This document shows, one piece after another, positions 1 to 18,300 of a DNA stretch of 18,300 bases (positions within the stretch are counted from its first letter, which is position 1; the number at the start of each line of letters is the position of its first letter). Both the position numbers and the translations under genes were made by a program. The notes below the pieces were generated by a model, which worked only from the letters and a program-made list of their open reading frames with translations, was not told where the DNA came from and ran no database searches. The stretch is from a virus (Duplodnaviria > Heunggongvirae > Uroviricota > Caudoviricetes), in IMG/VR virus record IMGVR_UViG_2529292920_000008. One strand, written 5' to 3'.

Positions 1-162
1 GAACCAACCATGCATAATGCTCTGTCTGATGAAAGCTATATATTGAAGTGCGAATATTTTGATCCCATCTTCTTCAACTGTCGCCTGGAATCTCCAGAAA
101 ACAGGCATTCCATCATGTTCAGTTTCTGATTCAGGAAAAGGTACGCTCCATGATTTTGTCAT
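1..162 (-). CDS. hypothetical protein, N-terminal part only (gene runs off the window start); first gene downstream of N in the leftward early operon
   Basis: Minus-strand open frame from ATG at 162 with GAGGTGAG Shine-Dalgarno about 6 nt upstream and no stop to the window edge (MTKSWSVPFPESETEHDG...). Too short for the ORF track. No family recognised. Confidence 0.3.
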   Translation of the reverse strand, partial: MTKSWSVPFPESETEHDGMPVFWRFQATVEEDGIKIFALQYIAFIRQSIMHGWF

Positions 163-220
163 ATCTCACCTCAAATAAGTGGTTTGCTGCCTAATTTCAT
201 TTTCTGGCGACCAACACAAG

Positions 221-493
221 TCATCTTGCTGTCAGTTGTTTGGATTTCCGGTAGCCTGCCGCGTAAAGAGCTACGTTCGGAAGACAAGTTGAGCCTTCAT
301 ATTTTCTGGTCAACGTTGTCAGTGTTATTACTTCTGCTCTCATTGCTGGTTTGCGCTTGCATTGCAAGACCACTCGAGAGGGGGTTGGTCTGTGTAGCTT
401 GTCGGAGCTAATCGCCTCCTGACTTTGCAGGTTTGCGCGACGAGCTCTACGACGAGAAGCTGAGGTGCCTTTAAATTCTGTTTTTCTGGACAT
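221..493 (-). CDS. N: N-type transcription antitermination protein (P22 gene 24-like C-terminus)
   Basis: 90-aa product starting MSRKTEFKGTSASRRRARRANLQ (arginine-rich motif near the N-terminus) and ending ...VALYAAGYRKSKQLTAR, which matches the C-terminus of P22 N as I recall it. GGGAGG Shine-Dalgarno before ATG 493. Sits leftward of the immunity region with a nut-like site upstream. The ORF-track start at 577 is an upstream extension. Confidence 0.7.
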   Translation of the reverse strand: MSRKTEFKGTSASRRRARRANLQSQEAISSDKLHRPTPSRVVLQCKRKPAMRAEVITLTTLTRKYEGSTCLPNVALYAAGYRKSKQLTAR

Positions 494-591
494 AGATTCC
501 TCCCGAATAAACTTTGGTGATGCAATCTCGAAGCTCCTCCTGAGACGGTTGCTTCGGCATTGCATCCCACAGCTCATGTGGTTGGGTGATC

Positions 592-638
592 TGGCTTTTC
601 AGCCACGTAGTCGAGAGTTCGACGTTGTTTAAAGAGCC
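592..638 (-). promoter_or_regulatory. nutL candidate: boxA-like GCTCTTTAAACAA, small hairpin, boxB-like hairpin with GAAA loop
   Basis: On the leftward transcript: GGCUCUUUAAACAA (plus 625-638), hairpin GUCGA-ACUC-UCGAC (plus 610-623), then UGGCU-GAAA-AGCCA (plus 592-605). The same three-part layout recurs downstream of cro. Confidence 0.55.
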
Positions 639-659
639 TGCCAGTCTGTTCCGTTTGGC

Positions 660-892
660 TTCCAGCGTCCTGCTGACGGTTAAATAGTACGATATGTACT
701 TTATTGGGTTAATACTATTTGTTCTAAAATAGGGTGATTTTTTATAACACTTTGTATTTAATAGTGTTGTTTTTTAGCGTGGGTGTATCGCCTCGGCGAT
801 GTAAGGAGAGATCAGAATTGCGTGGTTTAGTGAGTTGTATCTATTTATTTTTCAATAAATACATTTGGTTATGTGTCTTTAGGTGGGGGCGT
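660..892. promoter_or_regulatory. oL/pL candidate region (left operators and leftward early promoter)
   Basis: AT-rich intergenic DNA between the terminator after the DinD-like gene and nutL. Contains near-palindromes AGTACGATATGTACT (680-694) and AACACT-N11-AGTGTT (749-771) that share a TAC-N5-GTA core with the cI/cro intergenic region. Exact operators and -10/-35 not resolved. Confidence 0.35.
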
Positions 893-923
893 GAGGCAAA
901 GAAAACCCGGCGCTGAGGCCGGG
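893..923 (-). terminator. intrinsic terminator on the minus strand, 3' of the DinD-like gene
   Basis: 6-bp GC stem CCCGGC/GCCGGG (906-911 with 918-923), 6-nt loop, followed on the minus strand by UUUUCUUUG. Lies 9 nt past the stop codon at 932-934. Confidence 0.6.
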
Positions 924-931
924 GTATGCAT

Positions 932-1774
932 TTATGGTTTTTTTTGGTCGTGCTTTGCTAGGGCTTTATGAGTTTTCTTAATGCTGCTTCTAACTTTCTG
1001 AATTTTTTCTTGGGAAAGTTTTATGTTTTCAGGGGCTGTTCCAGTGTTAGAAATCATTACATTGCGAACAGATCTCCCTACGGTCTCAGCAGCATTCTCT
1101 AGTTGAGACTGTCCCTTCAGGTTCTGGTTTCTGATTCTTGCTTCTGTCTGTGTAATTCTGAATATATTGGCCGCGAGCTCTTCGCTTCCCATGAAGTCAA
1201 GCATCGTTCCATCTTTTTTAGTTAGGCCTTTTCGAGCTTTCAACTGTGAGAGATTCATATTGTACATCCCACGGTAGCCCGCATTTTGAAATAGACCATA
1301 GTCGACTACTCCGTGTTTATGGGCTACATGACTGAGAGTTTTCTCTCTAGATGTAATCTCGCCACGCAAATAAACTCGATTAACTGCGTCATGGTTATGA
1401 TATGTAGTGTGTATTTCTGCTGCGAGCCCAGCAAAATAAGCTTGTGCATTTGCAACTTTTTGATTGCTGATGTCACCATTCATTACAATCAGATAACAAG
1501 CGAAACGAGTTAATTTAAAGTCATTTTTCGCATTTTCTGAAGGCATCTGGATGAAGTTATCGTATACAGGGATATCGAGGCTCACACATACAGATGTAGC
1601 TTTGTTAATGGCTTTCAATATCTGATCCATGCCATTATATCCAAGCATCATCGCTAAATCAGATGCAAACCAATAGGTAACACCGTTTTCTCTAGCGAAA
1701 TCATCAAATGTTAACTGTGATGTGTCATCGAAAACAGTAATTTGCCTACTCATATCACACCCGAACTTACTCAT
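932..1774 (-). CDS. DinD-like (DNA-damage-inducible protein D family) / Bro-N-like protein; accessory gene in the rexAB slot of the immunity region
   Basis: 280-aa ORF. N-terminal ...VTYWFASDLAMMLGYNG... resembles the Bro-N/KilA-N DNA-binding motif. I recall overall resemblance to DinD-family proteins, but this is memory, not alignment. AT-rich compared with neighbours. Same strand as cI, 80 nt downstream of it, with its own terminator. Confidence 0.6.
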   Translation of the reverse strand: MSKFGCDMSRQITVFDDTSQLTFDDFARENGVTYWFASDLAMMLGYNGMDQILKAINKATSVCVSLDIPVYDNFIQMPSENAKNDFKLTRFACYLIVMNGDISNQKVANAQAYFAGLAAEIHTTYHNHDAVNRVYLRGEITSREKTLSHVAHKHGVVDYGLFQNAGYRGMYNMNLSQLKARKGLTKKDGTMLDFMGSEELAANIFRITQTEARIRNQNLKGQSQLENAAETVGRSVRNVMISNTGTAPENIKLSQEKIQKVRSSIKKTHKALAKHDQKKP

Positions 1775-1854
1775 CGATTTTCCCTTATATTAATATAATG
1801 TGGATAGTTTGTCGCCAACTCGCTAAAGTTATTCATTATGAGGTTTGCCATCCA

Positions 1855-2514
1855 TCACCCAAACGTCTCTTCAGGCCACTGACTAGCGATAACTTTCCCC
1901 ACAACGGAACAACTCTCATTGCATGGGATCATTGGGTATTGTGGATTTAGTGGCTGTAGAAACACCTGACCGCTATCCCTGATCAGTTTCTTGAAGGTAA
2001 ATTCATCACCACCAAGTCTGGCTATGCAGAAATCGCCGGGCTCAACAGCTTGCTCTGGGTCAACCAGAATTAACATCCCGTCAGGAAAACTAGGTTTGGA
2101 ACCTGTTGGGGCGGTCATTGAGTTACCTTCAACCTCAAGCCAGAATGCAGAGTCACTGGCTTTTTTGGTTGTGCTTACCAATCTCTCCGCATCGCCTTTG
2201 GTAAAGGTTCTGAGTTCTGGAGAGAACATCCCAGCCTGAACATGAGAAAAAACAGGGTACTCATATTGTTTTTTAACTGGGGCCGATGAGTATTCGCCAA
2301 CAGGTGAAAATGTCCCGTCGTGGTTGAATGATATGTTATCAATACCAAGGTATTTAAACACCACACCAATATCACTAAGAGATGGATGACGAGATCCGCG
2401 CAACCAGTGTCCAATCCCACCCTGCGTCATACCTAGCTCTTCGGCTAACTTCTCTTGAGTTATGCCGAGCTCTTTCATTCTGGATCTAGCCAGTTCATAC
2501 CATTTCATTTTCAT
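1855..2514 (-). CDS. cI: CI prophage repressor, hybrid: lambda-type C-terminal dimerisation/autocleavage domain with a non-lambda HTH N-terminal domain
   Basis: About 135 C-terminal residues ([26 protein letters not shown]...[12 protein letters not shown]) essentially identical to lambda CI as I recall it. N-terminal [37 protein letters not shown] is an XRE-type HTH unlike lambda. Start taken at ATG 2514 (the ORF-track start at 2676 is an upstream extension); diverges from cro. Confidence 0.9.
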
Positions 2515-2624
2515 GTCCTTATTATTACGCTCTGTATTGCAACCATCCATGCACAATGTGTATTTTTGCTTGCATTCAAAAAGTACATATTGTATTTTTT
2601 CTTCATGGTTACTATGGAGGGCAT
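2515..2624. promoter_or_regulatory. oR/pRM/pR candidate region between divergent cI and cro
   Basis: 110-bp AT-rich spacer between divergent repressor genes. Repeated TGTATT motifs and near-palindrome TACATATTGTA (2583-2593). Possible pR: TTGCAT (2570-2575), 17 bp, TATTTT. Operator boundaries not resolved. Confidence 0.5.
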
Positions 2625-2840
2625 ATGAGCAACCTACGAAAATATCGAGAGTCACTGAATATCTCTCAAACAACACTTGCTAAGGCAGTTGGATGCACAC
2701 AGGGAGCTATCGGACATTGGGAATCTGGTCGTCGCTTCCCAGACCTTAAAACATGCCGTGCTCTTGTTGCGTGTCTAAACAAGTTAGGCGCAAAAGTAAG
2801 TCTTGATGACGTGTTCCCGCCGGAGCACAAAGCCGCTTAA
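2625..2840 (+). CDS. cro: Cro-like repressor (XRE-family HTH)
   Basis: 71 aa from ATG 2625 with GGAGGG Shine-Dalgarno. HTH segment [21 protein letters not shown]. Divergent from cI across the operator region. Confidence 0.8.
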
Positions 2841-2850
2841 TAAGCGGAGC

Positions 2851-2896
2851 CGCTCTTTGTAACAACGGACATTCGTCCTACGTCGCTGAAAAGCGA
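2851..2896 (+). promoter_or_regulatory. nutR candidate: boxA CGCTCTTTGTAACAA, small hairpin, boxB-like hairpin with GAAA loop
   Basis: CGCTCTTT at 2851-2858, hairpin GGAC-ATTC-GTCC at 2867-2878, hairpin TCGCT-GAAA-AGCGA at 2883-2896. Same layout as the nutL candidate. Confidence 0.55.
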
Positions 2897-2981
2897 GCCC
2901 CAAGATATCTGACCAACTAAGGCCATATGCGTTTCCACGCATACCTTTCAACTAACTATTCACTATTGGAAATCTTAAGAA

Positions 2982-3278
2982 ATGGAACAAACAAGTTACA
3001 GCAAACTATCACAGCGTGACGTTGATCGCGCAGAAACAGATTTACTCATCAACCTGTCAACGCTTACCCAGCGTGGTCTGGCAAAGATGATTGGCTGTCA
3101 TGAATCGAAGATAAGCAGAACGGACTGGCGGTTTATTGCTTCGGTCTTGTGTGCTTTCGGAATGGCATCAGACATCAGTCCAATTAGCAGGGCTTTTAAG
3201 TATGCGCTTGATGGAATCACAAAGAAAAAACGCCCGGCGGCAACCGAGCGTTCTGAACAAATCCAGATGGAGTTCTGA
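2982..3278 (+). CDS. cII: CII transcriptional activator (lambda-type C-terminus)
   Basis: 98 aa; C-terminal KKRPAATERSEQIQMEF identical to lambda CII as recalled; N-terminal part diverged. Sits between cro and O. Confidence 0.85.
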   Translation: MEQTSYSKLSQRDVDRAETDLLINLSTLTQRGLAKMIGCHESKISRTDWRFIASVLCAFGMASDISPISRAFKYALDGITKKKRPAATERSEQIQMEF

Positions 3279-3310
3279 GGTCATTACTGGATCTATCAAC
3301 AGGAGTCATT

Positions 3311-4210
3311 ATGACAAATACAGCAAAAATACTCAACTTCGGCAGAGGTAACTTTGCCGGACAGGAGCGTAATGTGGCAGATCTCGATGATGGTTACGCC
3401 AGACTATCAAATATGCTGCTTGAGGCTTATTCAGGCGCAGATCTGACCAAGCGACAGTTTAAAGTGCTGCTTGCCATTCTGCGTAAAACCTATGGGTGGA
3501 ATAAACCAATGGACAGAATCACCGATTCTCAACTTAGCGAGATTACAAAGTTACCCGTCAAACGGTGCAATGAAGCCAAGTTAGAACTCGTCAGAATGAA
3601 TATTATCAAGCAGCAAGGCGGCATGTTTGGACCAAATAAAAACATCTCAGAATGGTGTATCCCTCAAAACGAGGGAAAATCCCCTAAAACGAGGGATAAA
3701 ACATCCCTCAAATTGGGGGATTGCTATCCCTCAAAACAGGGGGACACAAAAGACACTATTACAAAAGAAAAAAGAAAAGATTATTCGTCCGAGAATTCTG
3801 GCGAATCCTCTGACCAGCCAGAAAACGATCTTTCTGTGGTTAAACCGGATGCTGCAATTCAGAGCGGCAGCAAGTGGGGAACAGCAGAAGACCTGACCGC
3901 CGCAGAGTGGATGTTTGACATGGTGAAGACCATCGCGCCATCAGCCAGAAAACCGAATTTTGCTGGGTGGGCTAACGATATCCGCCTGATGCGTGAACGT
4001 GACGGACGTAACCACCGCGATATGTGTGTGCTTTTCCGCTGGGCCTGCCAGGACAACTTCTGGTCCGGTAACGTGCTGAGTCCGGCCAAACTCCGCGACA
4101 AGTGGACCCAGCTCGAAATCAACCGTAACAAGCAACAGGCAGGCGTGACAGCCAGCAAACCAAAACTCGACCTGACAAACACTGACTGGATTTACGGGGT
4201 GGATTTATGA
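3311..4210 (+). CDS. O: replication initiator protein O (lambda type)
   Basis: 299 aa, near-identical over its length to lambda O as recalled (MTNTAKILNFGRGNFAGQERNVADLDDGYARL...). Contains the ori iterons internally. Confidence 0.95.
   Translation: MTNTAKILNFGRGNFAGQERNVADLDDGYARLSNMLLEAYSGADLTKRQFKVLLAILRKTYGWNKPMDRITDSQLSEITKLPVKRCNEAKLELVRMNIIKQQGGMFGPNKNISEWCIPQNEGKSPKTRDKTSLKLGDCYPSKQGDTKDTITKEKRKDYSSENSGESSDQPENDLSVVKPDAAIQSGSKWGTAEDLTAAEWMFDMVKTIAPSARKPNFAGWANDIRLMRERDGRNHRDMCVLFRWACQDNFWSGNVLSPAKLRDKWTQLEINRNKQQAGVTASKPKLDLTNTDWIYGVDL
3655..3790. repeat. ori-lambda-type replication origin: four iterons plus AT-rich tract inside gene O
   Basis: Four ~18-20 bp inverted-repeat iterons (ATCCCTCAAAACGAGGGA, AATCCCCTAAAACGAGGGA, ATCCCTCAAATTGGGGGA, ATCCCTCAAAACAGGGGGA) followed by an A-rich tract ACAAAAGAAAAAAGAAAAGATTATT. 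Confidence 0.85.
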
Positions 4211-4908
4211 AAAACATCGCCGCACAGATGGTTAACTTTGACCGTGAGCAGATGCGTCGGATCGCCAACAACATGCCGGAACAGTACGACGAAAAGCCGC
4301 AGGTACAACAGGTAGCGCAGATCATCAACGGTGTGTTCAGCCAGTTACTGGCAACTTTCCCGGCGAGCCTGGCTAACCGTGACCAGAACGAACTGAACGA
4401 AATCCGCCGCCAGTGGGTTCTGGCTTTCCGGGAAAACGGGATCACCACAATGGAACAGGTTAACGCAGGAATGCGCGTAGCCCGTCGGCAGAATCGACCA
4501 TTTCTGCCATCACCCGGGCAGTTTGTTGCATGGTGCCGGGAAGAAGCATCCGTTATCGCCGGACTGCCAAACGTCAGCGAGCTGGTTGATATGGTTTACG
4601 AGTATTGCCGGAAGCGAGGCCTGTATCCGGATGCGGAGTCTTATCCGTGGAAATCAAACGCGCACTACTGGCTGGTTACCAACCTGTATCAGAACATGCG
4701 GGCCAATGCGCTTACTGATGCGGAATTACGCCGTAAGGCCGCAGATGAGCTTGTCCATATGACTGCGAGAATTAACCGTGGTGAGTCGATCCCTGAACCA
4801 GTAAAACAACTTCCTGTCATGGGCGGTAGACCTCTAAATCGTGCACAGGCTCTGGCGAAGATCGCAGAACTCAAAGCTAAGTTCGGACTGAAAGGAGCAA
4901 GTGTATGA
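4207..4908 (+). CDS. P: replication protein P (DnaB helicase loader, lambda type)
   Basis: 233 aa, near-identical to lambda P as recalled. Overlaps the O stop and the ren start (ATGA overlaps). Confidence 0.95.
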   Translation: MKNIAAQMVNFDREQMRRIANNMPEQYDEKPQVQQVAQIINGVFSQLLATFPASLANRDQNELNEIRRQWVLAFRENGITTMEQVNAGMRVARRQNRPFLPSPGQFVAWCREEASVIAGLPNVSELVDMVYEYCRKRGLYPDAESYPWKSNAHYWLVTNLYQNMRANALTDAELRRKAADELVHMTARINRGESIPEPVKQLPVMGGRPLNRAQALAKIAELKAKFGLKGASV

Positions 4909-5195
4909 CGGGCAAAGAGGCAATTATTCATTACCTGGGGACGCATAATAGCTTCTGTGCGCCGGACGTTGCCGCGCTAACAGGCGCAACAGTAACCAGC
5001 ATAAATCAGGCCGCGGCTAAAATGGCACGGGCAGGTCTTCTGGTTATCGAAGGTAAGGTCTGGCGAACGGTGTATTACCGGTTTGCTACCAAGGAAGAAC
5101 GGGAAGGAAAGATGAGCACGAACCTAATTTTTAAGGAGTGTCGCCAGAGTGCCGCGATGAAACGGGTATTGGCGGTATATGGAGTTAAAAGATGA
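4905..5195 (+). CDS. ren: Ren protein (lambda type)
   Basis: 96 aa, near-identical to lambda Ren as recalled (MTGKEAIIHYLGTHNSFCAPDVAALTG...). Immediately follows P. Confidence 0.9.
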   Translation: MTGKEAIIHYLGTHNSFCAPDVAALTGATVTSINQAAAKMARAGLLVIEGKVWRTVYYRFATKEEREGKMSTNLIFKECRQSAAMKRVLAVYGVKR

Positions 5196-5220
5196 CCATC
5201 TACATCACTGAGCTAATAAC

Positions 5221-5253
5221 AGGCCTGCTGGTAATCGCAGGCCTTTTTATTTG
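5221..5253 (+). terminator. intrinsic terminator (tR2-like) downstream of ren
   Basis: Perfect 8-bp stem AGGCCTGC/GCAGGCCT with 8-nt loop, followed by TTTTTATTTG. Confidence 0.7.
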
Positions 5254-5267
5254 GGGGAGAGTAAATC

Positions 5268-5594
5268 GTGGCTGACTGGCAAATACCAATCATCATTCTT
5301 GCCGGAGCTTCGCTGGTTGCTGGCTTTATCCTGCTGAAGAAGCATAAAGACCGTGATCAAAAAGTCGAAGTTCTCTATGGGTATCCGGCGAACAGCACAA
5401 CATGGCTGACTATTTACCACTACCGAAAATCAGGCCGTTGGGTATTCGAATGGGATGATCTGTTTGCTGAAAAGCGACCAAAGTCATGGGGAGACATCAG
5501 CGAATGCATGATGTTTGAAGAAAGAAAATCCGGCGCAACCCGAGAAGAGTTTAACGAAGCGTGGAGGCGATTAAGTGAGAGGGGGTATCAATGA
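5268..5594 (+). CDS. hypothetical single-pass membrane protein (N-terminal TM helix plus ~85-aa soluble domain)
   Basis: 108-aa ORF from GTG 5268 with GGGGGAGAG Shine-Dalgarno. N-terminal hydrophobic segment IPIIILAGASLVAGFILL followed by a charged KKHKDRDQK stretch. No family recognised. Lies where lambda has the ren-ninB junction. Confidence 0.55.
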   Translation: MADWQIPIIILAGASLVAGFILLKKHKDRDQKVEVLYGYPANSTTWLTIYHYRKSGRWVFEWDDLFAEKRPKSWGDISECMMFEERKSGATREEFNEAWRRLSERGYQ

Positions 5595-5616
5595 GCAGAA
5601 TTAAGTCGAGGTAACA

Positions 5617-6063
5617 ATGAAGCAAATATACATGCTTCGCAACGAAGCAATCAGAAACAACGCCATAGACGCAATACTCTCACTTCCGATCGACGACAAG
5701 TCACCTCACGAAGTCCACATTAAAGAACCCAGGCGGAGCAATCCTCAAAACCGCCTTATGTGGGCGTTATTGCAGGACGTATCACGTCAGGTGCTTTGGC
5801 ATGGAAAGAGACTTGCGCCGGAGGACTGGAAAGATCTGTTCACTGCCCTGTGGCTTAAGACCAAAAAACTGGAGCAACGAAGTGCGCCTGGTATCGACGG
5901 TGGCGTTGTCATGCTTGGCGTGCGTACCAGCAAAATGCGAAAGGCCAGCATGACTGAGCTTATCGAAATCATGTTCTGGTTCGGCTCAGAGCGCAACGTG
6001 CGGTGGAGTGATGACTCCCGGCGAGAGTATGAATGGTCACAACGAAAAGGTAGGGCTGCATGA
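5617..6063 (+). CDS. ninB: NinB-like recombination protein (Orf family)
   Basis: 148 aa with recalled similarity to lambda NinB (NRSxxQNRxxWAxLxDVSRQVxWHG, GxRxSKMR, KWSDD motifs). Confidence 0.8.
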   Translation: MKQIYMLRNEAIRNNAIDAILSLPIDDKSPHEVHIKEPRRSNPQNRLMWALLQDVSRQVLWHGKRLAPEDWKDLFTALWLKTKKLEQRSAPGIDGGVVMLGVRTSKMRKASMTELIEIMFWFGSERNVRWSDDSRREYEWSQRKGRAA

Positions 6064-6587
6064 CTATCAAATCAAATACGCCAGCACACGACAAGGACTG
6101 CTGGCAAACGCCGCTTTGGCTTTTTGATGCACTGGATATTGAGTTTGGATTCTGGCTGGATTCGGCAGCGAGCGACAAAAATGCTCTGTGCGCTCACTGG
6201 CTAACTGAGGCTGACGACGCGCTAAATTCTGAGTGGGTAAGCCACGGTGCAATCTGGAATAACCCACCGTACAGCAATATCAGGCCGTGGGTGGAAAAAG
6301 CCGCTGAGCAGTGTATACAACAACGACAGACGGTAGTGATGCTTGTGCCAGAGGATATGTCAGTCGGATGGTTCAGCAAGGCTCTGGAGAGTGTCGACGA
6401 AGTTCGTATTATCACTGATGGACGGATTAATTTTGTCGAACCATCGACAGGACTGGAGAAGAAGGGAAACAGCAAAGGTTCCATGCTGCTGATTTGGCGA
6501 CCGTTCATCAGTTCTCGACGGATGTTTACTACTGTATCCAAAGCGGCATTGATGGCGATCGGGCAGGGCGTCAGGAGGGCAGCATGA
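6060..6587 (+). CDS. phage DNA N6-adenine methyltransferase (Dam-like, small phage MTase family)
   Basis: 175 aa with DCWQTP...[11 protein letters not shown]...LDSAAS near the N-terminus, catalytic NPPY motif ([10 protein letters not shown]), and [13 protein letters not shown] near the C-terminus. ATGA overlaps with ninB and ninE. Confidence 0.8.
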
Positions 6588-6766
6588 GACGACAGCGACG
6601 AAGTTTCACCGACATCATCTGCGAAAACTGCAAATACCTTCCAACGAAACGCTACAGAAATAAACGCAAGCCAATCCCAAAAGAATCTGACGTAAAAACC
6701 TTCAACTACACGGCTCACCTGTGGGATATCCGGTGGCTAAGACATTGTGCGAGGAAAACAAGGTGA
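6584..6766 (+). CDS. ninE: NinE-like protein
   Basis: 60 aa [60 protein letters not shown], near-identical to lambda NinE as recalled. AGGAGGG Shine-Dalgarno before ATG 6584. Confidence 0.85.
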
Positions 6767-6933
6767 TTGACCAAAATCGAAGTTACGAACAAGAAAGCGT
6801 CGAGCGAGCTTTAACGTGCGCTAACTGCGGTCAGAAGCTGCATGTGCTGGAAGTTCACGTGTGTGAGCACTGTTGCGCAGAACTTATGAGCGATCCGAAT
6901 AGCTCAATGTACGAGGAAGAAGACGATGAATGA
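6763..6933 (+). CDS. ninF: NinF-like protein (Cys-rich)
   Basis: [56 protein letters not shown], near-identical to lambda NinF as recalled. Start assigned to GTG 6763 overlapping the ninE stop; start uncertain. Confidence 0.7.
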
Positions 6934-7648
6934 GTTAATAAATGGCAATGCCATAAAAATGACAAGCATTGAAATCGCTGAGTTGGTTGGTAAGCGTCAT
7001 GACAATGTGAAACGTACCATCGAAACGCTGGCTAAAAATGGTGTTATCCGGCTTCCTCAAATTGAGGATTGTGGAAGAATCAATGGGTTAGGCTTAAATC
7101 AAAGTTTTTGTGTGTATGTATTCGAAGGCGAACAAGGAAAGCGAGACAGTATTGTCGTTGTAGCCCAGTTGTCGCCGGAATTCACGGCTCGCCTTGTTGA
7201 CCGTTGGCGAGAGCTTGAAGAAGCTGCGGTTAATATCCCAAAAACGCTACCAGAAGCGTTGCGCCTTGCTGCTGACCTTGCTGAGCAGAAAATGCAACTG
7301 GAAAACCAGCTAGCAATTGCCGCACCTAAAGTTGAGTTTGCCGATCGCGTTGGCGAGGCCAGCGGAATTTTGATTGGAAACTTTGCAAAGGTTGTTGGAA
7401 TTGGTCCAAACAAACTGTTTGCGTGGATGCGCGATCACAAAATCCTTATTGCTTCAGGTTCCCGGCGCAATGTGCCAATGCAGGAATATATGGATCGCGG
7501 CTATTTCACAGTGAAAGAAACAGCGGTCAACACAAATCACGGAATACAGATATCGTTCACCACAAAAATCACCGGGTGTGGTCAACAGTGGCTGACCAGA
7601 AAGCTGCTCGATAACGGAATGCTGAAAGTAACAGGGGAGGCTGCTTAA
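6926..7648 (+). CDS. phage antirepressor-type protein (Rha-like N-terminal region plus AntB/KilAC-like C-terminal domain)
   Basis: 240 aa. N-terminal MTSIEIAELVGKRHDNVKRTIETL resembles the Rha regulatory motif; C-terminal half resembles Ant-type antirepressor C-domains. Family assignment from memory. Confidence 0.7.
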   Translation: MNELINGNAIKMTSIEIAELVGKRHDNVKRTIETLAKNGVIRLPQIEDCGRINGLGLNQSFCVYVFEGEQGKRDSIVVVAQLSPEFTARLVDRWRELEEAAVNIPKTLPEALRLAADLAEQKMQLENQLAIAAPKVEFADRVGEASGILIGNFAKVVGIGPNKLFAWMRDHKILIASGSRRNVPMQEYMDRGYFTVKETAVNTNHGIQISFTTKITGCGQQWLTRKLLDNGMLKVTGEAA

Positions 7649-7938
7649 TGGCTAACCTACGCAAAGAAGCTCGCGGCAGAGAATGCCAGGTACGTATTTA
7701 CGGCGTATGCAATGGCAACCCTGAAACTACAGTTCTGGCACATTACCGGATGGCTGGAATTTGCGGAACGGGAATGAAGCCTGACGACCTGATCGGCGCA
7801 TGGGCTTGTAGCGCGTGTCACGATGAAATCGACCGACGCACCCATAACCTCGACAACAAAGACGCCAGACTTTACCACCTCGAAGGCGTGATCAGGACGC
7901 AGGCGATACTGCTGAAGGAGGGGAAGATTAAGCCATGA
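7648..7938 (+). CDS. YbcO-like protein (DUF1364, Cys/His-rich putative nuclease of the nin region)
   Basis: 96 aa with ARGRECQVRIYGVCNGNPETTVLAHYR and WACSACHDEIDRRTH motifs, matching recalled DLP12 YbcO. Immediately precedes rusA, as in DLP12. Confidence 0.75.
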   Translation: MANLRKEARGRECQVRIYGVCNGNPETTVLAHYRMAGICGTGMKPDDLIGAWACSACHDEIDRRTHNLDNKDARLYHLEGVIRTQAILLKEGKIKP

Positions 7939-8297
7939 ACGAATATCAGTTTGTGCTTCCATACCCGCCGTCGGTGAATACCTACTGGCGAAGACGGGGA
8001 GGCCAATACTACATCAGCGATAAAGGCCAGAAATACCGAAAAGACGTTCAGCAAATCATTCGCCAACTCAAGTTAGACATTTTCACCAAATCACGACTCC
8101 GTATCAAAGTCATCGCAGACGTTCCAGACTCCCGCCGCCGCGACCTCGACAACATCCTGAAAGGTTTACTCGACTCCCTTATCCACGCCGGATTTGCGGA
8201 AGACGACGAGCAATTCGATGACATTCGCGTAATTCGTGGTGTGAAAGTACCAGGCGGAAGGCTTGGAATAAAAATCACCGAACTGGAGAACACATGA
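7935..8297 (+). CDS. rusA: RusA-family Holliday junction resolvase
   Basis: 120 aa with LPYPPSVNTYW, RRRDLDN and GGRLGIKITE motifs typical of RusA. ATGA overlap with the YbcO-like gene. Confidence 0.9.
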   Translation: MNEYQFVLPYPPSVNTYWRRRGGQYYISDKGQKYRKDVQQIIRQLKLDIFTKSRLRIKVIADVPDSRRRDLDNILKGLLDSLIHAGFAEDDEQFDDIRVIRGVKVPGGRLGIKITELENT

Positions 8298-8428
8298 ACA
8301 AAGCATTCGAACGATATATGCGCCAGCGTTATGGCAATCGCTACGATCTTACCCGCGATGCTTACGGCTTCTACTGTCGTGAGGTTGTGAAACGAATGTT
8401 TGAAGTGTGGTGTCATTGCAAAGGATAG
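8294..8428 (+). CDS. small hypothetical protein (44 aa), translationally coupled to rusA, in the position of DLP12 ylcG
   Basis: ATG 8294 overlaps the rusA stop (ATGA). Product MNKAFERYMRQRYGNRYDLTRDAYGFYCREVVKRMFEVWCHCKG; stop TAG at 8426-8428. Below the ORF-track length cutoff. Confidence 0.45.
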   Translation: MNKAFERYMRQRYGNRYDLTRDAYGFYCREVVKRMFEVWCHCKG

Positions 8429-8439
8429 AGGGGAAGACG

Positions 8440-9063
8440 ATGAGACTCGAAAGCGTAGCTAAATTTCATTCGCCAAAAAGCCCGATGATGAGCGACTCAC
8501 CACGGGCCACGGCTTCTGACTCTCTTTCCGGTACTGATGTGATGGCTGCTATGGGGATGGCGCAATCACAAGCCGGATTCGGAATGGCTGCATTCTGCGG
8601 TAAGCACGAACTCAGCCAGAACGACAAACAAAAGGCTATCAACTATCTGATGCAATTTGCACACAAGGTATCGGGGAAATACCGTGGCGTGGCAAAGCTT
8701 GAAGGAAATACTAAGGCAAAGGTACTGCAAGTGCTCGCAACATTCGCTTATGCGGATTATTGCCGTAGTGCCGCGACGCCGGGCGCAAGATGCAGAGATT
8801 GCCACGGTACAGGCCGTGCGGTTGATATAGCCAAAACAGAGCAGTGGGGGATAGTTGCTGAGAAAGAGTGCGGAAGATGTAAAGGCGTCGGTTATTCAAG
8901 AATGCCAGCAAGCGCCGCATATCGCGCTGTGACGATGCTAATCCCAAACCTTACCCAACCCACCTGGTCACGCACTGTTAAGCCGCTGTATGACGCTCTG
9001 GTTGTGCAATGCCACAAGGAAGAGTCAATCGCAGACAACATTTTGAATGCGATCACACGTTAG
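8440..9063 (+). CDS. Q: late gene antiterminator Q (lambda type)
   Basis: 207 aa from MRLESVAKFHSPKSPMMSDSPRATASD..., near-identical to lambda Q as recalled. The ORF-track start at 8407 is an upstream extension. Confidence 0.95.
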   Translation: MRLESVAKFHSPKSPMMSDSPRATASDSLSGTDVMAAMGMAQSQAGFGMAAFCGKHELSQNDKQKAINYLMQFAHKVSGKYRGVAKLEGNTKAKVLQVLATFAYADYCRSAATPGARCRDCHGTGRAVDIAKTEQWGIVAEKECGRCKGVGYSRMPASAAYRAVTMLIPNLTQPTWSRTVKPLYDALVVQCHKEESIADNILNAITR

Positions 9064-9099
9064 CGCCATGATTGCCACGGATGGCAACATATTAACGGC

Positions 9100-9160
9100 A
9101 TAATATTGACTTTTTGAATAACTTTGGGGAAACTTGACACCAATAATGGGCGTTTTTTAC
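9100..9160 (+). promoter_or_regulatory. late promoter PR' with qut-like region (lambda-like)
   Basis: ATTGACTTTTTGAATAACTTTGGGGAAACTTGACACCAATAATGGGCG closely parallels the lambda PR'/qut sequence as recalled. -35 TTGACT at 9107-9112, 17-bp spacer, -10-like GAAACT. Confidence 0.5.
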
Positions 9161-9300
9161 ATGTCATTGATGAGTCTCAATAACCTGCCGCCGAGTAGTT
9201 TTTATGCTCTGAATTGTATTTGTGTAGTAAACATGCTGACTGCAATGTAATAGAGTTTTTTTAGCCTGTAACCTCTTGACGGCATTGAATTGCTTTTGTT

Positions 9301-10059
9301 ATGAGTTGTAAGCCAATGTTATCATCTTGTATTGGGGTGGTTATGAAGGATGGTGCACTGCTCAGGAGTTCTTCACTTTTTATTGCCTACATGGGATGCC
9401 TTGGATGGGGGAGTGCTTATTTCTATGGATGGGGTACTTCTTTTTACTACGGCTTCCCATGGTGGATTGTAGGTGCAGGTGTTGATGATGTTGCCAGAAG
9501 TTTATTTTTTGCAGTTATCGTCATTGCTATATTTCTTATCGGTTGGGGTATTGGTGTTGTATTCTTTTTCGCAGTGAAAAGAAAACATTCTATGCAAGAG
9601 CTAAATGTATTTCGCCTTTATTTTGCTGTGGAATTATTGTTTGTGCCGGCAATTATTGAGTTTTCTATATTGAGACAGAAGATTCAGGTACCTCTTTTGC
9701 TACTGTCAGCAGCGATTGCGCTGGCGGTTACAATTTCGATAAGATCTTATGGGCGATTTTTATCGGTATCATGCTTCTATGATAAGCCATTTATAAAAAA
9801 ACATTTTTTTGAGATTGTGATGATTGCTTTTGTGGCATATTTTGGGCTTTTTTCATTTCTGACAGGATATTACAAACCACAGTTTAAGAAAGAATATGAA
9901 ATGATTAATTATAATGATGGTTGGTATTATGTTCTTGCTCGTTATGATAATTGTCTGGTTTTGTCTACTTCTTTCAATGCAGGTAGTAAAAGGTTTGTCA
10001 TTTATCAATCAGCACAAGATAAGAATCTTCAGGTTGATATTGTAAGGACCAGAATTTAA
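9301..10059 (+). CDS. hypothetical multi-pass inner-membrane protein; moron between PR' and the lysis cassette
   Basis: 252-aa ORF (alternative start ATG 9343 behind GGGGTGG) with about 5 hydrophobic helices (e.g. LFFAVIVIAIFLIGWGIGVVFFFAV) and a ~50-aa hydrophilic C-terminal tail. AT-rich relative to flanking genes. No family recognised. Confidence 0.6.
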   Translation: MSCKPMLSSCIGVVMKDGALLRSSSLFIAYMGCLGWGSAYFYGWGTSFYYGFPWWIVGAGVDDVARSLFFAVIVIAIFLIGWGIGVVFFFAVKRKHSMQELNVFRLYFAVELLFVPAIIEFSILRQKIQVPLLLLSAAIALAVTISIRSYGRFLSVSCFYDKPFIKKHFFEIVMIAFVAYFGLFSFLTGYYKPQFKKEYEMINYNDGWYYVLARYDNCLVLSTSFNAGSKRFVIYQSAQDKNLQVDIVRTRI

Positions 10060-10489
10060 TTGGCTGCATAAATAATATTTTAAGTTGCAAGTTGGCTATT
10101 CGTAGGAATAGAACCTTAGGCATGCTGAATGCGTTTTCTGAACATTGTTTTATAAACTGTGTCTGCTTGCTGTTGTGATCCTGCTTTTAGTGATGGTGAT
10201 GATGGATTTCACCAGCAGGATAATGTTGGTACTGACTGATGGCGCTCTGGTCTGCGGCATTGTGGTATTGCTGTGGCCGATGATGAAAGAACAGAATGAA
10301 TAATCCTTGACTTTTTTGTTTACTGTTTATTAAAAAATCAACCGCATGGTGAATCCTCCTTGGAGGGGCTAAATGATCGAGTTTTAAGGGCACGTAGCGA
10401 GTTCTGTTTGATCATTGCAGAACTTAGCGGGAGGCGCCATGCGTACATCACTAATGTTATTTCCTTCTATCATTTTCCTTGTGAGTTCT

Positions 10490-10516
10490 GGCTGCGCATG
10501 GCGCGGCCTTTTTTTT
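10490..10516 (+). terminator. intrinsic terminator, plus strand (tR'-like candidate)
   Basis: 8-bp stem GGCTGCGC/GCGCGGCC (one G-U pair), 3-nt loop, followed by eight T residues. Confidence 0.6.
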
Positions 10517-10692
10517 ATGACCTGCCACTGGCAGATGGTCATCCTGTGATTTGATTCCGGTTCCGGCTTTTTAACTCTGTTCCTGTACACGGGAGAAATT
10601 CTATGTCGATTAATCGTTATGATATTGGTTACAAGAAGTACCACGTATTGTGTTGAGATAGAAAGCATGGTGCCAGAGGTAAATGCAGCAGC

Positions 10693-10745
10693 ATAATAAA
10701 AAAGAGCCAGCGCAGAAGAGAACGGGTAAAAGAGTCTGCGCTGGC
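10693..10745 (-). terminator. intrinsic terminator, minus strand
   Basis: Perfect 11-bp inverted repeat GCCAGCGCAGA / TCTGCGCTGGC (10706-10716 with 10735-10745), 18-nt loop, followed on the minus strand by CUCUUUUUUAUUAU. Confidence 0.45.
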
Positions 10746-10861
10746 GTGGGGATATTCCCCGTGGAGAAATGATATGTAACACACATCGGGAACCTTTCTA
10801 TATAAACATTATCATTATTGTCAATCATAACAGTCAGGTATTATGACGTTTATGCATCAGG

Positions 10862-10893
10862 GCCATCAGGAATTAACTGGTGGCTTTTTATTG
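10862..10893 (+). terminator. intrinsic terminator, plus strand, just upstream of the holin gene
   Basis: 8-bp stem GCCATCAG/CTGGTGGC (one G-U pair), 7-nt loop, then TTTTTATTG. Confidence 0.5.
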
Positions 10894-10924
10894 TTGTCAG
10901 CTTCCGGATAACGGGAGACGGAGT

Positions 10925-11140
10925 ATGTATCAGATGGAAAAAATCACAACAGGTGTGTCATACACCACGTCAGCGGTGGGGACGGGATACTGGTTACTGC
11001 AGCTGCTGGACAAAGTCTCTCCGTCCCAGTGGGTGGCAATAGGTGTGCTGGGAAGTCTGCTGTTTGGCCTGCTGACGTATCTGACAAATCTTTATTTCAA
11101 GATTAAAGAAGATAAGCGTAAGGCTGCGAGAGGTGAATAA
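10925..11140 (+). CDS. class II holin / pinholin (phage 21 S-like) with dual-start motif
   Basis: 71 aa [71 protein letters not shown]: two TM segments, Met1/Met4 dual start, charged C-terminus; resembles S21 as recalled. GGGAGACGGAG Shine-Dalgarno. Confidence 0.85.
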
Positions 11141-11637
11141 TGTCGCCGTCATTACGCAAGGCTGTTGCAGCTGCTATTGGTGGTGGGGCTGTTGCCATAG
11201 CGTCTGTGCTCATCACTGGTCCAGGTGGTAACGATGGTCTGGAAGGTGTCAGCTACATACCATACAAAGATATCGTTGGCGTATGGACTGTATGTCACGG
11301 ACACACCGGAAAAGACATCATGCCCGGTAAAACGTATACCGAAGCAGAATGCAAAGCCCTCCTGAATAAAGACCTTGCCACGGTCGCCAGACAAATTAAC
11401 CCGTACATCAACGTCGATATACCGGAAACAACGCGCGGCGCTCTTTACTCGTTCGTTTACAACGTGGGCGCTGGCAATTTCAGAACATCGACGCTTCTTC
11501 GCAAAATAAACCAGGGTGATATCAAAGGCGCATGTGACCAGCTACGTCGCTGGACATACGCTGGCGGTAAGCAATGGAAAGGGCTGATGACCCGTCGTGA
11601 TATTGAGCGTGAAGTCTGTTTGTGGGGGCAGCAATGA
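11140..11637 (+). CDS. SAR endolysin (lysozyme with N-terminal signal-anchor-release domain, R21-like)
   Basis: 165 aa with a Gly/Ala-rich weakly hydrophobic N-terminus ([20 protein letters not shown]) followed by a lysozyme-like domain. Directly follows the pinholin, a known functional pairing. Confidence 0.85.
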
Positions 11638-12101
11638 GCAGGGTAACCGCGATTATCTCCGCTCTGGTTATTTGCATCATCCTCTGCCTGTCATGGGCTG
11701 TTAATCATTACCGTGATAACGCCATCGCCTACAAAGAGCAGCGTGATAAAAAAGTCAGTGAGCTGAAGCAGGCGACCGCCACCATTACTGACATGCAGCA
11801 ACGCCAGCGTGCTGCTGATGTACTCGATGCTAAATACACGAAGGAGTTAGCCAATGCGAAAGCTGAAAATGATGCTCTTCGGCGTAAGCTTGATAATGGT
11901 GGTCGGGTGCTCGTCAAAGGAAAATGCCCTGTGCCAGCCTCAGCCAAAACCTCCAGCTCCTCCGGCATGGGCAATGATGCCACCGTCGAACTCTCTTCAG
12001 TTGCTGGACGAAACGTTCTCGGTATCCGGGACGGAATTATCCGTGACCAAACAGCACTGAGAACGCTTCAGGAGTACATCAGGACGCAATGCCTGAAATA
12101 A
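11634..12101 (+). CDS. Rz: Rz i-spanin (N-terminus lambda-like, C-terminal half diverged)
   Basis: [31 protein letters not shown]... matches lambda Rz over roughly the first 100 residues as recalled; the C-terminus differs. ATGA overlap with the endolysin stop. Confidence 0.9.
11854..12060 (+). CDS. Rz1: Rz1 o-spanin lipoprotein, embedded in the +1 frame of Rz
   Basis: [21 protein letters not shown]...: signal peptide with lipobox-like VVGC and a proline-rich mature region ([12 protein letters not shown]). Embedded arrangement typical of Rz/Rz1. Confidence 0.8.
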
Positions 12102-12133
12102 TTTTTTTGCAAATCACAAAGTCAATTTAATGA

Positions 12134-12156
12134 GCCTCGCGATGCGGGGCTTTTTT
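12134..12156 (+). terminator. intrinsic terminator after the lysis cassette
   Basis: 7-bp stem GCCTCGC/GCGGGGC (one G-U pair), 3-nt loop, followed by TTTTTT. Confidence 0.6.
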
Positions 12157-12299
12157 ATGTCCGCAGTAAACGCGCATCTCACGCGCATATTAACGAGAGC
12201 CTTTCAGTAAGCGAGCCTGAGAAATGCCGTTATAGGTGGCGACCTCTCTCGGGCGGCTTTTCTGTGAGACAGGCTCACTTTCTAAAAGGTAAAGACGCT

Positions 12300-12824
12300 A
12301 TGAATAATCATTCAGTTATTCCAGCCTTCGACTTCCGAGAAATGGTGCAAGCCAAAAACGGAGAGGTCGTTACCACATCCAGAAAAATTGCCAAGTACTT
12401 CGGCAAGCGACACGGTGATGTTCTCAGGAAAATCGAGCAGGTTAAGGCTGATTGCTCGCGTGAGTTTAGCCAACGCAATTTTGCGTCGGCTGATTATATC
12501 GATGAGCAGGGCAAGGTTCGCCCGATGTACAGCCTGACGAAAGATGGCTGGATCATGGTTGTGATGGGGTTCACCGGGAAAGCTGCTGCGGCAATCAAGG
12601 AGAGCTATATCGCAGCATTCAACTGGATGGCAGAGCAACTGAGCCGCCGCATGGCAATTGGCGAAGAAATGCAGCACCGCTACGCCATCAAAGAAACACG
12701 CTCAAAGCTGAAAGGTACGATCGGCAGTCGGTTAATGAACGAACGGAAGAAAGAGAAGCGTGTCCTGGCTGTCGAGCATGAATACATTTTGCAGGTGACA
12801 CAGCCTGAACTGCTGATTAATTGA
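12300..12824 (+). CDS. Rha-family phage regulatory protein
   Basis: N-terminal VVTTSRKIAKYFGKRHGDVLRKIEQV matches the Rha N-terminal motif. Start taken at ATG 12300 (the ORF track gives GTG 12264). Sits between the lysis cassette and cos. Confidence 0.7.
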   Translation: MNNHSVIPAFDFREMVQAKNGEVVTTSRKIAKYFGKRHGDVLRKIEQVKADCSREFSQRNFASADYIDEQGKVRPMYSLTKDGWIMVVMGFTGKAAAAIKESYIAAFNWMAEQLSRRMAIGEEMQHRYAIKETRSKLKGTIGSRLMNERKKEKRVLAVEHEYILQVTQPELLIN

Positions 12825-13220
12825 AGATGTCATTACAAAGCCTATCTACGGGTGGGCTTGATAATGGCTTATACCCTGCACGGGATAACTTAACTGATAT
12901 CCCTTTTAACGGATAAAGGTATTCAAGCCTGACACATCATGCGCTGTATCGTCGCCGTATTCCCGCATTAACCATGATCGTAGCCCGACGGGGAATTCCT
13001 TCTGCGTGAGTGTGCGGGAATAATCAAAAACGATGCACACCGGGTTTTTACCGCGTTTATGATTCGTGGGTTTGTCCCTCATGCTCGCCAGTCCTGTGCG
13101 GGGGTGGAAGAAACAGGACGCTCACACAGATTCTTGTAGGTACGATGCTATTCCTTTCTGGATTATCCCGATGCCATTCATGCAGGGCGCTGTATCAGAC
13201 GTTCGTCATGGCTGTCAGGC

Positions 13221-13270
13221 TGACGGGTCCTCCTGGTGGGGTGGCCTGCCACGGGGCGGGAGCGTCGCGG
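13221..13270. other. cos site candidate (cosQ/cosN region), lambda-like
   Basis: TGACGGGTCCTCCTGGTGGGGTGGCCTGCCACGGGGCGGGAGCGTCGCGG aligns with the lambda right-end/left-end junction as recalled (ACGGGTCCT ... ACGGGGCGG ... CGCGG). Lies ~175 bp upstream of the small terminase gene, as in lambda. Confidence 0.55.
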
Positions 13271-13439
13271 AAAAAGGCTAGTTTTTGAAATTTCATTCGT
13301 CATCACCACTGCTGTAATTGATTGATATTGCAGTAGTTTTATTTTTGCGGTGTCGATTTTGATTGTTTTTTGTTCATCACTAACACCGTTTGCCTAAAGT
13401 TGTTCGCAAGATGCATGTTTAAAACATTCTGGAGCGGGT

Positions 13440-13934
13440 ATGGATCGAGAGTTAAAAAATCTGACGCTGAATATCAGTCAACTGGCGGCACTGTCAGGTG
13501 TACATCGCCAGACTGCTGCGGCAAGGCTGCAAAATCTACCCGTTGCAGGGGGGCATGAAAGCAACCTCAAGCTTTATCGGGTGGTTGATATTGTGTCGGC
13601 ATTTCTGGCATTGCCACCGCCGGTTGCAGAAGGCGAAATGGACGCGCATGAGCGCAAAGCCTGGTATCAGTCTGAACGTGAGCGTCTTAAGTTCGAACAG
13701 GAAACGGCACAACTCATTCCGGCCAGTGATGTCAGACGGGAGTTTGCCATCTGGGCAAAAGCGGTCGTGCAGGTGCTGGAGACATTACCGGATATTCTGG
13801 AACGTGACTGCGGTCTGCAGCCTGCCGCTGTGAGCCGTGTTCAGTCCATTATTGATGATCTGCGCGATCAGATAGCCCTGCGGGTGACTGAAGCAGGTGC
13901 GGATGATGAGGAGGAATTACAGCAGGAGGAGTAA
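13440..13934 (+). CDS. terminase small subunit (Nu1-like)
   Basis: 164 aa with an N-terminal HTH-like LNISQLAALSGVHRQTAAARLQ and an acidic C-terminus. Immediately precedes and overlaps the large terminase start. Confidence 0.8.
   Translation: MDRELKNLTLNISQLAALSGVHRQTAAARLQNLPVAGGHESNLKLYRVVDIVSAFLALPPPVAEGEMDAHERKAWYQSERERLKFEQETAQLIPASDVRREFAIWAKAVVQVLETLPDILERDCGLQPAAVSRVQSIIDDLRDQIALRVTEAGADDEEELQQEE

Positions 13935-18300: not shown

Follow-up and report, generated by a model that had tools for sequence, protein, structure and literature searches.

We analyzed a virus record assigned to the Caudoviricetes (IMGVR_UViG_2529292920_000008); the window is the whole stretch of 18,300 nucleotides. 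It contains genes for an N antiterminator, cI, and cro, along with two putative nut sites and two matching operator-like sequences (AGTACATATYGTA), one upstream of each nut site (Table 1). The open reading frame as listed overstates the length of the N gene: we place the start codon at the ATG at 493, which is preceded by GGGAGG. The resulting protein matches the N_peptide family (PF25694 in Pfam) over its full length, residues 1-90, with an E value of 1e-31.

Table 1. Features of the N, cI, and cro region and the elements of the two nut sites.
Feature	Position	Strand	Sequence or basis
N antiterminator gene, 90 aa	221..493	-	translation; Pfam PF25694
nutL boxB, 5-bp stem and GNRA tetraloop	592..605	-	UGGCU-GAAA-AGCCA; sequence and folding
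nutL UACG linker, spacer hairpin to boxB	606..609	-	identical in nutR
nutL spacer ("reducer"-type) hairpin	610..623	-	GUCGA-ACUC-UCGAC; folding
nutL boxA	625..637	-	GCUCUUUAAACAA; rrn-like: CUUUA of rrn consensus, then ACAA; within composite motif
Operator-like, OL/pL region, upstream of nutL	688..700	-	AGTACATATCGTA; 13-mer family in common with 2582-2594(+)
cI	1855..2517	-	
Operator-like, OR/pR region, upstream of cro	2582..2594	+	AGTACATATTGTA; between cI and cro
cro	2625..2840	+	
nutR boxA	2851..2865	+	CGCUCUUUGUAACAA; direct reading and composite motif
nutR spacer hairpin	2867..2878	+	GGAC-AUUC-GUCC; folding and identity to H-19B, 933W, and HK97
nutR UACG linker	2879..2882	+	direct reading
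nutR boxB	2883..2896	+	UCGCU-GAAA-AGCGA; H-19B/933W/HK97 stem and folding

Read directly on the minus strand from 638 to 592, nutL is G GCUCUUUAAACAA C GUCGA-ACUC-UCGAC UACG UGGCU-GAAA-AGCCA, and nutR (plus strand, 2851-2896) is CGCUCUUUGUAACAA C GGAC-AUUC-GUCC UACG UCGCU-GAAA-AGCGA. As a preliminary description of this DNA had proposed, the two sites share a three-part layout (boxA, a small hairpin, and boxB), and their boxB stems are unlike but carry the same GAAA loop and the same closing U-A pair. The stems differ by a single compensated pair, G-C in nutL and C-G in nutR. Between the small hairpin and boxB there is also a UACG linker, the same in both sites, which that description had not mentioned. 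A search of the window with a composite pattern for boxA, hairpin, UACG, and a GAAA boxB (GCTCTTT N{2,9} AAC N{10,18} TACGTNGCTGAAAAGCNA) found exactly two copies, at 592-637(-) and 2852-2896(+). None of 200 dinucleotide-preserving shuffles contained a match, and the chance expectation is 0.

The surroundings of the two sites are those of lambdoid nut sites. There is one site in each early operon (pL–N and cro–cII/tR1), and each is on the transcribed strand. The N start codon follows nutL by 98 nt, and the operator-like sequence precedes the site by about 50 nt, while nutR begins 11 nt past the cro stop codon and 86 nt ahead of cII. [quoted passage not shown] 5' of each boxB is a match to the consensus boxA, CGCUCUU(U)A (PMC2724277), which is GGCUCUUUA in nutL and CGCUCUUUG in nutR. 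Each boxB is a hairpin with a 5-bp stem and a GAAA loop, with a more stable predicted competitor fold in nutL. These features bear out the earlier naming of the sites as nutL and nutR. A scan for consensus promoters did not flag pL or pR, whose positions we took from the operator-like repeats. In an Rfam scan of the whole window (E ≤ 1), neither nut site was covered by any family, and the sole matches were weak and sRNA-like, near 10.3-10.8 kb.

The nut sites of lambda, which are CGCUCUUA-CACAUUCCA-GCCCUGAAAAAGGGC (nutR) and CGCUCUUA-AAAAUUAA-GCCCUGAAGAAGGGC (nutL), have the same CGCUCUU(U)A-type boxA, a 5-bp boxB stem closed by U-A, and a purine-rich G...A loop. But the lambda spacer is short (8-9 nt) and unstructured, so the extra hairpin is indeed foreign to lambda, as was first noted. 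Also, the lambda boxB has a pentaloop (GAAAA or GAAGA) on a GCCCU stem, instead of a tetraloop on an NNGCU stem. P22 has the same inner boxB stem, GCU/AGC, and its boxA is CGCUCUUUAAC. In P22 nutL, however, the spacer is 9-10 nt with neither a hairpin nor UACG, and the loop is GACAA. The boxA of the Escherichia coli rrn leader is UGCUCUUUA, followed by the spacer ACAAUUUA (PMC2724277). The present boxA core, GCUCUUUA, followed by ACAA, matches UGCUCUUUAACAAUUUA from rrn (PMC2724277), apart from one extra A in nutL and an inserted GU in nutR. The rrn leader differs in that it has the order boxB-boxA-boxC, with the hairpin ahead of boxA, and no N protein.

The closest relatives of the layout are in H-19B, 933W, and HK97. 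We rebuilt the H-19B nutR, which has two hairpins, from the antisense oligos RS662-665 (supplement of PMC3526286), and we used nutL and nutR of 933W as annotated in NC_000924. In all three phages, nutR has the same GGAC-AUUC-GUCC spacer (in H-19B, the reverse complement of oligo RS663; PMC3526286), the same UACG, and the same boxB stem, UCGCU/AGCGA. The stretch GGACATTCGTCCTACGTCGCTGA.AAAGCGA is identical to H-19B and 933W except for a C in the loop, and in HK97 the flank downstream of boxB is the same as well. A spacer stem-loop is found in both of our sites, at 610-623(-) and 2867-2878(+). As judged by these alignments, the present phage is not alone in its order of boxA, spacer hairpin, UACG, and boxB, which is that of the nut sites of H-19B, 933W, and HK97.

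Several differences stand beside this likeness. The boxB loop in the H-19B group is GACAA, as in P22; both present sites have GAAA, which is one C fewer (4 nt instead of 5). The nutL spacer stem is unrelated (GUCGA here vs. GAUUC in the group). Both of our boxAs are near the rrn consensus, while the boxA of H-19B and 933W nutR is GCUAUUUU and 933W nutL has no recognizable GCUCUUU. The H-19B nut site is reported to be independent of boxA, NusB, and S10, so Nus dependence may differ here. The comparison with Stx phages proposed in the preliminary description thus shows elements that are conserved in 933W and H-19B but that differ in the loop and in boxA. Since the loop is GAAA and the ARM of N is of another class (see below), the phage shares the architecture of H-19B but probably not its specificity.

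The N proteins of 933W and HK97 are homologous to the present N over the full length (41% identity), with the same C-terminus. They are longer, at 127 amino acids vs. 90, and their ARM is RRRERLKAKALANGV, where the present ARM is RRRARRANLQ and is 7 residues shorter. The whole ARM (SASRRRARRANLQSQ) spans residues 12-25. The C-terminus, CLPNVALYAAGYRKSKQLTAR, resembles P22 and 933W: in a tblastn search, only residues 67-90 matched P22, and these C-terminal 24 residues are 79% identical to the P22 N (gene 24 protein). This agrees with the P22-like C-terminus claimed previously. The accompanying claim that N has an arginine-rich motif of its own needs qualification: the core, SRRRARRANLQSQ, aligns with and resembles that of lambda N, TRRRERRAEKQAQ, and beyond this motif the protein is homologous to N from 933W and HK97. 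Outside the ARM there is no meaningful similarity to lambda N (34% identity in a MAFFT alignment), and the present N has Glu where lambda N has Trp18. The P22 ARM is TRRHERRRKLA. Nearly the same N (98.9% identity) is found in the Stx phages 1717, YYZ-2008, and 2851 and in Stx1 converting phage. A search of the PDB with the N sequence (E ≤ 10) found no match.

The type of boxB loop goes with the type of ARM. Where the neighboring nutL has a GAAA loop, all 22 distinct N sequences contain RRR[AE][RQ]R..[LV]Q, and where it has GACAA, all 27 contain RRRERLKA. These represent fewer than 49 independent events, because the associations involve related sequences. Nevertheless, the pairing holds despite a mosaic middle of N, with GAAA-class proteins ranging from 88 to 120 amino acids. 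We also picked 80 loci by the C-terminus of N instead of by the RNA, using a three-protein alignment query that retrieves only near-identical N proteins; among these, the loop was GAAA in 79 of 79 nutL sites and in 74 of about 77 nutR sites. GCAA replaces GAAA in two natural sites, which is expected if the GNRA fold is what is recognized. These comparisons support the view that a GAAA loop (rarely GCAA, so GNRA) and an N with RRRxRRxxLQ form a specificity class separate from GACAA with RRRERLKAxA. Distinct N–boxB specificity had been suggested before, and comparative evidence is what supports it: loop type and ARM class co-segregate without exception. The boxA–hairpin–boxB layout is already known, and this allele pair is the new part. 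No relevant description of a boxB with a GAAA tetraloop in lambdoid or Stx phages came up in a search of the open-access literature, which is weak evidence of absence.

Alternatively, the loop difference could be neutral: the GAAA boxB and the present N might share the specificity of lambda or of 933W/P22, with proteins that cross-react. The ARM core is identical to lambda N at 8 of 13 positions, and the nutR loop differs from that of HK97 by a single C. Furthermore, the lambda boxB reportedly takes a GNRA-like fold, and a boxB with a GAAA tetraloop is said to be still bound by the lambda N peptide. A neutral difference does not sit well with perfect co-segregation across N proteins that are mosaic in their central regions, or with nutL and nutR of one phage always being of one loop class. 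Also, satellites keep GAAA, GACAA, and GAAAA modules apart, and the loop of a homologous satellite module can be either GAAA or GACAA. We therefore consider neutrality to be rather improbable.

If the loop and the ARM are a matched pair, then the GAAA boxB and the Trp-less ARM could be a further non-cross-reacting class beside lambda, P22/H-19B, and phage 21, and the only one with no flipped-out loop nucleotide. We propose this tentatively, at somewhat short of an even chance. In lambda, entry of NusA into the complex depends on the extruded fourth base of the boxB loop, so the GAAA class would have to couple N–boxB to NusA in another way. The invariant UACG linker, together with the neighboring spacer hairpin, is a candidate for this coupling.

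The spacer hairpin is conserved as a structure. We aligned 53 distinct sites from phage contigs, and every cell of the alignment pairs, which is partly by construction because the sites were chosen for pairing. Seven of the 11 base pairs vary on both sides, including 5 of the 6 pairs of the spacer hairpin. The covariation score was 0.587, vs. 0.129 ± 0.015 for shuffled alignments and at most 0.089 with the partners slid. The outer pairs of the boxB stem also covary among relatives. Because UACG (TACG in the pattern) and the inner GCU/AGC pairs of boxB were prescribed in the search that yielded most sites, the conservation of UACG is only partly gauged; under a relaxed pattern, one linker in the fetched loci was CACG. 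At least six unrelated spacer stems occur among the relatives (GUCGA, GGAC, GGCC, GGUGA, GAUUC, and GAAGA), in the same place and each self-complementary. Among pattern matches with a complementary boxB stem, the hairpin abuts UACG exactly in 229 of 248, and the 19 without a spacer hairpin resemble unrelated matches. In the 79 loci chosen by the N protein, the nutL spacer stem is constant and its loop is CUC, ACUC, ACAC, GCAC, or AUC.

Is the hairpin a passive spacer or a signal of its own, such as a Rho/rut or NusA contact, an RNase target, or a DNA palindrome that is bound by a protein? In H-19B nutR, the spacer region is protected by both Rho and NusA (PMC3526286). The nutR hairpin also includes ACAUUC, a hexamer found in the spacer of lambda nutR (CACAUUCCA), where NusA binding requires the AUU (PMC2724277). 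And the first pair of the hairpin is always G-C, with nearly invariant flanks (AAC and UACG). But different lineages have unrelated stems, as do nutL and nutR of the present phage, and the loops vary in sequence and in length (3-7 nt), which argues against sequence-specific recognition of the hairpin. Because the hairpin includes G-U pairs, a symmetric DNA site is excluded; these pairs argue for RNA, on this strand. Compensatory changes to the stem reportedly restored function, and deleting the dyad is said to have had little effect, which was described as a "reducer" function. An independent signal seems unlikely to us, and we prefer the hairpin as a spacer.

The spacer hairpin is present in every prediction for nutL and nutR, with pair probabilities of 0.87-1.0 (0.99 in nutR), and the two-hairpin structure is the minimum-energy fold of nutR, at -11.7 kcal/mol. 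On its own, boxB is predicted at -6.3 kcal/mol in nutL and -5.7 kcal/mol in nutR. For the nutL RNA alone, a fold in which boxA pairs with the 3' half of boxB beats the two hairpins by 2.3 kcal/mol (-15.1 vs. -12.8). So folding, which was put forward earlier as a check, supports both small hairpins and the boxB of nutR, whereas the boxB hairpin in nutL comes out as no more than a close competitor.

The competing fold raises the idea of an RNA switch, in which the spacer hairpin is enclosed by pairing of GCU.CUUU in boxA with AAAA.AGC in the loop and 3' arm of boxB. Both protein-binding sites would be hidden until NusB-NusE or N captures them, and antitermination at nutL would be tuned. This fold is the optimum of the isolated nutL RNA (z = -4.1 vs. 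shuffles; pair probabilities above 0.83) and is within 0.2 kcal/mol of the optimum in nutR. Just before GCUCUUU, nutL has a G and nutR a C, which fits the single stem position that distinguishes the two boxBs, and this base pairs with position 4 of the boxB 3' arm in 20 of 29 distinct sites (14.6 ± 2.0 in shuffles). However, that excess is due to one lineage (consensus CGCUCUU with a UCGCU boxB), and no consistent covariation is seen, since any of the four bases can precede boxA in sites with a UGGCU boxB. The complementarity of the cores follows from the composition of two conserved motifs. The switch fold is optimal in just 4 of the 29 distinct natural sites that bear a boxA, all of the present nutL lineage, and the other 25 adopt the two-hairpin fold. 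Also, boxA is transcribed first and is open to NusB-NusE, and a local tetraloop hairpin should form faster than long-range pairing. With so little comparative support for a conserved switch, we set it aside as very improbable.

Overall, 592-638(-) and 2851-2896(+) are very probably the functional nutL and nutR of a lambdoid prophage, with the H-19B/933W/HK97 architecture and a matched pair of GAAA loop and ARM. After transcription from pL or pR, boxA (GCUCUUU...ACAA) would be bound by NusB-NusE. The folded spacer hairpin, acting regardless of its sequence, would remove 12-14 nt from the linear path and leave boxA and boxB 19-20 single-stranded nucleotides apart, roughly as far as in P22 (20 nt) and lambda (16-17 nt). 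The arginine-rich helix at the N-terminus of N would then meet a true GNRA tetraloop (GAAA) on the 5-bp boxB hairpin. Together with NusA and NusG, the complex would render RNA polymerase resistant to the terminators downstream. The GAAA loop and RRRxRRxxLQ would act as a matched pair that is lambda-like but has no equivalent of Trp18 and no extruded loop nucleotide, and the GAAA and GACAA classes would not cross-react.

As nut sites, these are ordinary in kind; the sole unusual point is a plain GAAA boxB tetraloop that travels with its own lambda-like RNA-binding motif in N. The finding is of modest value in that it places a common prophage module in the H-19B architectural family: we found this N/nut module in 759 of 5,426 complete E. 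coli genomes (14%) and in many sequenced Stx1 and Stx2 phages. The N–boxB allele pair is cleanly separable and differs from its neighbor in a single nucleotide of the loop and a short part of the ARM. This makes it convenient as a natural system in which to study discrimination between GNRA-type loops by arginine-rich peptides, and possibly an additional orthogonal pair for peptide–RNA tethering.

In PICI-like satellites, the region upstream of the alpA-like gene carries nut modules of several specificities in tandem and, after them, a terminator-like hairpin. GAAA, GACAA, and lambda GAAAA boxB modules stand side by side there, as if they were distinct signals. A hairpin with a GAAGGU stem is a real satellite nut module, while we set aside hairpins with GACAGU and UGGU stems as chance matches. 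These arrays may matter more than the nut sites themselves. N-dependent readthrough feeds the expression of late genes and toxin in Stx phages, so the matching of N and nut matters in cells with several lambdoid prophages. Which N acts on which nut site is the same question for the satellite arrays.

Features of the window and nut-module arrays of satellite loci outside it
Feature	Location	Strand	Remarks
N	221-493	-	90 aa
nutL	638->592	-	G-GCUCUUUAAACAA-C-(GUCGA ACUC UCGAC)-UACG-(UGGCU GAAA AGCCA)
Operator-like 13-mer	688-700	-	upstream of nutL
Terminator-like hairpin	906-923	-	CCCGGCCUCAGCGCCGGG + UUUU
Bro-N domain gene	932-1774	-	280-aa ORF; Pfam 6e-08; between N and cI
cI	1855-2517	-	after Bro-N domain gene
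Operator-like 13-mer	2582-2594	+	upstream of nutR
cro	2625-2840	+	
Palindromic hairpin	2833-2847		CCGCUU-AAU-AAGCGG, 6 bp
nutR	2851-2896	+	CGCUCUUUGUAACAA-C-(GGAC AUUC GUCC)-UACG-(UCGCU GAAA AGCGA)
nutR spacer hairpin	2867-2878		GGACAUUCGUCC
cII	2982-3278	+	followed by O and P genes
Rha-domain regulator gene	6926-7648	+	
Q	8407-9063		right of O and P genes
STnc100 match	10314-10519	+	37.7 bits (gathering score 47)
Esr41 match	10696-10785	-	32.3 bits (gathering score 102)
Rha-domain regulator gene	12264-12824	+	
Satellite array, L247	8972-9622		E. coli CP131_Sichuan, NZ_CP053720
Satellite array, L328	2501-2927		strain 83972
Satellite array, L329	2399-3040		
Satellite array, L112	1500-1840		
Satellite array, L151	1150-1420		IMG/VR contig

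Read directly, nutL and nutR each contain the three parts that the preliminary description had reported: a boxA, a small hairpin, and a boxB with a GAAA loop. A composite pattern (boxA, AAC, a gap, UACG, and a GAAA boxB) matches only these two sites in the window and had no match in 200 shuffled windows. Both sites are in their canonical places, with nutL preceding N and nutR coming after cro, and each has one copy of an operator-like 13-mer upstream. Also, a palindromic hairpin spans the stop codon of cro and abuts the 5' side of the nutR boxA; this hairpin is found in most of the nutR relatives that have the window-type nutR boxA.

The window is the immunity and early region of a lambdoid prophage. 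Where lambda has rexAB, between N and cI, the window has a Bro-N domain ORF, with a strong terminator-like hairpin directly past it. The Bro-N segment is the part that distinguishes the window from Stx phages, which are 96-97% identical elsewhere (query coverage about 70%); in this it acts as an exchangeable moron would. There are two Rha-domain regulator genes: the one in the nin region is a fusion with a KilAC/ANT antirepressor domain, and the other lies past the lysis genes. Sub-threshold Rfam matches to STnc100 and to the EHEC sRNA Esr41 lie in the late-promoter region, downstream of Q.

The hairpin between boxA and boxB had been described as foreign to lambda. It is indeed absent from the nut sites of lambda, and from nutL of P22, but the layout itself was already known from H-19B, 933W, and HK97. 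The genome record of 933W annotates both nutL (...AUAUACAAC-GAUUCGAAUAUGAAUC-UACG-GCGCU GACAA AGCGC) and nutR (CGCUAUUUUCACAAU-GGACAUUCGUCC-UACG-UCGCU GACAA AGCGA). The 933W-type nutL lacks a GCUCUUU boxA, and its position corresponding to the window's palindromic hairpin (2833-2847) is taken by a different small hairpin, CACC-AGGGC-GGUG. The nutR of H-19B, as rebuilt from antisense footprinting oligos, has the same sequence as that of 933W; it contains two hairpins, and its spacer and boxB are protected by N plus NusA/NusG (PMC3526286 and its supplement). HK97 has the same nutR again, except that its boxA is of the consensus type, and the sequence downstream of it equals that of the window. 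Since these nutR sites match, the “extra” hairpin is the spacer stem-loop of H-19B-type nut sites.

Neely and Friedman reportedly named this stem-loop the “reducer” in 2000; its pairing is said to matter but not its sequence, and deleting it is said to have little effect. If the hairpin is left out, boxA and boxB are 19-20 nt apart in the window's sites. P22 nutL, which has no hairpin, spaces them by 20 nt, and lambda, also without one, by 16-17 nt. This base count supports the reducer idea. The nutR spacer hairpin also contains the hexamer ACAUUC, which is found in the lambda nutR spacer (CACAUUCCA) as well. NusA binding was reported to need the AUU of that spacer (PMC2724277). The hairpin may be derived from a lambda-like spacer, with AUU presented in its loop.

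Two pattern scans of IMG/VR gave about 240 loci. A complementary boxB stem is present in 248 hits. In 229 of them, a hairpin with 4 bp or more ends exactly at UACG; the other 19 resemble unrelated matches. Among the 53 distinct nut sites, the spacer stems are of six or more unrelated kinds (GUCGA, GGAC, GGCC, GGUGA, GAUUC(R), and GAAGA), the spacer loops measure 3-7 nt, and the outer boxB stem has six variants. In a structure-aware alignment of these sites, which were chosen for pairing and whose UACG and inner GCU/AGC pairs the search pattern had required, 7 of 11 pairs changed on both sides, and the covariation score was 0.587 (0.129 +/- 0.015 if shuffled; at most 0.089 with the partners slid). 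The presence of G-U pairs indicates RNA on this strand. As a sample that was independent of the RNA, we picked 80 loci by the C-terminal peptide of N (97-100% identical N). GAAA was kept at 79/79 nutL and at 74 of about 77 nutR sites; the nutL spacer stem was invariant while its loop varied.

Folding bore out the two-hairpin structure in part. The small hairpins appear in every prediction, and the two-hairpin structure is the predicted optimum for nutR (-11.7 kcal/mol), but for isolated nutL, an alternative fold is predicted to beat it by 2.3 kcal/mol. The alternative fold encloses the small hairpin: GGCU.CUUU of boxA pairs with the boxB loop and with the 3' arm of its stem. Among natural sites in which a boxA can be recognised, 29 are distinct, and this fold is optimal in just four of these, all from the lineage of the window's nutL. 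Comparing the distinct natural sites, we did not find consistent covariation of the base before boxA with the boxB stem. We take the alternative fold to be a side effect of how two conserved motifs are composed; it might possibly be a lineage-specific feature.

What differs from H-19B is the boxB loop, which has four nucleotides (GAAA) instead of five (GACAA), and the arginine-rich motif (ARM) of N. All 22 distinct N sequences beside a GAAA nutL carry G[ST][AS]A.RRR[AE][RQ]R..[LV]Q, and all 27 beside a GACAA nutL carry RRRERLKA.A.A.GV; in its middle part, N is mosaic across the two classes. The core of the window's ARM aligns best with that of lambda N (SRRRARRANLQSQ versus TRRRERRAEKQAQ), with Glu at the position of Trp18. 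A relaxed scan found GCAA instead of GAAA at two natural sites, as would be expected if a GNRA fold is recognized. In phiSTEC1589-Stx1c (locus L003), nutL (4384-4410) has GCAA and nutR has GAAA, and N is 84% identical to the window's. The other site (locus L042, minus strand, about 1832) has the linker CACG, the sole departure from UACG that we observed. We read N and boxB as a matched pair, with lambda-like geometry in an H-19B-like scaffold, which probably has a specificity of its own.

This allele is widespread. Of 5,426 complete E. coli genomes, 759 contain the N–nutL segment with a coverage of 80% or more, and EPEC E2348/69 has it at 100% identity. Stx phages 1717, YYZ-2008, and 2851, the Stx1 converting phage, and the PA series encode an N protein with 98.9% identity to that of the window. 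An Rfam scan of the window found no family for nut sites, and we did not find a description of the GAAA class in the open-access literature. Although the layout was known, the GAAA/ARM allele is new among the known N/nut types.

Tandem nut modules, two to four on the gene strand, also occur between int and alpA in satellites, in both contigs and chromosomes. The islands are PICI-like in the order of their genes: tRNA, P4-like integrase, intergenic region, 67-aa AlpA-like HTH, antA/Icd-like genes, P4-family primase. In a four-module array, one module is of the GAAA type, with boxA, hairpin, and UACG. Two are of the GACAA type, the second of them bearing the 933W nutL hairpin, and the last is the exact lambda boxB (GCCCUGAAAAAGGGC). 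A boxA-like GCUCUUUAAC comes after each module. Past the array, a hairpin resembling a terminator lies some 90 nt ahead of the alpA-like gene, and islands differ in it by compensatory changes. The array of strain 83972 (L328) has two modules, and its first is shared with L151 (boxA CGCUCUUUUAYAAAC, hairpin GAAGGU-GUAUUGA-GCCUUC, and UACG). The boxB of this homologous module is CUGCU-GAAA-AGCGG in 83972 but UCGCU-GACAA-AGCGG in L151, so the loop class has switched within one scaffold.

Helper phages (lambda, phi80, and Kapi1) turn on alpA in PICIs (PMC6092414, PMC11773190), and according to the 2018 paper (PMC6092414), work on the phage-encoded inducer was still going on. Neither that paper nor the 2025 paper (PMC11773190) mentions antitermination or nut sites, and a literature search returned no paper that does. 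One array keeps GAAA, GACAA, and GAAAA modules side by side, as would be expected if they are different signals. The arrays suggest the hypothesis that the satellites are induced by antitermination through the N proteins of helper phages, with several specificities among these proteins.

Follow-up and report, generated by a model that had tools for sequence, protein, structure and literature searches.

The 18,300-nt stretch of DNA analysed here (the window) belongs to a prophage of lambdoid type in EPEC E2348/69. Directly downstream of its cI-type repressor gene it carries an exchangeable cargo cassette that holds a single gene. By sequence comparison the product of this gene is confirmed as a full-length member of the DinD family with an N-terminal Bro-N domain. 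The most likely role, held tentatively at a probability of roughly 0.4, is a lysogen-expressed exclusion function acting on phage DNA. The features of the immunity region on which this reading is built are listed below by window position.

221..493 (or 221..577), minus strand: antiterminator N (Pfam N_peptide, E 8e-32; RefSeq), with the terminator and the OL/PL region upstream of it
684..700, unstranded: operator-like palindrome AGTACGATATGTACT, putative OL (k-mer comparison of two regulatory regions)
896..923, minus strand: intrinsic terminator (stem 906-923, U-tract 896-905) that closes the cI/immunity operon (terminator scan)
~924..1854, minus strand: exchangeable cassette for immunity-region cargo (breakpoints in BLASTN alignments with five other-cargo prophages)
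932..1774, minus strand: DinD-family/Bro-N protein gene, 280 aa, ATG 1774-1772, stop 932-934 (ORF, RefSeq annotation and family matches)
935..1444, minus strand: predicted C-terminal all-helical basic domain, aa 111-280, pI 10 (AF2 helices H105-276; conserved alignment columns)
1445..1690, minus strand: N-terminal Bro-N domain, aa 29-110 (PF02498; AF2 alpha/beta domain; BFVD KilA-N/Bro-N fold matches)
1775..1854, minus strand: cassette-specific leader of 80 nt, absent from prophages with other cargo (sequence)
1781-1786, minus strand: Shine-Dalgarno AAGGGA (leader sequence)
1792-1797, minus strand: -10-like TATATT (leader sequence)
1855..2550, minus strand: cI-type repressor WP_096246228.1 (Pfam HTH_3 and Peptidase_S24; RefSeq)
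2625..2840, plus strand: cro-like repressor, divergent from cI (Pfam HTH_3 and P22_Cro; RefSeq)
2982-3278, plus strand: cII (neighbour annotation)

The ORF at 932-1774 corresponds to RefSeq WP_000032717.1 (locus E2348C_RS05280) and is annotated as a 'BRO family protein'. It lies on the same strand as cI, whose stop codon at 1855-1857 leaves an 80-nt gap to the ATG of the DinD-like ORF. The start of cI itself is uncertain, being placed at 2550 in RefSeq with an alternative ATG at 2511. The GC content of the DinD-like ORF is 39.7%, compared with 46.1% for cI and 48.6% for the whole window, and falls within the lowest 6% of windows of equal size. K-mer comparison matched the putative OL palindrome to a site at approximately 2577-2596 in the cI-cro intergenic region. 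An earlier reading made from the sequence alone (the sequence-only reading) had described a 280-aa, AT-rich ORF co-oriented with cI and 80 nt downstream of it, set among the neighbours of a lambdoid immunity region, and this description is borne out by the ORF coordinates, the base composition and the Pfam matches of N, cI, cro and cII. Further along the window lie a solitary phage Dam methylase (6060-6587), which is the sole methylase of the window, and an ANT-domain protein of the phage (6926-7648).

The limits of the cassette were defined using BLASTN against five comparison prophages that have a near-identical immunity-region backbone and other cargo, three of which encode an identical cI protein. 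The breakpoints coincide with the cI stop codon and the terminator, with homology to the backbone of the other-cargo prophages reaching window positions 923-944. In prophages with the identical cI, WP_096246228.1, the slot is occupied by HicA and DUF1902, by an NYN-domain gene, or by two unknown genes; in those with the closely related cI WP_001302016.1 it holds a DUF1828 pair, with a weak match to PDC-M24, or an SDH protease. This alternative cargo looks toxin- or defence-like. The slot, which corresponds to that of rexAB, is a true cargo hotspot, as had been proposed from the sequence, with different cargo present beside identical or closely related repressors. The gene had also been said to end at its own terminator. 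A hairpin is indeed present, consisting of CCCGGC-CUCAGC-GCCGGG followed by UUUUCUUU (stem 923-906, tail to 896), with a predicted RNA fold of -12.7 kcal/mol. Ownership by the DinD-like gene was rejected because the hairpin sits inside the backbone common to prophages with all other cargo types, and the terminator is assigned on sequence to the immunity operon as part of that backbone.

Co-transcription of cI and the DinD-like gene is plausible because no terminator or stable structure was detected in the 80-nt gap between them by terminator scan and folding, the leader being predicted to be unstructured (folding z = +1.13). No consensus sigma-70 promoter was called by a scan of the 80-nt leader; a conserved -10-like element is present. 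Set against a moron, an autonomous unit of promoter, gene and terminator, the cassette shows this -10-like element beside a terminator of the shared backbone. An alignment of relatives from different genera shows conservation of the leader and the first codons, with the last ~25 nt of the leader following the consensus TTTATGATAAAATAAAGGAT. In the BstA system a cognate DNA self-immunity element, aba, overlaps the gene start; neither an aba-like repeat nor structure was found around the start of the DinD-like gene by repeat search and folding.

The family assignment extends over both domains of the protein. Bro-N (PF02498) matches aa 29-110 at 33.6 bits against a Pfam cut-off of 25.6, and the NCBIfam equivalog model for DinD, NF008573, matches aa 22-278 at 198.6 bits. 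Because this score falls short of the 242-bit cut-off of NF008573, the protein is classed on its sequence as a paralogue of DinD, not an equivalog. BLASTP aligned K-12 DinD (residues 17-273) collinearly with aa 30-270 across both domains (33% identity, E 9e-44), and PHROG 8036 matches the DinD-like protein at E 3e-147. The best-conserved part of the protein in the family alignment is the C-terminal DinD domain, where alignment columns carry the near-invariant motifs FQNAGYRGMYN and LDFMGxEELAANxFRxTQTE. Among the PADLOC models for PDC-S13, PDLC04919 matches aa 17-279 at 2.1e-86, with PDLC04918 and PDLC04920 also matching, and K-12 DinD matches the same PDC-S13 model at 402 bits. In this way the two-domain layout, the conserved C-terminal motifs and the PDC-S13 match are all common to K-12 DinD and the prophage protein. 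The Bro-N/KilA-N look of the N-terminus and the resemblance to the DinD family noted by the sequence-only reading are therefore substantiated, the latter below the equivalog cut-off, while its statement that no described system could be named is superseded, PDC-S13 being an existing label assigned by HMM match to a candidate system.

K-12 dinD differs from the prophage gene in its setting, being a chromosomal SOS gene with a perfect LexA box, CTGTATATAAATACAG, 46 nt upstream of its start, whereas the prophage copy is cargo that follows cI. No LexA box was found upstream of the prophage gene (1775-1854). The sole nearby LexA-like match contains one mismatch and falls at 1722-1737, within the ORF; across the window such matches occur at chance level. 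SOS control through a LexA box was rejected on these findings, and the SOS-linked function suggested earlier gains no support in cis.

Cassette DNA is present in 10 of 5426 complete E. coli genomes with all copies 100% identical, and blastn against the same genomes returned no divergent copies besides these ten. This rarity in E. coli was counted against the exclusion reading. The immunity backbone itself is carried by ~1,700 E. coli genomes. Outside the species, homologues with 52-81% identity are positioned directly downstream of the repressor in prophages of Yersinia, Providencia, Pasteurella, Neisseria and Microbulbifer, and likewise in the isolated phage Pmp14. Relatives with at least 64% identity directly follow cI-type repressors that span many immunity types, the hosts being Escherichia, Yersinia, Providencia, Pasteurellaceae and Neisseria. 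A cI-like gene lies just upstream on the same strand at 37 of the 39 IMG/VR loci at this level of identity, and identity among these repressors drops to as little as 16-30%. Comparison with a 95%-identical copy gave a pS of 0.69 and a dN/dS of ~0.014, with synonymous sites near saturation. Because dN/dS is this low at such a pS, the gene is judged from its sequence not to be a chance ORF and to be under very strong purifying selection. The same analysis effectively refutes the idea that the gene is inert hitchhiking cargo or is decaying, which its rarity in E. coli and low GC content could otherwise favour; with an intact ORF, and a position conserved across several bacterial families, this explanation is scarcely credible.

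The AF2 model of the DinD-like protein (pLDDT 89.6, pTM 0.80) predicts an N-terminal alpha/beta domain (pLDDT ~90) followed by helices H105-276. The N-terminal half is acidic (aa 1-110, pI 4.5) and the remainder basic (aa 111-280, pI 10). When the model was submitted to Foldseek, six chains of DdrC, the DNA damage response protein C of Deinococcus radiodurans, were returned (E 1e-5 to 2.5e-2, probability 0.99-1.0), with the next match at E 0.7. DdrC was the only strong structural match to the model in the PDB, and the match covered both predicted domains. The structural alignments show 16-20% identity, and their high global rmsd suggests a different domain orientation. The likeness to DdrC is structural without a sequence-level match, as phmmer and a profile of the family alignment found no match to DdrC or other PDB sequences. 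DdrC shares the split between acidic N-terminal and basic C-terminal parts, and, like DinD, is induced by DNA damage. Its acidic N-terminal domain is a wHTH, DNA is bound via basic grooves of both domains, and the substrates include nicks, double-strand ends and supercoiled DNA (PMC9303277, PMC11347143).

A fold search of BFVD re-found KilA-N/Bro-N N-terminal domains only. The matches, over the N-terminal ~100 residues, include proteins named 'regulatory protein' and 'repressor domain protein' as well as Ant-like proteins. Matches to Bro-N alone by tblastn are annotated antirepressors in actinophages, and a Pasteurella paper names a homologue 'putative phage transcriptional regulator'. With an N-terminal Bro-N domain in common, the protein could act as an antirepressor or KilA-N-type regulator, with Bro-N targeting either specific DNA sites for transcription control or a regulatory protein, be it a repressor or another kind, such as one from a co-resident heteroimmune prophage. 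Such a role is improbable, however, given that these similarities are confined to the N-terminal ~100 residues, whereas conservation is strongest in the C-terminal DinD domain and the C-terminal domains of Bro-N/Ant antirepressors are different (ANT/KilAC and others). The phage also has Rha/ANT-type antirepressor genes elsewhere. Furthermore, the repressors beside the relatives are 16-100% identical to each other while the DinD-like proteins are 64-100% identical, which argues against a repressor-specific partner.

PDC-S13 is a 'guilt-by-embedding' phage defence candidate, one of 145 candidates with a predicted role. The full-length HMM match of the DinD-like protein to it is strong (2e-86), but PDC-S13 is defined by embedding in BREX, DISARM and type I RM, and such embedding is absent here, where the copy lies in the immunity operon of a prophage with cI and the terminator/PL/N region as its neighbours. 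Literature searches on PDC-S13, on DinD with phage defence and on Bro-N with defence found no validation of activity, and neither DinD nor Bro-N comes up in the DefensePredictor preprint. Ties to restriction are nevertheless evident in the wider family. RM-type genes (Type ISP, MmeI, N6_Mtase, Eco57I, ResIII) occur near distant members, DinD-domain genes are embedded in type I RM operons (PMC9881135), and a DinD-like region forms the N-terminus of the PADLOC Specificity_I (HsdS) model, that is, a fusion to HsdS. Embedding in RM, BREX and DISARM together with this fusion points to conflict with foreign DNA. The RM operons, the HsdS model and the RM-type neighbours could equally speak for an RM modulator that works with host type I enzymes in restriction alleviation or anti-restriction sensing. 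For the prophage gene this is very improbable, as members of its sub-clade were never seen beside RM genes in the loci examined, no RM gene was found in the immunity region of the window, and its one methylase is the solitary Dam enzyme.

The location of the gene resembles that of bstA in the Salmonella prophage BTP1. BstA, a KilA-N-type protein whose gene lies downstream of cI, aborts infection at the sites where phage replicates (PMC8585504) and so sets a precedent for the exclusion reading. It is widely associated with prophage repressors (PMC8585504), as the DinD-like relatives are. In each case a single gene (~300 aa for BstA) lies just downstream of cI and upstream of N and ends at a terminator, and a KilA-N/Bro-N-type N-terminal domain is joined to a second domain. 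The BstA-like position, directly downstream of the repressor and co-oriented with it, is occupied here with an 80-nt gap and in all but two of the 39 IMG/VR relatives. Homology to BstA was nonetheless ruled out by BLASTP (E 1.8) and by hhalign of the family alignment against a BstA alignment (probability 0.5%), and the DinD-like protein matched neither the PADLOC BstA model, which BstA itself matches, nor Pfam PF26567. Lambda RexAB, the classic lysogen-expressed exclusion function (PMC8585504), also occupies this slot, lying after cI and before the immunity terminator in the orientation of cI. RexAB comprises two genes with a membrane component, however, whereas the cassette here contains one ORF, for which AF2 predicts a soluble alpha/beta-plus-helical protein of a family unrelated to RexAB.

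Under the exclusion reading, read-through from the cI promoters would transcribe the gene in the lysogen, perhaps aided by a weak promoter within the conserved leader. The protein would probably dimerise, as DdrC does, and would bind DNA structures rather than sequences, candidates being ends, nicks, recombination or replication intermediates, and RecA-coated duplex as reported for DinD. Binding to the DNA of a superinfecting phage would block its replication or recombination. The lysogen would thus be protected through superinfection exclusion or abortive infection, as with BstA or RexAB in function and carried out by an unrelated protein. In favour of this reading stand the family match with its PDC-S13 label, the DdrC-like predicted fold and charge split, the listing of DinD among removers of RecA filaments, the cargo hotspot, the repressor-adjacent position of the relatives, the RM, BREX and DISARM embedding of the wider family, the gap behind cI with no terminator detected, and the strong purifying selection. 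The sequence-only reading had likewise proposed a candidate lysogen-expressed exclusion gene; of its grounds, the family, slot and orientation stand, the 'own' terminator falls, and the SOS link lacks support in cis. Counting against an exclusion role, the known activities of DdrC, circularising and protecting DNA, are repair-like and not inhibitory. The very low dN/dS is atypical of arms-race defence genes and would better fit a conserved target, either RecA or a generic DNA structure.

DinI-like and UmuD-like genes are examples of the SOS-type modulators that prophages commonly carry, and an influence on the lysis-lysogeny switch has been reported for lambda RexAB. The main rival to exclusion is a comparable role for the prophage itself, in which the protein would modulate RecA/SOS or recombination by dismantling RecA filaments on duplex DNA like host DinD and, expressed with cI, would adjust recombination, spontaneous induction or the lysogen's tolerance of DNA damage without excluding phages. 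This is possible but doubtful. The full-length homology to DinD with core motifs kept argues for it, as does the extreme purifying selection, which fits a conserved host target, and a passage of PMC4849656 (citing Uranga 2011) lists DinD among proteins that remove RecA filaments. The embedding of the family in RM, BREX and DISARM, its fusion to HsdS and the toxin- or defence-like character of the slot's alternative cargo all weigh the other way. DinD is also said, in the 2011 work of Uranga, to act on post-synaptic dsDNA filaments; repressor cleavage is triggered by the ssDNA filament, on which DinD reportedly does not act, and this argues against such modulation. The two roles are not mutually exclusive.

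A wider and rather unlikely proposal is that DinD, DdrC and the RM/BREX-embedded PDC-S13 proteins may form one widespread superfamily of dimeric sensors of DNA breaks or DNA structure. One highly conserved branch would have been taken up by temperate phages that infect Gamma- and Betaproteobacteria, to serve as an immune effector linked to the repressor, and on the DNA of an invading phage it would recognise ends, nicks or recombination intermediates.

DinD was named as an SOS gene decades ago and still lacks a clear cellular role, and its family was flagged only recently as a candidate anti-phage family. The exclusion slot in question is the best known among those of lambdoid phages, and the cassette in it, of 931 bp with a single gene, lends itself to clean experiments, with prophages that carry the same cI and other cargo serving as natural isogenic controls. 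The predicted structural link to DdrC suggests a connection between two DNA-damage regulons thought to be unrelated, and points to binding assays with nicked, end-bearing and supercoiled DNA. If the exclusion reading is true, the immunity that prophages confer on pathogenic E. coli, Yersinia, Providencia, Pasteurellaceae and Neisseria would include a new type of effector. If the superfamily proposal is true, DinD-like proteins would have their first assigned function, and prophage exclusion would gain a new mechanistic class.

The gene was confirmed as an open reading frame of 280 aa at 932..1774 (-), separated by 80 nt from the end (1855) of a same-strand cI that carries HTH_3 and Peptidase_S24 domains, and N (Pfam N_peptide), cro and cII were found where the sequence-only reading had placed them. 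Translation appears to begin at the first ATG: only synonymous changes separate the seven opening codons from those of the Yersinia copy, and a Shine-Dalgarno sequence, AAGGGA, is present upstream at 1781-1786. The AT-richness noted earlier held, the ORF having 39.7% GC where cI has 46.1% and the window as a whole 48.6%, which places the ORF within the lowest 6% of 843-bp windows. Positions 600-2700 match the E. coli O127:H6 E2348/69 chromosome (1,050,516-1,052,616) with 99.9% identity, where the gene has the locus tag E2348C_RS05280 (WP_000032717.1) and no annotation beyond 'BRO family protein'. The annotated region, adjoining torS, is a complete-looking lambdoid prophage with int, xis, recombination genes, kil, N, cI, cro, cII, O, P, the nin region, Q, lysis genes, terminase and portal.

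Other features of the prophage within the window
221-693 (-): in RefSeq, N (221-493) plus a 'frameshifted hypothetical' pseudogene (471-693)
221-577 (-): mechanical ORF of 118 aa matching the N_peptide family over aa 27-118, differing from the RefSeq extent of N
684-700, 839-864 and 2577-2596: operator-like palindromes of the AGTAC-N5-GTACT type, common to the N upstream and cI-cro intergenic regions, presumably OL/OR sites; some 165 nt of AT-rich sequence separate the terminator from the putative OL
6060-6587 (+): nin-region gene for a solitary phage N6-adenine methyltransferase of the Dam type (Pfam Dam, E 5e-64)
6926-7648 (+): nin-region Rha-type regulator with a Rha N-terminal and an ANT/KilAC antirepressor C-terminal domain
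9301-10059 (+) and 10384-10782 (-): two ORFs, with no meaningful Pfam match, in the Q antiterminator-holin interval, a slot for Stx or other cargo in related phages
12264-12824 (+): second Rha-type regulator, a Rha-family gene directly after the lysis cassette

The proposed Bro-N domain was recovered by Pfam over aa 29-110. The resemblance to DinD was equally sound: K-12 DinD (from NC_000913.3) is 33% identical over the whole length (BLASTP, E 9e-44), and the motifs FQN.GY.G.Y and LD.MGS.ELAAN.FR.TQTE are kept between the two. The NCBIfam DinD equivalog model aligned to aa 22-278 with 198.6 bits, under its 242-bit cut-off, and PHROG 8036 (function unknown) matched at 3e-147. The HMM check suggested by the sequence-only reading gave a full-length match to the PADLOC phage defence candidate PDC-S13 (2e-86); the N-terminal 276 positions of the 717-position HsdS ('Specificity_I') PADLOC model also matched. 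K-12 DinD matches PDC-S13 even more strongly (402 bits), so PDC-S13 is essentially the DinD family. According to the source preprint, the 145 PDC systems are untested candidates, derived from genes that lie within BREX, DISARM and type I RM systems, and dinD-domain genes occur inside type I RM operons (PMC9881135). Family members are numerous and occur in many phyla, with 2393 matches at E<=1e-5 in a 90%-clustered database, 452 clusters at 50% identity (E<=1e-30) and both motif patterns in 414 species-representative genomes.

An identical cI protein (WP_096246228.1) occurs in three other E. coli prophages, and a closely related one (WP_001302016.1) in two more. All five have near-identical flanks (94-99.7%) and different genes between cI and the terminator, as expected of the cargo hotspot that had been proposed.

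Alternative cargo in the slot equivalent to window 924-1854 (E. coli prophage loci L096-L100)
Two unknown ORFs
HicA and DUF1902
NYN-domain gene
SDH/ClpP-like protease and a small ORF
DUF1828 and a DUF6978-like ORF, with a weak match to PADLOC PDC-M24A/B

BLASTN breakpoints at 923-944 and at 1851-1855 bound an exchangeable unit of about 924-1854, in which a few more bases accompany the ORF and its 80-nt leader. A terminator-like hairpin followed by a U-tract is present at 923-896; it had been taken for the gene's own terminator, but the breakpoints assign it to the backbone common to every cargo type. The swaps are precise, occurring between the cI stop codon and the hairpin. Among 5426 complete E. 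coli genomes the immunity backbone is present in 1683 and the DinD-like cassette in only 10, all copies being 100% identical.

Relatives in the same position were found across genera, and in the isolated phage Pmp14 the gene comes after a 'CI-like repressor'.

Relatives in the same position (identity to the window protein)
Yersinia: 81%
Providencia: 77%
Pasteurella: 67%
Neisseria: 65%
Microbulbifer: 52%

From IMG/VR, 52 loci were recovered. Where identity was at least 64% and upstream sequence was present, a cI-like gene lay upstream on the same strand, immediately or one gene removed, in 37 of 39, usually with a small divergent cro-like ORF beyond it. The distinct upstream proteins carry Peptidase_S24 (30/46) and HTH_3 (33/46) domains and are mutually as low as 16-30% identical, so many immunity types are represented. 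Antirepressor-type regulation by the window protein is a less likely explanation of its function. Distant family members (<=56% identity) lack repressor linkage and have mixed neighbours, including Type ISP, MmeI, N6_Mtase, Eco57I and ResIII genes and also transposases; modulation of RM systems is likewise among the less likely roles. The repressor-adjacent habit thus marks one sub-clade, a single cluster in the 50%-identity library. In Pasteurella and Microbulbifer prophages (L010:6866-7467, L153:3857-4458, L014:7356-7847), toxin-antitoxin-type genes (Gp49/HigB-like with an HTH protein; HicB) follow the DinD-like gene, indicating that the slot can hold a small accessory gene cluster.

The closest analogue in architecture is BstA of the Salmonella prophage BTP1, a protein of ~300 aa with a KilA-N-like N-terminal domain, encoded directly downstream of cI and presumed to be expressed from the cI promoters, that aborts infection at phage replication sites and whose gene carries a DNA self-immunity element, aba, at its 5' end (PMC8585504). 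Homology to BstA was rejected (BLASTP E 1.8; profile-profile probability 0.5%), and neither repeats nor structure pointing to an aba-like element were seen for the window gene.

Neither a terminator nor a stable structure occurs in the 80-nt gap (folding z = +1.13), so the simplest expectation would be that transcripts starting at the cI promoters read through into the gene, as those of rexAB do and as those of bstA are presumed to do. Conservation from Escherichia to Neisseria is confined to the final ~25 nt of the leader (1775-1800; columns ~150-190 of the leader alignment; consensus TTTATGATAAAATAAAGGAT), and nothing further upstream is alignable across genera. This region holds a -10-like hexamer, TATATT (1792-1797), and the Shine-Dalgarno sequence; it may act in transcription as a promoter -10 region, in translation as a signal, or as another cis element. 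A separate weak promoter in the leader is possible, and a consensus promoter scan called none there. A perfect LexA box precedes the start of K-12 dinD by 46 nt, whereas none was found upstream of the prophage gene, suggesting that regulation has moved from SOS induction to presumed expression in the lysogen. A one-mismatch LexA-box-like sequence, CTGTTTTCGATGACAC (minus strand), is present inside the ORF at 1722-1737, ~37 nt past the ATG; across the window such sites are about as frequent as chance predicts.

Comparison with an IMG/VR copy (L104:3001-3843) showed 95% protein identity with 69% of synonymous sites differing, giving a dN/dS of about 0.014; synonymous sites were saturated in every more distant comparison. 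By this measure the protein is functional and very tightly constrained, and inert cargo is excluded. Accessory or defence genes carried by prophages do not usually show purifying selection this extreme. The constraint fits well with the main rival explanation, a RecA/SOS or recombination modulator serving the prophage itself, as does the reported RecA activity of DinD, which is listed among RecA-filament-removing proteins (PMC4849656, citing Uranga 2011). We consider this role less likely than exclusion, and the two could coincide in the same protein.

An AlphaFold2 model built without templates from a 58-sequence alignment (mean pLDDT 89.6, pTM 0.80) predicted an alpha/beta N-terminal domain and a long helical C-terminal domain. 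The fold search proposed earlier, performed with Foldseek, returned six chains of the Deinococcus DNA damage response protein DdrC, aligned over about 230 columns with probability 0.99-1.0 and E 1.2e-5 to 2.5e-2; the match ranked after them had an E of 0.7. These entries were released in 2022-2023, which we take to postdate the training cut-off of the weights used. The window protein has the same acidic/basic charge split as DdrC (aa 1-110 pI 4.5, aa 111-280 pI 10.0). Protein and profile searches of PDB sequences detected no sequence-level link, so the apparent relationship is a structural one only. Published work presents DdrC as Deinococcus-specific and lacking structural homologues. In the DdrC dimer, an acidic winged-helix domain at the N-terminus is combined with a C-terminal domain of four helices; basic grooves engage supercoiled DNA as well as nicks and double-strand ends, and the protein compacts DNA (PMC9303277, PMC11347143).

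The family, fold, cassette, hotspot, conserved position and selective constraint are established; lysogenic expression and function we infer. The favoured reading, held tentatively at a probability of roughly 0.4, is that the window protein would be a DNA-structure-binding exclusion or abortive-infection factor acting on foreign DNA. It is favoured by the slot and its alternative cargo, by repressor linkage across many immunity types, by the embedding of the wider family in RM and BREX systems, and by DdrC-like and DinD-like biochemistry that jointly point to foreign DNA. The literature searches turned up no earlier account of the repressor-linked sub-clade, of the link to DdrC or of how strong the constraint is. 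The family and hotspot being already known, the gene is a new, differently regulated DinD/PDC-S13 member, and makes the function of DinD-like proteins more approachable.

Follow-up and report, generated by a model that had tools for sequence, protein, structure and literature searches.

The immunity region at positions 1855-2840 raises a question of identity: is a CI repressor whose C-terminal half is lambda-like, and whose DNA-binding half is not, a new combination or a member of an already described immunity type? The window, as we call the whole stretch of 18,300 nucleotides that was analysed, matches a prophage of EPEC O127:H6 E2348/69 with 99.9% identity. Positions 1855-2840, together with the OL region at 685-759, are best interpreted as the lysis-lysogeny switch of this lambdoid prophage, of the VT2-Sakai (Sp5) immunity type, a reading to which we give a probability of about 90%. 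The repressor mosaic is real, but the module is not new, as the immunity type of the Shiga-toxin (Stx2) phage VT2-Sakai was described more than 20 years ago. It shows cleanly how two modules are inherited separately, one for specificity, made up of the N-terminal domain, the operators and Cro, and one for induction and cooperativity, the C-terminal domain. Moreover, the module governs the induction of many Shiga-toxin prophages, and its biochemistry is therefore medically relevant.

Domains of the repressor and their junction

The cI gene is located on the minus strand (1855..2514) and encodes a protein of 219 residues when read from the ATG at 2514 (MKMKW...). According to Pfam, the protein contains an HTH_3 domain (residues 10-57, E 1.9e-10) and a Peptidase_S24 domain (PF00717, E 1.1e-28), and it matches the phrog_4 transcriptional repressor family (E 9e-61). 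The start codon is uncertain, with the ATG at 2508 equally plausible, while RefSeq places the start at 2550, inside OR2. Either 2514 or 2508 is favoured because both an AAGGA Shine-Dalgarno-like sequence and the alignment with the CI of SPN9CC, which begins at the residue aligned with M3 of the window CI, are in agreement with them.

The C-terminal domain (1855..2265, minus strand; residues 84-219 plus the stop codon) is the equivalent of lambda CI residues 101-236. Direct alignment gives 135 identical residues out of 136 (E about 4e-93), the sole change being L112, which replaces lambda W129, and blastn aligns window 1854-2265 with lambda 37226-37637 (NC_001416) at 93.2%. The earlier note had described these roughly 135 residues as almost wholly those of lambda, which they are; against the lambda structures that have been solved, the domain is likewise 99% identical. 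Ala94-Gly95, Ser132 and Lys175 align with lambda A111-G112, S149 and K192, and the protein possesses the HTH_3 domain, the Peptidase_S24 domain, the Ser-Lys dyad and the Ala-Gly site in the linker expected of a self-cleaving S24 repressor. The C-terminal domain is also predicted to contain dimerisation and cooperativity surfaces equivalent to those of lambda.

The N-terminal DNA-binding domain and linker (2266..2514, minus strand; residues 1-83), with the recognition helix TQGGIGHW, show a very different set of relatives. They are 100% identical to their counterpart in the Stx1-converting phage, 98.8% to that of VT2-Sakai, 55% to C2 of ST64T and 52% to CI of SPN9CC. Against the N-terminal domain of lambda the identity is 23% over the global alignment and 30% over the 47 residues of the HTH core. 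The proposal that the two domains are unrelated was thus correct as to their being different, but they are distant homologues, both belonging to HTH_3 in Pfam. Besides lambda, the comparisons that had been suggested covered P22, HK022, 434 and imm21, and for these four they revealed similarity only at the level of the HTH fold: the domain had no match at E<1 in P22 or HK022, the N-terminal structures of 434 and P22 were unmatched at E<=1, and imm21 gave 32% identity over 50 residues (E 1e-4). The significant N-terminal similarity that would assign the repressor to P22, 434, HK022 or 21 immunity is therefore not seen.

The transition from one domain to the other is sharp and falls between codons 83 and 84. 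Codon 83 is CAA, against GAG in lambda, and the next 9-10 codons are identical. This abrupt junction, beyond which the lambda self-cleavage residues are retained, confirms that the repressor is a mosaic at the level of domains.

Operators, Cro and the immunity type

The control region between cI and cro spans 110 bp. Exact TAC-N5-GTA sequences, the near-palindromes to which the earlier note had pointed, occur six times in the 18.3-kb window, against 1.7 expected, and three of the six fall in the two control regions. When degenerate positions are admitted, the search of both intergenic regions locates six 17-bp pseudo-palindromes as candidate operators, three in OL and three in OR. In OR, the site proposed as OR3 (TATTACGCTCTGTATTG, 2523..2539), recovered by scans with a position weight matrix (PWM) and with the consensus, differs at one position from the published VT2-Sakai OR3 and is a putative operator in AP005153. 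OR2 (ATGCACAATGTGTATTT, 2549..2565), recovered by the same two scans, and OR1 (AAGTACATATTGTATTT, 2581..2597), with 0 mismatches to the consensus, are the same as their published VT2-Sakai equivalents; OR1 presumably overlaps the -10 region of PR. In OL, OL1 (TAGTACGATATGTACTT, 685..701), found by motif, PWM and consensus scans, is the same as in VT2-Sakai, while OL2 (TAATACTATTTGTTCTA, 710..726; PWM scan) and OL3 (TATAACACTTTGTATTT, 743..759; PWM and consensus scans) present two differences each from the published sites. The half-site reads (A/T)A-x-T-A-C-A-x, A5 and C6 being invariant among the 12 half-sites and A2 missing from one.

The PWM ranked these six sites as the top six in the 18.3 kb, although this is circular, as the matrix was built from the same six sites. 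Independent support comes from the agreement of the published VT2-Sakai list, the annotation of AP005153 and the loci of ST64T and SPN9CC. The VT2-Sakai OR1-3 and OL1-3 sequences are given in Table S1 of PMC10742460; three of the window sites are identical to them and three carry one or two base changes, at degenerate positions. All six coincide with putative operators annotated in the Stx1-converting phage (AP005153), from which they differ only at positions 1, 3, 7, 8 and 15, and never at A2, A5 or C6. In the literature, too, these operators are labelled putative, and three OL and three OR sites are referred to for the Sakai phage (PMC4587872). In the VT2-Sakai record itself, cI is truncated and the operators are unannotated. 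In the 2.6-kb locus of ST64T, the six best matrix matches fall into the cro-c2 and c2-gene 24 intervals, three in each, and reproduce the spacing pattern of the window (OR1-OR2 32-34 bp, OR2-OR3 26 bp, OL1-OL2 25 bp), and the OR of SPN9CC shows an ATAC-N7-GTAT core. The promoters are placed by analogy and by the annotation of AP005153: when 560-3320 was scanned for sigma-70 promoters and terminators, PR, PRM and PL all went uncalled, and the three promoter-like matches returned, against 6.1 expected, were irrelevant.

The cro gene (2625..2840, plus strand) encodes an all-helical HTH_3 protein of 71 residues (E 4e-12), which is 100% identical to Cro of VT2-Sakai and of the Stx1-converting phage and 69% identical to Cro of ST64T. 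It shares 35% identity with the N-terminal domain of CI (E 9e-13), and the recognition helices are nearly the same (TQGAIGHW in Cro, TQGGIGHW in CI). Cro thus matches its repressor, as in phage 434 and as had been proposed, by virtue of a recognition helix common to both proteins. It is equally true that it is not of the lambda type, since lambda Cro is assigned to PF09048 and the window Cro to HTH_3.

The module resembles lambda in its general plan: a set of three 17-bp operators to either side, cI and cro in divergent orientation, an operon composed of cI, cargo and terminator, the tail of CII, O, P and ren, and the C-terminal CI domain with its cleavage site and Ser-Lys dyad. The contrast drawn by the earlier note between TAC-N5-GTA sites and the 17-bp operators of lambda consequently holds for the sequence, but not for the architecture, which is that of 17-bp pseudo-palindromes as in lambda. 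The half-site is TATCACC in lambda and AAxTACA in the window, so that A2, A5 and C6 are common and position 4 is C in the former and T in the latter. In the protein, lambda Ser45 corresponds to Gly, although both proteins keep Gln as the first residue of the recognition helix, and the 17-residue N-terminal extension of lambda CI is missing from the window CI. The operator centres are spaced by 32 and 26 bp, compared with 24 and 23 bp in lambda, and the PWM detects no site in lambda OR (window sites follow AAxTACA-N-TGTAxTT). The prophage also lacks rexAB. None of the defining elements of lambda immunity, that is, its N-terminal domain, its operators (the TATCACCGCCGGTGATA family) and a PF09048 Cro, is found.

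By contrast, the agreement with VT2-Sakai-type phages extends across the entire module. Identity reaches 100% for the C-terminal domain and for Cro; the N-terminal domain has the 98.8-100% identity noted above; OR1, OR2 and OL1 are identical; and the junction with lambda is the same. The 986-bp cI-OR-cro block shows 97.9-98.8% DNA identity to 62 phage records, including VT2-Sakai (Sp5), the Stx1-converting phage and Stx2 II of Sato et al. (AP005153 and AP005154, respectively), Nil2, 1717 and 2851, as well as YYZ-2008, the PA series and the non-Stx phage 2B8. Among 5426 complete E. coli genomes, 776 (~14%) carry the segment formed by the N-terminal domain, OR and cro. The differences lie outside the switch: VT2-Sakai-type phages have HK022-type O and P and, downstream of cI, orf22/NYN-type genes, where the window prophage has lambda-type O, P and ren and a DinD-like cargo gene. 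No stx gene is present within the window.

The chimeric junction is therefore a property of the whole VT2-Sakai type and not peculiar to this prophage. That the module might prove to be a known type with nothing chimeric about it, as the earlier note had envisaged, holds by half: its N-terminal domain and operators are those of the described VT2-Sakai/Sp5 type, whereas its junction relative to lambda is genuinely chimeric. In the part of the work of Fattah et al. (2000, Genes Genet Syst 75:223) that is relayed by PMC10742460, VT2-Sakai CI has high homology to lambda CI in its C-terminal portion and low homology in its N-terminal portion. A later study places CI proteins of this type in 'Clade I', with 61% overall identity to lambda CI (PMC8951638; Fagerlund et al. 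2022). The domain mosaicism observed here is thus ordinary for lambdoid phages, in textbook style, in a module catalogued since 1999-2003.

Descent of the modules and state of the flanking genes

Both halves of the repressor have relatives elsewhere, and these do not coincide. The identities of the N-terminal domain and Cro co-vary between pairs of phages (52% and 46% for the window and SPN9CC, 59% and 50% for lambda and VT2phi_272, 84% and 85% for S107 and mEpX1, respectively), whereas the C-terminal domains group otherwise (window and lambda 99%, SPN9CC and S107 87%). These discordant identities indicate that the N-terminal domain is exchanged together with the operators and Cro, as a single cassette, and independently of the C-terminal domain; the domains are always joined at the linker, just before a Y(E/N)YP motif (YEYP in the window). 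The closest heterologous relative of the specificity cassette is that of Salmonella phage L/ST64T, which shares the helix TQGAIGHW, the ATAC-N7-GTAT core and the operator spacing pattern. Their C-terminal domains differ, that of C2 being P22-like and only 46% identical to that of the window, and the near-identity of C2 and Cro that would define phage L/ST64T immunity is not observed (N-terminal domain 55%, Cro 69%); the two cassettes are related without being of the same type. CI of SPN9CC, for its part, combines the N-terminal domain of 52% identity with a lambda-family C-terminal domain that is 80% identical to that of the window. Since both domain combinations have deeper relatives, neither lambda nor the window phage is 'the hybrid', and the term is used here without direction.

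To the right, the module adjoins a lambda-type replication block (3217..5261, plus strand), which has 98.5% nucleotide identity to lambda 38592-40636 and covers the 3' end of cII, O, P and ren. The cII gene (2982..3278, plus strand; Pfam Phage_CII, E 2e-34) is itself composite: its first ~82 residues are HK022-type, while its last 17 (KKRPAATERSEQIQMEF) are identical to lambda. The junction to the replication genes lies at the 3' end of cII (3217-3318), where lambda, the VT2-Sakai-type phages and the window prophage are all alike. On the plus strand follow O (3311-4210), P (4207-4908) and ren (4905-5195), whose products match lambda at 299 of 299, 229 of 233 and 94 of 96 residues, respectively; the lambda-like character ascribed to the CII C-terminus and to these three genes is borne out.

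Such a neighbourhood could suggest that the module is a recent chimera peculiar to this prophage, in which an unrelated repressor acquired the C-terminal half of lambda cI together with O-P-ren. The high identity of the adjoining replication block would fit this scenario, and so would the last 80 bp of cI (1859-1938), which are identical to lambda where VT2-Sakai differs at four positions. However, dozens of phages whose sequences date from 1999 onwards, Stx and non-Stx alike, share both this junction and this C-terminal allele (100% at the amino acid level, L112 included), and the immunity block is found in 776 E. coli genomes. In addition, 27 synonymous changes and a single non-synonymous one separate the C-terminal domain from that of lambda (pS 0.30, dS 0.39, dN/dS 0.008), while the replication block has far lower pS values (O 0.088, P 0.025, ren 0.015). 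Distribution and synonymous divergence refute a recent origin from lambda, whose probability is close to nil. The lambda-like C-terminal domain is an old and strongly constrained allele, not a recent loan from lambda, although the identity at 1859-1938 suggests a further small exchange.

Leftwards, the gene for the N antiterminator (221..493, minus strand; 90 residues, Pfam N_peptide PF25694, E 1e-31) would be transcribed from PL under the control of OL. Candidate nut sites, each composed of a boxA-like sequence, a hairpin in the spacer and a boxB-like sequence, were recognised by eye on both sides: nutL (592..637, minus strand; boxA-like GCTCTTTAAACAAC, boxB-like TGGCTGAAAAGCCA) and nutR (2852..2896, plus strand; boxA-like GCTCTTTGTAACAAC, boxB-like TCGCTGAAAAGCGA). 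Downstream of cI, in the position of rexAB, a cargo gene (932..1774, minus strand) encodes a DinD-like/BRO-N protein of 280 residues, which matches Bro-N in Pfam, DinD in NCBIfam (NF008573, E 1.4e-58, under the curated cut-off) and PDC-S13 in PADLOC (E 2e-86). It is probably co-transcribed with cI. A literature search for DinD-like prophage genes gave nothing relevant. The operon is closed by a terminator-like hairpin (906..923, minus strand) within a block (806-927) that blastn aligns at 90% identity to the lambda region downstream of rexB. The CII site TTGC-N6-TTGC is not enriched, with 24 matches against 25 expected. One site with a single mismatch, at the start of cII (2991-3004, minus strand), resembles lambda PRE only in position and strand.

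As many lambdoid prophages of E. coli are defective, and as RefSeq annotates a frameshifted pseudogene just left of OL, the switch might be a decaying relic that no longer works in its host. This is rather improbable: the open reading frames of cI, cro, cII, N, O, P and ren are intact, the C-terminal domain of CI is under strong purifying selection (as its dN/dS indicates), the key operator positions are conserved, and intact Q, lysis, terminase and portal genes are found in RefSeq further along the window.

Expected regulation and cross-talk with lambda

For a working switch of the VT2-Sakai type, the sequence predicts a mode of action close to that of lambda. CI dimers would bind the six 17-bp operators through the HTH_3 N-terminal domain, with a specificity of the VT2-Sakai type, and by analogy with lambda this binding is expected to repress PR and PL and to autoregulate PRM. 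During lytic growth, Cro would occupy the same six sites by means of its near-identical recognition helix. The C-terminal domain, being that of lambda with one substitution, is expected to provide lambda-type dimerisation, dimer-dimer cooperativity on operator pairs and RecA*-stimulated self-cleavage, the last at Ala94-Gly95 by Ser132/Lys175 and leading to SOS induction. The type-specific L112, which replaces an otherwise conserved Trp (lambda W129) in the region of the cleavage site, might tune the induction threshold. A similar division of labour is familiar from hybrid repressors, reportedly engineered in the Hochschild and Ptashne laboratories, in which, for example, the C-terminal domain of lambda carries the DNA-binding domain of 434. 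In these proteins, specificity follows the N-terminal domain, while cooperativity and cleavage follow the C-terminal domain. Both they and the window CI carry a heterologous HTH joined at the linker, but the combination described here is natural and widespread and has a Cro and operators of its own. In the literature, neither footprinting nor cleavage data were found for the VT2-Sakai-type module, and the functional data encountered consist solely of gel shifts with lambda CI and VT2-Sakai operators (PMC10742460).

The immunity specificity would accordingly differ from that of lambda, a conclusion drawn from the sequences of the proteins and operators. The contrary proposal, namely that the two are cross-immune, with either CI recognising the operators of the other phage and no separate specificity, finds some backing in the literature: cross-immunity between VT2-Sakai and lambda was pointed to by Fattah 2000, to the extent that this work is reported in PMC10742460, and lambda CI binds VT2-Sakai operators in vitro at 3.7-6.4 uM (PMC10742460). 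Likewise, both operator sets are 17 bp long with A2, A5 and C6 in the half-site, and the Gln at the start of the recognition helix is conserved. Nevertheless, lambda OR1 and OL1 are bound in the same assay at 0.35 and 0.21 uM, 10-25 times more tightly (PMC10742460), which speaks for a weak, non-cognate recognition of the VT2-Sakai operators by lambda CI. The N-terminal domains share only 23-30% identity, lambda Ser45 is replaced by Gly, and position 4 of the half-site is T and not C.

The distribution of the two types among complete E. coli genomes points in the same direction. The lambda-type C-terminal domain is present in 1211 genomes at 1435 places, the window-type N-terminal domain with cro in 776 genomes at 802 places, and the lambda N-terminal domain with cro in 620 genomes at 636 places. 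The sum of the latter two (802 + 636 = 1438) is close to 1435, so that nearly every lambda-type C-terminal domain is attached to one of these two N-terminal domains. By inclusion-exclusion, these counts suggest that the two immunity types occur together in ~185 complete genomes and that such co-residence is common; heteroimmunity is the easier explanation for this. Taken with the binding data, this leaves shared immunity with lambda very improbable.

Co-residence also opens the possibility, which we consider doubtful, that window-type CI and lambda-immunity CI form mixed dimers or oligomers in a shared cell and thereby couple two heteroimmune prophages. Mixed oligomers would be plausible because the 99% identical C-terminal domains carry the dimer, tetramer and octamer contacts. 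Mixed dimers would then deplete the pool of active homodimers or form bridges between heterologous operators. This would make the stability and induction threshold of one prophage depend on the other, although the two are nominally heteroimmune, and could perhaps account for the old 'cross immunity' report. A literature search for CI heterodimers between heteroimmune prophages gave nothing relevant, and such cross-talk with lambda-immunity repressors in the same cell is the one aspect of this system from which new insight could come. A second copy of the lambda-type C-terminal domain is present in E2348/69 itself.

Mosaic structure of cI and cII

The lambda-type C-terminal domain of the repressor CI (residues 84-219) is encoded by the 3' part of cI (1855-2514, minus strand), a gene in which similarity to lambda is unevenly distributed. 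The last ~26 codons (1859-1938) carry no differences from lambda, whereas the 295 bp of cI preceding them carry 27, and at positions 1879, 1882, 1885 and 1936 the window does not match two phages of the same immunity type, VT2-Sakai and the Stx1 phage. This pattern suggests a small secondary exchange at the 3' end of cI, with its limit precisely at the stop codon of the gene, beyond which homology to lambda is lost. At the protein level, the single amino acid difference from lambda CI is L112 (W129 -> L; codon 2179-2181), which falls within the cleavage-site region. The tryptophan is conserved at this position in the CI proteins of phages SPN9CC, S107, VT2phi_272 and mEpX1, whereas every VT2-Sakai-type CI seen has leucine there, with 100% C-terminal identity.

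The annotation of the cI start codon is inconsistent between records. RefSeq places it at 2550, giving a protein of 231 aa (1855-2550) instead of 219 aa, so that the start codon falls within the CI operator OR2 (2549-2565) and upstream of the likely position of the cI promoter PRM, while the original VT2-Sakai record contains a truncated cI of 170 aa.

CII (2982-3278) is also a mosaic, of HK022-type and lambda-type parts: residues 1 to ~82 match HK022 CII almost completely, and the final 17 residues are those of lambda CII. From 3217 on, identity to lambda is 98.5%, and this switch point is located in a stretch common to lambda, the VT2-Sakai-type phages and this prophage.

Genomes inferred to carry both immunity types

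DNA encoding the lambda-type C-terminal domain is found at 1435 places in 1211 complete E. coli genomes. The number of places nearly matches the combined total for the VT2-Sakai-type N-terminal domain plus cro of this prophage (802) and for the lambda counterpart of that segment (636), which implies that ~185 complete E. coli genomes carry both immunity types. In E2348/69 (NC_011601), the C-terminal domain is present at two places and this N-terminal domain plus cro at one; the strain therefore contains another cI-like gene, one whose C-terminal domain is of the lambda type.

A DinD-like gene downstream of cI

The position downstream of cI, held by rexAB in lambda, is occupied here by a gene for a DinD-like protein of 280 aa (932-1774, minus strand), accompanied by a terminator-like hairpin on the same strand (906-923). 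Its product matches the NCBIfam family 'DNA damage-inducible protein D' with an E-value of 1.4e-58 and 198.6 bits, below the 242-bit cut-off, and the PADLOC candidate defence family PDC-S13 (E 2e-86), while Pfam reports Bro-N alone. E. coli DinD reportedly inhibits RecA filaments, and for this reason the gene, which probably shares a transcript with that of a RecA-cleavable repressor, might act as a modulator of induction, or it might be a defence moron. In other carriers of the cI-cro block, this slot contains NYN-domain, HicA/DUF1902 or other genes instead, and the segment that spans the cargo gene and the cI-cro block (600-3400) is at least 80% present in just 10 of 5426 complete genomes.

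Remainder of the window and candidate nut sites

Positions 5200-18300 constitute an ordinary lambdoid late-early region, in which stx genes are absent. Its RefSeq annotation includes NinB, a DNA adenine methyltransferase, NinE/NinF, a KilAC antirepressor-like protein, RusA, a Q-type antiterminator, holin/lysozyme/Rz, a Rha-family regulator, the terminase large subunit and the portal.

Candidate nutL (592-637, minus strand) and nutR (2852-2896, plus strand) sites share the same arrangement, namely a boxA-like GCTCTTT..AACAAC followed by a short spacer hairpin and a boxB-like (T[G/C]GC)TGAAAA(GC[C/G]A), with a compensatory change between their boxB-like stems. This structure is compatible with an N of the H-19B/933W/HK97 type (Pfam N_peptide). 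The sequence GCTGAAAAGC occurs three times, against 0.03 occurrences expected, and its third copy (5466-5475, plus strand) lies within the ORF 5268-5594.

What the first reader, a model, noticed from the sequence alone, without database searches (positions are those of the whole stretch)
6060..6587. Phage Dam-type methyltransferase in the nin region in place of ninC/ninD
The NPPY motif and N-terminal DxWxTP/LFDALD signature identify a small phage N6-adenine methyltransferase, embedded in the ninB/ninE/ninF cluster by ATGA overlaps. Such orphan methyltransferases are used by phages to evade restriction or tune gene expression. Its target specificity is unknown.
Basis: partly seen in the sequence, partly recalled or inferred. 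Interest (0 to 1): 0.35.

Follow-up and report, generated by a model that had tools for sequence, protein, structure and literature searches.

The report
Known lambdoid-phage Dam methyltransferase gene
This is an intact copy of a small DNA adenine methyltransferase gene that is already annotated in hundreds of lambda-like phages and about a quarter of complete E. coli genomes, and whose near-identical Shiga-toxin-phage version is reported to methylate GATC, so it is ordinary.

Summary
Window 6060-6587 (+) is an intact 175-aa ORF with NPPY (aa 68-71), DCWQTP and LFDALD. It is joined to ninB and ninE by ATGA start/stop overlaps. It matches Pfam PF05869 (E 5e-64) and the NCBIfam equivalog TIGR01712 'phage N-6-adenine-methyltransferase' (264 bits, cut-off 97). 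The window is a lambdoid prophage of EPEC E2348/69, where RefSeq already gives the gene that name. Near-identical copies (95-99% nt) are in 244 phage records (HK140, mEp043, many Stx phages) and in 1540 of 5426 complete E. coli genomes. Against lambda, the block 5262-6590 (a 108-aa ORF, ninB, dam) sits where lambda has ninB-ninC-ninD, so 'in place of ninC/ninD' is right for this phage. Another prophage (E. coli B7A) has ninB-dam-ninC-ninD, so dam is an add-on cassette rather than an allele. The protein is 98.9% identical to VT2-Sakai orf32, the only amino-methyltransferase-motif ORF in that phage. The VT-2 Dam (M.EcoVT2Dam) is reported to methylate GATC, and so, from my own memory of the older papers, are family members T1 Dam and HP1 Dam. 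Verdict: already known, low interest.

The parts
6060..6587 (+). dam: phage N-6-adenine DNA methyltransferase, 175 aa (PF05869 / TIGR01712). Motif IV NPPY at aa 68-71; motif-I-like strand plus LDSAAS at aa 31-38.
5617..6063 (+). ninB (Orf recombination mediator). Its stop overlaps the dam start (ATGA).
6584..6766 (+). ninE. Its start overlaps the dam stop (ATGA). The lambda-homologous block resumes at 6591.
6763..6933 (+). ninF (GTGA overlap with ninE).
5221..5244 (+). Intrinsic-terminator-like hairpin plus T-run between ren and the nin genes. It lies inside the block that is 98.5% identical to lambda and maps to about lambda 40596-40619, the ren/ninB gap. From my own knowledge this is where lambda tR2 lies. 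It implies that dam expression needs N antitermination.
5262..6590 (+). Mosaic block with no lambda DNA match (108-aa ORF, a divergent ninB allele, dam). It occupies the position of lambda ninB-ninC-ninD.
221..577 (-). N antiterminator gene (PF25694), needed for read-through into the nin region.

Best explanation
This is a functional delayed-early gene of a lambdoid prophage. It encodes a minimal, single-domain, SAM-dependent N6-adenine DNA methyltransferase of the phage Dam family (PF05869/TIGR01712), most probably specific for GATC.

Shown here: the ORF is intact and all family-invariant residues are present. The predicted fold is a class-I methyltransferase core with the NPPY loop and no separate target-recognition domain. 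The gene sits in the rightward early operon, downstream of a tR2-like terminator, and its reading frame overlaps ninB and ninE by ATGA.

Inferred: it is transcribed from PR only after repressor loss and N-mediated antitermination, that is, during lytic growth or induction. The ATGA overlaps suggest translational coupling. The enzyme flips out the target adenine, binds it at NPPY and transfers the methyl group of SAM to N6. Host Dam is limiting during rapid phage replication, so the phage enzyme tops up G(m6A)TC methylation of progeny DNA. That would protect the DNA in a next host against restriction enzymes blocked by GATC methylation, keep MutH-type processing off phage DNA, and might influence the stability of lysogeny.
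For: Family membership: Pfam PF05869 E 5e-64 over 167 of 169 profile positions; NCBIfam equivalog TIGR01712 at 264 bits against a cut-off of 97; PHROG 111 'DNA methyltransferase', 4e-87. Catalytic and invariant residues are intact: T17, P18, L33, D34, A36, N68-P-P-Y-S72, D99, S101, W104, F125 and K139 are invariant in 41 homologues and present here. Many of them are also shared with T1 Dam (32% id) and HP1 Dam (35% id). The AF2 model has pLDDT 89.5 and pTM 0.87, with alternating strands and helices. Its Foldseek neighbours are all adenine-N6 or other SAM methyltransferases: PCIF1 (9e-5), CamA, E. coli Dam. Conservation: 244 phage records at 95-99% nt and 1540 of 5426 E. coli genomes. GATC: 98.9% aa identity to VT2-Sakai orf32, the sole amino-MTase-motif ORF of that phage. 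M.EcoVT2Dam is 'known to target 5'-GATC-3'' (PMC6602927). Dam-like activity is shown for VT-2, and the enzyme is not a homologue of cellular Dam (PMC7139368). Expression: the identical protein of phage Phi24B was detected in lysogen cultures, and its transcript level changed significantly on induction (PMC3342100). Operon context: N, cI-like, cro-like, cII, O, P, ren, terminator, nin genes, Q. Lambda and P22 virion DNA is under-methylated by host Dam (PMC8022706).
Against: No activity was measured for this allele. The equation M.EcoVT2Dam = orf32 is inferred by elimination, because the 2001 paper could not be read. The window protein has S152 where 38 of 41 homologues have P, and V126 where most have I; the effect is unknown but probably nil. 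Methylome studies of lysogens cannot separate this enzyme from host Dam (PMC6602927), so in-vivo activity from the prophage is not demonstrated. Over-produced Dam-like enzymes can methylate off-target (discussion in PMC10810198), so GATC reported from a plasmid clone is not proof of strict specificity. The biological benefit is inference only.
Confidence: 0.82

Rival explanations
1. It is an active adenine methyltransferase with relaxed or non-GATC specificity. It would act as a broad anti-restriction enzyme, like the non-specific prophage enzymes M.EcoGII or Hia5, made possible by the lack of a target-recognition domain.
For: It is only 175 aa, and no separate TRD is visible in the model. Other E. 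coli and Serratia prophage methyltransferases are non-specific (PMC5778455; PMC7556043). Specificity inferred from over-expression can mislead.
Against: The non-specific enzymes belong to other classes: M.EcoGII is a 349-aa beta-class enzyme and the Drozdz enzymes are alpha-class. The 98.9%-identical VT-2 enzyme is reported as GATC-specific. T1 and HP1 Dam, of the same family, are GATC enzymes (my recollection of the literature cited).
Confidence: 0.08
2. Its physiological substrate is RNA or single-stranded nucleic acid rather than duplex DNA. This would parallel the Stx-phage MT-A70 'DNA methyltransferase', which turned out to methylate 16S rRNA.
For: The best solved structural neighbour is PCIF1/CAPAM, an mRNA cap-adenosine N6-methyltransferase (E 9e-5, TMq 0.57-0.61). 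E. coli Dam matches only weakly (E about 0.03, TMq 0.34). There is a precedent for a mis-named prophage methyltransferase (PMC10810198).
Against: That precedent is a different family (MT-A70, DPPW motif, next to int) and needs a partner subunit. The match to PCIF1 covers only the shared catalytic core at 14-15% identity. Family members are reported to methylate GATC in DNA.
Confidence: 0.05
3. It is an inactive relic carried along by nin-region mosaicism.
For: nin genes are non-essential (PMC8022706). This allele carries S152 in place of the near-invariant P.
Against: The frame is intact, all invariant catalytic residues are present, and full-length copies are strongly conserved in 1540 genomes and 244 phages. 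The protein was detected for the Phi24B copy.
Confidence: 0.05

Closest known systems
VT2-Sakai orf32 (NP_050531.1; very probably M.EcoVT2Dam), Phi24B Dam, and the copies in HK97, HK140, mEp043 and Stx phages
   Same: It is the same gene. It has 98.9% aa identity (two substitutions, V126I and S152P), the same 175-aa length and the same ninB-dam-ninE position.
   Different: Nothing of substance differs. The host prophage here is not an Stx phage, and it has lambda-type O/P/ren and Q modules.
Coliphage T1 Dam (YP_003925.1) and Haemophilus phage HP1 Dam (orf13, NP_043482.1)
   Same: They belong to the same Pfam/NCBIfam family. They share the DxWxTP, LD..A, NPPYS, D.S..WF and GN.K motifs. HP1 Dam has the same minimal size of 173 aa.
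   Different: Identity is only 32-35%. T1 Dam has a 45-residue N-terminal extension and a 14-residue insertion. Genome context differs (a virulent siphovirus and a P2-like phage).
E. coli Dam / T4 Dam (PF02086, alpha class)
   Same: The chemistry is the same (N6-adenine, D/NPPY) and the reported target is the same (GATC).
   Different: There is no sequence match. The fold match is weak (E about 0.03, TMq 0.34). Those enzymes carry a dedicated DNA-recognition domain that is absent here. Radlinska's group states that the VT-2 enzyme is not a homologue of cellular Dam.
Other E. coli prophage methyltransferases: M.EcoGI/GII (beta class, non-specific) and M.EcoGV / M.EcoPA8orf6770P (MT-A70)
   Same: They are prophage-borne orphan adenine methyltransferases found in the same kinds of lambdoid phages.
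   Different: They belong to different families and sit at different positions. M.EcoGII is 349 aa with DPPY, then a TRD, then FxGxG. The MT-A70 enzyme has DPPW, lies next to int, and acts on 16S rRNA with a partner protein.
PCIF1/CAPAM catalytic domain (PDB 6irv-6is0)
   Same: It is the nearest solved fold (E 9e-5 to 6e-4, TMq 0.56-0.61) and is an N6-adenosine methyltransferase.
   Different: It is a eukaryotic mRNA-cap enzyme of about 470-490 residues in the crystal constructs. Identity is 14-15% and only the core is shared.

Membership tests
Phage N-6-adenine-methyltransferase (Pfam PF05869 Dam; NCBIfam TIGR01712 equivalog) | Full-length HMM match above the curated cut-off | tested here: met
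   PF05869: 215.4 bits against 28.1, profile positions 1-167 of 169. TIGR01712: 263.6 bits against 97.05, positions 1-165 of 165.
Phage N-6-adenine-methyltransferase (Pfam PF05869 Dam; NCBIfam TIGR01712 equivalog) | Catalytic motif IV (D/N)PP(Y/F) intact | tested here: met
   NPPY at aa 68-71, invariant in 41 homologues and in T1 and HP1 Dam.
Phage N-6-adenine-methyltransferase (Pfam PF05869 Dam; NCBIfam TIGR01712 equivalog) | N-terminal conserved DxWxTP and the LD..A segment after the first strand (SAM-binding region) intact | tested here: met
   D13, W15, T17, P18, L33, D34, A36 and A37 are conserved. Their role in SAM binding is inferred, not shown.
Phage N-6-adenine-methyltransferase (Pfam PF05869 Dam; NCBIfam TIGR01712 equivalog) | Single-domain class-I methyltransferase fold of about 170 aa | tested here: met
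   AF2 pLDDT 89.5, pTM 0.87. Foldseek hits are SAM-dependent adenine methyltransferases.
Phage N-6-adenine-methyltransferase (Pfam PF05869 Dam; NCBIfam TIGR01712 equivalog) | N6-adenine DNA methylation activity | not testable with these tools
   Literature only, for the 98.9%-identical VT-2 enzyme.
GATC-specific 'Dam-like' enzymes (functional class) | Methylates the A of GATC (DpnI-sensitive, MboI-resistant DNA from a dam- host) | not testable with these tools
   Inferred from M.EcoVT2Dam and the by-elimination identification with orf32. GATC is neither avoided nor enriched in the window: 67 observed, 71 expected.
Lambda nin-region gene (delayed-early, N-dependent, non-essential) | Lies between ren/tR2 and Q on the rightward strand, tightly packed with ATGA overlaps | tested here: met
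   Gene order: ren, terminator, ORF108, ninB, dam, ninE, ninF, ant, ybcO, rusA, Q. Overlaps confirmed.
Cellular Dam / T4 Dam family (PF02086) | HMM or sequence match to MethyltransfD12 | tested here: not met
   No such Pfam hit. No PDB sequence hit. Only a weak fold match to E. coli Dam.
MT-A70 family and beta-class N4/N6 methylases (M.EcoGV, M.EcoGII types) | HMM match; DPPW, or DPPY followed by a TRD and FxGxG | tested here: not met
   Pfam reports only PF05869.

The most novel reading that the evidence does not exclude
The minimal nin-region Dam, which has no target-recognition domain and whose nearest solved fold is the RNA cap-adenosine methyltransferase PCIF1, may not be a strict GATC DNA enzyme in vivo. 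It could have a second substrate (RNA or ssDNA replication intermediates) or a relaxed specificity. This would parallel the recent re-assignment of another Stx-phage 'DNA methyltransferase' to 16S rRNA.
Probability: 0.07. Interest if true: 0.5.

Novelty: already known. Interest (0 to 1): 0.08.

Why it matters
It matters little as a discovery. The gene is named correctly in RefSeq, is present in about 28% of complete E. coli genomes, and was cloned from an Stx phage in 2001. Two points remain open for the family as a whole. First, how does a 175-residue enzyme with no recognition domain read GATC? No structure of the family is solved. Second, what does a phage gain from duplicating the host's Dam specificity? 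Possibilities are full methylation of progeny DNA, protection in dam-less or MboI-type hosts, or an effect on lysogen stability.

Tried and rejected
(1) PDB sequence search found no homologue; the best hits have E 0.25-0.74 and are noise.

(2) I tested whether this is the non-specific M.EcoGII type. Rejected: that enzyme is a 349-aa beta-class protein.

(3) I tested whether it is the Stx-phage rRNA methyltransferase, M.EcoGV / M.EcoPA8orf6770P. Rejected: that enzyme is MT-A70 with a DPPW motif and lies next to int. VT2-Sakai orf4, at that position, is DUF551.

(4) Literature searches for 'ninB' plus 'N-6-adenine-methyltransferase', for PF05869 and for TIGR01712 gave only annotation-level mentions.

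(5) Four papers could not be retrieved: Radlinska & Bujnicki 2001 (PMID 11720311), Murphy et al. 2008 (PMC2223730), and two PMC ids I tried from memory (PMC3879109 for Fang et al. 2012 and PMC3837797 for a review of phage orphan methyltransferases).

(6) The 174-aa antisense ORF at 6194-6718 (-) is a mechanical shadow of the dam/ninE frame. There is no evidence for it, and RefSeq does not annotate it.

(7) GATC frequency in the window is uninformative: 67 observed, 71 expected.

(8) The sigma-70-like hit inside dam (6385-6412, 9 of 12) is not above the shuffle expectation: 5 sites found against a mean of 8.4.

Full report
**Observation.** Window 6060-6587 (+) is an ATG-initiated ORF of 175 codons plus stop. 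Its product carries NPPY at residues 68-71, DCWQTP at 13-18 and LFDALD at 21-26. The sequence shows ATGA at 6060-6063, where the ninB stop overlaps the dam start. It shows ATGA again at 6584-6587, where the dam stop overlaps the ninE start. The next junction, ninE/ninF, is GTGA. The flanking ORFs are NinB (PF05772, 4e-48), NinE (PF05322, 7e-41) and NinF (PF05810, 2e-12).

**Identity.**
- Pfam PF05869 'DNA N-6-adenine-methyltransferase (Dam)': E 5.3e-64, 215 bits against a gathering score of 28, covering 167 of 169 profile positions.
- NCBIfam equivalog TIGR01712 'phage N-6-adenine-methyltransferase': 264 bits against a cut-off of 97.
- PHROG 111 'DNA methyltransferase': 4e-87.

**Source.** The nin segment of the window is 100% identical to the chromosome of EPEC O127:H6 E2348/69. 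The whole window aligns to that lambdoid prophage at 99.73% over positions 1-17924. RefSeq already annotates this ORF there as 'phage N-6-adenine-methyltransferase', WP_000153283.1.

**How common it is.** Copies at 95-99% nucleotide identity occur in 244 phage records. These include HK140, mEp043, many 'Lambda_ev' isolates and Stx1/Stx2-converting phages, nearly always annotated as a methyltransferase between NinB and NinE. Copies also occur in 1540 of 5426 complete E. coli genomes, up to five per genome. More distant relatives (27-48% aa) are spread over about 1,700 further phage records from Klebsiella, Vibrio, Lactococcus, Gordonia and others.

**Context and 'in place of ninC/ninD'.** The window carries a typical lambdoid early region:
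- leftward: N, a BRO-family gene, and a cI-like LexA/S24 repressor;
- rightward: cro-like, cII, O, P, ren;
- then a terminator-like hairpin at 5221-5244, a 108-aa ORF, ninB, dam, ninE, ninF;
- then a KilAC/Rha antirepressor, YbcO, RusA and Q, followed by lysis and head genes.

A DNA comparison with lambda gives three blocks: window 3217-5261 = O/P/ren (98.5%), 6591-6928 = ninE/ninF (96.5%) and 8426-9138 = Q (96.1%). The unmatched block 5262-6590 (ORF108, a divergent ninB allele, dam) lies where lambda has ninB-ninC-ninD. Its right edge falls within a few bases of the dam/ninE junction. It is not a general rule: a prophage of E. coli B7A has ninB-dam-ninC-ninD-ninE. dam is therefore an optional cassette inserted after ninB, not an allele of ninC/ninD.

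**Anatomy of the protein.** An alignment of 41 full-length homologues (58-98% identity) has 44 invariant columns. These include T17, P18, L33, D34, A36, N68-P-P-Y-S72, D99, S101, W104, F125 and K139, and all are present here. Many are also shared with coliphage T1 Dam (32% identity) and Haemophilus phage HP1 Dam (35%).

The AlphaFold2 model is confident (pLDDT 89.5, pTM 0.87). It shows a compact alternating strand/helix core, with NPPY just after strand 64-68. No additional domain that could serve as a target-recognition domain is visible. The least confident internal stretch, residues 121-140, may be the DNA-contacting element, but that is a guess.

No family member has a solved structure by sequence search. 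By fold, the best PDB neighbours are the catalytic domains of PCIF1/CAPAM (E 9e-5 to 6e-4, TMq 0.56-0.61). CamA, the EcoR124I HsdM subunit and E. coli Dam follow at E 0.02-0.2. All of these are SAM-dependent methyltransferases and most act on adenine N6.

**Specificity.** The protein differs at two positions (V126I, S152P) from VT2-Sakai orf32.
- In VT2-Sakai, orf32 is the only ORF with a D/N-PP-Y/F/W motif: a six-frame scan covered the first 35 kb and pattern searches covered the remaining 26 kb.
- It is also the only ORF that the original 1999 record marked 'similar to DNA methylase'.
- Forde et al. state that M.EcoVT2Dam of prophage VT2-Sa 'is known to target 5'-GATC-3'', citing Radlinska & Bujnicki 2001 (PMC6602927).
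- Radlinska's group later wrote that Dam-like activity has been shown for P1, VT-2 and the T-even phages, and that only the T2/T4 enzymes are homologues of cellular Dam (PMC7139368). That fits a PF05869 enzyme.

I could not read the 2001 paper, so the equation M.EcoVT2Dam = orf32 is by elimination. From my own knowledge, T1 Dam (Scherzer, Auer & Schweiger 1987, cited) and HP1 Dam (Piekarowicz & Bujnicki 1999, cited) are also GATC enzymes. T1-type Dams match TIGR01712/PF05869. GATC is therefore the best-supported target, at about 0.8.

**How it most likely works.** The position downstream of a tR2-like terminator and upstream of Q, on the PR strand, predicts N-dependent delayed-early expression during induction or infection. 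The ATGA overlaps predict translational coupling with ninB and ninE (inference; the packing is described for all lambdoid phages in PMC8022706). The identical protein of phage Phi24B was detected immunologically in lysogen cultures, and its transcript level changed significantly on induction (PMC3342100).

Lambda and P22 virion DNA is under-methylated by host Dam (PMC8022706). The most economical role is therefore topping up G(m6A)TC on rapidly replicating phage DNA. Possible benefits are protection against GATC-methylation-sensitive restriction in the next host, avoidance of MutH cleavage, or an influence on lysogen stability; host Dam is required for stable 933W lysogeny, as cited. All of these benefits are inference.

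**Rivals.**
- A relaxed or non-GATC specificity is conceivable for so small an enzyme. However, the known non-specific prophage enzymes belong to other classes.
- An RNA substrate is suggested only by the PCIF1 fold match and by the precedent of the unrelated MT-A70 Stx-phage enzyme.
- An inactive relic is unlikely, given intact invariant residues and wide conservation.

**Verdict.** The gene is already known and correctly annotated, so interest is low.

Noticed in passing
window 5268-5594 (+): A 108-aa ORF (GTG start) between the tR2-like terminator and ninB has no Pfam hit and a hydrophobic N-terminus (IPIIILAGASLVAGFILL). RefSeq calls it a hypothetical protein. It is part of the block with no lambda DNA match.
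   Followed up: no
window 9301-10059 (+) and 10384-10782 (-): Between Q and the holin lie a 252-aa ORF with no Pfam hit, then a reverse-strand 132-aa ORF with only a sub-threshold hit. This is the 'moron' slot where Stx phages carry stx. RefSeq annotates them as hypothetical proteins, and adds a DUF3927 gene.
   Followed up: no
window 17925-18300: The window matches the E2348/69 prophage at 99.73% up to 17924 (inside the portal gene region) and does not align after that. The nin region is 100% identical. The window therefore probably comes from a closely related but not identical prophage or strain.
   Followed up: partly
L008 (E. coli B7A, NZ_CP035812.1) 2064-4210: This prophage has ninB-dam-ninC-ninD-ninE. 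The methyltransferase cassette coexists with ninC/ninD there rather than replacing them.
   Followed up: yes
window 6926-8297 (+): After ninF this phage has a Rha/KilAC antirepressor, YbcO (a putative nuclease) and RusA. Lambda has ninG (Rap), ninH and ninI at this position, so this is an alternative junction-resolvase module.
   Followed up: partly
proteins P0002, P0005, P0011, P0013, P0022: The protein database holds fusion products: Dam+NinE (233-235 aa), Dam+CII, RusA+Dam and Dam+NinB. They are most likely frameshifts or assembly and gene-calling artefacts at the overlapping ATGA junctions.
   Followed up: no
window 6513-6515 (codon 152 of dam): This allele has Ser152 where 38 of 41 homologues, including VT2-Sakai, have Pro. 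It also has Val126 where most have Ile. The consequence is unknown.
   Followed up: partly
window 932-1774 (-): A BRO-family (Bro-N domain) gene lies between N and the cI-like repressor. It is an accessory gene inside the immunity region.
   Followed up: no
AF2 model of window 6060-6584: The nearest solved fold is the mRNA cap-adenosine N6-methyltransferase PCIF1/CAPAM (E 9e-5, TMq about 0.6). It is clearly closer than E. coli Dam (E about 0.03). No structure of the PF05869 family is in the PDB.
   Followed up: partly
window 6194-6718 (-): A 174-aa antisense ORF spans dam and ninE. It is not annotated in RefSeq and has no support, so it is treated as a shadow ORF.
   Followed up: partly

Follow-up and report, generated by a model that had tools for sequence, protein, structure and literature searches.

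roi and rha orthologues of a lambdoid prophage and a candidate regulatory RNA leader upstream of rha

The ant gene of phage P1 belongs to the immI operon, where the c4 antisense RNA regulates it. Roi of phage HK022 reportedly binds DNA within its own gene, beside an IHF site. The protein is annotated as a 'DNA binding protein', and the title of the paper on roi, together with GenBank notes, connects the gene with an IHF-linked growth phenotype (Clerget & Boccard 1996, PMID 8763934). According to a GenBank note and paper titles (PMID 7768817), Rha of phage phi80 inhibits phage growth/DNA synthesis in IHF-deficient hosts. For AriS of Listeria phage phi10403S, inhibition of the host SOS response has been assigned to the KilAC domain and action on phage genes to the N-terminal one (Azulay et al. 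2022, PMC9043618). An 89-nt small non-coding RNA, P22F, was seen in P22 infection and reported as a sequenced species (PMC13397905). Of the conserved regulators in lambdoid phages, Roi and Rha are still some of the least understood.

The window, an 18,300-nt stretch of viral DNA, is a lambdoid prophage 99.7% identical to a prophage of EPEC E2348/69, which carries several lambdoid elements and has five matching places per genome. Two genes of the window had been predicted to encode antirepressors: a 240-aa protein of the nin region, with a Rha-like N-terminus and a KilAC-like C-terminus, and a Rha-family protein encoded between the lysis genes and cos. Domain annotation supported the assignments above the cutoffs, Rha and KilAC for the first protein and Rha for the second. 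The map positions were also borne out, as the first gene lies in the nin region and the second follows Rz and precedes the terminase genes, with cos itself placed by inference. Sequence and synteny are decisive for the identity of both genes, which is therefore firm: on these grounds the two ORFs are orthologous to roi of the HK022/HK97 type and to rha of the phi80 type, respectively. Both were already known. They are ordinary copies of long-named lambdoid-phage genes that are common in E. coli. Coordinates of all features are collected in Table 1.

Table 1. Features of the roi and rha loci and of related elements in the window
Feature	Position	Strand	Remarks
BRO-N protein, 280 aa	932..1774	-	Takes the rexAB place downstream of cI; with roi and rha, a third gene of this broad class
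roi orthologue, 240 aa, ATG start	6926..7648	+	Rha-type N-terminus, helical linker, KilAC/ANT C-terminus; RefSeq WP_001003979.1
Roi Rha-type domain, aa 12-99	6959..7222	+	Pfam PF09669, 33.5 bits, barely over the cutoff of 29.9
roi allelic (mosaic) patch, aa 22-63	6989..7114	+	In the part of the Rha domain presumed to hold the recognition helix and wing
IHF core within roi, perfect consensus AATCAATGGGTTA	7078..7090	+	1-mismatch copy at 7097-7109
Roi KilAC/ANT domain, aa 126-228	7301..7609	+	Pfam PF03374, 111.1 bits, cutoff 25.3
Intrinsic terminator after Rz, GAGCCTCGCGATGCGGGGCTT plus T-run	12132..12158	+	Strong at 12132-12152; precedes the rha leader
Structured 5' leader of rha, about 110 nt	12193..12302	+	Long hairpin P1-P4 plus long-range helix P0
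rha orthologue, 174 aa	12300..12824	+	Alternative GTG start at 12264 (longer form); RefSeq WP_001059339.1
rha allelic patch, about aa 17-70	12350..12510	+	Two alleles
Inferred cos region	13248..13327	.	cos placed at about 13248-13268

The two genes do not always occur together. Of 51 viral contigs with rha, only 8 have roi as well, and phage 2B8 carries rha but no roi. Both genes are among the five regulators listed for phage Gally. The original prediction described them as two paralogous regulators, which overstates their relationship, since no similarity between Roi and Rha was detectable by BLASTP (best E 0.59). 'Paralogous' is too strong, the only link being that both belong, distantly, to one Pfam domain family. 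We consider it probable that roi and rha serve lambdoid phages as accessory regulators, assort independently of each other and act by the Roi and Rha mechanisms proposed below. The BRO-N protein, the third member of the class, scored 33.6 bits against Pfam Bro-N and is named 'BRO family protein' in RefSeq. Over its full length it also matched the PADLOC candidate defence family PDC-S13 (287.7 bits).

Roi of the window is identical to HK022 Roi at 212/241 residues (88% aa identity, full length, E 3e-157), and the gene shares 92-96% nucleotide identity with roi of HK75, HK140, HK620, HK022 and HK97. It is flanked by ninF (ending at 6933) on one side and by ybcO/DUF1364 (starting at 7648), then rusA and Q, on the other. 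Within this nin operon its start and stop codons overlap the neighboring genes, ninF by ATGAATGA and ybcO by TAATG. The protein matched PHROG 63, 'anti-repressor Ant', with 321 bits. Its N-terminus scored 17.3 bits against TIGR02681, under the cutoff of 45.95. An AF2 model built on an alignment of 31 close homologues had a mean pLDDT of 37.7 and was unusable.

Variation in roi is concentrated in one patch. The window and HK022 genes are >97% identical outside gene nucleotides 63-190 and strongly diverged within them. Two alleles of aa 48-63 were found among 71 IMG/VR copies, and the patch has at least six alleles among 30 database proteins, in which aa 132-240 are nearly invariant. Codon 218 (7577-7579) encodes cysteine in the window and in 6/71 IMG/VR copies, and the residue is arginine in 30/30 aligned homologues.

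The perfect IHF core WATCAANNNNTTR at 7078-7090 recurs, as a sequence match, at the equivalent gene position in HK022 and in two other alleles. It is kept in three diverged alleles, that is in 70/71 copies plus HK022. Because the core overlaps conserved I-N-x-L-G codons, selection on the protein, and not on the DNA, may account for its being kept. Upstream of rha no perfect IHF core was found. A site with one mismatch near rha (12306-12318) was rejected because such sites are no more frequent than chance predicts (15 found, 19.3 expected).

Rha of the window consists of a Rha domain (aa 25-111) followed by a long C-terminal helical hairpin, and the KilAC domain is absent. The domain scored 99.1 bits against Phage_pRha (PF09669, cutoff 29.9) and 113.8 bits against TIGR02681 (cutoff 45.95), confirming that this is a Rha-family gene. 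The protein is 73% identical to phi80 Rha, and the gene is 99% identical in nucleotide sequence to that of phage 2B8. An AF2 model (pLDDT 82) has a beta-beta-alpha-alpha-alpha-beta-beta-alpha domain plus helices at 94-141 and 146-167. Its best PDB neighbors are PadR-type winged-helix regulators, with weak scores. A PDB sequence search returned nothing for Roi or Rha. Like roi, rha has an allelic patch: the window, 2B8 and HK639 carry one allele and phi80, Omnitron, Chronis and ENT1 the other, whereas the leader and the C-terminal third of the gene are near-identical in all of these phages.

rha follows Rz (ending at 12101) and is followed by a DUF1441 small-terminase gene (starting at 13440). 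The terminator after Rz is annotated in phi80, HK639, HK106 and epsilon34 and is conserved across genera. In Providencia the cassette is located between tail genes. The placement of cos follows a related phage record that terminates at the equivalent of window position 13248. A perfect IHF core lies at 13315-13327 on the minus strand, in the inferred cos region, and the lambda cosN 12-mer was absent from this region within 3 mismatches. Judged by eye, the region resembles the flank of lambda cosN.

From its place in the operon, Roi would be made only within the PR delayed-early (nin) transcript, after induction or infection. If it behaves like its orthologue it would bind phage DNA, with one target next to the IHF site of the roi gene itself, and would modulate lytic development in an IHF-dependent manner. 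Roi appears to join a variable winged-helix domain of the Rha type, whose recognition part comes in several alleles, to a near-invariant KilAC domain that probably acts on a conserved host component. Variable patches in the Rha domains versus an invariant KilAC suggest phage-specific DNA targets together with a shared host target.

A more specific role for Roi can be drawn from AriS. Roi could be a dual regulator of the same kind, with a KilAC domain that, after induction of the phage, damps the host SOS response, probably via RecA, and an allele-specific Rha domain that tunes phage genes, so that induction of co-resident SOS-dependent prophages is aligned or limited. The AriS study explicitly counts pRha-KilAC proteins as AriS-like, and in the three proteins that it tested the SOS-inhibiting activity was located in KilAC (PMC9043618). 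The constancy of KilAC beside a variable N-terminal patch is in keeping with this, and CI of the prophage is a LexA-like S24 peptidase and therefore RecA-dependent. However, the evidence comes from Listeria only, and the likeness is one of domain architecture. The published Roi phenotype concerns IHF rather than SOS, and AriS under native expression gave no measurable SOS inhibition (PMC9043618). We regard an AriS-like Roi as possible and hold it only tentatively.

It is improbable that Roi, Rha or both are true antirepressors that bind a CI-type repressor of their own or of a co-resident lambdoid prophage, disable it and thereby trigger or spread induction. The idea has a source in nomenclature: P1 Ant1 and KilA gave the KilAC/ANT domain its name, and PHROG and NCBI label the family 'anti-repressor'. 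An effect in trans on heteroimmune prophages is also logically possible, roi being expressed from PR after induction, and E2348/69 carries several lambdoid elements. However, what the Ant domains of P1 do exactly is described as unclear, and the KilAC domain of AriS lowers rather than raises induction (PMC9043618). The phenotypes reported for the Roi and Rha orthologue groups are IHF-linked growth inhibition and DNA binding, and repressor binding is not among them. P22-Ant domains are absent, and Rha lacks KilAC altogether.

Expression signals also argue against antirepressors, a functional class with P22 Ant, P1 Ant, 186 Tum and Gifsy GfoA as members and marked by independent control through a LexA box, a promoter of their own or an immI-type circuit. 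Neither roi nor rha showed such control. The original prediction had proposed a search for promoters and repressor-binding sites upstream of each gene. Promoter-like sites were as frequent as chance predicts (12 found, 11.3 expected), and no sigma-70 promoter on the plus strand before roi or rha stood out from chance. The LexA box had no exact match, and matches with one mismatch were insignificant. An Rfam search found no c4, sar or IsrK-type RNA. An antirepressor function for Roi or Rha was shown neither here nor in the accessible literature. Thus the domains and the map positions of the predicted antirepressors stand, while the function assigned to them goes back solely to inherited database names.

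The region between the terminator and rha encodes a structured leader. Its basal helix P1 pairs CCUUUCAG (12200-12207) with CUAAAAGG (12282-12289) and covers the SD AAAGG (12285-12289). The long-range helix P0 pairs CGAGAG (12194-12199) with CUCUCG (12246-12251), and the apical hairpin has a conserved GGCG loop. Structure is supported by folding, both by MFE and by z-score, and 17/18 diverse leaders gave like MFE folds independently. A covariance model of the leader, R1, matched 47 loci. In the model-fitted alignment, from which all pair counts are taken, 96% of cells are paired and 32/33 pairs have compensatory changes among 44 distinct sequences, with double changes in all 6 pairs of P1. Double-change cells numbered 300, versus 82 in shuffles, and the covariation score was 0.61 versus 0.06-0.08 when partners were slid. 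P0 covaries in 44/44 distinct sequences and exists in 16 or more covarying forms. G-U pairs occur often and in a strand-specific way. Across >30 genera the sequence diverges and the pairing is retained. The leader has the SD-containing helix with compensatory changes that is expected of an SD-sequestering cis-regulatory leader.

The covariance-model alignment was used in place of a plain MAFFT alignment. RNAalifold on the latter gave a partly different and weaker structure, which was set aside because the MAFFT alignment is not structure-aware. A search of the whole window against Rfam 15 gave no match at the gathering score, and matches in 12050-12400 were only at chance level (E 0.046 or worse) and scored far under the gathering thresholds. 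Two other readings of the leader were rejected. The frame of a coding upstream peptide is open in the window, but single-nucleotide indels compensate in helices and not in codons. AGGTGGCGACCT at 12234-12245, with 2 mismatches to lambda cosN, is the apical hairpin with its GGCG loop and not a cos remnant.

The leader is not confined to rha. It is also fused to KilA-N and T5orf172/GIY-YIG-type genes, and it is 100% identical between phages with unrelated downstream genes, the junction falling exactly at the ATG. On balance we lean towards the leader being an uncharacterised family of cis-acting RNA, pseudoknotted or switchable, that occludes the RBS and gates translation of interchangeable genes (Rha, KilA-N, T5orf172/GIY-YIG and others). 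Together with the terminator it would move as one unit in the late operons of temperate phages from Enterobacterales and other groups, and P22F would be its stable remnant. rha fills a variable slot after the lysis genes that would be reached only by Q-antiterminated late transcription through the strong terminator, and its translation is probably restrained by the pairing of the basal helix with the SD. P0 may open or lock the structure. The covarying P0 helix suggests a two-state switch, for which IHF-dependent physiology, the encoded protein, temperature and an sRNA are candidate triggers. Such tight control would fit a product whose mis-expression harms phage growth, as the Rha phenotype in IHF-deficient hosts implies. 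Rha itself would act through its single Rha domain, with the helical hairpin probably serving oligomerisation.

Rha and the alternative genes of the slot might instead form an exclusion or abortive-infection module against other phages. The slot does behave like a moron site, the Providencia cassette lies between tail genes, and the attachment of the same leader to KilA-N and T5orf172/GIY-YIG-type genes could be read in the same way. PADLOC, however, had no defence-family match for Rha or Roi, inhibition was observed only in IHF-deficient hosts, and a terminator followed by an SD-occluding leader speaks against the lysogenic expression that a defence gene would need. Such a module is doubtful. 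It is very unlikely that the leader is conserved only as a DNA-level recombination linker between exchangeable modules, with no function as RNA, because, although complete identity upstream of unrelated genes with a junction at the ATG is typical of lambdoid mosaic boundaries, the pairing is kept across >30 genera of diverged sequence with the excess of double changes and the covariation score given above, the G-U pairs are strand-specific, P0 has its many covarying variants, and a discrete form of the RNA builds up during P22 infection (PMC13397905).

New here are the allelic patches, the roi IHF core kept in three alleles and the folded rha leader covering the SD. The 'antirepressor' label should not be read as function, and automated names such as 'anti-repressor Ant' hide the IHF-linked phenotypes, which are all that experiments have so far taught about these genes. 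The rha leader offers a concrete, testable handle on how harmful genes of this class are kept in check.

Several known systems resemble this locus in part. Roi shares the KilAC family (Pfam PF03374) with P1 Ant1/Ant2 and KilA; unlike P1 ant, it lies in a window without c4 or any other Rfam family. Like AriS (Azulay et al. 2022, PMC9043618), it has two domains with KilAC at the C-terminus, but AriS has an AntA/AntB N-terminus, a Gram-positive host and a different genomic position. HK022 Roi, along with Roi of HK97, HK620 and Stx phages, matches in length (240/241 aa), in position between ninF and ybcO/rusA, in the Rha plus KilAC architecture and in the place of the IHF core. The window differs from HK022 in its allele of the aa 22-63 patch and in cysteine at residue 218, a near-invariant arginine.

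The rha locus resembles that of phi80, with the same order of Rz, terminator, leader and rha and about 150 practically identical nucleotides upstream. The Rha system also includes ORF201/rha of P22 (Mozola & Friedman 1985; Henthorn & Friedman 1995). Unlike phi80, the window carries the other allele of the aa 17-70 patch. Only about 0.4 kb separates its rha from the inferred cos; in phi80 four further ORFs intervene. P22F ends 6 nt before the rha start, and its sequence lies inside a match to the leader model (46.7 bits, E 1.7e-11) at a P22-type locus. The report on P22F (PMC13397905) is without the conserved fold, SD occlusion, P0, the multi-genus spread and the non-Rha fusions. For P22F, the rha leader supplies a conserved fold together with its genomic context and a candidate role.

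Two Rha-family genes had been proposed in the window as paralogous antirepressor-type regulators. The open reading frames are present and were correctly mapped in the original prediction. The 240-aa protein does combine a Rha-like N-terminus with an Ant/KilAC C-terminus, as revealed by Pfam matches to Phage_pRha (residues 12–99, 33.5 bits; cutoff 29.9) and ANT/KilAC (residues 126–228, 111 bits), and the 174-aa protein belongs to the Rha family (Phage_pRha, 99 bits; TIGR02681, 114 bits). The proposed paralogy of the pair is not supported: BLASTP between them finds nothing (best E 0.59) and they have only a distant domain family in common. The 240-aa gene and its flanks share 92–96% DNA identity with the roi region of HK75, HK140, HK633, HK620, HK022, HK97 and mEpX1. 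HK022 Roi is 88% identical in amino acid sequence over its full length and has the same neighbours. The 174-aa gene is 99% identical to the rha copy of phage 2B8 and ~82% identical in DNA to phi80 rha (73% amino acid identity between the proteins). Matches to roi occur in 971/5426 complete E. coli genomes and matches to rha with its leader in 331/5426, where a DNA match had to span 80% or more of the query, and Roi is matched by over 7000 database proteins. roi and rha assort independently of each other. In phage 2B8, rha occurs with a nin region of NinG/NinI type and no roi, and among 51 viral contigs that have rha and 6 kb or more of sequence upstream of it only 8 carry roi. Their co-occurrence is on record for phage Gally of E. 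coli LF82, which has both among its five transcriptional regulators. The earlier observation is thus correct and the biology ordinary: both genes are already known, and so are their locations.

A lambdoid prophage of enteropathogenic E. coli O127:H6 E2348/69 is 99.7% identical to nearly the whole window, and more than 80% of the window is present in 4 genomes of the collection searched. Gene order was read from the RefSeq annotation of the E2348/69 region and from our domain scans of the window. N is followed by a BRO-family gene and a LexA-like cI, both on the minus strand; then come cro, cII, O, P and ren; ninB, dam, ninE, ninF, roi, ybcO (DUF1364), rusA and Q; two genes of no assigned function, holin, lysozyme and Rz; and rha, the small and large terminase and portal. 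The E2348/69 match leaves out the final ~376 bases, within a prohead protease/capsid gene, so the window either comes from a related, non-identical prophage or spans a mosaic boundary. Three genes between Q and holin occupy the slot of toxin genes in Stx phages. One product, of 247 aa, belongs to PHROG 1521 (unknown function) and to no Pfam family; the others are a DUF3927 peptide and a 132-aa product with no family match. The BRO-N protein (280 aa) is encoded directly downstream of cI, the position of rexAB in lambda, and its whole length aligns with PDC-S13, a candidate defence family of PADLOC (287.7 bits). Probably expressed in the lysogen, its gene adds a third Bro/KilA/Rha-class member to the window, absent from the original prediction.

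Coordinates of features in the window and of leader module copies in compared viral sequences
Feature	Position	Strand	Remark
E2348/69 prophage match	1–17924
BRO-N gene	932–1774	minus
roi	6926–7648	plus	240 aa
roi allelic patch	6989–7114		presumed recognition helix and wing
IHF core in roi	7078–7090		WATCAANNNNTTR, perfect sequence match
Roi codon 218	7577–7579
Q–holin interval	9301–10782
DUF3927 peptide	10145–10303
132-aa ORF	10384–10782	minus
Terminator and leader, folded together	12125–12320
Intrinsic terminator hairpin	12132–12152	plus	to 12158 with T-run
Leader	12193–12302	plus	folding and covariance
P0, 5' strand	12194–12199		CGAGAG
Basal helix, 5' strand	12200–12207		CCUUUCAG
Segment resembling lambda cohesive end	12234–12245		AGGTGGCGACCT
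P0, 3' strand	12246–12251		CUCUCG
Alternative upstream rha start	12264
Basal helix, 3' strand	12282–12289		CUAAAAGG
rha	12300–12824	plus	174 aa; conserved ATG
rha allelic patch	12350–12510		presumed recognition helix and wing
Window end beyond E2348/69 match	17925–18300
Module at unrelated gene, L249	1242–1353
Module at unrelated gene, L250	1242–1353
Module at unrelated gene, L251	1242–1351
Module at unrelated gene, L252	1241–1350
Module at unrelated gene, L002	4188–4280
Module at unrelated gene, L097	7400–7505

For specialists the main value lies in the rha leader and in the allele structure of both Rha domains. The non-coding stretch between Rz and rha, in the PR' operon, is more conserved than the rha gene itself. 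It contains a strong intrinsic terminator followed by a ~110-nt leader with a long hairpin; the two together (196 nt) have a fold energy of −62.8 kcal/mol (z −2.46). Because of the position of the 3' strand of the basal helix, the Shine-Dalgarno sequence, 11 nt before the ATG, is paired in the predicted fold. When leaders from different genera were folded singly, 17/18 gave the same architecture. With a covariance model based on 10 sequences plus the structure predicted for the window, the element was found to end at the start codon of Rha-family genes at 47 loci. These leaders occur in more than 30 genera, including Escherichia, Citrobacter, Klebsiella, Enterobacter, Pantoea, Yersinia, Providencia, Xenorhabdus, Morganella, Erwinia, Mixta, Rosenbergiella, Gilliamella and Halomonas, and the element is present even where the downstream Rha has diverged to ~40% protein identity. 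Run over 1.18 Mb of flanking phage sequence, the model found rha leaders and one other site only.

Covariation was measured on 44 distinct leader sequences. The alignment is model-fitted, which inflates pairing, and 96% of cells were paired compared with 41–46% with slid partners. Compensatory double changes occur in 32/33 pairs (21.6 ± 1.8 in shuffles) and in 300 cells (82 ± 9 in shuffles), with a covariation score of 0.61 against 0.06–0.08 with slid partners. Model fitting is insufficient to explain so large a gap, and folding leaders individually gave a concordant picture. A long-range helix, P0, pairs a segment just 5' of the hairpin with the 3' part of the apical loop. A P0-type helix of 5–8 bp is present in 44/44 distinct sequences, in at least 16 covarying versions. 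P0 and the main hairpin are topologically a pseudoknot; given the length of the hairpin, P0 may instead represent a second state, formed in competition with the basal helices. No Rfam 15 family matches the leader, and phage records leave it without annotation, the terminator being the most that is annotated. One segment differs from the lambda cohesive-end sequence GGGCGGCGACCT at 2 positions; it forms the leader's apical hairpin, which has a conserved GGCG loop, and the likeness is most likely coincidence. Annotated rha starts vary between records, As3 (L254, 926–1531) and phi80 starting upstream, inside the structured leader. The true start is likely the conserved ATG.

The same terminator-leader pair (116–125 bits) also precedes unrelated genes placed, like rha, after the lysis genes, and stops precisely at their start codons. 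KilA-N proteins follow it in HK620 (hkbK) and SPN3UB, and T5orf172/MUG113 (GIY-YIG-type) proteins in epsilon34 (gp68) and HK106 (HK106_064). A second, diverged copy lies upstream of PHI80_66 in phi80 and a further copy upstream of an HNH-like ORF on one viral contig. The genes behind this shared control module are therefore interchangeable, and rha is one of several. In a Providencia sequence (L172, 1392–2031) the whole leader and rha cassette lies between tail genes V (major tail) and G (assembly chaperone), typical moron behaviour within a late operon. The leader RNA exists as a stable species, since the P22 small RNA P22F falls within the leader-model match on a P22-type locus (46.7 bits, E 1.7e-11). 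P22F is an 89-nt RNA on the same strand as rha, validated by RT-PCR, with its 3' end 6 nt from the rha start codon, and is listed with 'no known function' (PMC13397905, 2026). Its fold, spread and likely role are absent from that paper.

An AlphaFold model of Rha (47 homologues) is confident (mean pLDDT 82) and has a beta-beta-alpha-alpha-alpha-beta-beta-alpha domain at residues ~17–88 followed by two long helices (94–141 and 146–167). Fold searches with this model gave no significant match; PadR-type winged-helix regulators were recurring weak neighbours. The rha gene is a mosaic. Residues ~17–70 occur as two alleles, one in the window, 2B8 and HK639 and the other in phi80, Omnitron, Chronis and ENT1; both groups are near-identical in codons 1–16, in the C-terminal third and upstream of the gene. 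Likewise, roi of the window and HK022 is more than 97% identical outside nt 63–190 and strongly diverged inside. Two alleles differing at residues 48–63 were found among 71 viral-contig copies, and 30 database homologues have at least six alleles of residues 22–63 and two of the linker (residues 99–131), with residues 132–240 almost invariant. From the Pfam register and the Rha model, residues 22–63 would span helices two and three plus the wing of a winged-helix domain, the part expected to contact DNA. In both Rha domains the patches are sharp-edged. The sequence around them, with the KilAC domain in its entirety and the rha leader, hardly differs between phages, a pattern that points to possible exchange of binding specificity through the patches.

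The window has four perfect IHF cores compared with 0.92 expected, and at least four occurred in only 2/200 shuffles. The core inside roi keeps its gene position in all three alleles compared at the DNA level, HK022 included, but it overlaps the residues I-N-x-L-G, whose own conservation makes the argument less strong. A 1996 study reportedly found that Roi binds within its own gene, near an IHF site, and that single substitutions in roi restored growth on IHF-deficient hosts. Residue 218 is cysteine in the window, arginine in 30/30 aligned homologues and cysteine in 6/71 viral-contig copies. Since single substitutions in HK022 roi are said to alter phenotype, Cys218 could be a functional variant.

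The KilAC domain invites comparison with AriS of Listeria phage phi10403S (Azulay et al. 2022, PMC9043618). There the KilAC domain on its own is enough to inhibit the bacterial SOS response, probably via RecA, and the N-terminal domain targets the phage's own genes; AriS-like proteins have AntA/B, Bro-N or pRha N-termini. The same authors regard the exact domain functions of P1 Ant as still unclear. By analogy Roi might act on the SOS response as AriS does, though we consider this rather unlikely.

That either Roi or Rha is a true antirepressor is very improbable. In classical cases, control of the antirepressor gene is separate from that of the repressor it targets. In the window, the start of roi falls within the ninF stop region (ATGAATGA) and its stop codon shares bases with the start of ybcO (TAATG), so it can be transcribed only as part of the nin operon from PR. 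A scan of 5200–13500 gave 12 promoter-like sites with 11.3 expected, which is chance level, and none just upstream of roi or rha on the plus strand. The search found no exact LexA box and no enrichment of near-matches, the Rfam scan of the window detected no c4, sar or IsrK-type RNA, and PADLOC has no family for either protein. Unlike classical antirepressor genes, then, roi and rha are without separate control, and the antirepressor label should not be read as a functional assignment. A product expressed from PR is unable to trigger induction of the prophage that encodes it and could reach other prophages only after that induction. Such an effect of Roi is possible but unsupported.

We instead picture Roi as a delayed-early DNA-binding regulator whose variable domain would recognise phage-specific DNA jointly with IHF and whose constant KilAC domain would engage a conserved partner, probably of the host. 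GenBank labels its orthologues 'DNA binding protein' and 'DNA-binding protein Roi'. Rha would be a late, tightly restrained DNA-binding protein, the terminator restricting transcription to Q-modified polymerase and the leader restricting translation, and it may harm phage development when control is lost, as in IHF-deficient hosts. In phi80, Rz, terminator and rha have the same order as in the window. The GenBank note on phi80 rha reads 'DNA synthesis inhibition in IHF- hosts', and titles from the Friedman laboratory name a phi80 function inhibitory for lambdoid phage growth in him mutants.

Follow-up and report, generated by a model that had tools for sequence, protein, structure and literature searches.

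Autonomous cargo units in phage genomes are called morons, after Hendrix and colleagues, and in lambdoid phages the interval between the late antiterminator gene Q and the lysis genes is where stxAB lies in Stx phages. Classical morons and the stx cargo are found between the late promoter PR' and the holin gene, deviate in base composition and have a terminator downstream. In lambda and in Stx phages, PR' has been reported to be constitutively active in lysogens, with the transcript stopped at the terminator tR' to give a short RNA (PMC7547250). The RNAs so formed, 6S RNA in lambda and StxS in Stx phages, are non-coding and 194–258 nt long; expression of stx2, which is located past tR', requires Q, and stx1 is served by a Fur-repressed promoter of its own (PMC7547250).

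A second body of work concerns STM1630 of Salmonella Typhimurium, described in one study as a 717-bp gene between steB and sseJ (PMC6785131). The supplement to that study reports a mapped promoter belonging to STM1630, binding by H-NS, expression in SPI-2-inducing medium and inside macrophages, silencing in ST313 strains by two SNPs in the −10 box, and higher intramacrophage replication of a deletion mutant of strain 4/74; earlier screens cited there found mutants attenuated in calves and chickens (PMC6785131 supplement). It has also been reported that STM1630 is among the genes co-regulated with virulence regulators (PMC2639726), and its deletion was hypermotile in one screen (PMC4219756).

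The DNA analysed here, a stretch of 18,300 nucleotides that we call the window, is a lambdoid prophage in which a relative of STM1630, tfpB, occupies the Q-to-lysis slot (Table 1). We regard it as an evenly balanced proposition that tfpB is host-directed envelope cargo, which lysogens would express through PR' read-through, possibly with a contribution from a promoter of its own. The locus resembles the classical morons and stx cargo in position, composition and downstream terminator. It differs from stx2 in that its cargo has no terminator between it and PR', and from stx1 in that the promoter of tfpB itself is a candidate only. As with 6S RNA and StxS, a constitutive PR' transcript would end at the first terminator, but the leader would here be about 1.37 kb long and carry two protein genes and a putative small RNA.

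Table 1. Features of the window from the late antiterminator gene to the lysis cassette
Feature	Coordinates	Strand	Basis or remark
Q, late antiterminator gene, lambda type	8440..9063	+	Pfam Antiterm, E 1.4e-57
Late promoter PR', including qut and the pause element	9106..9150	+	Alignment to lambda and HK542 PR'/qut
Decayed relic of a tR'-type terminator	9183..9207	+	Alignment to phage 434 and hairpin energy
Two overlapping candidate promoters for tfpB	9276..9325	+	Scan match 9296–9325 and manual reading
tfpB, TfpB/STM1630 family (PF27470)	9343..10059	+	238 aa; maximal ORF from 9301
DUF3927 small membrane protein ("TciB-like")	10145..10303	+	Pfam DUF3927, E 3.4e-14; PHROG 1470
Probable small RNA related to STnc100	10314..10519	+	Rfam RF02076, full-length match
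First strong intrinsic terminator after PR'	10490..10516	+	8-bp stem, 7 GC pairs, T8
Further terminator-like hairpin, immediately ahead of the holin gene	10859..10897	+	Comparable site in the corresponding position in L022
Class II holin, first gene of the lysis cassette	10925..11140	+	RefSeq annotation of a 99.8% identical region
Endolysin	11140–11637		Lysis cassette

The insertion is evident from a comparison with HK542, in which the holin gene starts about 430 nt past the end of Q with PR' in between; in the window 1.86 kb intervenes. Placed between genes that are otherwise adjacent, deviant in base composition (its GC content is 36%, while Q has 51% and the window as a whole 49%) and followed by a terminator, tfpB is cargo of the Q-to-lysis slot, as an earlier sequence-only reading had proposed.

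That reading had also described the product as belonging to no recognisable family, which did not hold. Precomputed annotation assigns Pfam PF27470 ("TfpB") to 107 of 107 homologues, including the 99%-identical P0001; residues 31–252 match PHROG 1521 (E 3.9e-153), and some copies bear the RefSeq label "STM1630 family protein." Length, motifs and predicted architecture agree between the window protein and the family. By its sequence, the window gene is a member of the TfpB/STM1630 family, together with CPT_434_68 of phage 434 and STM1630 itself; the Salmonella chromosomal form is 46% identical to it. STM1630 is chromosomal and has its own promoter, whereas the window copy lies in a PR' leader and carries a W168G substitution. 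The family is small (a search of 1.84 billion clustered proteins gave 72 representatives at E ≤0.001), and in the searches made its hosts are Enterobacteriaceae and Pasteurellaceae only. The labels TfpB, STM1630 family and PHROG 1521 are functionally empty.

Homology and structure searches, suggested earlier as a check, thus delivered a family and gave no structural or sequence link to a characterised protein. Searches of NCBIfam, PADLOC, PDB sequences and a local Pfam copy lacking the PF27470 model returned no significant match for the protein, and none of 5027 PADLOC defence models matched it up to E 1. As for the name, an old record, "protein tfpB [E. coli EPECa12]," falls in the cluster of the homologue from enterotoxigenic E. 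coli (ETEC) plasmids, and a literature search for the origin of TfpB matched only papers on type IV pili, chemistry and anaesthesia. The name may refer to an ORF flanking the heat-labile enterotoxin (LT) genes.

The plus-strand open reading frame at 9301–10059, present in the ORF list, had been read as an AT-rich protein of 252 aa. The AT-richness stands; the length probably does not. The true start is most likely the ATG at 9343, giving 238 aa, because members of the family are 237–238 aa long and a Shine-Dalgarno-like GGGG/GAGG precedes that ATG. Such a motif is found ahead of the equivalent ATG in most contexts, the Salmonella copy being without one, and the RefSeq start varies among genomes between 9316 and 9343. 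Compared pairwise with copies whose proteins are 97% to 65% identical, tfpB gives dN/dS values of 0.09–0.18 and is therefore a maintained protein gene under purifying selection.

An AlphaFold2 model built with distant homologues (pLDDT 78, pTM 0.71) has helices at residues 10–36, 47–78, 89–111, 116–136 and 155–181 and strands within 184–235; these strands, five in number, form a C-terminal beta domain some 55 aa in size. The approximately five transmembrane helices claimed from the sequence are backed by hydropathy, by this model and by the positive-inside rule. Lys and Arg cluster in the loops that follow the second and fourth helices, and an N-in, C-out topology is therefore predicted. We infer an inner-membrane protein with a cytoplasmic N-terminus, five helices and a periplasmic C-terminal beta domain, whose near-invariant, aromatic and glycine-rich first loop, GWGSAYFYGWG..YYGFPWW, is predicted to face the periplasm. 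The full N-terminal motif that this loop begins (continuing ..D..ARSLF) and the C-terminal motif YKPQ.KKEY..WYYVLAR are complete in the window protein. The family's near-invariant Trp in helix 5, W168, is conserved in at least 90% of members and in all six close relatives; the window copy alone has Gly there (GGG at 9844). W168G may impair this copy, and leaves its family membership unaffected. The protein is otherwise identical to a widespread allele, and it is one residue away from the copies in phage 434 and in O157:H7 prophages.

Upstream, Q shares 203 of 207 residues (98%) with lambda Q in a protein alignment. The PR'-like promoter that had been noticed ahead of the gene is borne out, and its elements could be located: a −35 TTGACT at 9106–9111, a −10 GAAACT at 9129–9134, a 17-nt spacer with the Q-binding element, a predicted transcription start at about 9141/9142, and a sigma-dependent, −10-like pause element (AATAATGGG, 9142–9150; AACGATGGG in lambda). 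Over 9064–9150, 75 of the 87 aligned positions (86%) match lambda with spacing kept, and phage 2B8 has the same PR' sequence as the window. Two parts of a lambda-type late control unit are accordingly in place, the antiterminator and a PR' with Q-binding and pause elements. The promoter is identified by homology and not by consensus: a consensus promoter scan did not call the site because its −10 agrees at only 3 of 6 positions. GAAACT differs from the TAAATT of lambda and HK542 at two positions, the first T included, and with a −10 weaker than lambda's the window PR' may have low basal activity.

A third part, a tR' close behind PR' and ahead of any gene, is missing. Scanning and folding of 9142–9343 found no hairpin with a U-tract, confirming the earlier statement that no intrinsic terminator separates PR' from the gene, and the leader as a whole folds no better than shuffled sequence (z −0.5). 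T-runs at 9153–9158 and 9258–9264 were considered as terminators and discarded, as no stable hairpin adjoins them. G exceeds C throughout the leader, which by base composition alone is therefore a poor Rho-loading substrate, and Rho-dependent termination was set aside since this composition does not suggest a rut site. The first real terminator lies 1.35 kb downstream, where it had been placed before (10490–10516; −15.2 kcal/mol, z −3.6, U8).

The leader does hold the remains of a terminator. In phage 434 and an O157:H7 prophage, the gene follows a Q82-like antiterminator, a promoter-like TTGCAA-17-TATACT and an intact terminator, AAACCCGCTGCCGAGTGGGTTTTTTTT, which is annotated in the phage 434 record 147 nt before the tfpB ATG. 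At the equivalent spot the window has AACCTGCCGCCGAGTAG----TTTTTAT, against AACCCGCTGCCGAGTGGGTTTTTTTTAT in phage 434: two substitutions in the stem and a 4-nt deletion, the latter also shortening the U-tract. The intact 434/O157:H7 hairpin has −12.5 kcal/mol, U8 and z −3.5; the hairpin at 9183–9207 has −2.2 kcal/mol, U5 and z −0.3, which is no better than shuffled sequence. Phage 2B8 carries the relic too, again homologous to the intact 434 copy. The window hairpin is hence homologous to the terminator of a phage 82-type PR'-terminator unit as found in 434, and the locus differs from that unit in having a lambda-type Q and PR' as the upstream partner instead of a Q82-like one and in having lost the stability of the hairpin. 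The foot of the relic is the exact joint of the lambda-type unit. Identity to 434 falls gradually toward this junction (gene 99.7%, leader 94.7%, hairpin 75%), so that the hairpin may have decayed by drift at a mosaic boundary, neutrally rather than under selection.

Phage 434 has the order Q, tfpB, DUF3927, esterase, holin, and the esterase gene is deleted in the window. DUF3927 was considered as an obligate partner of tfpB and rejected, being missing beside all divergent tfpB copies and linked to the gene only in the close cassette. The label "TciB" in the 434 record was likewise rejected as a pointer to a characterised colicin-tolerance locus, since tciA/B/C are phage P1 gene names. Resemblance to P1 TciB is limited to the DUF3927 peptide, and it shows no relation of tfpB to TciA. 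The putative STnc100-like RNA matches RF02076 over its full length at 37.7 bits (E ~1e-6), below the gathering score of 47, and Rfam and tRNA scans of the window gave nothing at threshold. A 64-aa ORF overlapping this RNA is frame-shifted between near-identical relatives. The terminator at 10490–10516 may belong to the STnc100-like RNA.

Both layouts are common. Among 5426 complete E. coli genomes, 572 have the lambda-type junction with the decayed hairpin (556 of them at ≥99% identity) and 618 the 434-type junction with its intact terminator; some genomes, such as that of O157:H7 strain PV15-279, have both. One example of the lambda-type junction is a defective O157:H7 prophage that carries espW. 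The arrangement of PR', no terminator, tfpB, DUF3927 and terminator recurs in phage 2B8 and in a defective O157:H7 prophage (locus L022). In all three of these lambda-type contexts, the window included, there is no plus-strand terminator from PR' to tfpB, and one or two terminators stand right after DUF3927 even though the downstream sequences differ. A Yersinia prophage has Q, a promoter-like site and tfpB, with no terminator either.

Elsewhere the surroundings of tfpB vary widely. A 68%-identical copy is found in a locus running Q, methylase, two tRNAs, terminators, tfpB, LpxR, PmrD, nanS-type esterase, DUF1378, DUF826 and holin, a late region that we take to be Stx-phage-like. On ETEC plasmids tfpB is divergent from the LT genes, amid insertion sequences, and on an island adjoining iroBC it occurs with a Bor homologue. 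It adjoins LpxR on the Citrobacter rodentium chromosome and sseJ in Salmonella, with an adh-MCP-LysR flank common to both. In Haemophilus ducreyi, Aggregatibacter actinomycetemcomitans (two copies), Glaesserella and Pasteurella, copies of 29–34% identity lie between housekeeping genes. As a general rule, read-through from PR' is not supported by this comparison: the 434/O157 layout keeps its terminator, and copies without PR' persist. Because the family persists without PR' and STM1630 has a mapped promoter, read-through appears, on the sequence comparisons, to be a lineage-specific addition and not the basic mode of tfpB expression. The terminator-bearing 434-type layout being equally common, read-through is not needed for retention of the gene.

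The course of events that we propose begins with an ancestral module consisting of a terminator, tfpB's own promoter and tfpB. A lambda-type Q-PR'-qut unit would have been joined to it at the foot of the terminator, whose hairpin would now be non-functional; this decay is the step that can be seen in the alignment itself. Without Q, transcription from PR' would start at about 9142, pass through tfpB, DUF3927 and the STnc100-like RNA and stop at 10490–10516, making an RNA of about 1.37 kb; the terminator there, as a surrogate tR', would hold the lysis genes silent. Once the prophage is induced, Q would push tfpB expression higher still. TfpB would act on the host envelope, serving the lysogen and not phage growth, a host-directed role that we favour because the family survives without a phage late operon and because of the STM1630 phenotypes.

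The main rival agrees on the gene and parts company on its expression: tfpB would be transcribed solely from a regulated promoter of its own, H-NS-silenced and induced by the environment as in STM1630, with PR' contributing nothing meaningful and the hairpin having decayed by neutral drift at a recombination junction. We consider this improbable, though it survives better than the other alternatives. STM1630, the one family member with a mapped promoter, offers it a precedent in its mapped −10 and H-NS binding (PMC6785131). By analogy with STM1630, the AT-rich tfpB is a likely H-NS target, and such binding could block elongation. Two overlapping candidates were found ahead of tfpB, TTGACG-18-TATGAG by manual reading and TTGTTA-18-TATCAT by a promoter tool, both TG-extended. 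The blocks CTTGAC and TTTGT(T/A)ATG also occur in the ETEC plasmid and iro-island copies, so that promoter-like sequence stays with the gene where PR' is absent. The 75 nt proximal to the gene are conserved above shuffles in three copies, those on ETEC plasmids (z 3.3), in the iro island (z 2.0) and in the Stx-like region (z 2.1); conservation of the same 75 nt in the Citrobacter, Yersinia and Salmonella copies is not above shuffles. On these comparisons an own promoter for E. coli tfpB is a tentative candidate. The retention of tfpB where no late promoter exists argues both for such a promoter and for a host-directed role.

Further points on the side of an own promoter acting alone are the weak −10 of PR', the divergence gradient toward the junction and the equal frequency of the terminator-intact layout. 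Against it, no barrier is seen in the sequence from PR' to the gene; in three lambda-type contexts with different downstream sequences, the cargo has no terminator between it and PR' and one directly behind it; and the lambda-type PR' is reported to be constitutive (PMC7547250).

Two other roles are less likely than expression from an own promoter alone, and we consider each distinctly improbable. In one, tfpB is a late gene like stx2, the bulk of its product being made only after induction through Q and serving the lytic cycle or lysis, for example through a change in the envelope before or during release. The position of tfpB in the late operon, with Q on one side and the holin gene on the other, fits this role, as do the intact terminator ahead of tfpB in 434/O157, the several terminators in the Stx-like prophage, and the slot itself, which is that of stx in Stx phages. 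It is difficult to reconcile with tfpB being under purifying selection where there is no phage (Salmonella, C. rodentium, Pasteurellaceae and ETEC plasmids) and with its retention in an O157 prophage that is defective and has a truncated endolysin.

In the other, tfpB encodes a superinfection-exclusion or abortive-infection membrane protein of the prophage. Many exclusion and abortive-infection proteins are membrane proteins without an assigned fold, and TfpB is a predicted inner-membrane protein encoded by a prophage, one that lysogens produce or could produce. It matches none of the 5027 PADLOC models, however, and its slow evolution, with a near-invariant motif predicted to be periplasmic from Enterobacteriaceae to Pasteurellaceae, is a better fit to a conserved host partner than to a phage target. 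The Salmonella phenotypes, moreover, concern host infection (PMC6785131) and motility (PMC4219756). Of the two roles offered together in the sequence-only reading, a lysogenic-conversion or exclusion gene, the conversion type is thus the best reading of tfpB, and exclusion finds no support, given the absence of PADLOC matches and the slow conservation. That the window copy is inactive or decaying cargo in a layout without present function is very unlikely: its private W168G and the deletion of 434's neighbouring esterase gene point that way, but the reading frame is unbroken, the protein otherwise matches the widespread allele exactly, and a lone substitution in one sequence could be a sequencing error.

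What this amounts to is a catalogued and common cargo gene in an unusual regulatory layout, and no new kind of system. The interest of host-directed envelope cargo read from PR' lies in a PR' leader turned into a probable lysogenic transcript, and in a protein whose gene turns up time and again near those for toxins, effectors and lipid A enzymes. TfpB is found beside AB5 toxin genes (LT, on ETEC plasmids) and beside sseJ in Salmonella, and it is present in many pathogenic E. coli; the site of a close relative we take to be the stx position in Stx phages. One gene behind an intact and a decayed terminator, both in PV15-279, offers a natural comparison in which the expression of cargo from a constitutive late promoter becomes testable, and which also gives a way into the function of TfpB. 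More tentatively, and on balance somewhat doubtfully, in roughly one complete E. coli genome in ten, O157:H7 included, the ordinarily non-coding PR' leader, which corresponds to 6S RNA and StxS, may through the loss of tR' have become a constitutive lysogenic operon for TfpB, the DUF3927 peptide and the STnc100-like RNA, with the terminator of the small RNA silencing the lysis genes, and TfpB would be a virulence-associated envelope factor of enteric and Pasteurellaceae pathogens.

The arrangement of tfpB behind a late promoter has a possible counterpart in a Yersinia enterocolitica prophage, in which the antiterminator Q gene is followed by a good promoter-like site (TTGACC-18-TATATT) and then by tfpB. 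No terminator-like site was found in this interval, from the Q gene to tfpB; the contig stops shortly past tfpB. This gene order may be a second, independent instance in which tfpB lies within the leader of a late promoter. The phage 434 record also annotates a CII-binding consensus (TTGY-N6-TTGY) directly upstream of tfpB, and the window carries the same sequence, TTGTTATGAGTTGT. This degenerate pattern has three occurrences in the phage 434 region, so the putative CII site is likely due to chance.

The window copy of tfpB has a private substitution, TGG to GGG at nt 9844, that replaces Trp with Gly at residue 168 of the 238-aa protein. At least 90% of the TfpB family, and 6/6 close relatives, carry Trp at this residue. 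The window allele could be hypomorphic, or the substitution could stem from an error in sequencing. Distant TfpB homologues (29%–34% identity) occur in Pasteurellaceae pathogens (loci L028-L037), where their neighbours are housekeeping genes and the vicinity is free of phage genes; two copies occur in A. actinomycetemcomitans. The E. coli cassette of tfpB and the DUF3927 gene is also present on a contig with the label "MAG: Veillonella sp." (L023); the TfpB encoded there matches the common E. coli allele at every residue, and the contig is very probably mis-binned.

Downstream of the cassette, the full length of the Rfam model for the small RNA STnc100 is matched at a sub-threshold score (37.7 bits, E about 1e-6; gathering score 47), and the match ends at the terminator. 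The phage 434 record labels an overlapping 64-aa ORF as a membrane protein. The frame of this ORF shifts among near-identical relatives, which makes a non-coding RNA gene more likely here than a protein gene. A weak match to Esr41, an EHEC small RNA (32 bits; gathering score 102), is probably due to chance. Homology to phage 434 stops at 10627, and the holin gene comes next, at 10925; the SASA/nanS-type esterase gene found 3′ of the cassette in phage 434 is absent, and a hypothetical ORF in RefSeq spans the scar of this deletion.

Coordinates of the features discussed (window unless a comparison locus, L, is named)
Feature	Location	Strand
CII consensus, phage 434	L001 2598-2611	
Same sequence, window	9296-9309	
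Q gene to tfpB, Yersinia	L017 2026-3399	
STnc100-like RNA	10314-10519	+
Terminator	10490-10516	
64-aa ORF	10360-10554	
Esr41 match	10696-10785	-
Esterase gene loss	10627-10925 vs L001 3904-5754	
RefSeq hypothetical ORF	10384-10782	-
tfpB-LpxR/PmrD neighbourhoods	L001 310-1269; L012 3863-4823; L019 5972-6919; L020 7187-7504	

A gene for LpxR, a lipid A deacylase, lies within about 2 kb of tfpB in phage 434/O157, on the C. rodentium chromosome and in an Stx-like prophage, each time in a different arrangement. The Stx-like prophage also has a PmrD gene. This proximity might point to an envelope or lipid A link for tfpB, or may reflect mere clustering of cargo genes.

Follow-up and report, generated by a model that had tools for sequence, protein, structure and literature searches.

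The overall picture, which we consider probable, is that the analyzed window (18,300 nucleotides of a Caudoviricetes record, IMGVR_UViG_2529292920_000008) encodes the known Hfq-binding RNA PasD1 of the PasD/STnc100 family, with its own terminator and with the motif TTGACTTTTTTG as the -35 region of its promoter, and that no duplication of the late promoter PR' is involved. The gene pasD1, its ends, and its family are already published, hence, the present finding is a rediscovery of a known sRNA gene.

Position of pasD1 in the late-control region

Positions 9000-10900 of the window are 99.8% identical to Escherichia coli O127:H6 E2348/69 (NC_011601, 1058916-1060816, prophage PP4) and match 1378 of 5426 complete E. 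coli genomes; four substitutions relative to E2348/69 are seen across 1.9 kb around pasD1, none of them inside the sRNA. By this comparison, the window is a late-control region of a lambdoid prophage, essentially identical to PP4 of EPEC E2348/69. The order on the + strand is Q, PR', decayed tR', membrane-protein moron, DUF3927, the pasD1 promoter and gene, (an Esr41-like sRNA on the - strand), holin, lysozyme, and Rz. The features considered here are the following:

8407-9063, + strand, antiterminator gene Q of the lambda/P22 type (Pfam PF03589, Antiterm, E = 1.2e-57; PGAP start at 8440)
9106-9150, + strand, late promoter PR' and qut region (read from the sequence; aligns with annotated lambda and P22-type qut/PR')
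9182-9205, + strand, decayed remnant of the ancestral tR', AACCTGCCGCCGAGTAG followed by TTTTT (by homology to the phage 434 terminator)
9316-10059, + strand, membrane-protein moron gene, AT-rich (36% GC), an annotated CDS in E2348/69, 434, and 2B8
10145-10303, + strand, small DUF3927 ("TciB-like") membrane-protein gene (Pfam PF13064, E = 3.4e-14)
10307-10336, + strand, putative sigma-70 promoter of pasD1 (function presumed from its geometry relative to the published 5' end)
10344-10516, + strand, pasD1, 173-nt Hfq-associated sRNA, divergent STnc100 family member (by identity to published PasD1)
10480-10485, + strand, published seed UGUGAG, just upstream of the terminator (position mapped here)
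10490-10516, + strand, intrinsic terminator of pasD1 (8-bp stem with seven G-C pairs, then T8; hairpin -15.2 kcal/mol)
10696-10801, - strand, Esr41-like sRNA, EcOnc32 homologue, convergent with PasD1 (5' end approximate)

The moron gene shows no Pfam match. It is transcribed in E2348/69 lysogens (RNA-seq baseMean 147), while Q (6) and the holin gene (5) are silent; a promoter-like TTGTTA-18-TATCAT with an upstream TG is seen at 9296-9325.

Identity of PasD1

The window at positions 10344-10516 is identical in 173 of 173 nucleotides to PasD1 of EPEC E2348/69 (NC_011601, 1060260-1060432). PasD1 is listed in Table S6 of Pearl Mizrahi et al. (2021, PMC8550237) as a 173-nt RNA on the + strand at 1060260-1060432, found by RIL-seq and validated by northern blot; the probe used there, CATGCGCAGCCAGAACTCACAAGG, maps to window positions 10477-10500. 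A discrete Hfq-associated RNA of ~173 nt is published for the identical sequence by northern, RNA-seq, and RIL-seq (PMC8550237). The sequence-only reading of this DNA had proposed a stretch of ~180 nt ending at the strong terminator at 10490-10516, which is right in substance, and a short transcript of it, which exists: it runs from ~10344 to 10516 and is PasD1, a transcript that does begin near 10340.

The seed UGUGAG of PasD1 is complementary to the CUCACA motif of the RIL-seq targets (Fig. S5 and target tables, PMC8550237). The same study names EcOnc13 of Tree et al. (2014) as the EHEC homologue of PasD1, and reports a twin, PasD2, whose RIL-seq reads begin at its first base; PasD1 and PasD2 differ by four substitutions and one indel. 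Both PasD1 and PasD2 of E2348/69 share the context seen in the window (Q, membrane-protein gene, DUF3927, sRNA, holin), the terminator, and the seed, and the window RNA has no differences from PasD1. The predicted fold of PasD1 (MFE -56.9 kcal/mol, z -2.07) consists of a long-range helix between the 5' and middle regions and the terminator hairpin.

Relation to the STnc100 family

The Rfam scan at the gathering threshold yields no match, and the permissive E-value mode gave STnc100 and Esr41. The STnc100 model (RF02076) matches in full at 10314-10519 with 37.7 bits (E = 3.7e-6), under the gathering score of 47. STnc100 is a prophage sRNA of Salmonella and E. coli, and in Stx2 phages it is found 75 nt downstream of stx2B. 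The PasD and STnc100 RNAs are described as related in a recent preprint (Zhu, Shabalina & Storz, 10.64898/2026.05.13.724894), which places pasD in phage 2B8, exactly where the window match falls. Judging from the model match and the alignment, PasD1 is a divergent STnc100 relative, as the preprint also concludes.

STnc100 resembles PasD1 in the 5' domain (GCAUGGUGAAUCC, the first hairpin, the GGGAGGC element, the closing helix, and the GUUCxG...CxGAAC hairpin with compensatory changes) and in the position at the moron site; it differs in the central region and in the 3' seed/terminator module. Most STnc100 copies have another upstream region (class B) without TTGACTTTTTTG. The alignment of 28 distinct family sequences shows a conserved 5' domain and a 3' seed/terminator module that is swapped between subfamilies, in agreement with the preprint; RNAalifold predicts 21 pairs for this alignment, two of them with compensatory changes, in one hairpin, which agrees with a shared structure but is weak evidence for it.

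The STnc100/PasD RNAs are modular: their conserved 5' domain occurs with no fewer than two 3' seed/terminator modules that are unrelated to each other (CCCCTCTC..GGAGGGG; GGCTGCGCATGGCGCGGCC). In Evi-type copies, a PasD-type terminator accompanies the canonical STnc100 5' domain (L003, phage Evi, 3130-3375; L034, 5390-5624).

Putative promoter of pasD1

The motif TTGACTTTTTTG at 10307-10318 is most likely the -35 region of the pasD1 promoter and not a leftover copy of PR'. It begins 4 nt after the DUF3927 stop codon (10301-10303). The putative promoter comprises TTGACT at 10307-10312, an 18-bp T-rich spacer, TAAAAA at 10331-10336, and 7 nt leading to +1 at G10344, which falls within sigma-70 geometry (spacing of 16-19 bp, 5-9 nt to the mapped 5' end). 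The -35 hexamer agrees with TTGACA in five of six positions (six of six with T tolerated), and the -10 hexamer in four of six; weak points are the suboptimal 18-bp spacer and a -10 element without the conserved T at -7. The arrangement TTGA(C/T)T-18-TAAAAA recurs without exception among the PasD-type and Evi-type (DUF3927-linked) copies. A simple consensus promoter scan did not call the pasD1 promoter, and PR' itself was also missed, hence, the scan could not decide the promoter question. The STnc100 promoters of Salmonella LT2 reportedly give an RpoD ChIP-exo signal; no description of the pasD1 promoter was found in Pearl Mizrahi et al. (2021) or in the Zhu, Shabalina & Storz 2026 preprint.

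Coverage in RNA-seq and RIL-seq, and not a 5'-triphosphate-specific method, is the source of the 5' end at 10344; we infer that this end is a primary start driven by TTGACT-18-TAAAAA. With this promoter, sigma-70 would initiate at the G of GCAUGGUGAAUCC (10344), and the PasD1 transcript would carry the seed UGUGAG (10480-10485) and stop at its own intrinsic terminator (10490-10516). An autonomous pasD1 promoter is, in our estimate, probable.

It is unlikely that PasD1 is derived from the 3' end of a longer RNA, that is, that a transcript from PR' (past the decayed tR') or from a moron promoter runs to 10516 and is cleaved at 10343/10344, with TTGACT having no function. Such processing would be consistent with the lack of a functional terminator between PR' and 10490, with moron transcription in lysogens (147, vs 6 for Q and 5 for holin), with the weak -10 element, and with an end at 10344 that is known from coverage and only by inference primary. 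However, abundance rises ~60-fold at the sRNA: the E2348/69 RNA-seq baseMean values are 6 for Q, 147 for the membrane-protein gene, 8652 for pasD1, and 5 for holin. PasD2 in PP2 is as abundant (11017), though it lies behind a largely intact tR'-type terminator. The 5' G sits 7 nt past the -10-like hexamer, which in turn has a perfect TTGACT 18 bp upstream; and the RNA begins with a purine, at a C|G junction that is unlike a typical site of RNase E, which reportedly (Chao et al., 2017) prefers AU-rich sequence with U at +2. Initiation at the pasD1 promoter remains the preferred reading.

A point against the promoter comes from class-B STnc100 copies: the EcOnc13 northern probe of Tree et al. 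(2014) maps to -40 to -6 of a class-B family member, and the RNA of this branch may start further upstream than the PasD1-like +1, by which the promoter argument across the family is weakened. The recurrence of TTGYCT-18-TAAAAR in class-B copies was considered as independent promoter support and down-weighted, because the probe lies upstream of that -10.

Comparison with the late promoter PR'

The 3' end of Q and the PR' region are 91-93% identical to the annotated Q/qut of P22-like, HK97, and HK022 phages, and the PR' homology to lambda/P22-type, HK97, and HK022 phages stops at ~9143-9150. PR' is formed by the -35 hexamer TTGACT (9106-9111), a 17-bp spacer, and the -10 hexamer GAAACT (9129-9134), with +1 at ~9141-9142; downstream of +1 there is the -10-like AATAAT (9142-9147), followed by GGG. 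Compared with lambda and P22, the -10 hexamer in the 9129-9150 region is weaker (GAAACT vs TAAATT), and the initial transcribed -10-like pause element is nearer to consensus (AATAAT vs AACGAT); phage 2B8 has the same -10 and pause-element sequence as the window.

TTGACT occurs at just two + strand sites of the window, 9106 and 10307. The sequence-only reading had placed the second motif, TTGACTTTTTTG, correctly at 10307-10318, and the first one at 9107, one base off: TTGACTTTTTG occupies 9106-9116. It explained the pair by insertion of the moron into an ancestral PR'-tR' (6S-like) unit, such that a partial duplicate of PR' at 10307 may still drive an RNA to the old tR' at 10490-10516. Points in common are indeed seen. 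The two motifs share the 10-mer TTGACTTTTT with ATAAT just upstream; the 173-nt RNA is close in size to lambda 6S; and the PasD1 terminator is the first strong one past PR' in this prophage. The promoter-to-terminator spacing, given as the same as in the lambda 6S RNA unit, agrees with it roughly but is not the same, 173 nt vs 194 nt.

Nevertheless, alignment reveals no similarity of PR' and the second motif past the short motif itself. The best local alignment of the two regions, on which MAFFT and Smith-Waterman agree, is ATAAT-(1-2 nt)-TTGACTTTTT with the score 22, which is reached or exceeded in 2.1% of shuffles and in 24 of 910 windows drawn from the same sequence; for a longer PR' segment against the second-motif region the shuffle fraction is 0.108. 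The exact 10-mer is, by these figures, mildly unlikely by chance (~2%) and no evidence of homology. No similarity is seen between the unit at 10295-10520 and the PR'-tR' (6S RNA) unit of lambda (shuffle fraction 0.79), and with the short PR'-tR' of the P22-like phage Emek it shares just the same 10-mer (0.12). No Q-binding-element-like GAATAA...TTGGG is found between the second-motif hexamers. Homology expected of a PR' duplicate, through the spacer with the Q-binding element, the -10, and the initial transcribed pause region, is absent, and ATAAT..TTGACTTTTT alone aligns. The resemblance to PR' is best read as two near-consensus -35 hexamers, each with a T run after it, with no duplication.

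The comparison with relatives points in the same direction. For this, 120 IMG/VR loci were chosen by their conserved 5' box GCATGGTGAATCCNCC, and the sequences upstream of it were compared. All sRNA copies that follow a DUF3927 gene carry the motif TTGA(C/T)TTTTTT, the DUF3927 stop codon lying 43-48 nt before +1. The module with this motif is found behind the lambda/P22-type Q, the Q82-like Q (434; PP2 of E2348/69), the Evi-type Q, and at least one other; among these, the TTGACTTTTTGAATA-type PR' is seen only in the lambda/P22-type Q context, while PR' of 434 is TTGCAA-17-TATACT. In these loci, the motif is thus tied to the DUF3927-sRNA (PasD/STnc100) module, and not to the Q type or to PR'. 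Relatives lacking the membrane-protein gene, proposed as a comparison for the split unit, speak counter to it: in locus L034, PR' and the tR' hairpin are both intact, and ~650 bp past them come DUF3927, then TTGATTTTTTTG, then the sRNA. In the window, the ancestral tR' sits separately at 9182-9205, upstream of the moron, hence, the moron was not inserted between PR' and the terminator at 10490-10516. With no wider alignment, with the motif behind unrelated Q and PR' types, and with tR' upstream of the moron, the insertion scenario is unsupported and already largely refuted; we regard it as highly improbable.

At the level of organization, lambda 6S RNA, StxS of Stx phages, and PasD1 are alike: all are short constitutive RNAs from the same strand as Q, downstream of Q, ending at an intrinsic terminator that Q-modified polymerase must pass. 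Compared to lambda PR'-tR', PasD1 shows no sequence homology and lacks both a Q-binding element and a -10-like pause element in register; unlike the 6S unit, it lies away from Q and has its own conserved promoter context after DUF3927.

Overlapping reading frames and the convergent sRNA

That the frames 10360-10554 or 10439-10549 encode a small membrane- or lipoprotein-like peptide, the motif being a protein-gene promoter, is hardly credible: the ATG at 10439 has GGAGG 6 nt ahead of it, the encoded peptide (MRTSLMLFPSIIFLVSSGC...) looks like a signal peptide, the phage 434 record annotates a "putative membrane protein" CDS here, and ribosome footprints are seen on some STnc100 copies in EDL933, but the stop codon (10547-10549) is past the terminator, such that the 173-nt RNA contains no stop in this frame, conservation of the frame is lost in the Evi homologue through indels and a shift of frame across the terminator, and GGGAGGC belongs to the conserved family RNA hairpin CCGGGAGGCACCCGG. 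The ORF 10439-10549 and the CDS annotated in 434 were rejected on account of the unconserved frame and the stop past the terminator. A 132-aa antisense ORF at 10384-10782 (- strand; E2348C_1013, a RefSeq "hypothetical protein") was also rejected; it has no credible Pfam match, and its reads are those of the Esr41-like sRNA, which in E2348/69 are booked under E2348C_1013 by mis-annotation. The ORFs 10384-10782 (- strand) and 10360-10554 (+ strand), which overlap both sRNA genes and the terminator, look like annotation artefacts.

The Esr41-like sRNA is matched by the Rfam Esr41 model at 10696-10785 on the - strand (32.3 bits, E = 1e-3), and it contains a match to the northern probe used for EcOnc32 by Tree et al. 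RIL-seq chimeras are seen at 1060613-1060654 (window 10697-10738), ending at window 10697, and its abundance (baseMean 2064) depends on Hfq, with a log2FC of -2.9 upon hfq deletion; a promoter-like CTGACT-18-GATAAT is present at 10837-10808 (- strand). Its assignment to PasA or PasC was tested, and it is neither. Tree et al. (2014) described convergent sRNAs at the moron site 3' of PR' in EHEC prophages (AsxR, AgvB, EcOnc13, EcOnc27, EcOnc32; also Esr41). The window shares this layout: PasD1 (the reported EcOnc13 homologue, + strand) and an Esr41/EcOnc32-like sRNA (- strand) converge in the interval from the moron CDS to the lysis genes. The latter sRNA is Esr41-like and distinct from the anti-sRNAs AsxR and AgvB of 51-60 nt.

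Decay of tR' and its possible consequences

The window segment 9182-9205 is the homologue of the annotated, intact terminator of phage 434, AACCCGCTGCCGAGTGGGTTTTTTTT. The 434 hairpin folds with -13.3 kcal/mol (z -2.8), and the window segment with -5.1 kcal/mol (z 0.0). The right arm of the hairpin is gone, GTGGGTTTT having become GTAG-TTTTT, and the decayed form is present in all eight loci with the PR' type of the window. Due to the loss of the right arm, PR' is left without a nearby terminator in this lineage. No strong intrinsic terminator comparable to 10490-10516 is found between 9141 and 10490, hence, the pasD1 terminator is the first barrier for PR' transcripts here. A separate change is seen in PP2 of E2348/69 (L125, ~2470-2500), where a G-to-T substitution is present in the 434-type terminator ahead of the PasD2 cassette (GTGGTTTTTTTTT), and the predicted hairpin is thereby weakened from about -14 to about -8 kcal/mol.

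A possible consequence, to which we give a rather low probability, concerns the lineage that combines a P22/lambda-type Q with the 434-type moron cassette: with tR' decayed, the pasD1 terminator would now be the first effective one after the constitutive PR', PR' would drive moron gene expression in lysogens, and both the output of PasD1 and its termination would be linked to the antitermination switch by Q.

Raw sequence correctly predicted a real and abundant sRNA, whose interaction partners in EPEC include virulence-gene mRNAs (LEE, bfp). The additions made here are modest: an explicit model of the pasD1 promoter, the assignment of the motif to the DUF3927-sRNA module and not to PR', and the decay of tR'. 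The latter, upstream of the moron, could alter the wiring of the moron and the sRNA to the late switch of the phage; if the coupling to Q is true, induction would lead to read-through and promoter occlusion, and less PasD1 would be made.

Follow-up and report, generated by a model that had tools for sequence, protein, structure and literature searches.

Convergent genes for the small RNAs PasD1 and EcOnc32 in a probable moron slot upstream of the lysis genes of a lambdoid Escherichia coli prophage

Organization of the interval between the Q and holin genes

The window (the whole stretch of 18,300 nucleotides analysed here) is the late region of a lambdoid Escherichia coli prophage. The interval from 10060 to 10924 differs by 1 base from prophage PP4 of EPEC strain E2348/69 (window coordinate + 1049916 = NC_011601 coordinate), and its EcOnc32 segment is identical to that of prophage Sp3 of EHEC strain Sakai, the coordinates of which map with an offset of 890882. 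The Q gene (8407-9063; Pfam Antiterm match) is followed by moron genes (9301-10303), the gene for the sRNA PasD1 on the plus strand, that for the sRNA EcOnc32 on the minus strand, and a holin gene starting at 10925 (Table 1). Sp3 likewise contains, in this order, Q, a membrane protein gene, ORF ECs0817, and the holin, endolysin, and spanin genes, and in the annotations of both Sp3 and PP4, EcOnc32 is flanked by the Q/membrane-protein genes and the pinholin gene and runs opposite to the late operon. Downstream of Q/pR' and a moron CDS come two convergent Hfq-binding sRNAs and next the lysis genes. Tree et al. (2014) described this arrangement, with two sRNA genes converging at the moron site behind pR', for Sp3 and a further seven prophages.

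The two known sRNA genes, both experimentally identified, fill approximately one-third of the interval. A sequence-only reading had described it as a noncoding stretch with terminators and a promoter; these signals are present, but the DUF3927 gene and the PasD1 gene lie inside it. No tRNA gene was found in a tRNA scan of the window, though Stx phages often carry tRNA genes at this site, and a search of the whole window against Rfam at the gathering thresholds gave no match, the leads described below coming only from an E-value scan.

Table 1. Features in and around the interval between the Q and holin genes (window coordinates)
Feature	Position	Strand	Evidence or remark
DUF3927/TciB-like small membrane protein gene, 52 aa, TTG start	10145-10303	+	Pfam PF13064, PGAP, phage 434 TciB
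Candidate PasD1 promoter	-35 TTGACT 10307-10312; weak AT-rich -10 ~10329-10335	+	Sequence, relative to published start 10344; inferred
PasD1 sRNA, 173 nt, Hfq-dependent, EcOnc13 homologue, STnc100-like	10344-10516	+	Published GFF, probe, seed
132-aa 'hypothetical protein' ORF (ECs0817 / E2348C_1013 / WP_012578864.1), most likely spurious	10384-10782	-	Antisense to PasD1
Deletion scar of the sialate O-acetylesterase gene nanS-p	10603-10696	+	BLAST vs E2348/69 PP2 and phage 434; alignment A1
EcOnc32 sRNA, Esr41 paralogue	10790-10697	-	Sakai Sp3 identity, probe, RIL-seq fragment ends, fold, covariance models
EcOnc32 hairpin 2 (GGGG/CCCC)	10760-10748	-	Fold
EcOnc32 single-stranded anti-Shine-Dalgarno seed, CAUUUCUCCAC	10771-10761	-	Fold
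EcOnc32 hairpin 1	10787-10771	-	Fold
EcOnc32 promoter	-35 TTGACA 10824-10819; 16-nt spacer; -10 TATAGA 10802-10797	-	Sequence
Terminator directly upstream of the holin gene	Stem 10859-10887, T-run to 10893	+	Scan; -15.7 kcal/mol, z = -3.9
Phage-21-type class II holin (pinholin), downstream edge of the interval	10925-11140	+	Pfam PF04971, 111.9 bits; PGAP annotation

PasD1, the DUF3927 gene, and the nanS-p scar

The product of the DUF3927 gene matched PF13064 with 53 bits (cutoff, 25; E = 3e-14). No convincing protein gene had been recognized here from the sequence alone; the 36-aa ORF listed at 10193-10303 is in fact the C-terminal part of this gene. The published pasD1 gene (NC_011601, 1060260-1060432) corresponds to window positions 10344-10516, the PasD1 probe (CATGCGCAGCCAGAACTCACAAGG) is the reverse complement of 10477-10500, and the PasD1 seed, UGUGAG, is found at 10480-10485. 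By coordinates, probe, and seed, the plus-strand RNA of the window is PasD1 itself (Pearl Mizrahi et al. 2021; Zhu, Shabalina and Storz 2026), and its position downstream of Q and the DUF3927 gene is as described for pasD. The Rfam family STnc100 (RF02076) aligned to 10314-10519 (+) with 37.7 bits (E = 4.3e-6), a score that does not reach the gathering score of 47. The plus-strand terminator at 10490-10516 belongs to PasD1 (stem at 10490-10508 and T-run to 10516 in the scan; -15.2 kcal/mol, z = -2.75).

The nanS-p scar consists of the first 25 nt of the gene (10603-10627) joined to its last 69 nt (10628-10696), including the stop codon TAA at 10694-10696. In the BLAST comparison, the junction of 10627 and 10628 corresponds to positions 1440 and 3195 of L007, ~1754 bp being gone, and PP2 has a GATGTT microhomology at each of the two breakpoints. 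Originally, the nanS-p stop codon was immediately followed by the EcOnc32 terminator, and PasD1 and EcOnc32 now face each other across the scar. Behind pasD, PP2 and phage genomes carry a sialate esterase gene that is intact and, after it, pasA or pasC, whereas in the window the esterase gene is deleted and the convergent partner of PasD1 is EcOnc32.

Intrinsic terminators

Three intrinsic terminators had been proposed from the letters, and scanning and folding placed all of them at the same coordinates or a few bases away. The minus-strand terminator has an 11-bp stem (10706-10716/10735-10745), an 18-nt loop, and a U6 tract at 10703-10698; it folds at -21.2 kcal/mol (10745-10706; z = -7.1) and was missed by the scan because the loop limit of the scan is 8 nt. 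In total, the scan yielded 4 terminator-like sites in 2 kb, compared with 1.6 +/- 1.2 in shuffles. The terminator directly upstream of the holin gene is kept at ~93% in this position in Stx phages, and the annotation of phage 434 includes its equivalent. This terminator is likely to insulate the lysis cassette from un-antiterminated transcription: in a lysogen, it would keep such transcription out of the holin gene, and Q-modified late transcription would pass through all three terminators.

The EcOnc32 gene and its RNA

The TTGACA/TATAGA promoter with a 16-bp spacer is located where the sequence-only reading had placed it; the promoter scan dropped this pair because its -10 hexamer lacks the final T. 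The -35 hexamer and the spacing are conserved in the EcOnc32 variants V2 and V3 and in the Esr41 promoter. The scan also proposed a promoter farther upstream, CTGACT-18-GATAAT (10837-10808). It is not taken to be the main one, since, unlike TTGACA-16-TATAGA, it is conserved neither in V2 nor at Esr41. We infer a 5' end at ~10787-10790, with the 3' end at 10697. The length predicted from the TATAGA -10 hexamer is 91-94 nt, compared with ~112 nt on Northern blots, a size that the upstream promoter would suit better.

The minus-strand RNA (107 nt) folds into three hairpins at -34.9 kcal/mol (z = -5.2), none of 200 shuffles being as stable. The hairpin GGGGAAUAUCCCC (10760-10748), which had been taken for the 5' hairpin, is the middle one. 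When 8 distinct EcOnc32 variants were compared, 88.7% of the cells were paired, in contrast to <=52% in slid controls; these variants are of low diversity and contain one double change only, and the covariation is not significant, shuffles scoring equally, which leaves thermodynamics and homology as the support for the structure.

EcOnc32 was catalogued in Sp3 of Sakai by Tree et al. (2014; Mol Cell), with an Hfq-CRAC peak at 901574-901662 (-) and a Northern signal of the size given above. The Northern probe (ATATTCCCCGTGGAGAAATGATATGTAACACACAT) corresponds to plus-strand positions 10753-10787 of the window, and the same letters gave the same covariance score of 125.5 bits in Sakai (comparison sequence L088, 2075-2173, -) and in the window. 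The element of the window and that of Sp3 are the same element in different hosts, with nothing of substance differing, and the minus-strand sRNA of ~95 nt that had been proposed to run from the promoter to the terminator at 10693-10745 matches this catalogued RNA.

In the Hfq interactome of EPEC E2348/69, EcOnc32 RNA was scored under the 'CDS' E2348C_1013. This entry had a baseMean of 2064 and a log2FC of -2.9 in the delta-hfq mutant (padj 1e-23) in EPEC RNA-seq, the holin gene beside it having a baseMean of 5. In RIL-seq, 8 partners and 900 + 304 chimeric fragments were recorded for it, always as RNA2 (fraction, 1.0), the longest U tract being listed as 6 (Table S5). The RIL-seq fragments (1060613-1060672, -) correspond to window positions 10697-10756 and end at 10697. 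An Hfq-dependent trans-acting sRNA is thus indicated both by the sequence (own promoter and U-tailed terminator) and by published data on the identical sequence (Hfq dependence and RNA2 position). These published data show the existence of EcOnc32, its Hfq dependence, and its in vivo ligation to the 5' UTR of entC in EPEC as well as in EHEC. In the literature, EcOnc32 appears in supplementary tables only; a full-text search on EcOnc32, ECs0817, and E2348C_1013 returned no paper.

It is very unlikely that the minus-strand feature is, instead of an sRNA gene, the 5' end of a real gene for a 132-aa protein (10782-10384). The 132-codon frame is open throughout and has been annotated in GenBank and by PGAP in Sakai, E2348/69, O26, and O111. 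However, the strong terminator (z = -7.1) lies 37-85 nt into this ORF, RNA fragments stop there, and the minus-strand RNA is always RNA2 in chimeras, as sRNAs are. Moreover, the ORF is antisense to PasD1 and was created by the nanS-p deletion junction, its equivalent in PP2, where nanS-p is intact, being a frameshifted fragment, and its product matches no Pfam family above threshold.

The sequence-only reading also raised a type I toxin-antitoxin-like module, which would pair a hydrophobic peptide of 58 aa (minus strand, from 10786) or 36 aa (10439-10549) with an antisense RNA. Small hydrophobic ORFs are found on both strands, the transcripts are convergent, and both an SD-like GGGAGG and a broad lipobox accompany the 36-aa frame; in addition, a RIBOseq study gave a value of 2.16 for the ribosome coverage at EDL933 902843, a copy of STnc100 that may correspond to the present locus. 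Yet the two RNAs do not overlap, ending 180 nt apart (PasD1 at 10516 and EcOnc32 at 10697), and the 58-aa and 36-aa ORFs run beyond the 3' ends of their RNAs with no in-frame stop inside, the 58-aa frame crossing the terminator. In the predicted fold, the long 5' stem of PasD1 sequesters both the SD and the AUG of the 36-aa frame; the window gave no match to a type I toxin or antitoxin family of Rfam or Pfam; and both PasD1 and EcOnc32 have many trans partners on Hfq. Such a module is exceedingly improbable here.

We consider it highly probable that the interval is a moron slot between Q/pR' and the lysis cassette, occupied by convergent genes for the Hfq-dependent trans-acting sRNAs PasD1 and EcOnc32. 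Each of the two would be transcribed from its own sigma-70 promoter and end at its own intrinsic terminator.

Relationship with Esr41 and a Fur-box-like site

In the Rfam E-value scan, the Esr41 model (RF02676) aligned over its full length (1-74) to 10696-10785 (-) with 32.3 bits (E = 1.1e-3); the gathering score is 102 bits, and by that threshold the RNA is not Esr41. Conversely, model R1, which was built from EcOnc32 variants only, aligned Esr41 over its full length, including all three helices, with 30.8 bits (E = 4.5e-6). On the basis of these reciprocal covariance-model matches, EcOnc32 is a diverged paralogue of Esr41. The homology extends from the -35 hexamer through the terminator, with ~64% identity over 87 aligned columns.

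Esr41 (EcOnc14), which is encoded in SpLE1 of EHEC, and EcOnc32 have a common promoter layout (ATTGACAA as -35), three hairpins, a single-stranded CAUUU(U)CUCCA(Y)GGGG stretch serving as the seed in the CLASH hybrids of both RNAs, a GCCRGC terminator with a U tail, and Hfq dependence; in the MFE folds of both, UUUCUCCA is single-stranded between hairpins 1 and 2. The U tail of the EcOnc32 terminator would bind Hfq. Both also have iron-related targets, namely cirA, chuA, and bfr for Esr41, which represses these genes and affects fliC and the LEE, and entC for EcOnc32. The two RNAs differ in the terminator loop (18 nt in EcOnc32 and 5-7 nt in Esr41) and in the seed, in which one U is deleted and one U is changed to C in EcOnc32. 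By inspection, the chuA site CAUGGAGAA pairs with 9 nt of Esr41 (UUCUCCAUG) and has one mismatch with EcOnc32 (UUCUCCACG). The hairpin 1 sequence of EcOnc32 is unlike that of Esr41 and supplies the extra pairing predicted with entC; the predicted Esr41-entC duplex was no better than those of shuffles. Finally, Esr41 is located in SpLE1 (O-island 43/48) beside iha and ter (~1.9 kb from iha in O157), whereas EcOnc32 is located in a lambdoid late region.

A Fur-box-like 19-mer is found at 10819-10801, in the spacer between the -35 and -10 hexamers of the EcOnc32 promoter. It matches the consensus at 15 of 19 positions and is the best site in the window; block shuffles attain this level in 3.5% of cases and local shuffles in 0.15%. 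In variant V2, the match is only 11/19. To judge from this match, the EcOnc32 promoter may be Fur-controlled. Repression of siderophore synthesis from a Fur-derepressed promoter would be counter-intuitive.

Partners and possible function of EcOnc32

Two interactomes link EcOnc32 to entC: RIL-seq in EPEC yielded 263 chimeras of EcOnc32 with the entC 5' UTR (p = 4e-165), and RNase E-CLASH in Sakai yielded hybrids of ECs0632 (entC) and EcOnc32 (FDR 5e-6), the sRNA half of which is AUAUCAUUUCUCCACGGGGAAU. In a windowed search, the predicted EcOnc32-entC duplex comprises ~21 pairs, spans entC positions -12 to +10, involves CAUAUCAUUUCUCCAC/GUGGAGGAUGAUAUG, and has an energy of -25.4 kcal/mol, compared with -14.1 +/- 2.9 kcal/mol for shuffled targets. 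The same search, which was used in place of whole-length RNAduplex runs that gave meaningless long duplexes with z near 0, singled out entC alone; for the rpoS leader, dnaK, and an nleB-region RNA, which are also partners in RIL-seq, it found nothing better than shuffles. EcOnc32 would pair across the Shine-Dalgarno sequence and start codon of entC, and this pairing would block translation of the enterobactin operon, giving EcOnc32 a role in iron homeostasis parallel to that of Esr41. Most likely, EcOnc32 blocks translation of this iron-scavenging gene rather than controlling lysis.

A regulator of the lysis genes had also been envisaged; the recorded partners are all host or effector mRNAs, with no lysis gene among them. 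EcOnc32 might still act mainly in cis on the phage, by forming a duplex with the late transcript or by convergent transcription that tunes holin expression and lysis timing. During induction, the Q-antiterminated late transcript crosses 10697-10790 and is perfectly complementary to EcOnc32. The EcOnc32 gene is located within the late transcription unit on the other strand, at a distance of 135 nt upstream from the start of the holin gene, beside which it is found in all variants. Nevertheless, all recorded partners are trans partners (from non-induced cultures), the paralogue Esr41 acts in trans from a non-phage island, and some relatives carry unrelated sRNA heads (PasA and PasC) in the same slot. 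We therefore regard a mainly cis-acting role as unlikely.

EcOnc32 could also work chiefly by binding Hfq in large amounts, so that it would change how core sRNAs act, as a competitor or a sponge, rather than acting via a few mRNA targets. In the RIL-seq column 'other interactions of RNA2', as we interpret its meaning, EcOnc32 is represented by ~808,000 of 18.2 million fragments, compared with 24,000-66,000 for the Pas sRNAs, and its Hfq-CRAC read score of 64.7 million exceeds those of EcOnc10-14 (23-34 million). Only ~1,200 of the ~808,000 fragments are in significant chimeras, and target regulation may therefore not be the main activity of EcOnc32. In addition, the neighbouring prophage sRNAs AgvB and AsxR are anti-sRNAs. 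On the other hand, Table S5 lists 0 sRNA interactions for EcOnc32, and the specific extended entC pairing was recovered by two methods; a role chiefly as a competitor or sponge is improbable in our view.

Significance

The element predicted from the sequence is already known: EcOnc32 was reported in 2014, PasD1 in 2021, and the convergent-pair architecture in 2014. A sequence-only reader can nonetheless find a real sRNA gene, including its promoter and terminator, and in the public annotation of hundreds of genomes the EcOnc32 locus is still labelled as encoding a 132-aa hypothetical protein. As a result of this ECs0817-type mislabelling, the EPEC interactome scored the abundant EcOnc32 as a CDS and omitted it when listing new sRNAs. 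The two in vivo interactomes, which are independent of each other, both point to entC as a partner; neither interactome paper mentions entC or EcOnc32 in its main text. Since EcOnc32 is paralogous to Esr41, which regulates iron and virulence functions, and since it has a candidate Fur-like operator, an effect of the prophage on siderophore synthesis can be tested directly in EPEC and EHEC.

We tentatively propose, without holding it to be the likelier outcome, that EcOnc32 is a possibly Fur-controlled, phage-borne paralogue of Esr41 that ranks among the most abundant Hfq ligands in EPEC and EHEC and that occludes the entC ribosome-binding site, shutting down enterobactin synthesis. If this is true, many attaching-and-effacing E. 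coli (~11% of complete genomes) would carry a second, prophage-encoded brake on iron acquisition, different sRNA heads (PasA, PasC, and EcOnc32) would be exchanged as cassettes on a common terminator in the slot from nanS-p to the holin gene, and Esr41 in SpLE1 would be an escaped copy.

Distribution and comparison with other prophage sRNAs

In the phage database, EcOnc32 was found in one record, phage Evi; what phages 434 and 2B8 have in common with the window is limited to the left 570 bp and the terminator. Scanning one genome per species for the exact pattern, which gives a lower bound on the distribution, detected E. coli and Shigella flexneri alone, in each case with the Esr41 type.

PasA and PasC occupy the same slot, from nanS-p to the holin gene, in the same minus-strand orientation as EcOnc32, and the EcOnc32 terminator has a homologue in 434 and PP2 directly behind the stop codon of nanS-p (model R1, 20 bits, terminator only). 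The body and seed of PasA and PasC are unrelated to those of EcOnc32, the PasA seed being GCCAGCACCU. The synteny of Zhu et al. would suggest that the minus-strand RNA is PasA or PasC. This identity was rejected, since the window contains neither the seed nor the terminator sequence of PasA, nor any PasC sequence.

Neither AgvB nor AsxR gave an Rfam match in the window, at the gathering threshold or at E <= 10. These RNAs (in Sp5, Sp10, and Sp17) are 51-60 nt in length and target sRNAs, whereas EcOnc32 has no recorded sRNA partner; like PasD1 and EcOnc32, they are convergent Hfq-binding sRNAs located between a moron CDS and the lysis genes.

Organization of the interval and its terminators

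The 18.3-kb window comes from a lambdoid E. coli prophage and represents its late region. Among 5,426 complete E. coli genomes, 563 contain the interval between the membrane-protein stop and the holin start (10060-10924) at no less than 99.8% identity. Positions 7084-12584 share 99.4% identity with prophage PP4 of EPEC E2348/69, with only one difference, at 10289, inside the interval. Coordinates were converted by adding 1,049,916 for E2348/69 (NC_011601) and 890,882 for prophage Sp3 of EHEC Sakai (NC_002695.2). Published experiments on these two strains therefore apply directly to the sequence of the window. The interval contains, from left to right, the DUF3927 gene, the plus-strand sRNA PasD1, a scar of nanS-p (sialate O-acetylesterase), a minus-strand sRNA (about 10790-10697) with its promoter, and a plus-strand terminator followed by the holin gene.

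Table. Features identified in the interval and its surroundings (window coordinates)
Feature	Position	Strand	Basis
Antiterminator Q gene	8407-9063		Pfam Antiterm
252-aa membrane-protein gene	9301-10059
DUF3927 gene, 52 aa, TTG start	10145-10303	+	Pfam, 53 bits (cutoff 25); PGAP-annotated
132-aa hypothetical-protein ORF (ECs0817, E2348C_1013, WP_012578864.1)	10782-10384	-	GenBank and PGAP, hundreds of genomes
Terminator 1	10490-10516	+	-15.2 kcal/mol, z = -2.75
nanS-p deletion scar	10603-10696		Comparison with E2348/69 PP2 and phage 434
EcOnc32 terminator	10745-10698	-	11-bp stem, 18-nt loop, U6; -21.2 kcal/mol, z = -7.1
Terminator upstream of holin gene	10859-10893	+	-15.7 kcal/mol, z = -3.9
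Phage-21-type pinholin gene	10925-11140		Pfam PF04971
SAR endolysin and spanin genes	after pinholin

The sequence-only reading had described this interval as noncoding, with three terminators and a candidate minus-strand sRNA; that observation is accurate, except for the exclusion of any protein gene. All three terminators are real, each with a hairpin and a U-tract by scanning and folding. A consensus scan detected 4 terminator-like sites in 2 kb, compared with 1.6 +/- 1.2 in shuffles, and skipped the minus-strand terminator solely because of its loop-length limit. The proposed minus-strand promoter is also present (TTGACA, 10824-10819; 16-nt spacer; TATAGA, 10802-10797), and the RNA from promoter to terminator folds into three hairpins (-34.9 kcal/mol, z = -5.2).

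The terminator preceding the holin gene is conserved in Stx phages, where it likewise comes before pinholin genes, and phage 434 has a terminator annotated at the equivalent position. It would bar non-Q-modified transcription from the holin gene in the lysogen; no RNA ending at this terminator is on record. A weak plus-strand promoter-like site lies at 10670-10697 (GTGCCA-16-CATAAT, 9/12 matches), from which a transcript could run antisense to EcOnc32 and end at the same terminator. The number of such matches is not above chance in the region, and no plus-strand RNA from this site is on record.

The minus-strand sRNA is EcOnc32

Tree et al. (2014, Table S2) list this RNA as EcOnc32 at Sakai 901574-901662 (-) in prophage Sp3, with a Northern size of ~112 nt and a flag in an extra column that we take to mean overlap with an annotated CDS. 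Its Northern probe (ATATTCCCCGTGGAGAAATGATATGTAACACACAT) is exactly plus-strand 10753-10787 of the window, and Sakai and the window are identical over the whole RNA. In EPEC, EcOnc32 is concealed under the annotated CDS E2348C_1013, which in RNA-seq has a baseMean of 2,064 and a log2FC of -2.9 in delta-hfq (padj 1e-23); the adjoining holin gene has a baseMean of 5. In EPEC RIL-seq, an RNA-RNA ligation interactome, E2348C_1013 has eight partners (900 + 304 chimeric fragments), is the second RNA in every chimera and has a U6 tract, and all of its fragments end at 1060613, where the terminator U-tract stops (window 10697). The identity with EcOnc32 and the EPEC data therefore bear out the predicted promoter-to-terminator transcript, through a published Northern, Hfq dependence and fragment 3' ends, and the sRNA interpretation is correct. 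The length predicted from the TATAGA hexamer is 91-94 nt, versus the ~112 nt Northern estimate.

The overlapping 132-aa ORF is very probably a spurious call. It runs antisense to PasD1 and contains the EcOnc32 terminator, its open frame is continuous thanks to the nanS-p deletion junction, its equivalent in prophage PP2 of E2348/69 is a frameshifted fragment, and it matches no Pfam family. The annotation led the EPEC RIL-seq study to count an abundant sRNA among the CDSs. A 58-aa minus-strand frame starting at 10786 extends beyond the 3' end of EcOnc32.

PasD1 and small ORFs on the plus strand

The first plus-strand terminator is PasD1's own. In the E2348/69 annotation of Pearl Mizrahi et al. 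(2021), pasD1 is located at 1060260-1060432 (+), i.e. window 10344-10516, and the window contains exact matches to their Northern probe and to the seed UGUGAG. This Hfq-associated RNA has EcOnc13 as its EHEC homologue. It matches Rfam STnc100 at 37.7 bits, below the gathering score of 47, in agreement with the structural relationship described by Zhu, Shabalina and Storz (2026). A type I toxin-antitoxin-like pair, one of the functions suggested for the interval, is unsupported: PasD1 and EcOnc32 do not overlap, their ends being separated by a 180-nt gap, and no type I toxin-antitoxin family in Rfam or Pfam was matched.

A 36-aa ORF noted previously proved to be the tail of the DUF3927 gene. 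This small membrane protein is called TciB in phages 434 (L001 3086-3244) and 2B8, where it is annotated with 'inhibition of cell division or resistance to colicin'. Esr41, an EcOnc32 paralogue, confers colicin Ia/Ib resistance via cirA repression; a connection with TciB may or may not exist. The stop codon of a second, lipoprotein-like 36-aa frame (10439-10549, +) lies past the PasD1 3' end. A GGGAGG Shine-Dalgarno sequence accompanies this frame, whose N-terminus (MRTSLMLFPSIIFLVSSGC) is signal-peptide/lipobox-like; in the predicted fold, the Shine-Dalgarno sequence and AUG are paired within the long 5' stem of PasD1. For an STnc100 copy at EDL933 902843, which by presumptive mapping may be the PasD1 locus, a RIBOseq study reported a ribosome coverage of 2.16.

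Distribution and evolution of the locus

Convergent Hfq-binding sRNAs between pR'-downstream moron genes and lysis genes have been described in Sp3 and seven other prophages (Tree et al. 2014). EcOnc32 was found together with its promoter in 603 of the 5,426 complete genomes (564 at at least 99% identity), including O157:H7, O55:H7, O26, O111 and O127:H6; Esr41 proper is found in 695. When one genome per species was scanned with an exact pattern, matches came from E. coli and Shigella only.

Intact nanS-p is 1,851 bp in PP2 and phage 434. At the scar, its first 25 nt (10603-10627) and last 69 nt (10628-10696; stop codon, 10694-10696) are fused, 1,754 bp having been lost; in the intact PP2 copy, each breakpoint carries GATGTT microhomology. 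The EcOnc32 terminator starts one base past the stop codon.

Among 71 IMG/VR contigs, three sRNA variants were distinguished. V1, the window type, occurs in 58 contigs; nanS-p is deleted in all 58, so that the scar is fixed among the V1-type contigs examined, and PasD is mostly present. V2 occurs in nine contigs, with PasD and nanS-p absent nearby. In two related genomes, the V2-type copy comes immediately after stx2B. Diverged copies of the EcOnc32-type sRNA have this same position in Stx2e/i-type prophages of STEC306 (L013 1541-1640) and a CFIA Stx2i strain (L014 1473-1578), one with a seed change (UUUAUCC) and the other with hairpin 1 replaced. V3 (four contigs) adjoins intact nanS-p and the holin gene, which shows the ancestral layout: nanS-p and the sRNA convergent, with an intergenic terminator common to both. 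Phage 434 and PP2 instead have PasA/PasC-type RNAs that use the homologous terminator. The slot between nanS-p and the holin gene therefore looks like a site at which sRNA bodies are exchanged.

Predicted pairing with entC and a Fur-like site

EcOnc32 is connected to entC by in vivo ligation in two pathotypes, each with its own independent method: EPEC RIL-seq (263 chimeras with the entC 5' UTR, p = 4e-165) and EHEC RNase E-CLASH (ECs0632 (entC)-EcOnc32 hybrids, FDR 5e-6). The CLASH hybrid read joins ...UUUUGUGGAGGAUGAUAUGGAUAC to AUAUCAUUUCUCCACGGGGAAU, and the entC fragment recovered spans the Shine-Dalgarno sequence and start codon. In a windowed duplex search, sRNA nt 9-32 paired with entC -12 to +10 at -25.4 kcal/mol, compared with -14.1 +/- 2.9 kcal/mol (best, -21.2) for shuffled entC targets and only -15.8 kcal/mol for Esr41 on the same site. 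EcOnc32 with Hfq would thus act in the classical mode, by occluding the ribosome-binding site of entCEBAH, the enterobactin operon. The same search gave no duplex better than chance with the rpoS leader (537 RIL-seq chimeras), dnaK or nleB-region RNA. EcOnc32 could conceivably affect lysis timing through its complementarity to the late transcript, but nothing supports this, and the suggested role as a lysis regulator is not supported.

Within the promoter, the -35/-10 gap contains a 19-mer (AATAATGATAATGTTTATA, 10819-10801) matching the Fur-box consensus GATAATGATAATCATTATC at 15/19 positions. It is the best site in the whole window; block-shuffled windows contained an equally good match in 3.5% of cases and local shuffles in 0.15%. 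This sequence suggests that EcOnc32 expression may be iron-dependent.

In RIL-seq Table S3, 'other interactions of RNA2' for E2348C_1013 (window 10697-10756) amount to ~808,000 of 18.2 million fragments, the Pas sRNAs being far below (24,000-66,000), and only ~1,200 E2348C_1013 fragments are in significant chimeras. The EcOnc32 read score is the highest among the rows of Tree et al. examined. These values may indicate very heavy Hfq occupancy. Hfq-bound fragments vastly outnumber chimeric ones, which leaves room for EcOnc32 acting as an Hfq competitor.

Relation to Esr41

The Rfam model of Esr41, an sRNA of the EHEC SpLE1 island, matches 10696-10785 (-) over its full length (32.3 bits, E = 1e-3), far under the narrow Esr41 gathering score of 102. 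Conversely, a covariance model built from six EcOnc32-type variants, Esr41 sequences excluded, matches genuine Esr41 (O157 SpLE1 island) full length, with all three helices aligned (30.8 bits, E = 4.5e-6). Homology extends from the -35 hexamer (ATTGACAA) through the terminator (64% over 87 columns), with none beyond. From these two-way matches and the span of homology, we call EcOnc32 a diverged paralogue of Esr41, outside the Rfam family as curated. Covariation among eight variants comprised one double change and was equalled by shuffles, the alignment carrying too little information.

EcOnc32, PasD1 and the convergent sRNA pair at the moron site are already known. We found no paper that describes the paralogy with Esr41, the concordance of the two interactomes on entC, the Fur-like operator or the erroneous annotation of the EcOnc32 locus as a protein gene; Zhu et al. 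reported frequent Esr41 model matches near pasD, with nothing further on paralogy.

The middle hairpin of V3 (GGGGUAUAUCCCU) is intermediate between those of the window (GGGGAAUAUCCCC) and Esr41 (GGGGUAUUCCCU). The single-stranded stretch, from which the CLASH hybrid halves of both sRNAs derive, is CAUUUCUCCACGGGG in EcOnc32 and CAUUUUCUCCAUGGGG in Esr41. The putative occlusion of entC by EcOnc32 parallels the repression of cirA, chuA and bfr by Esr41.
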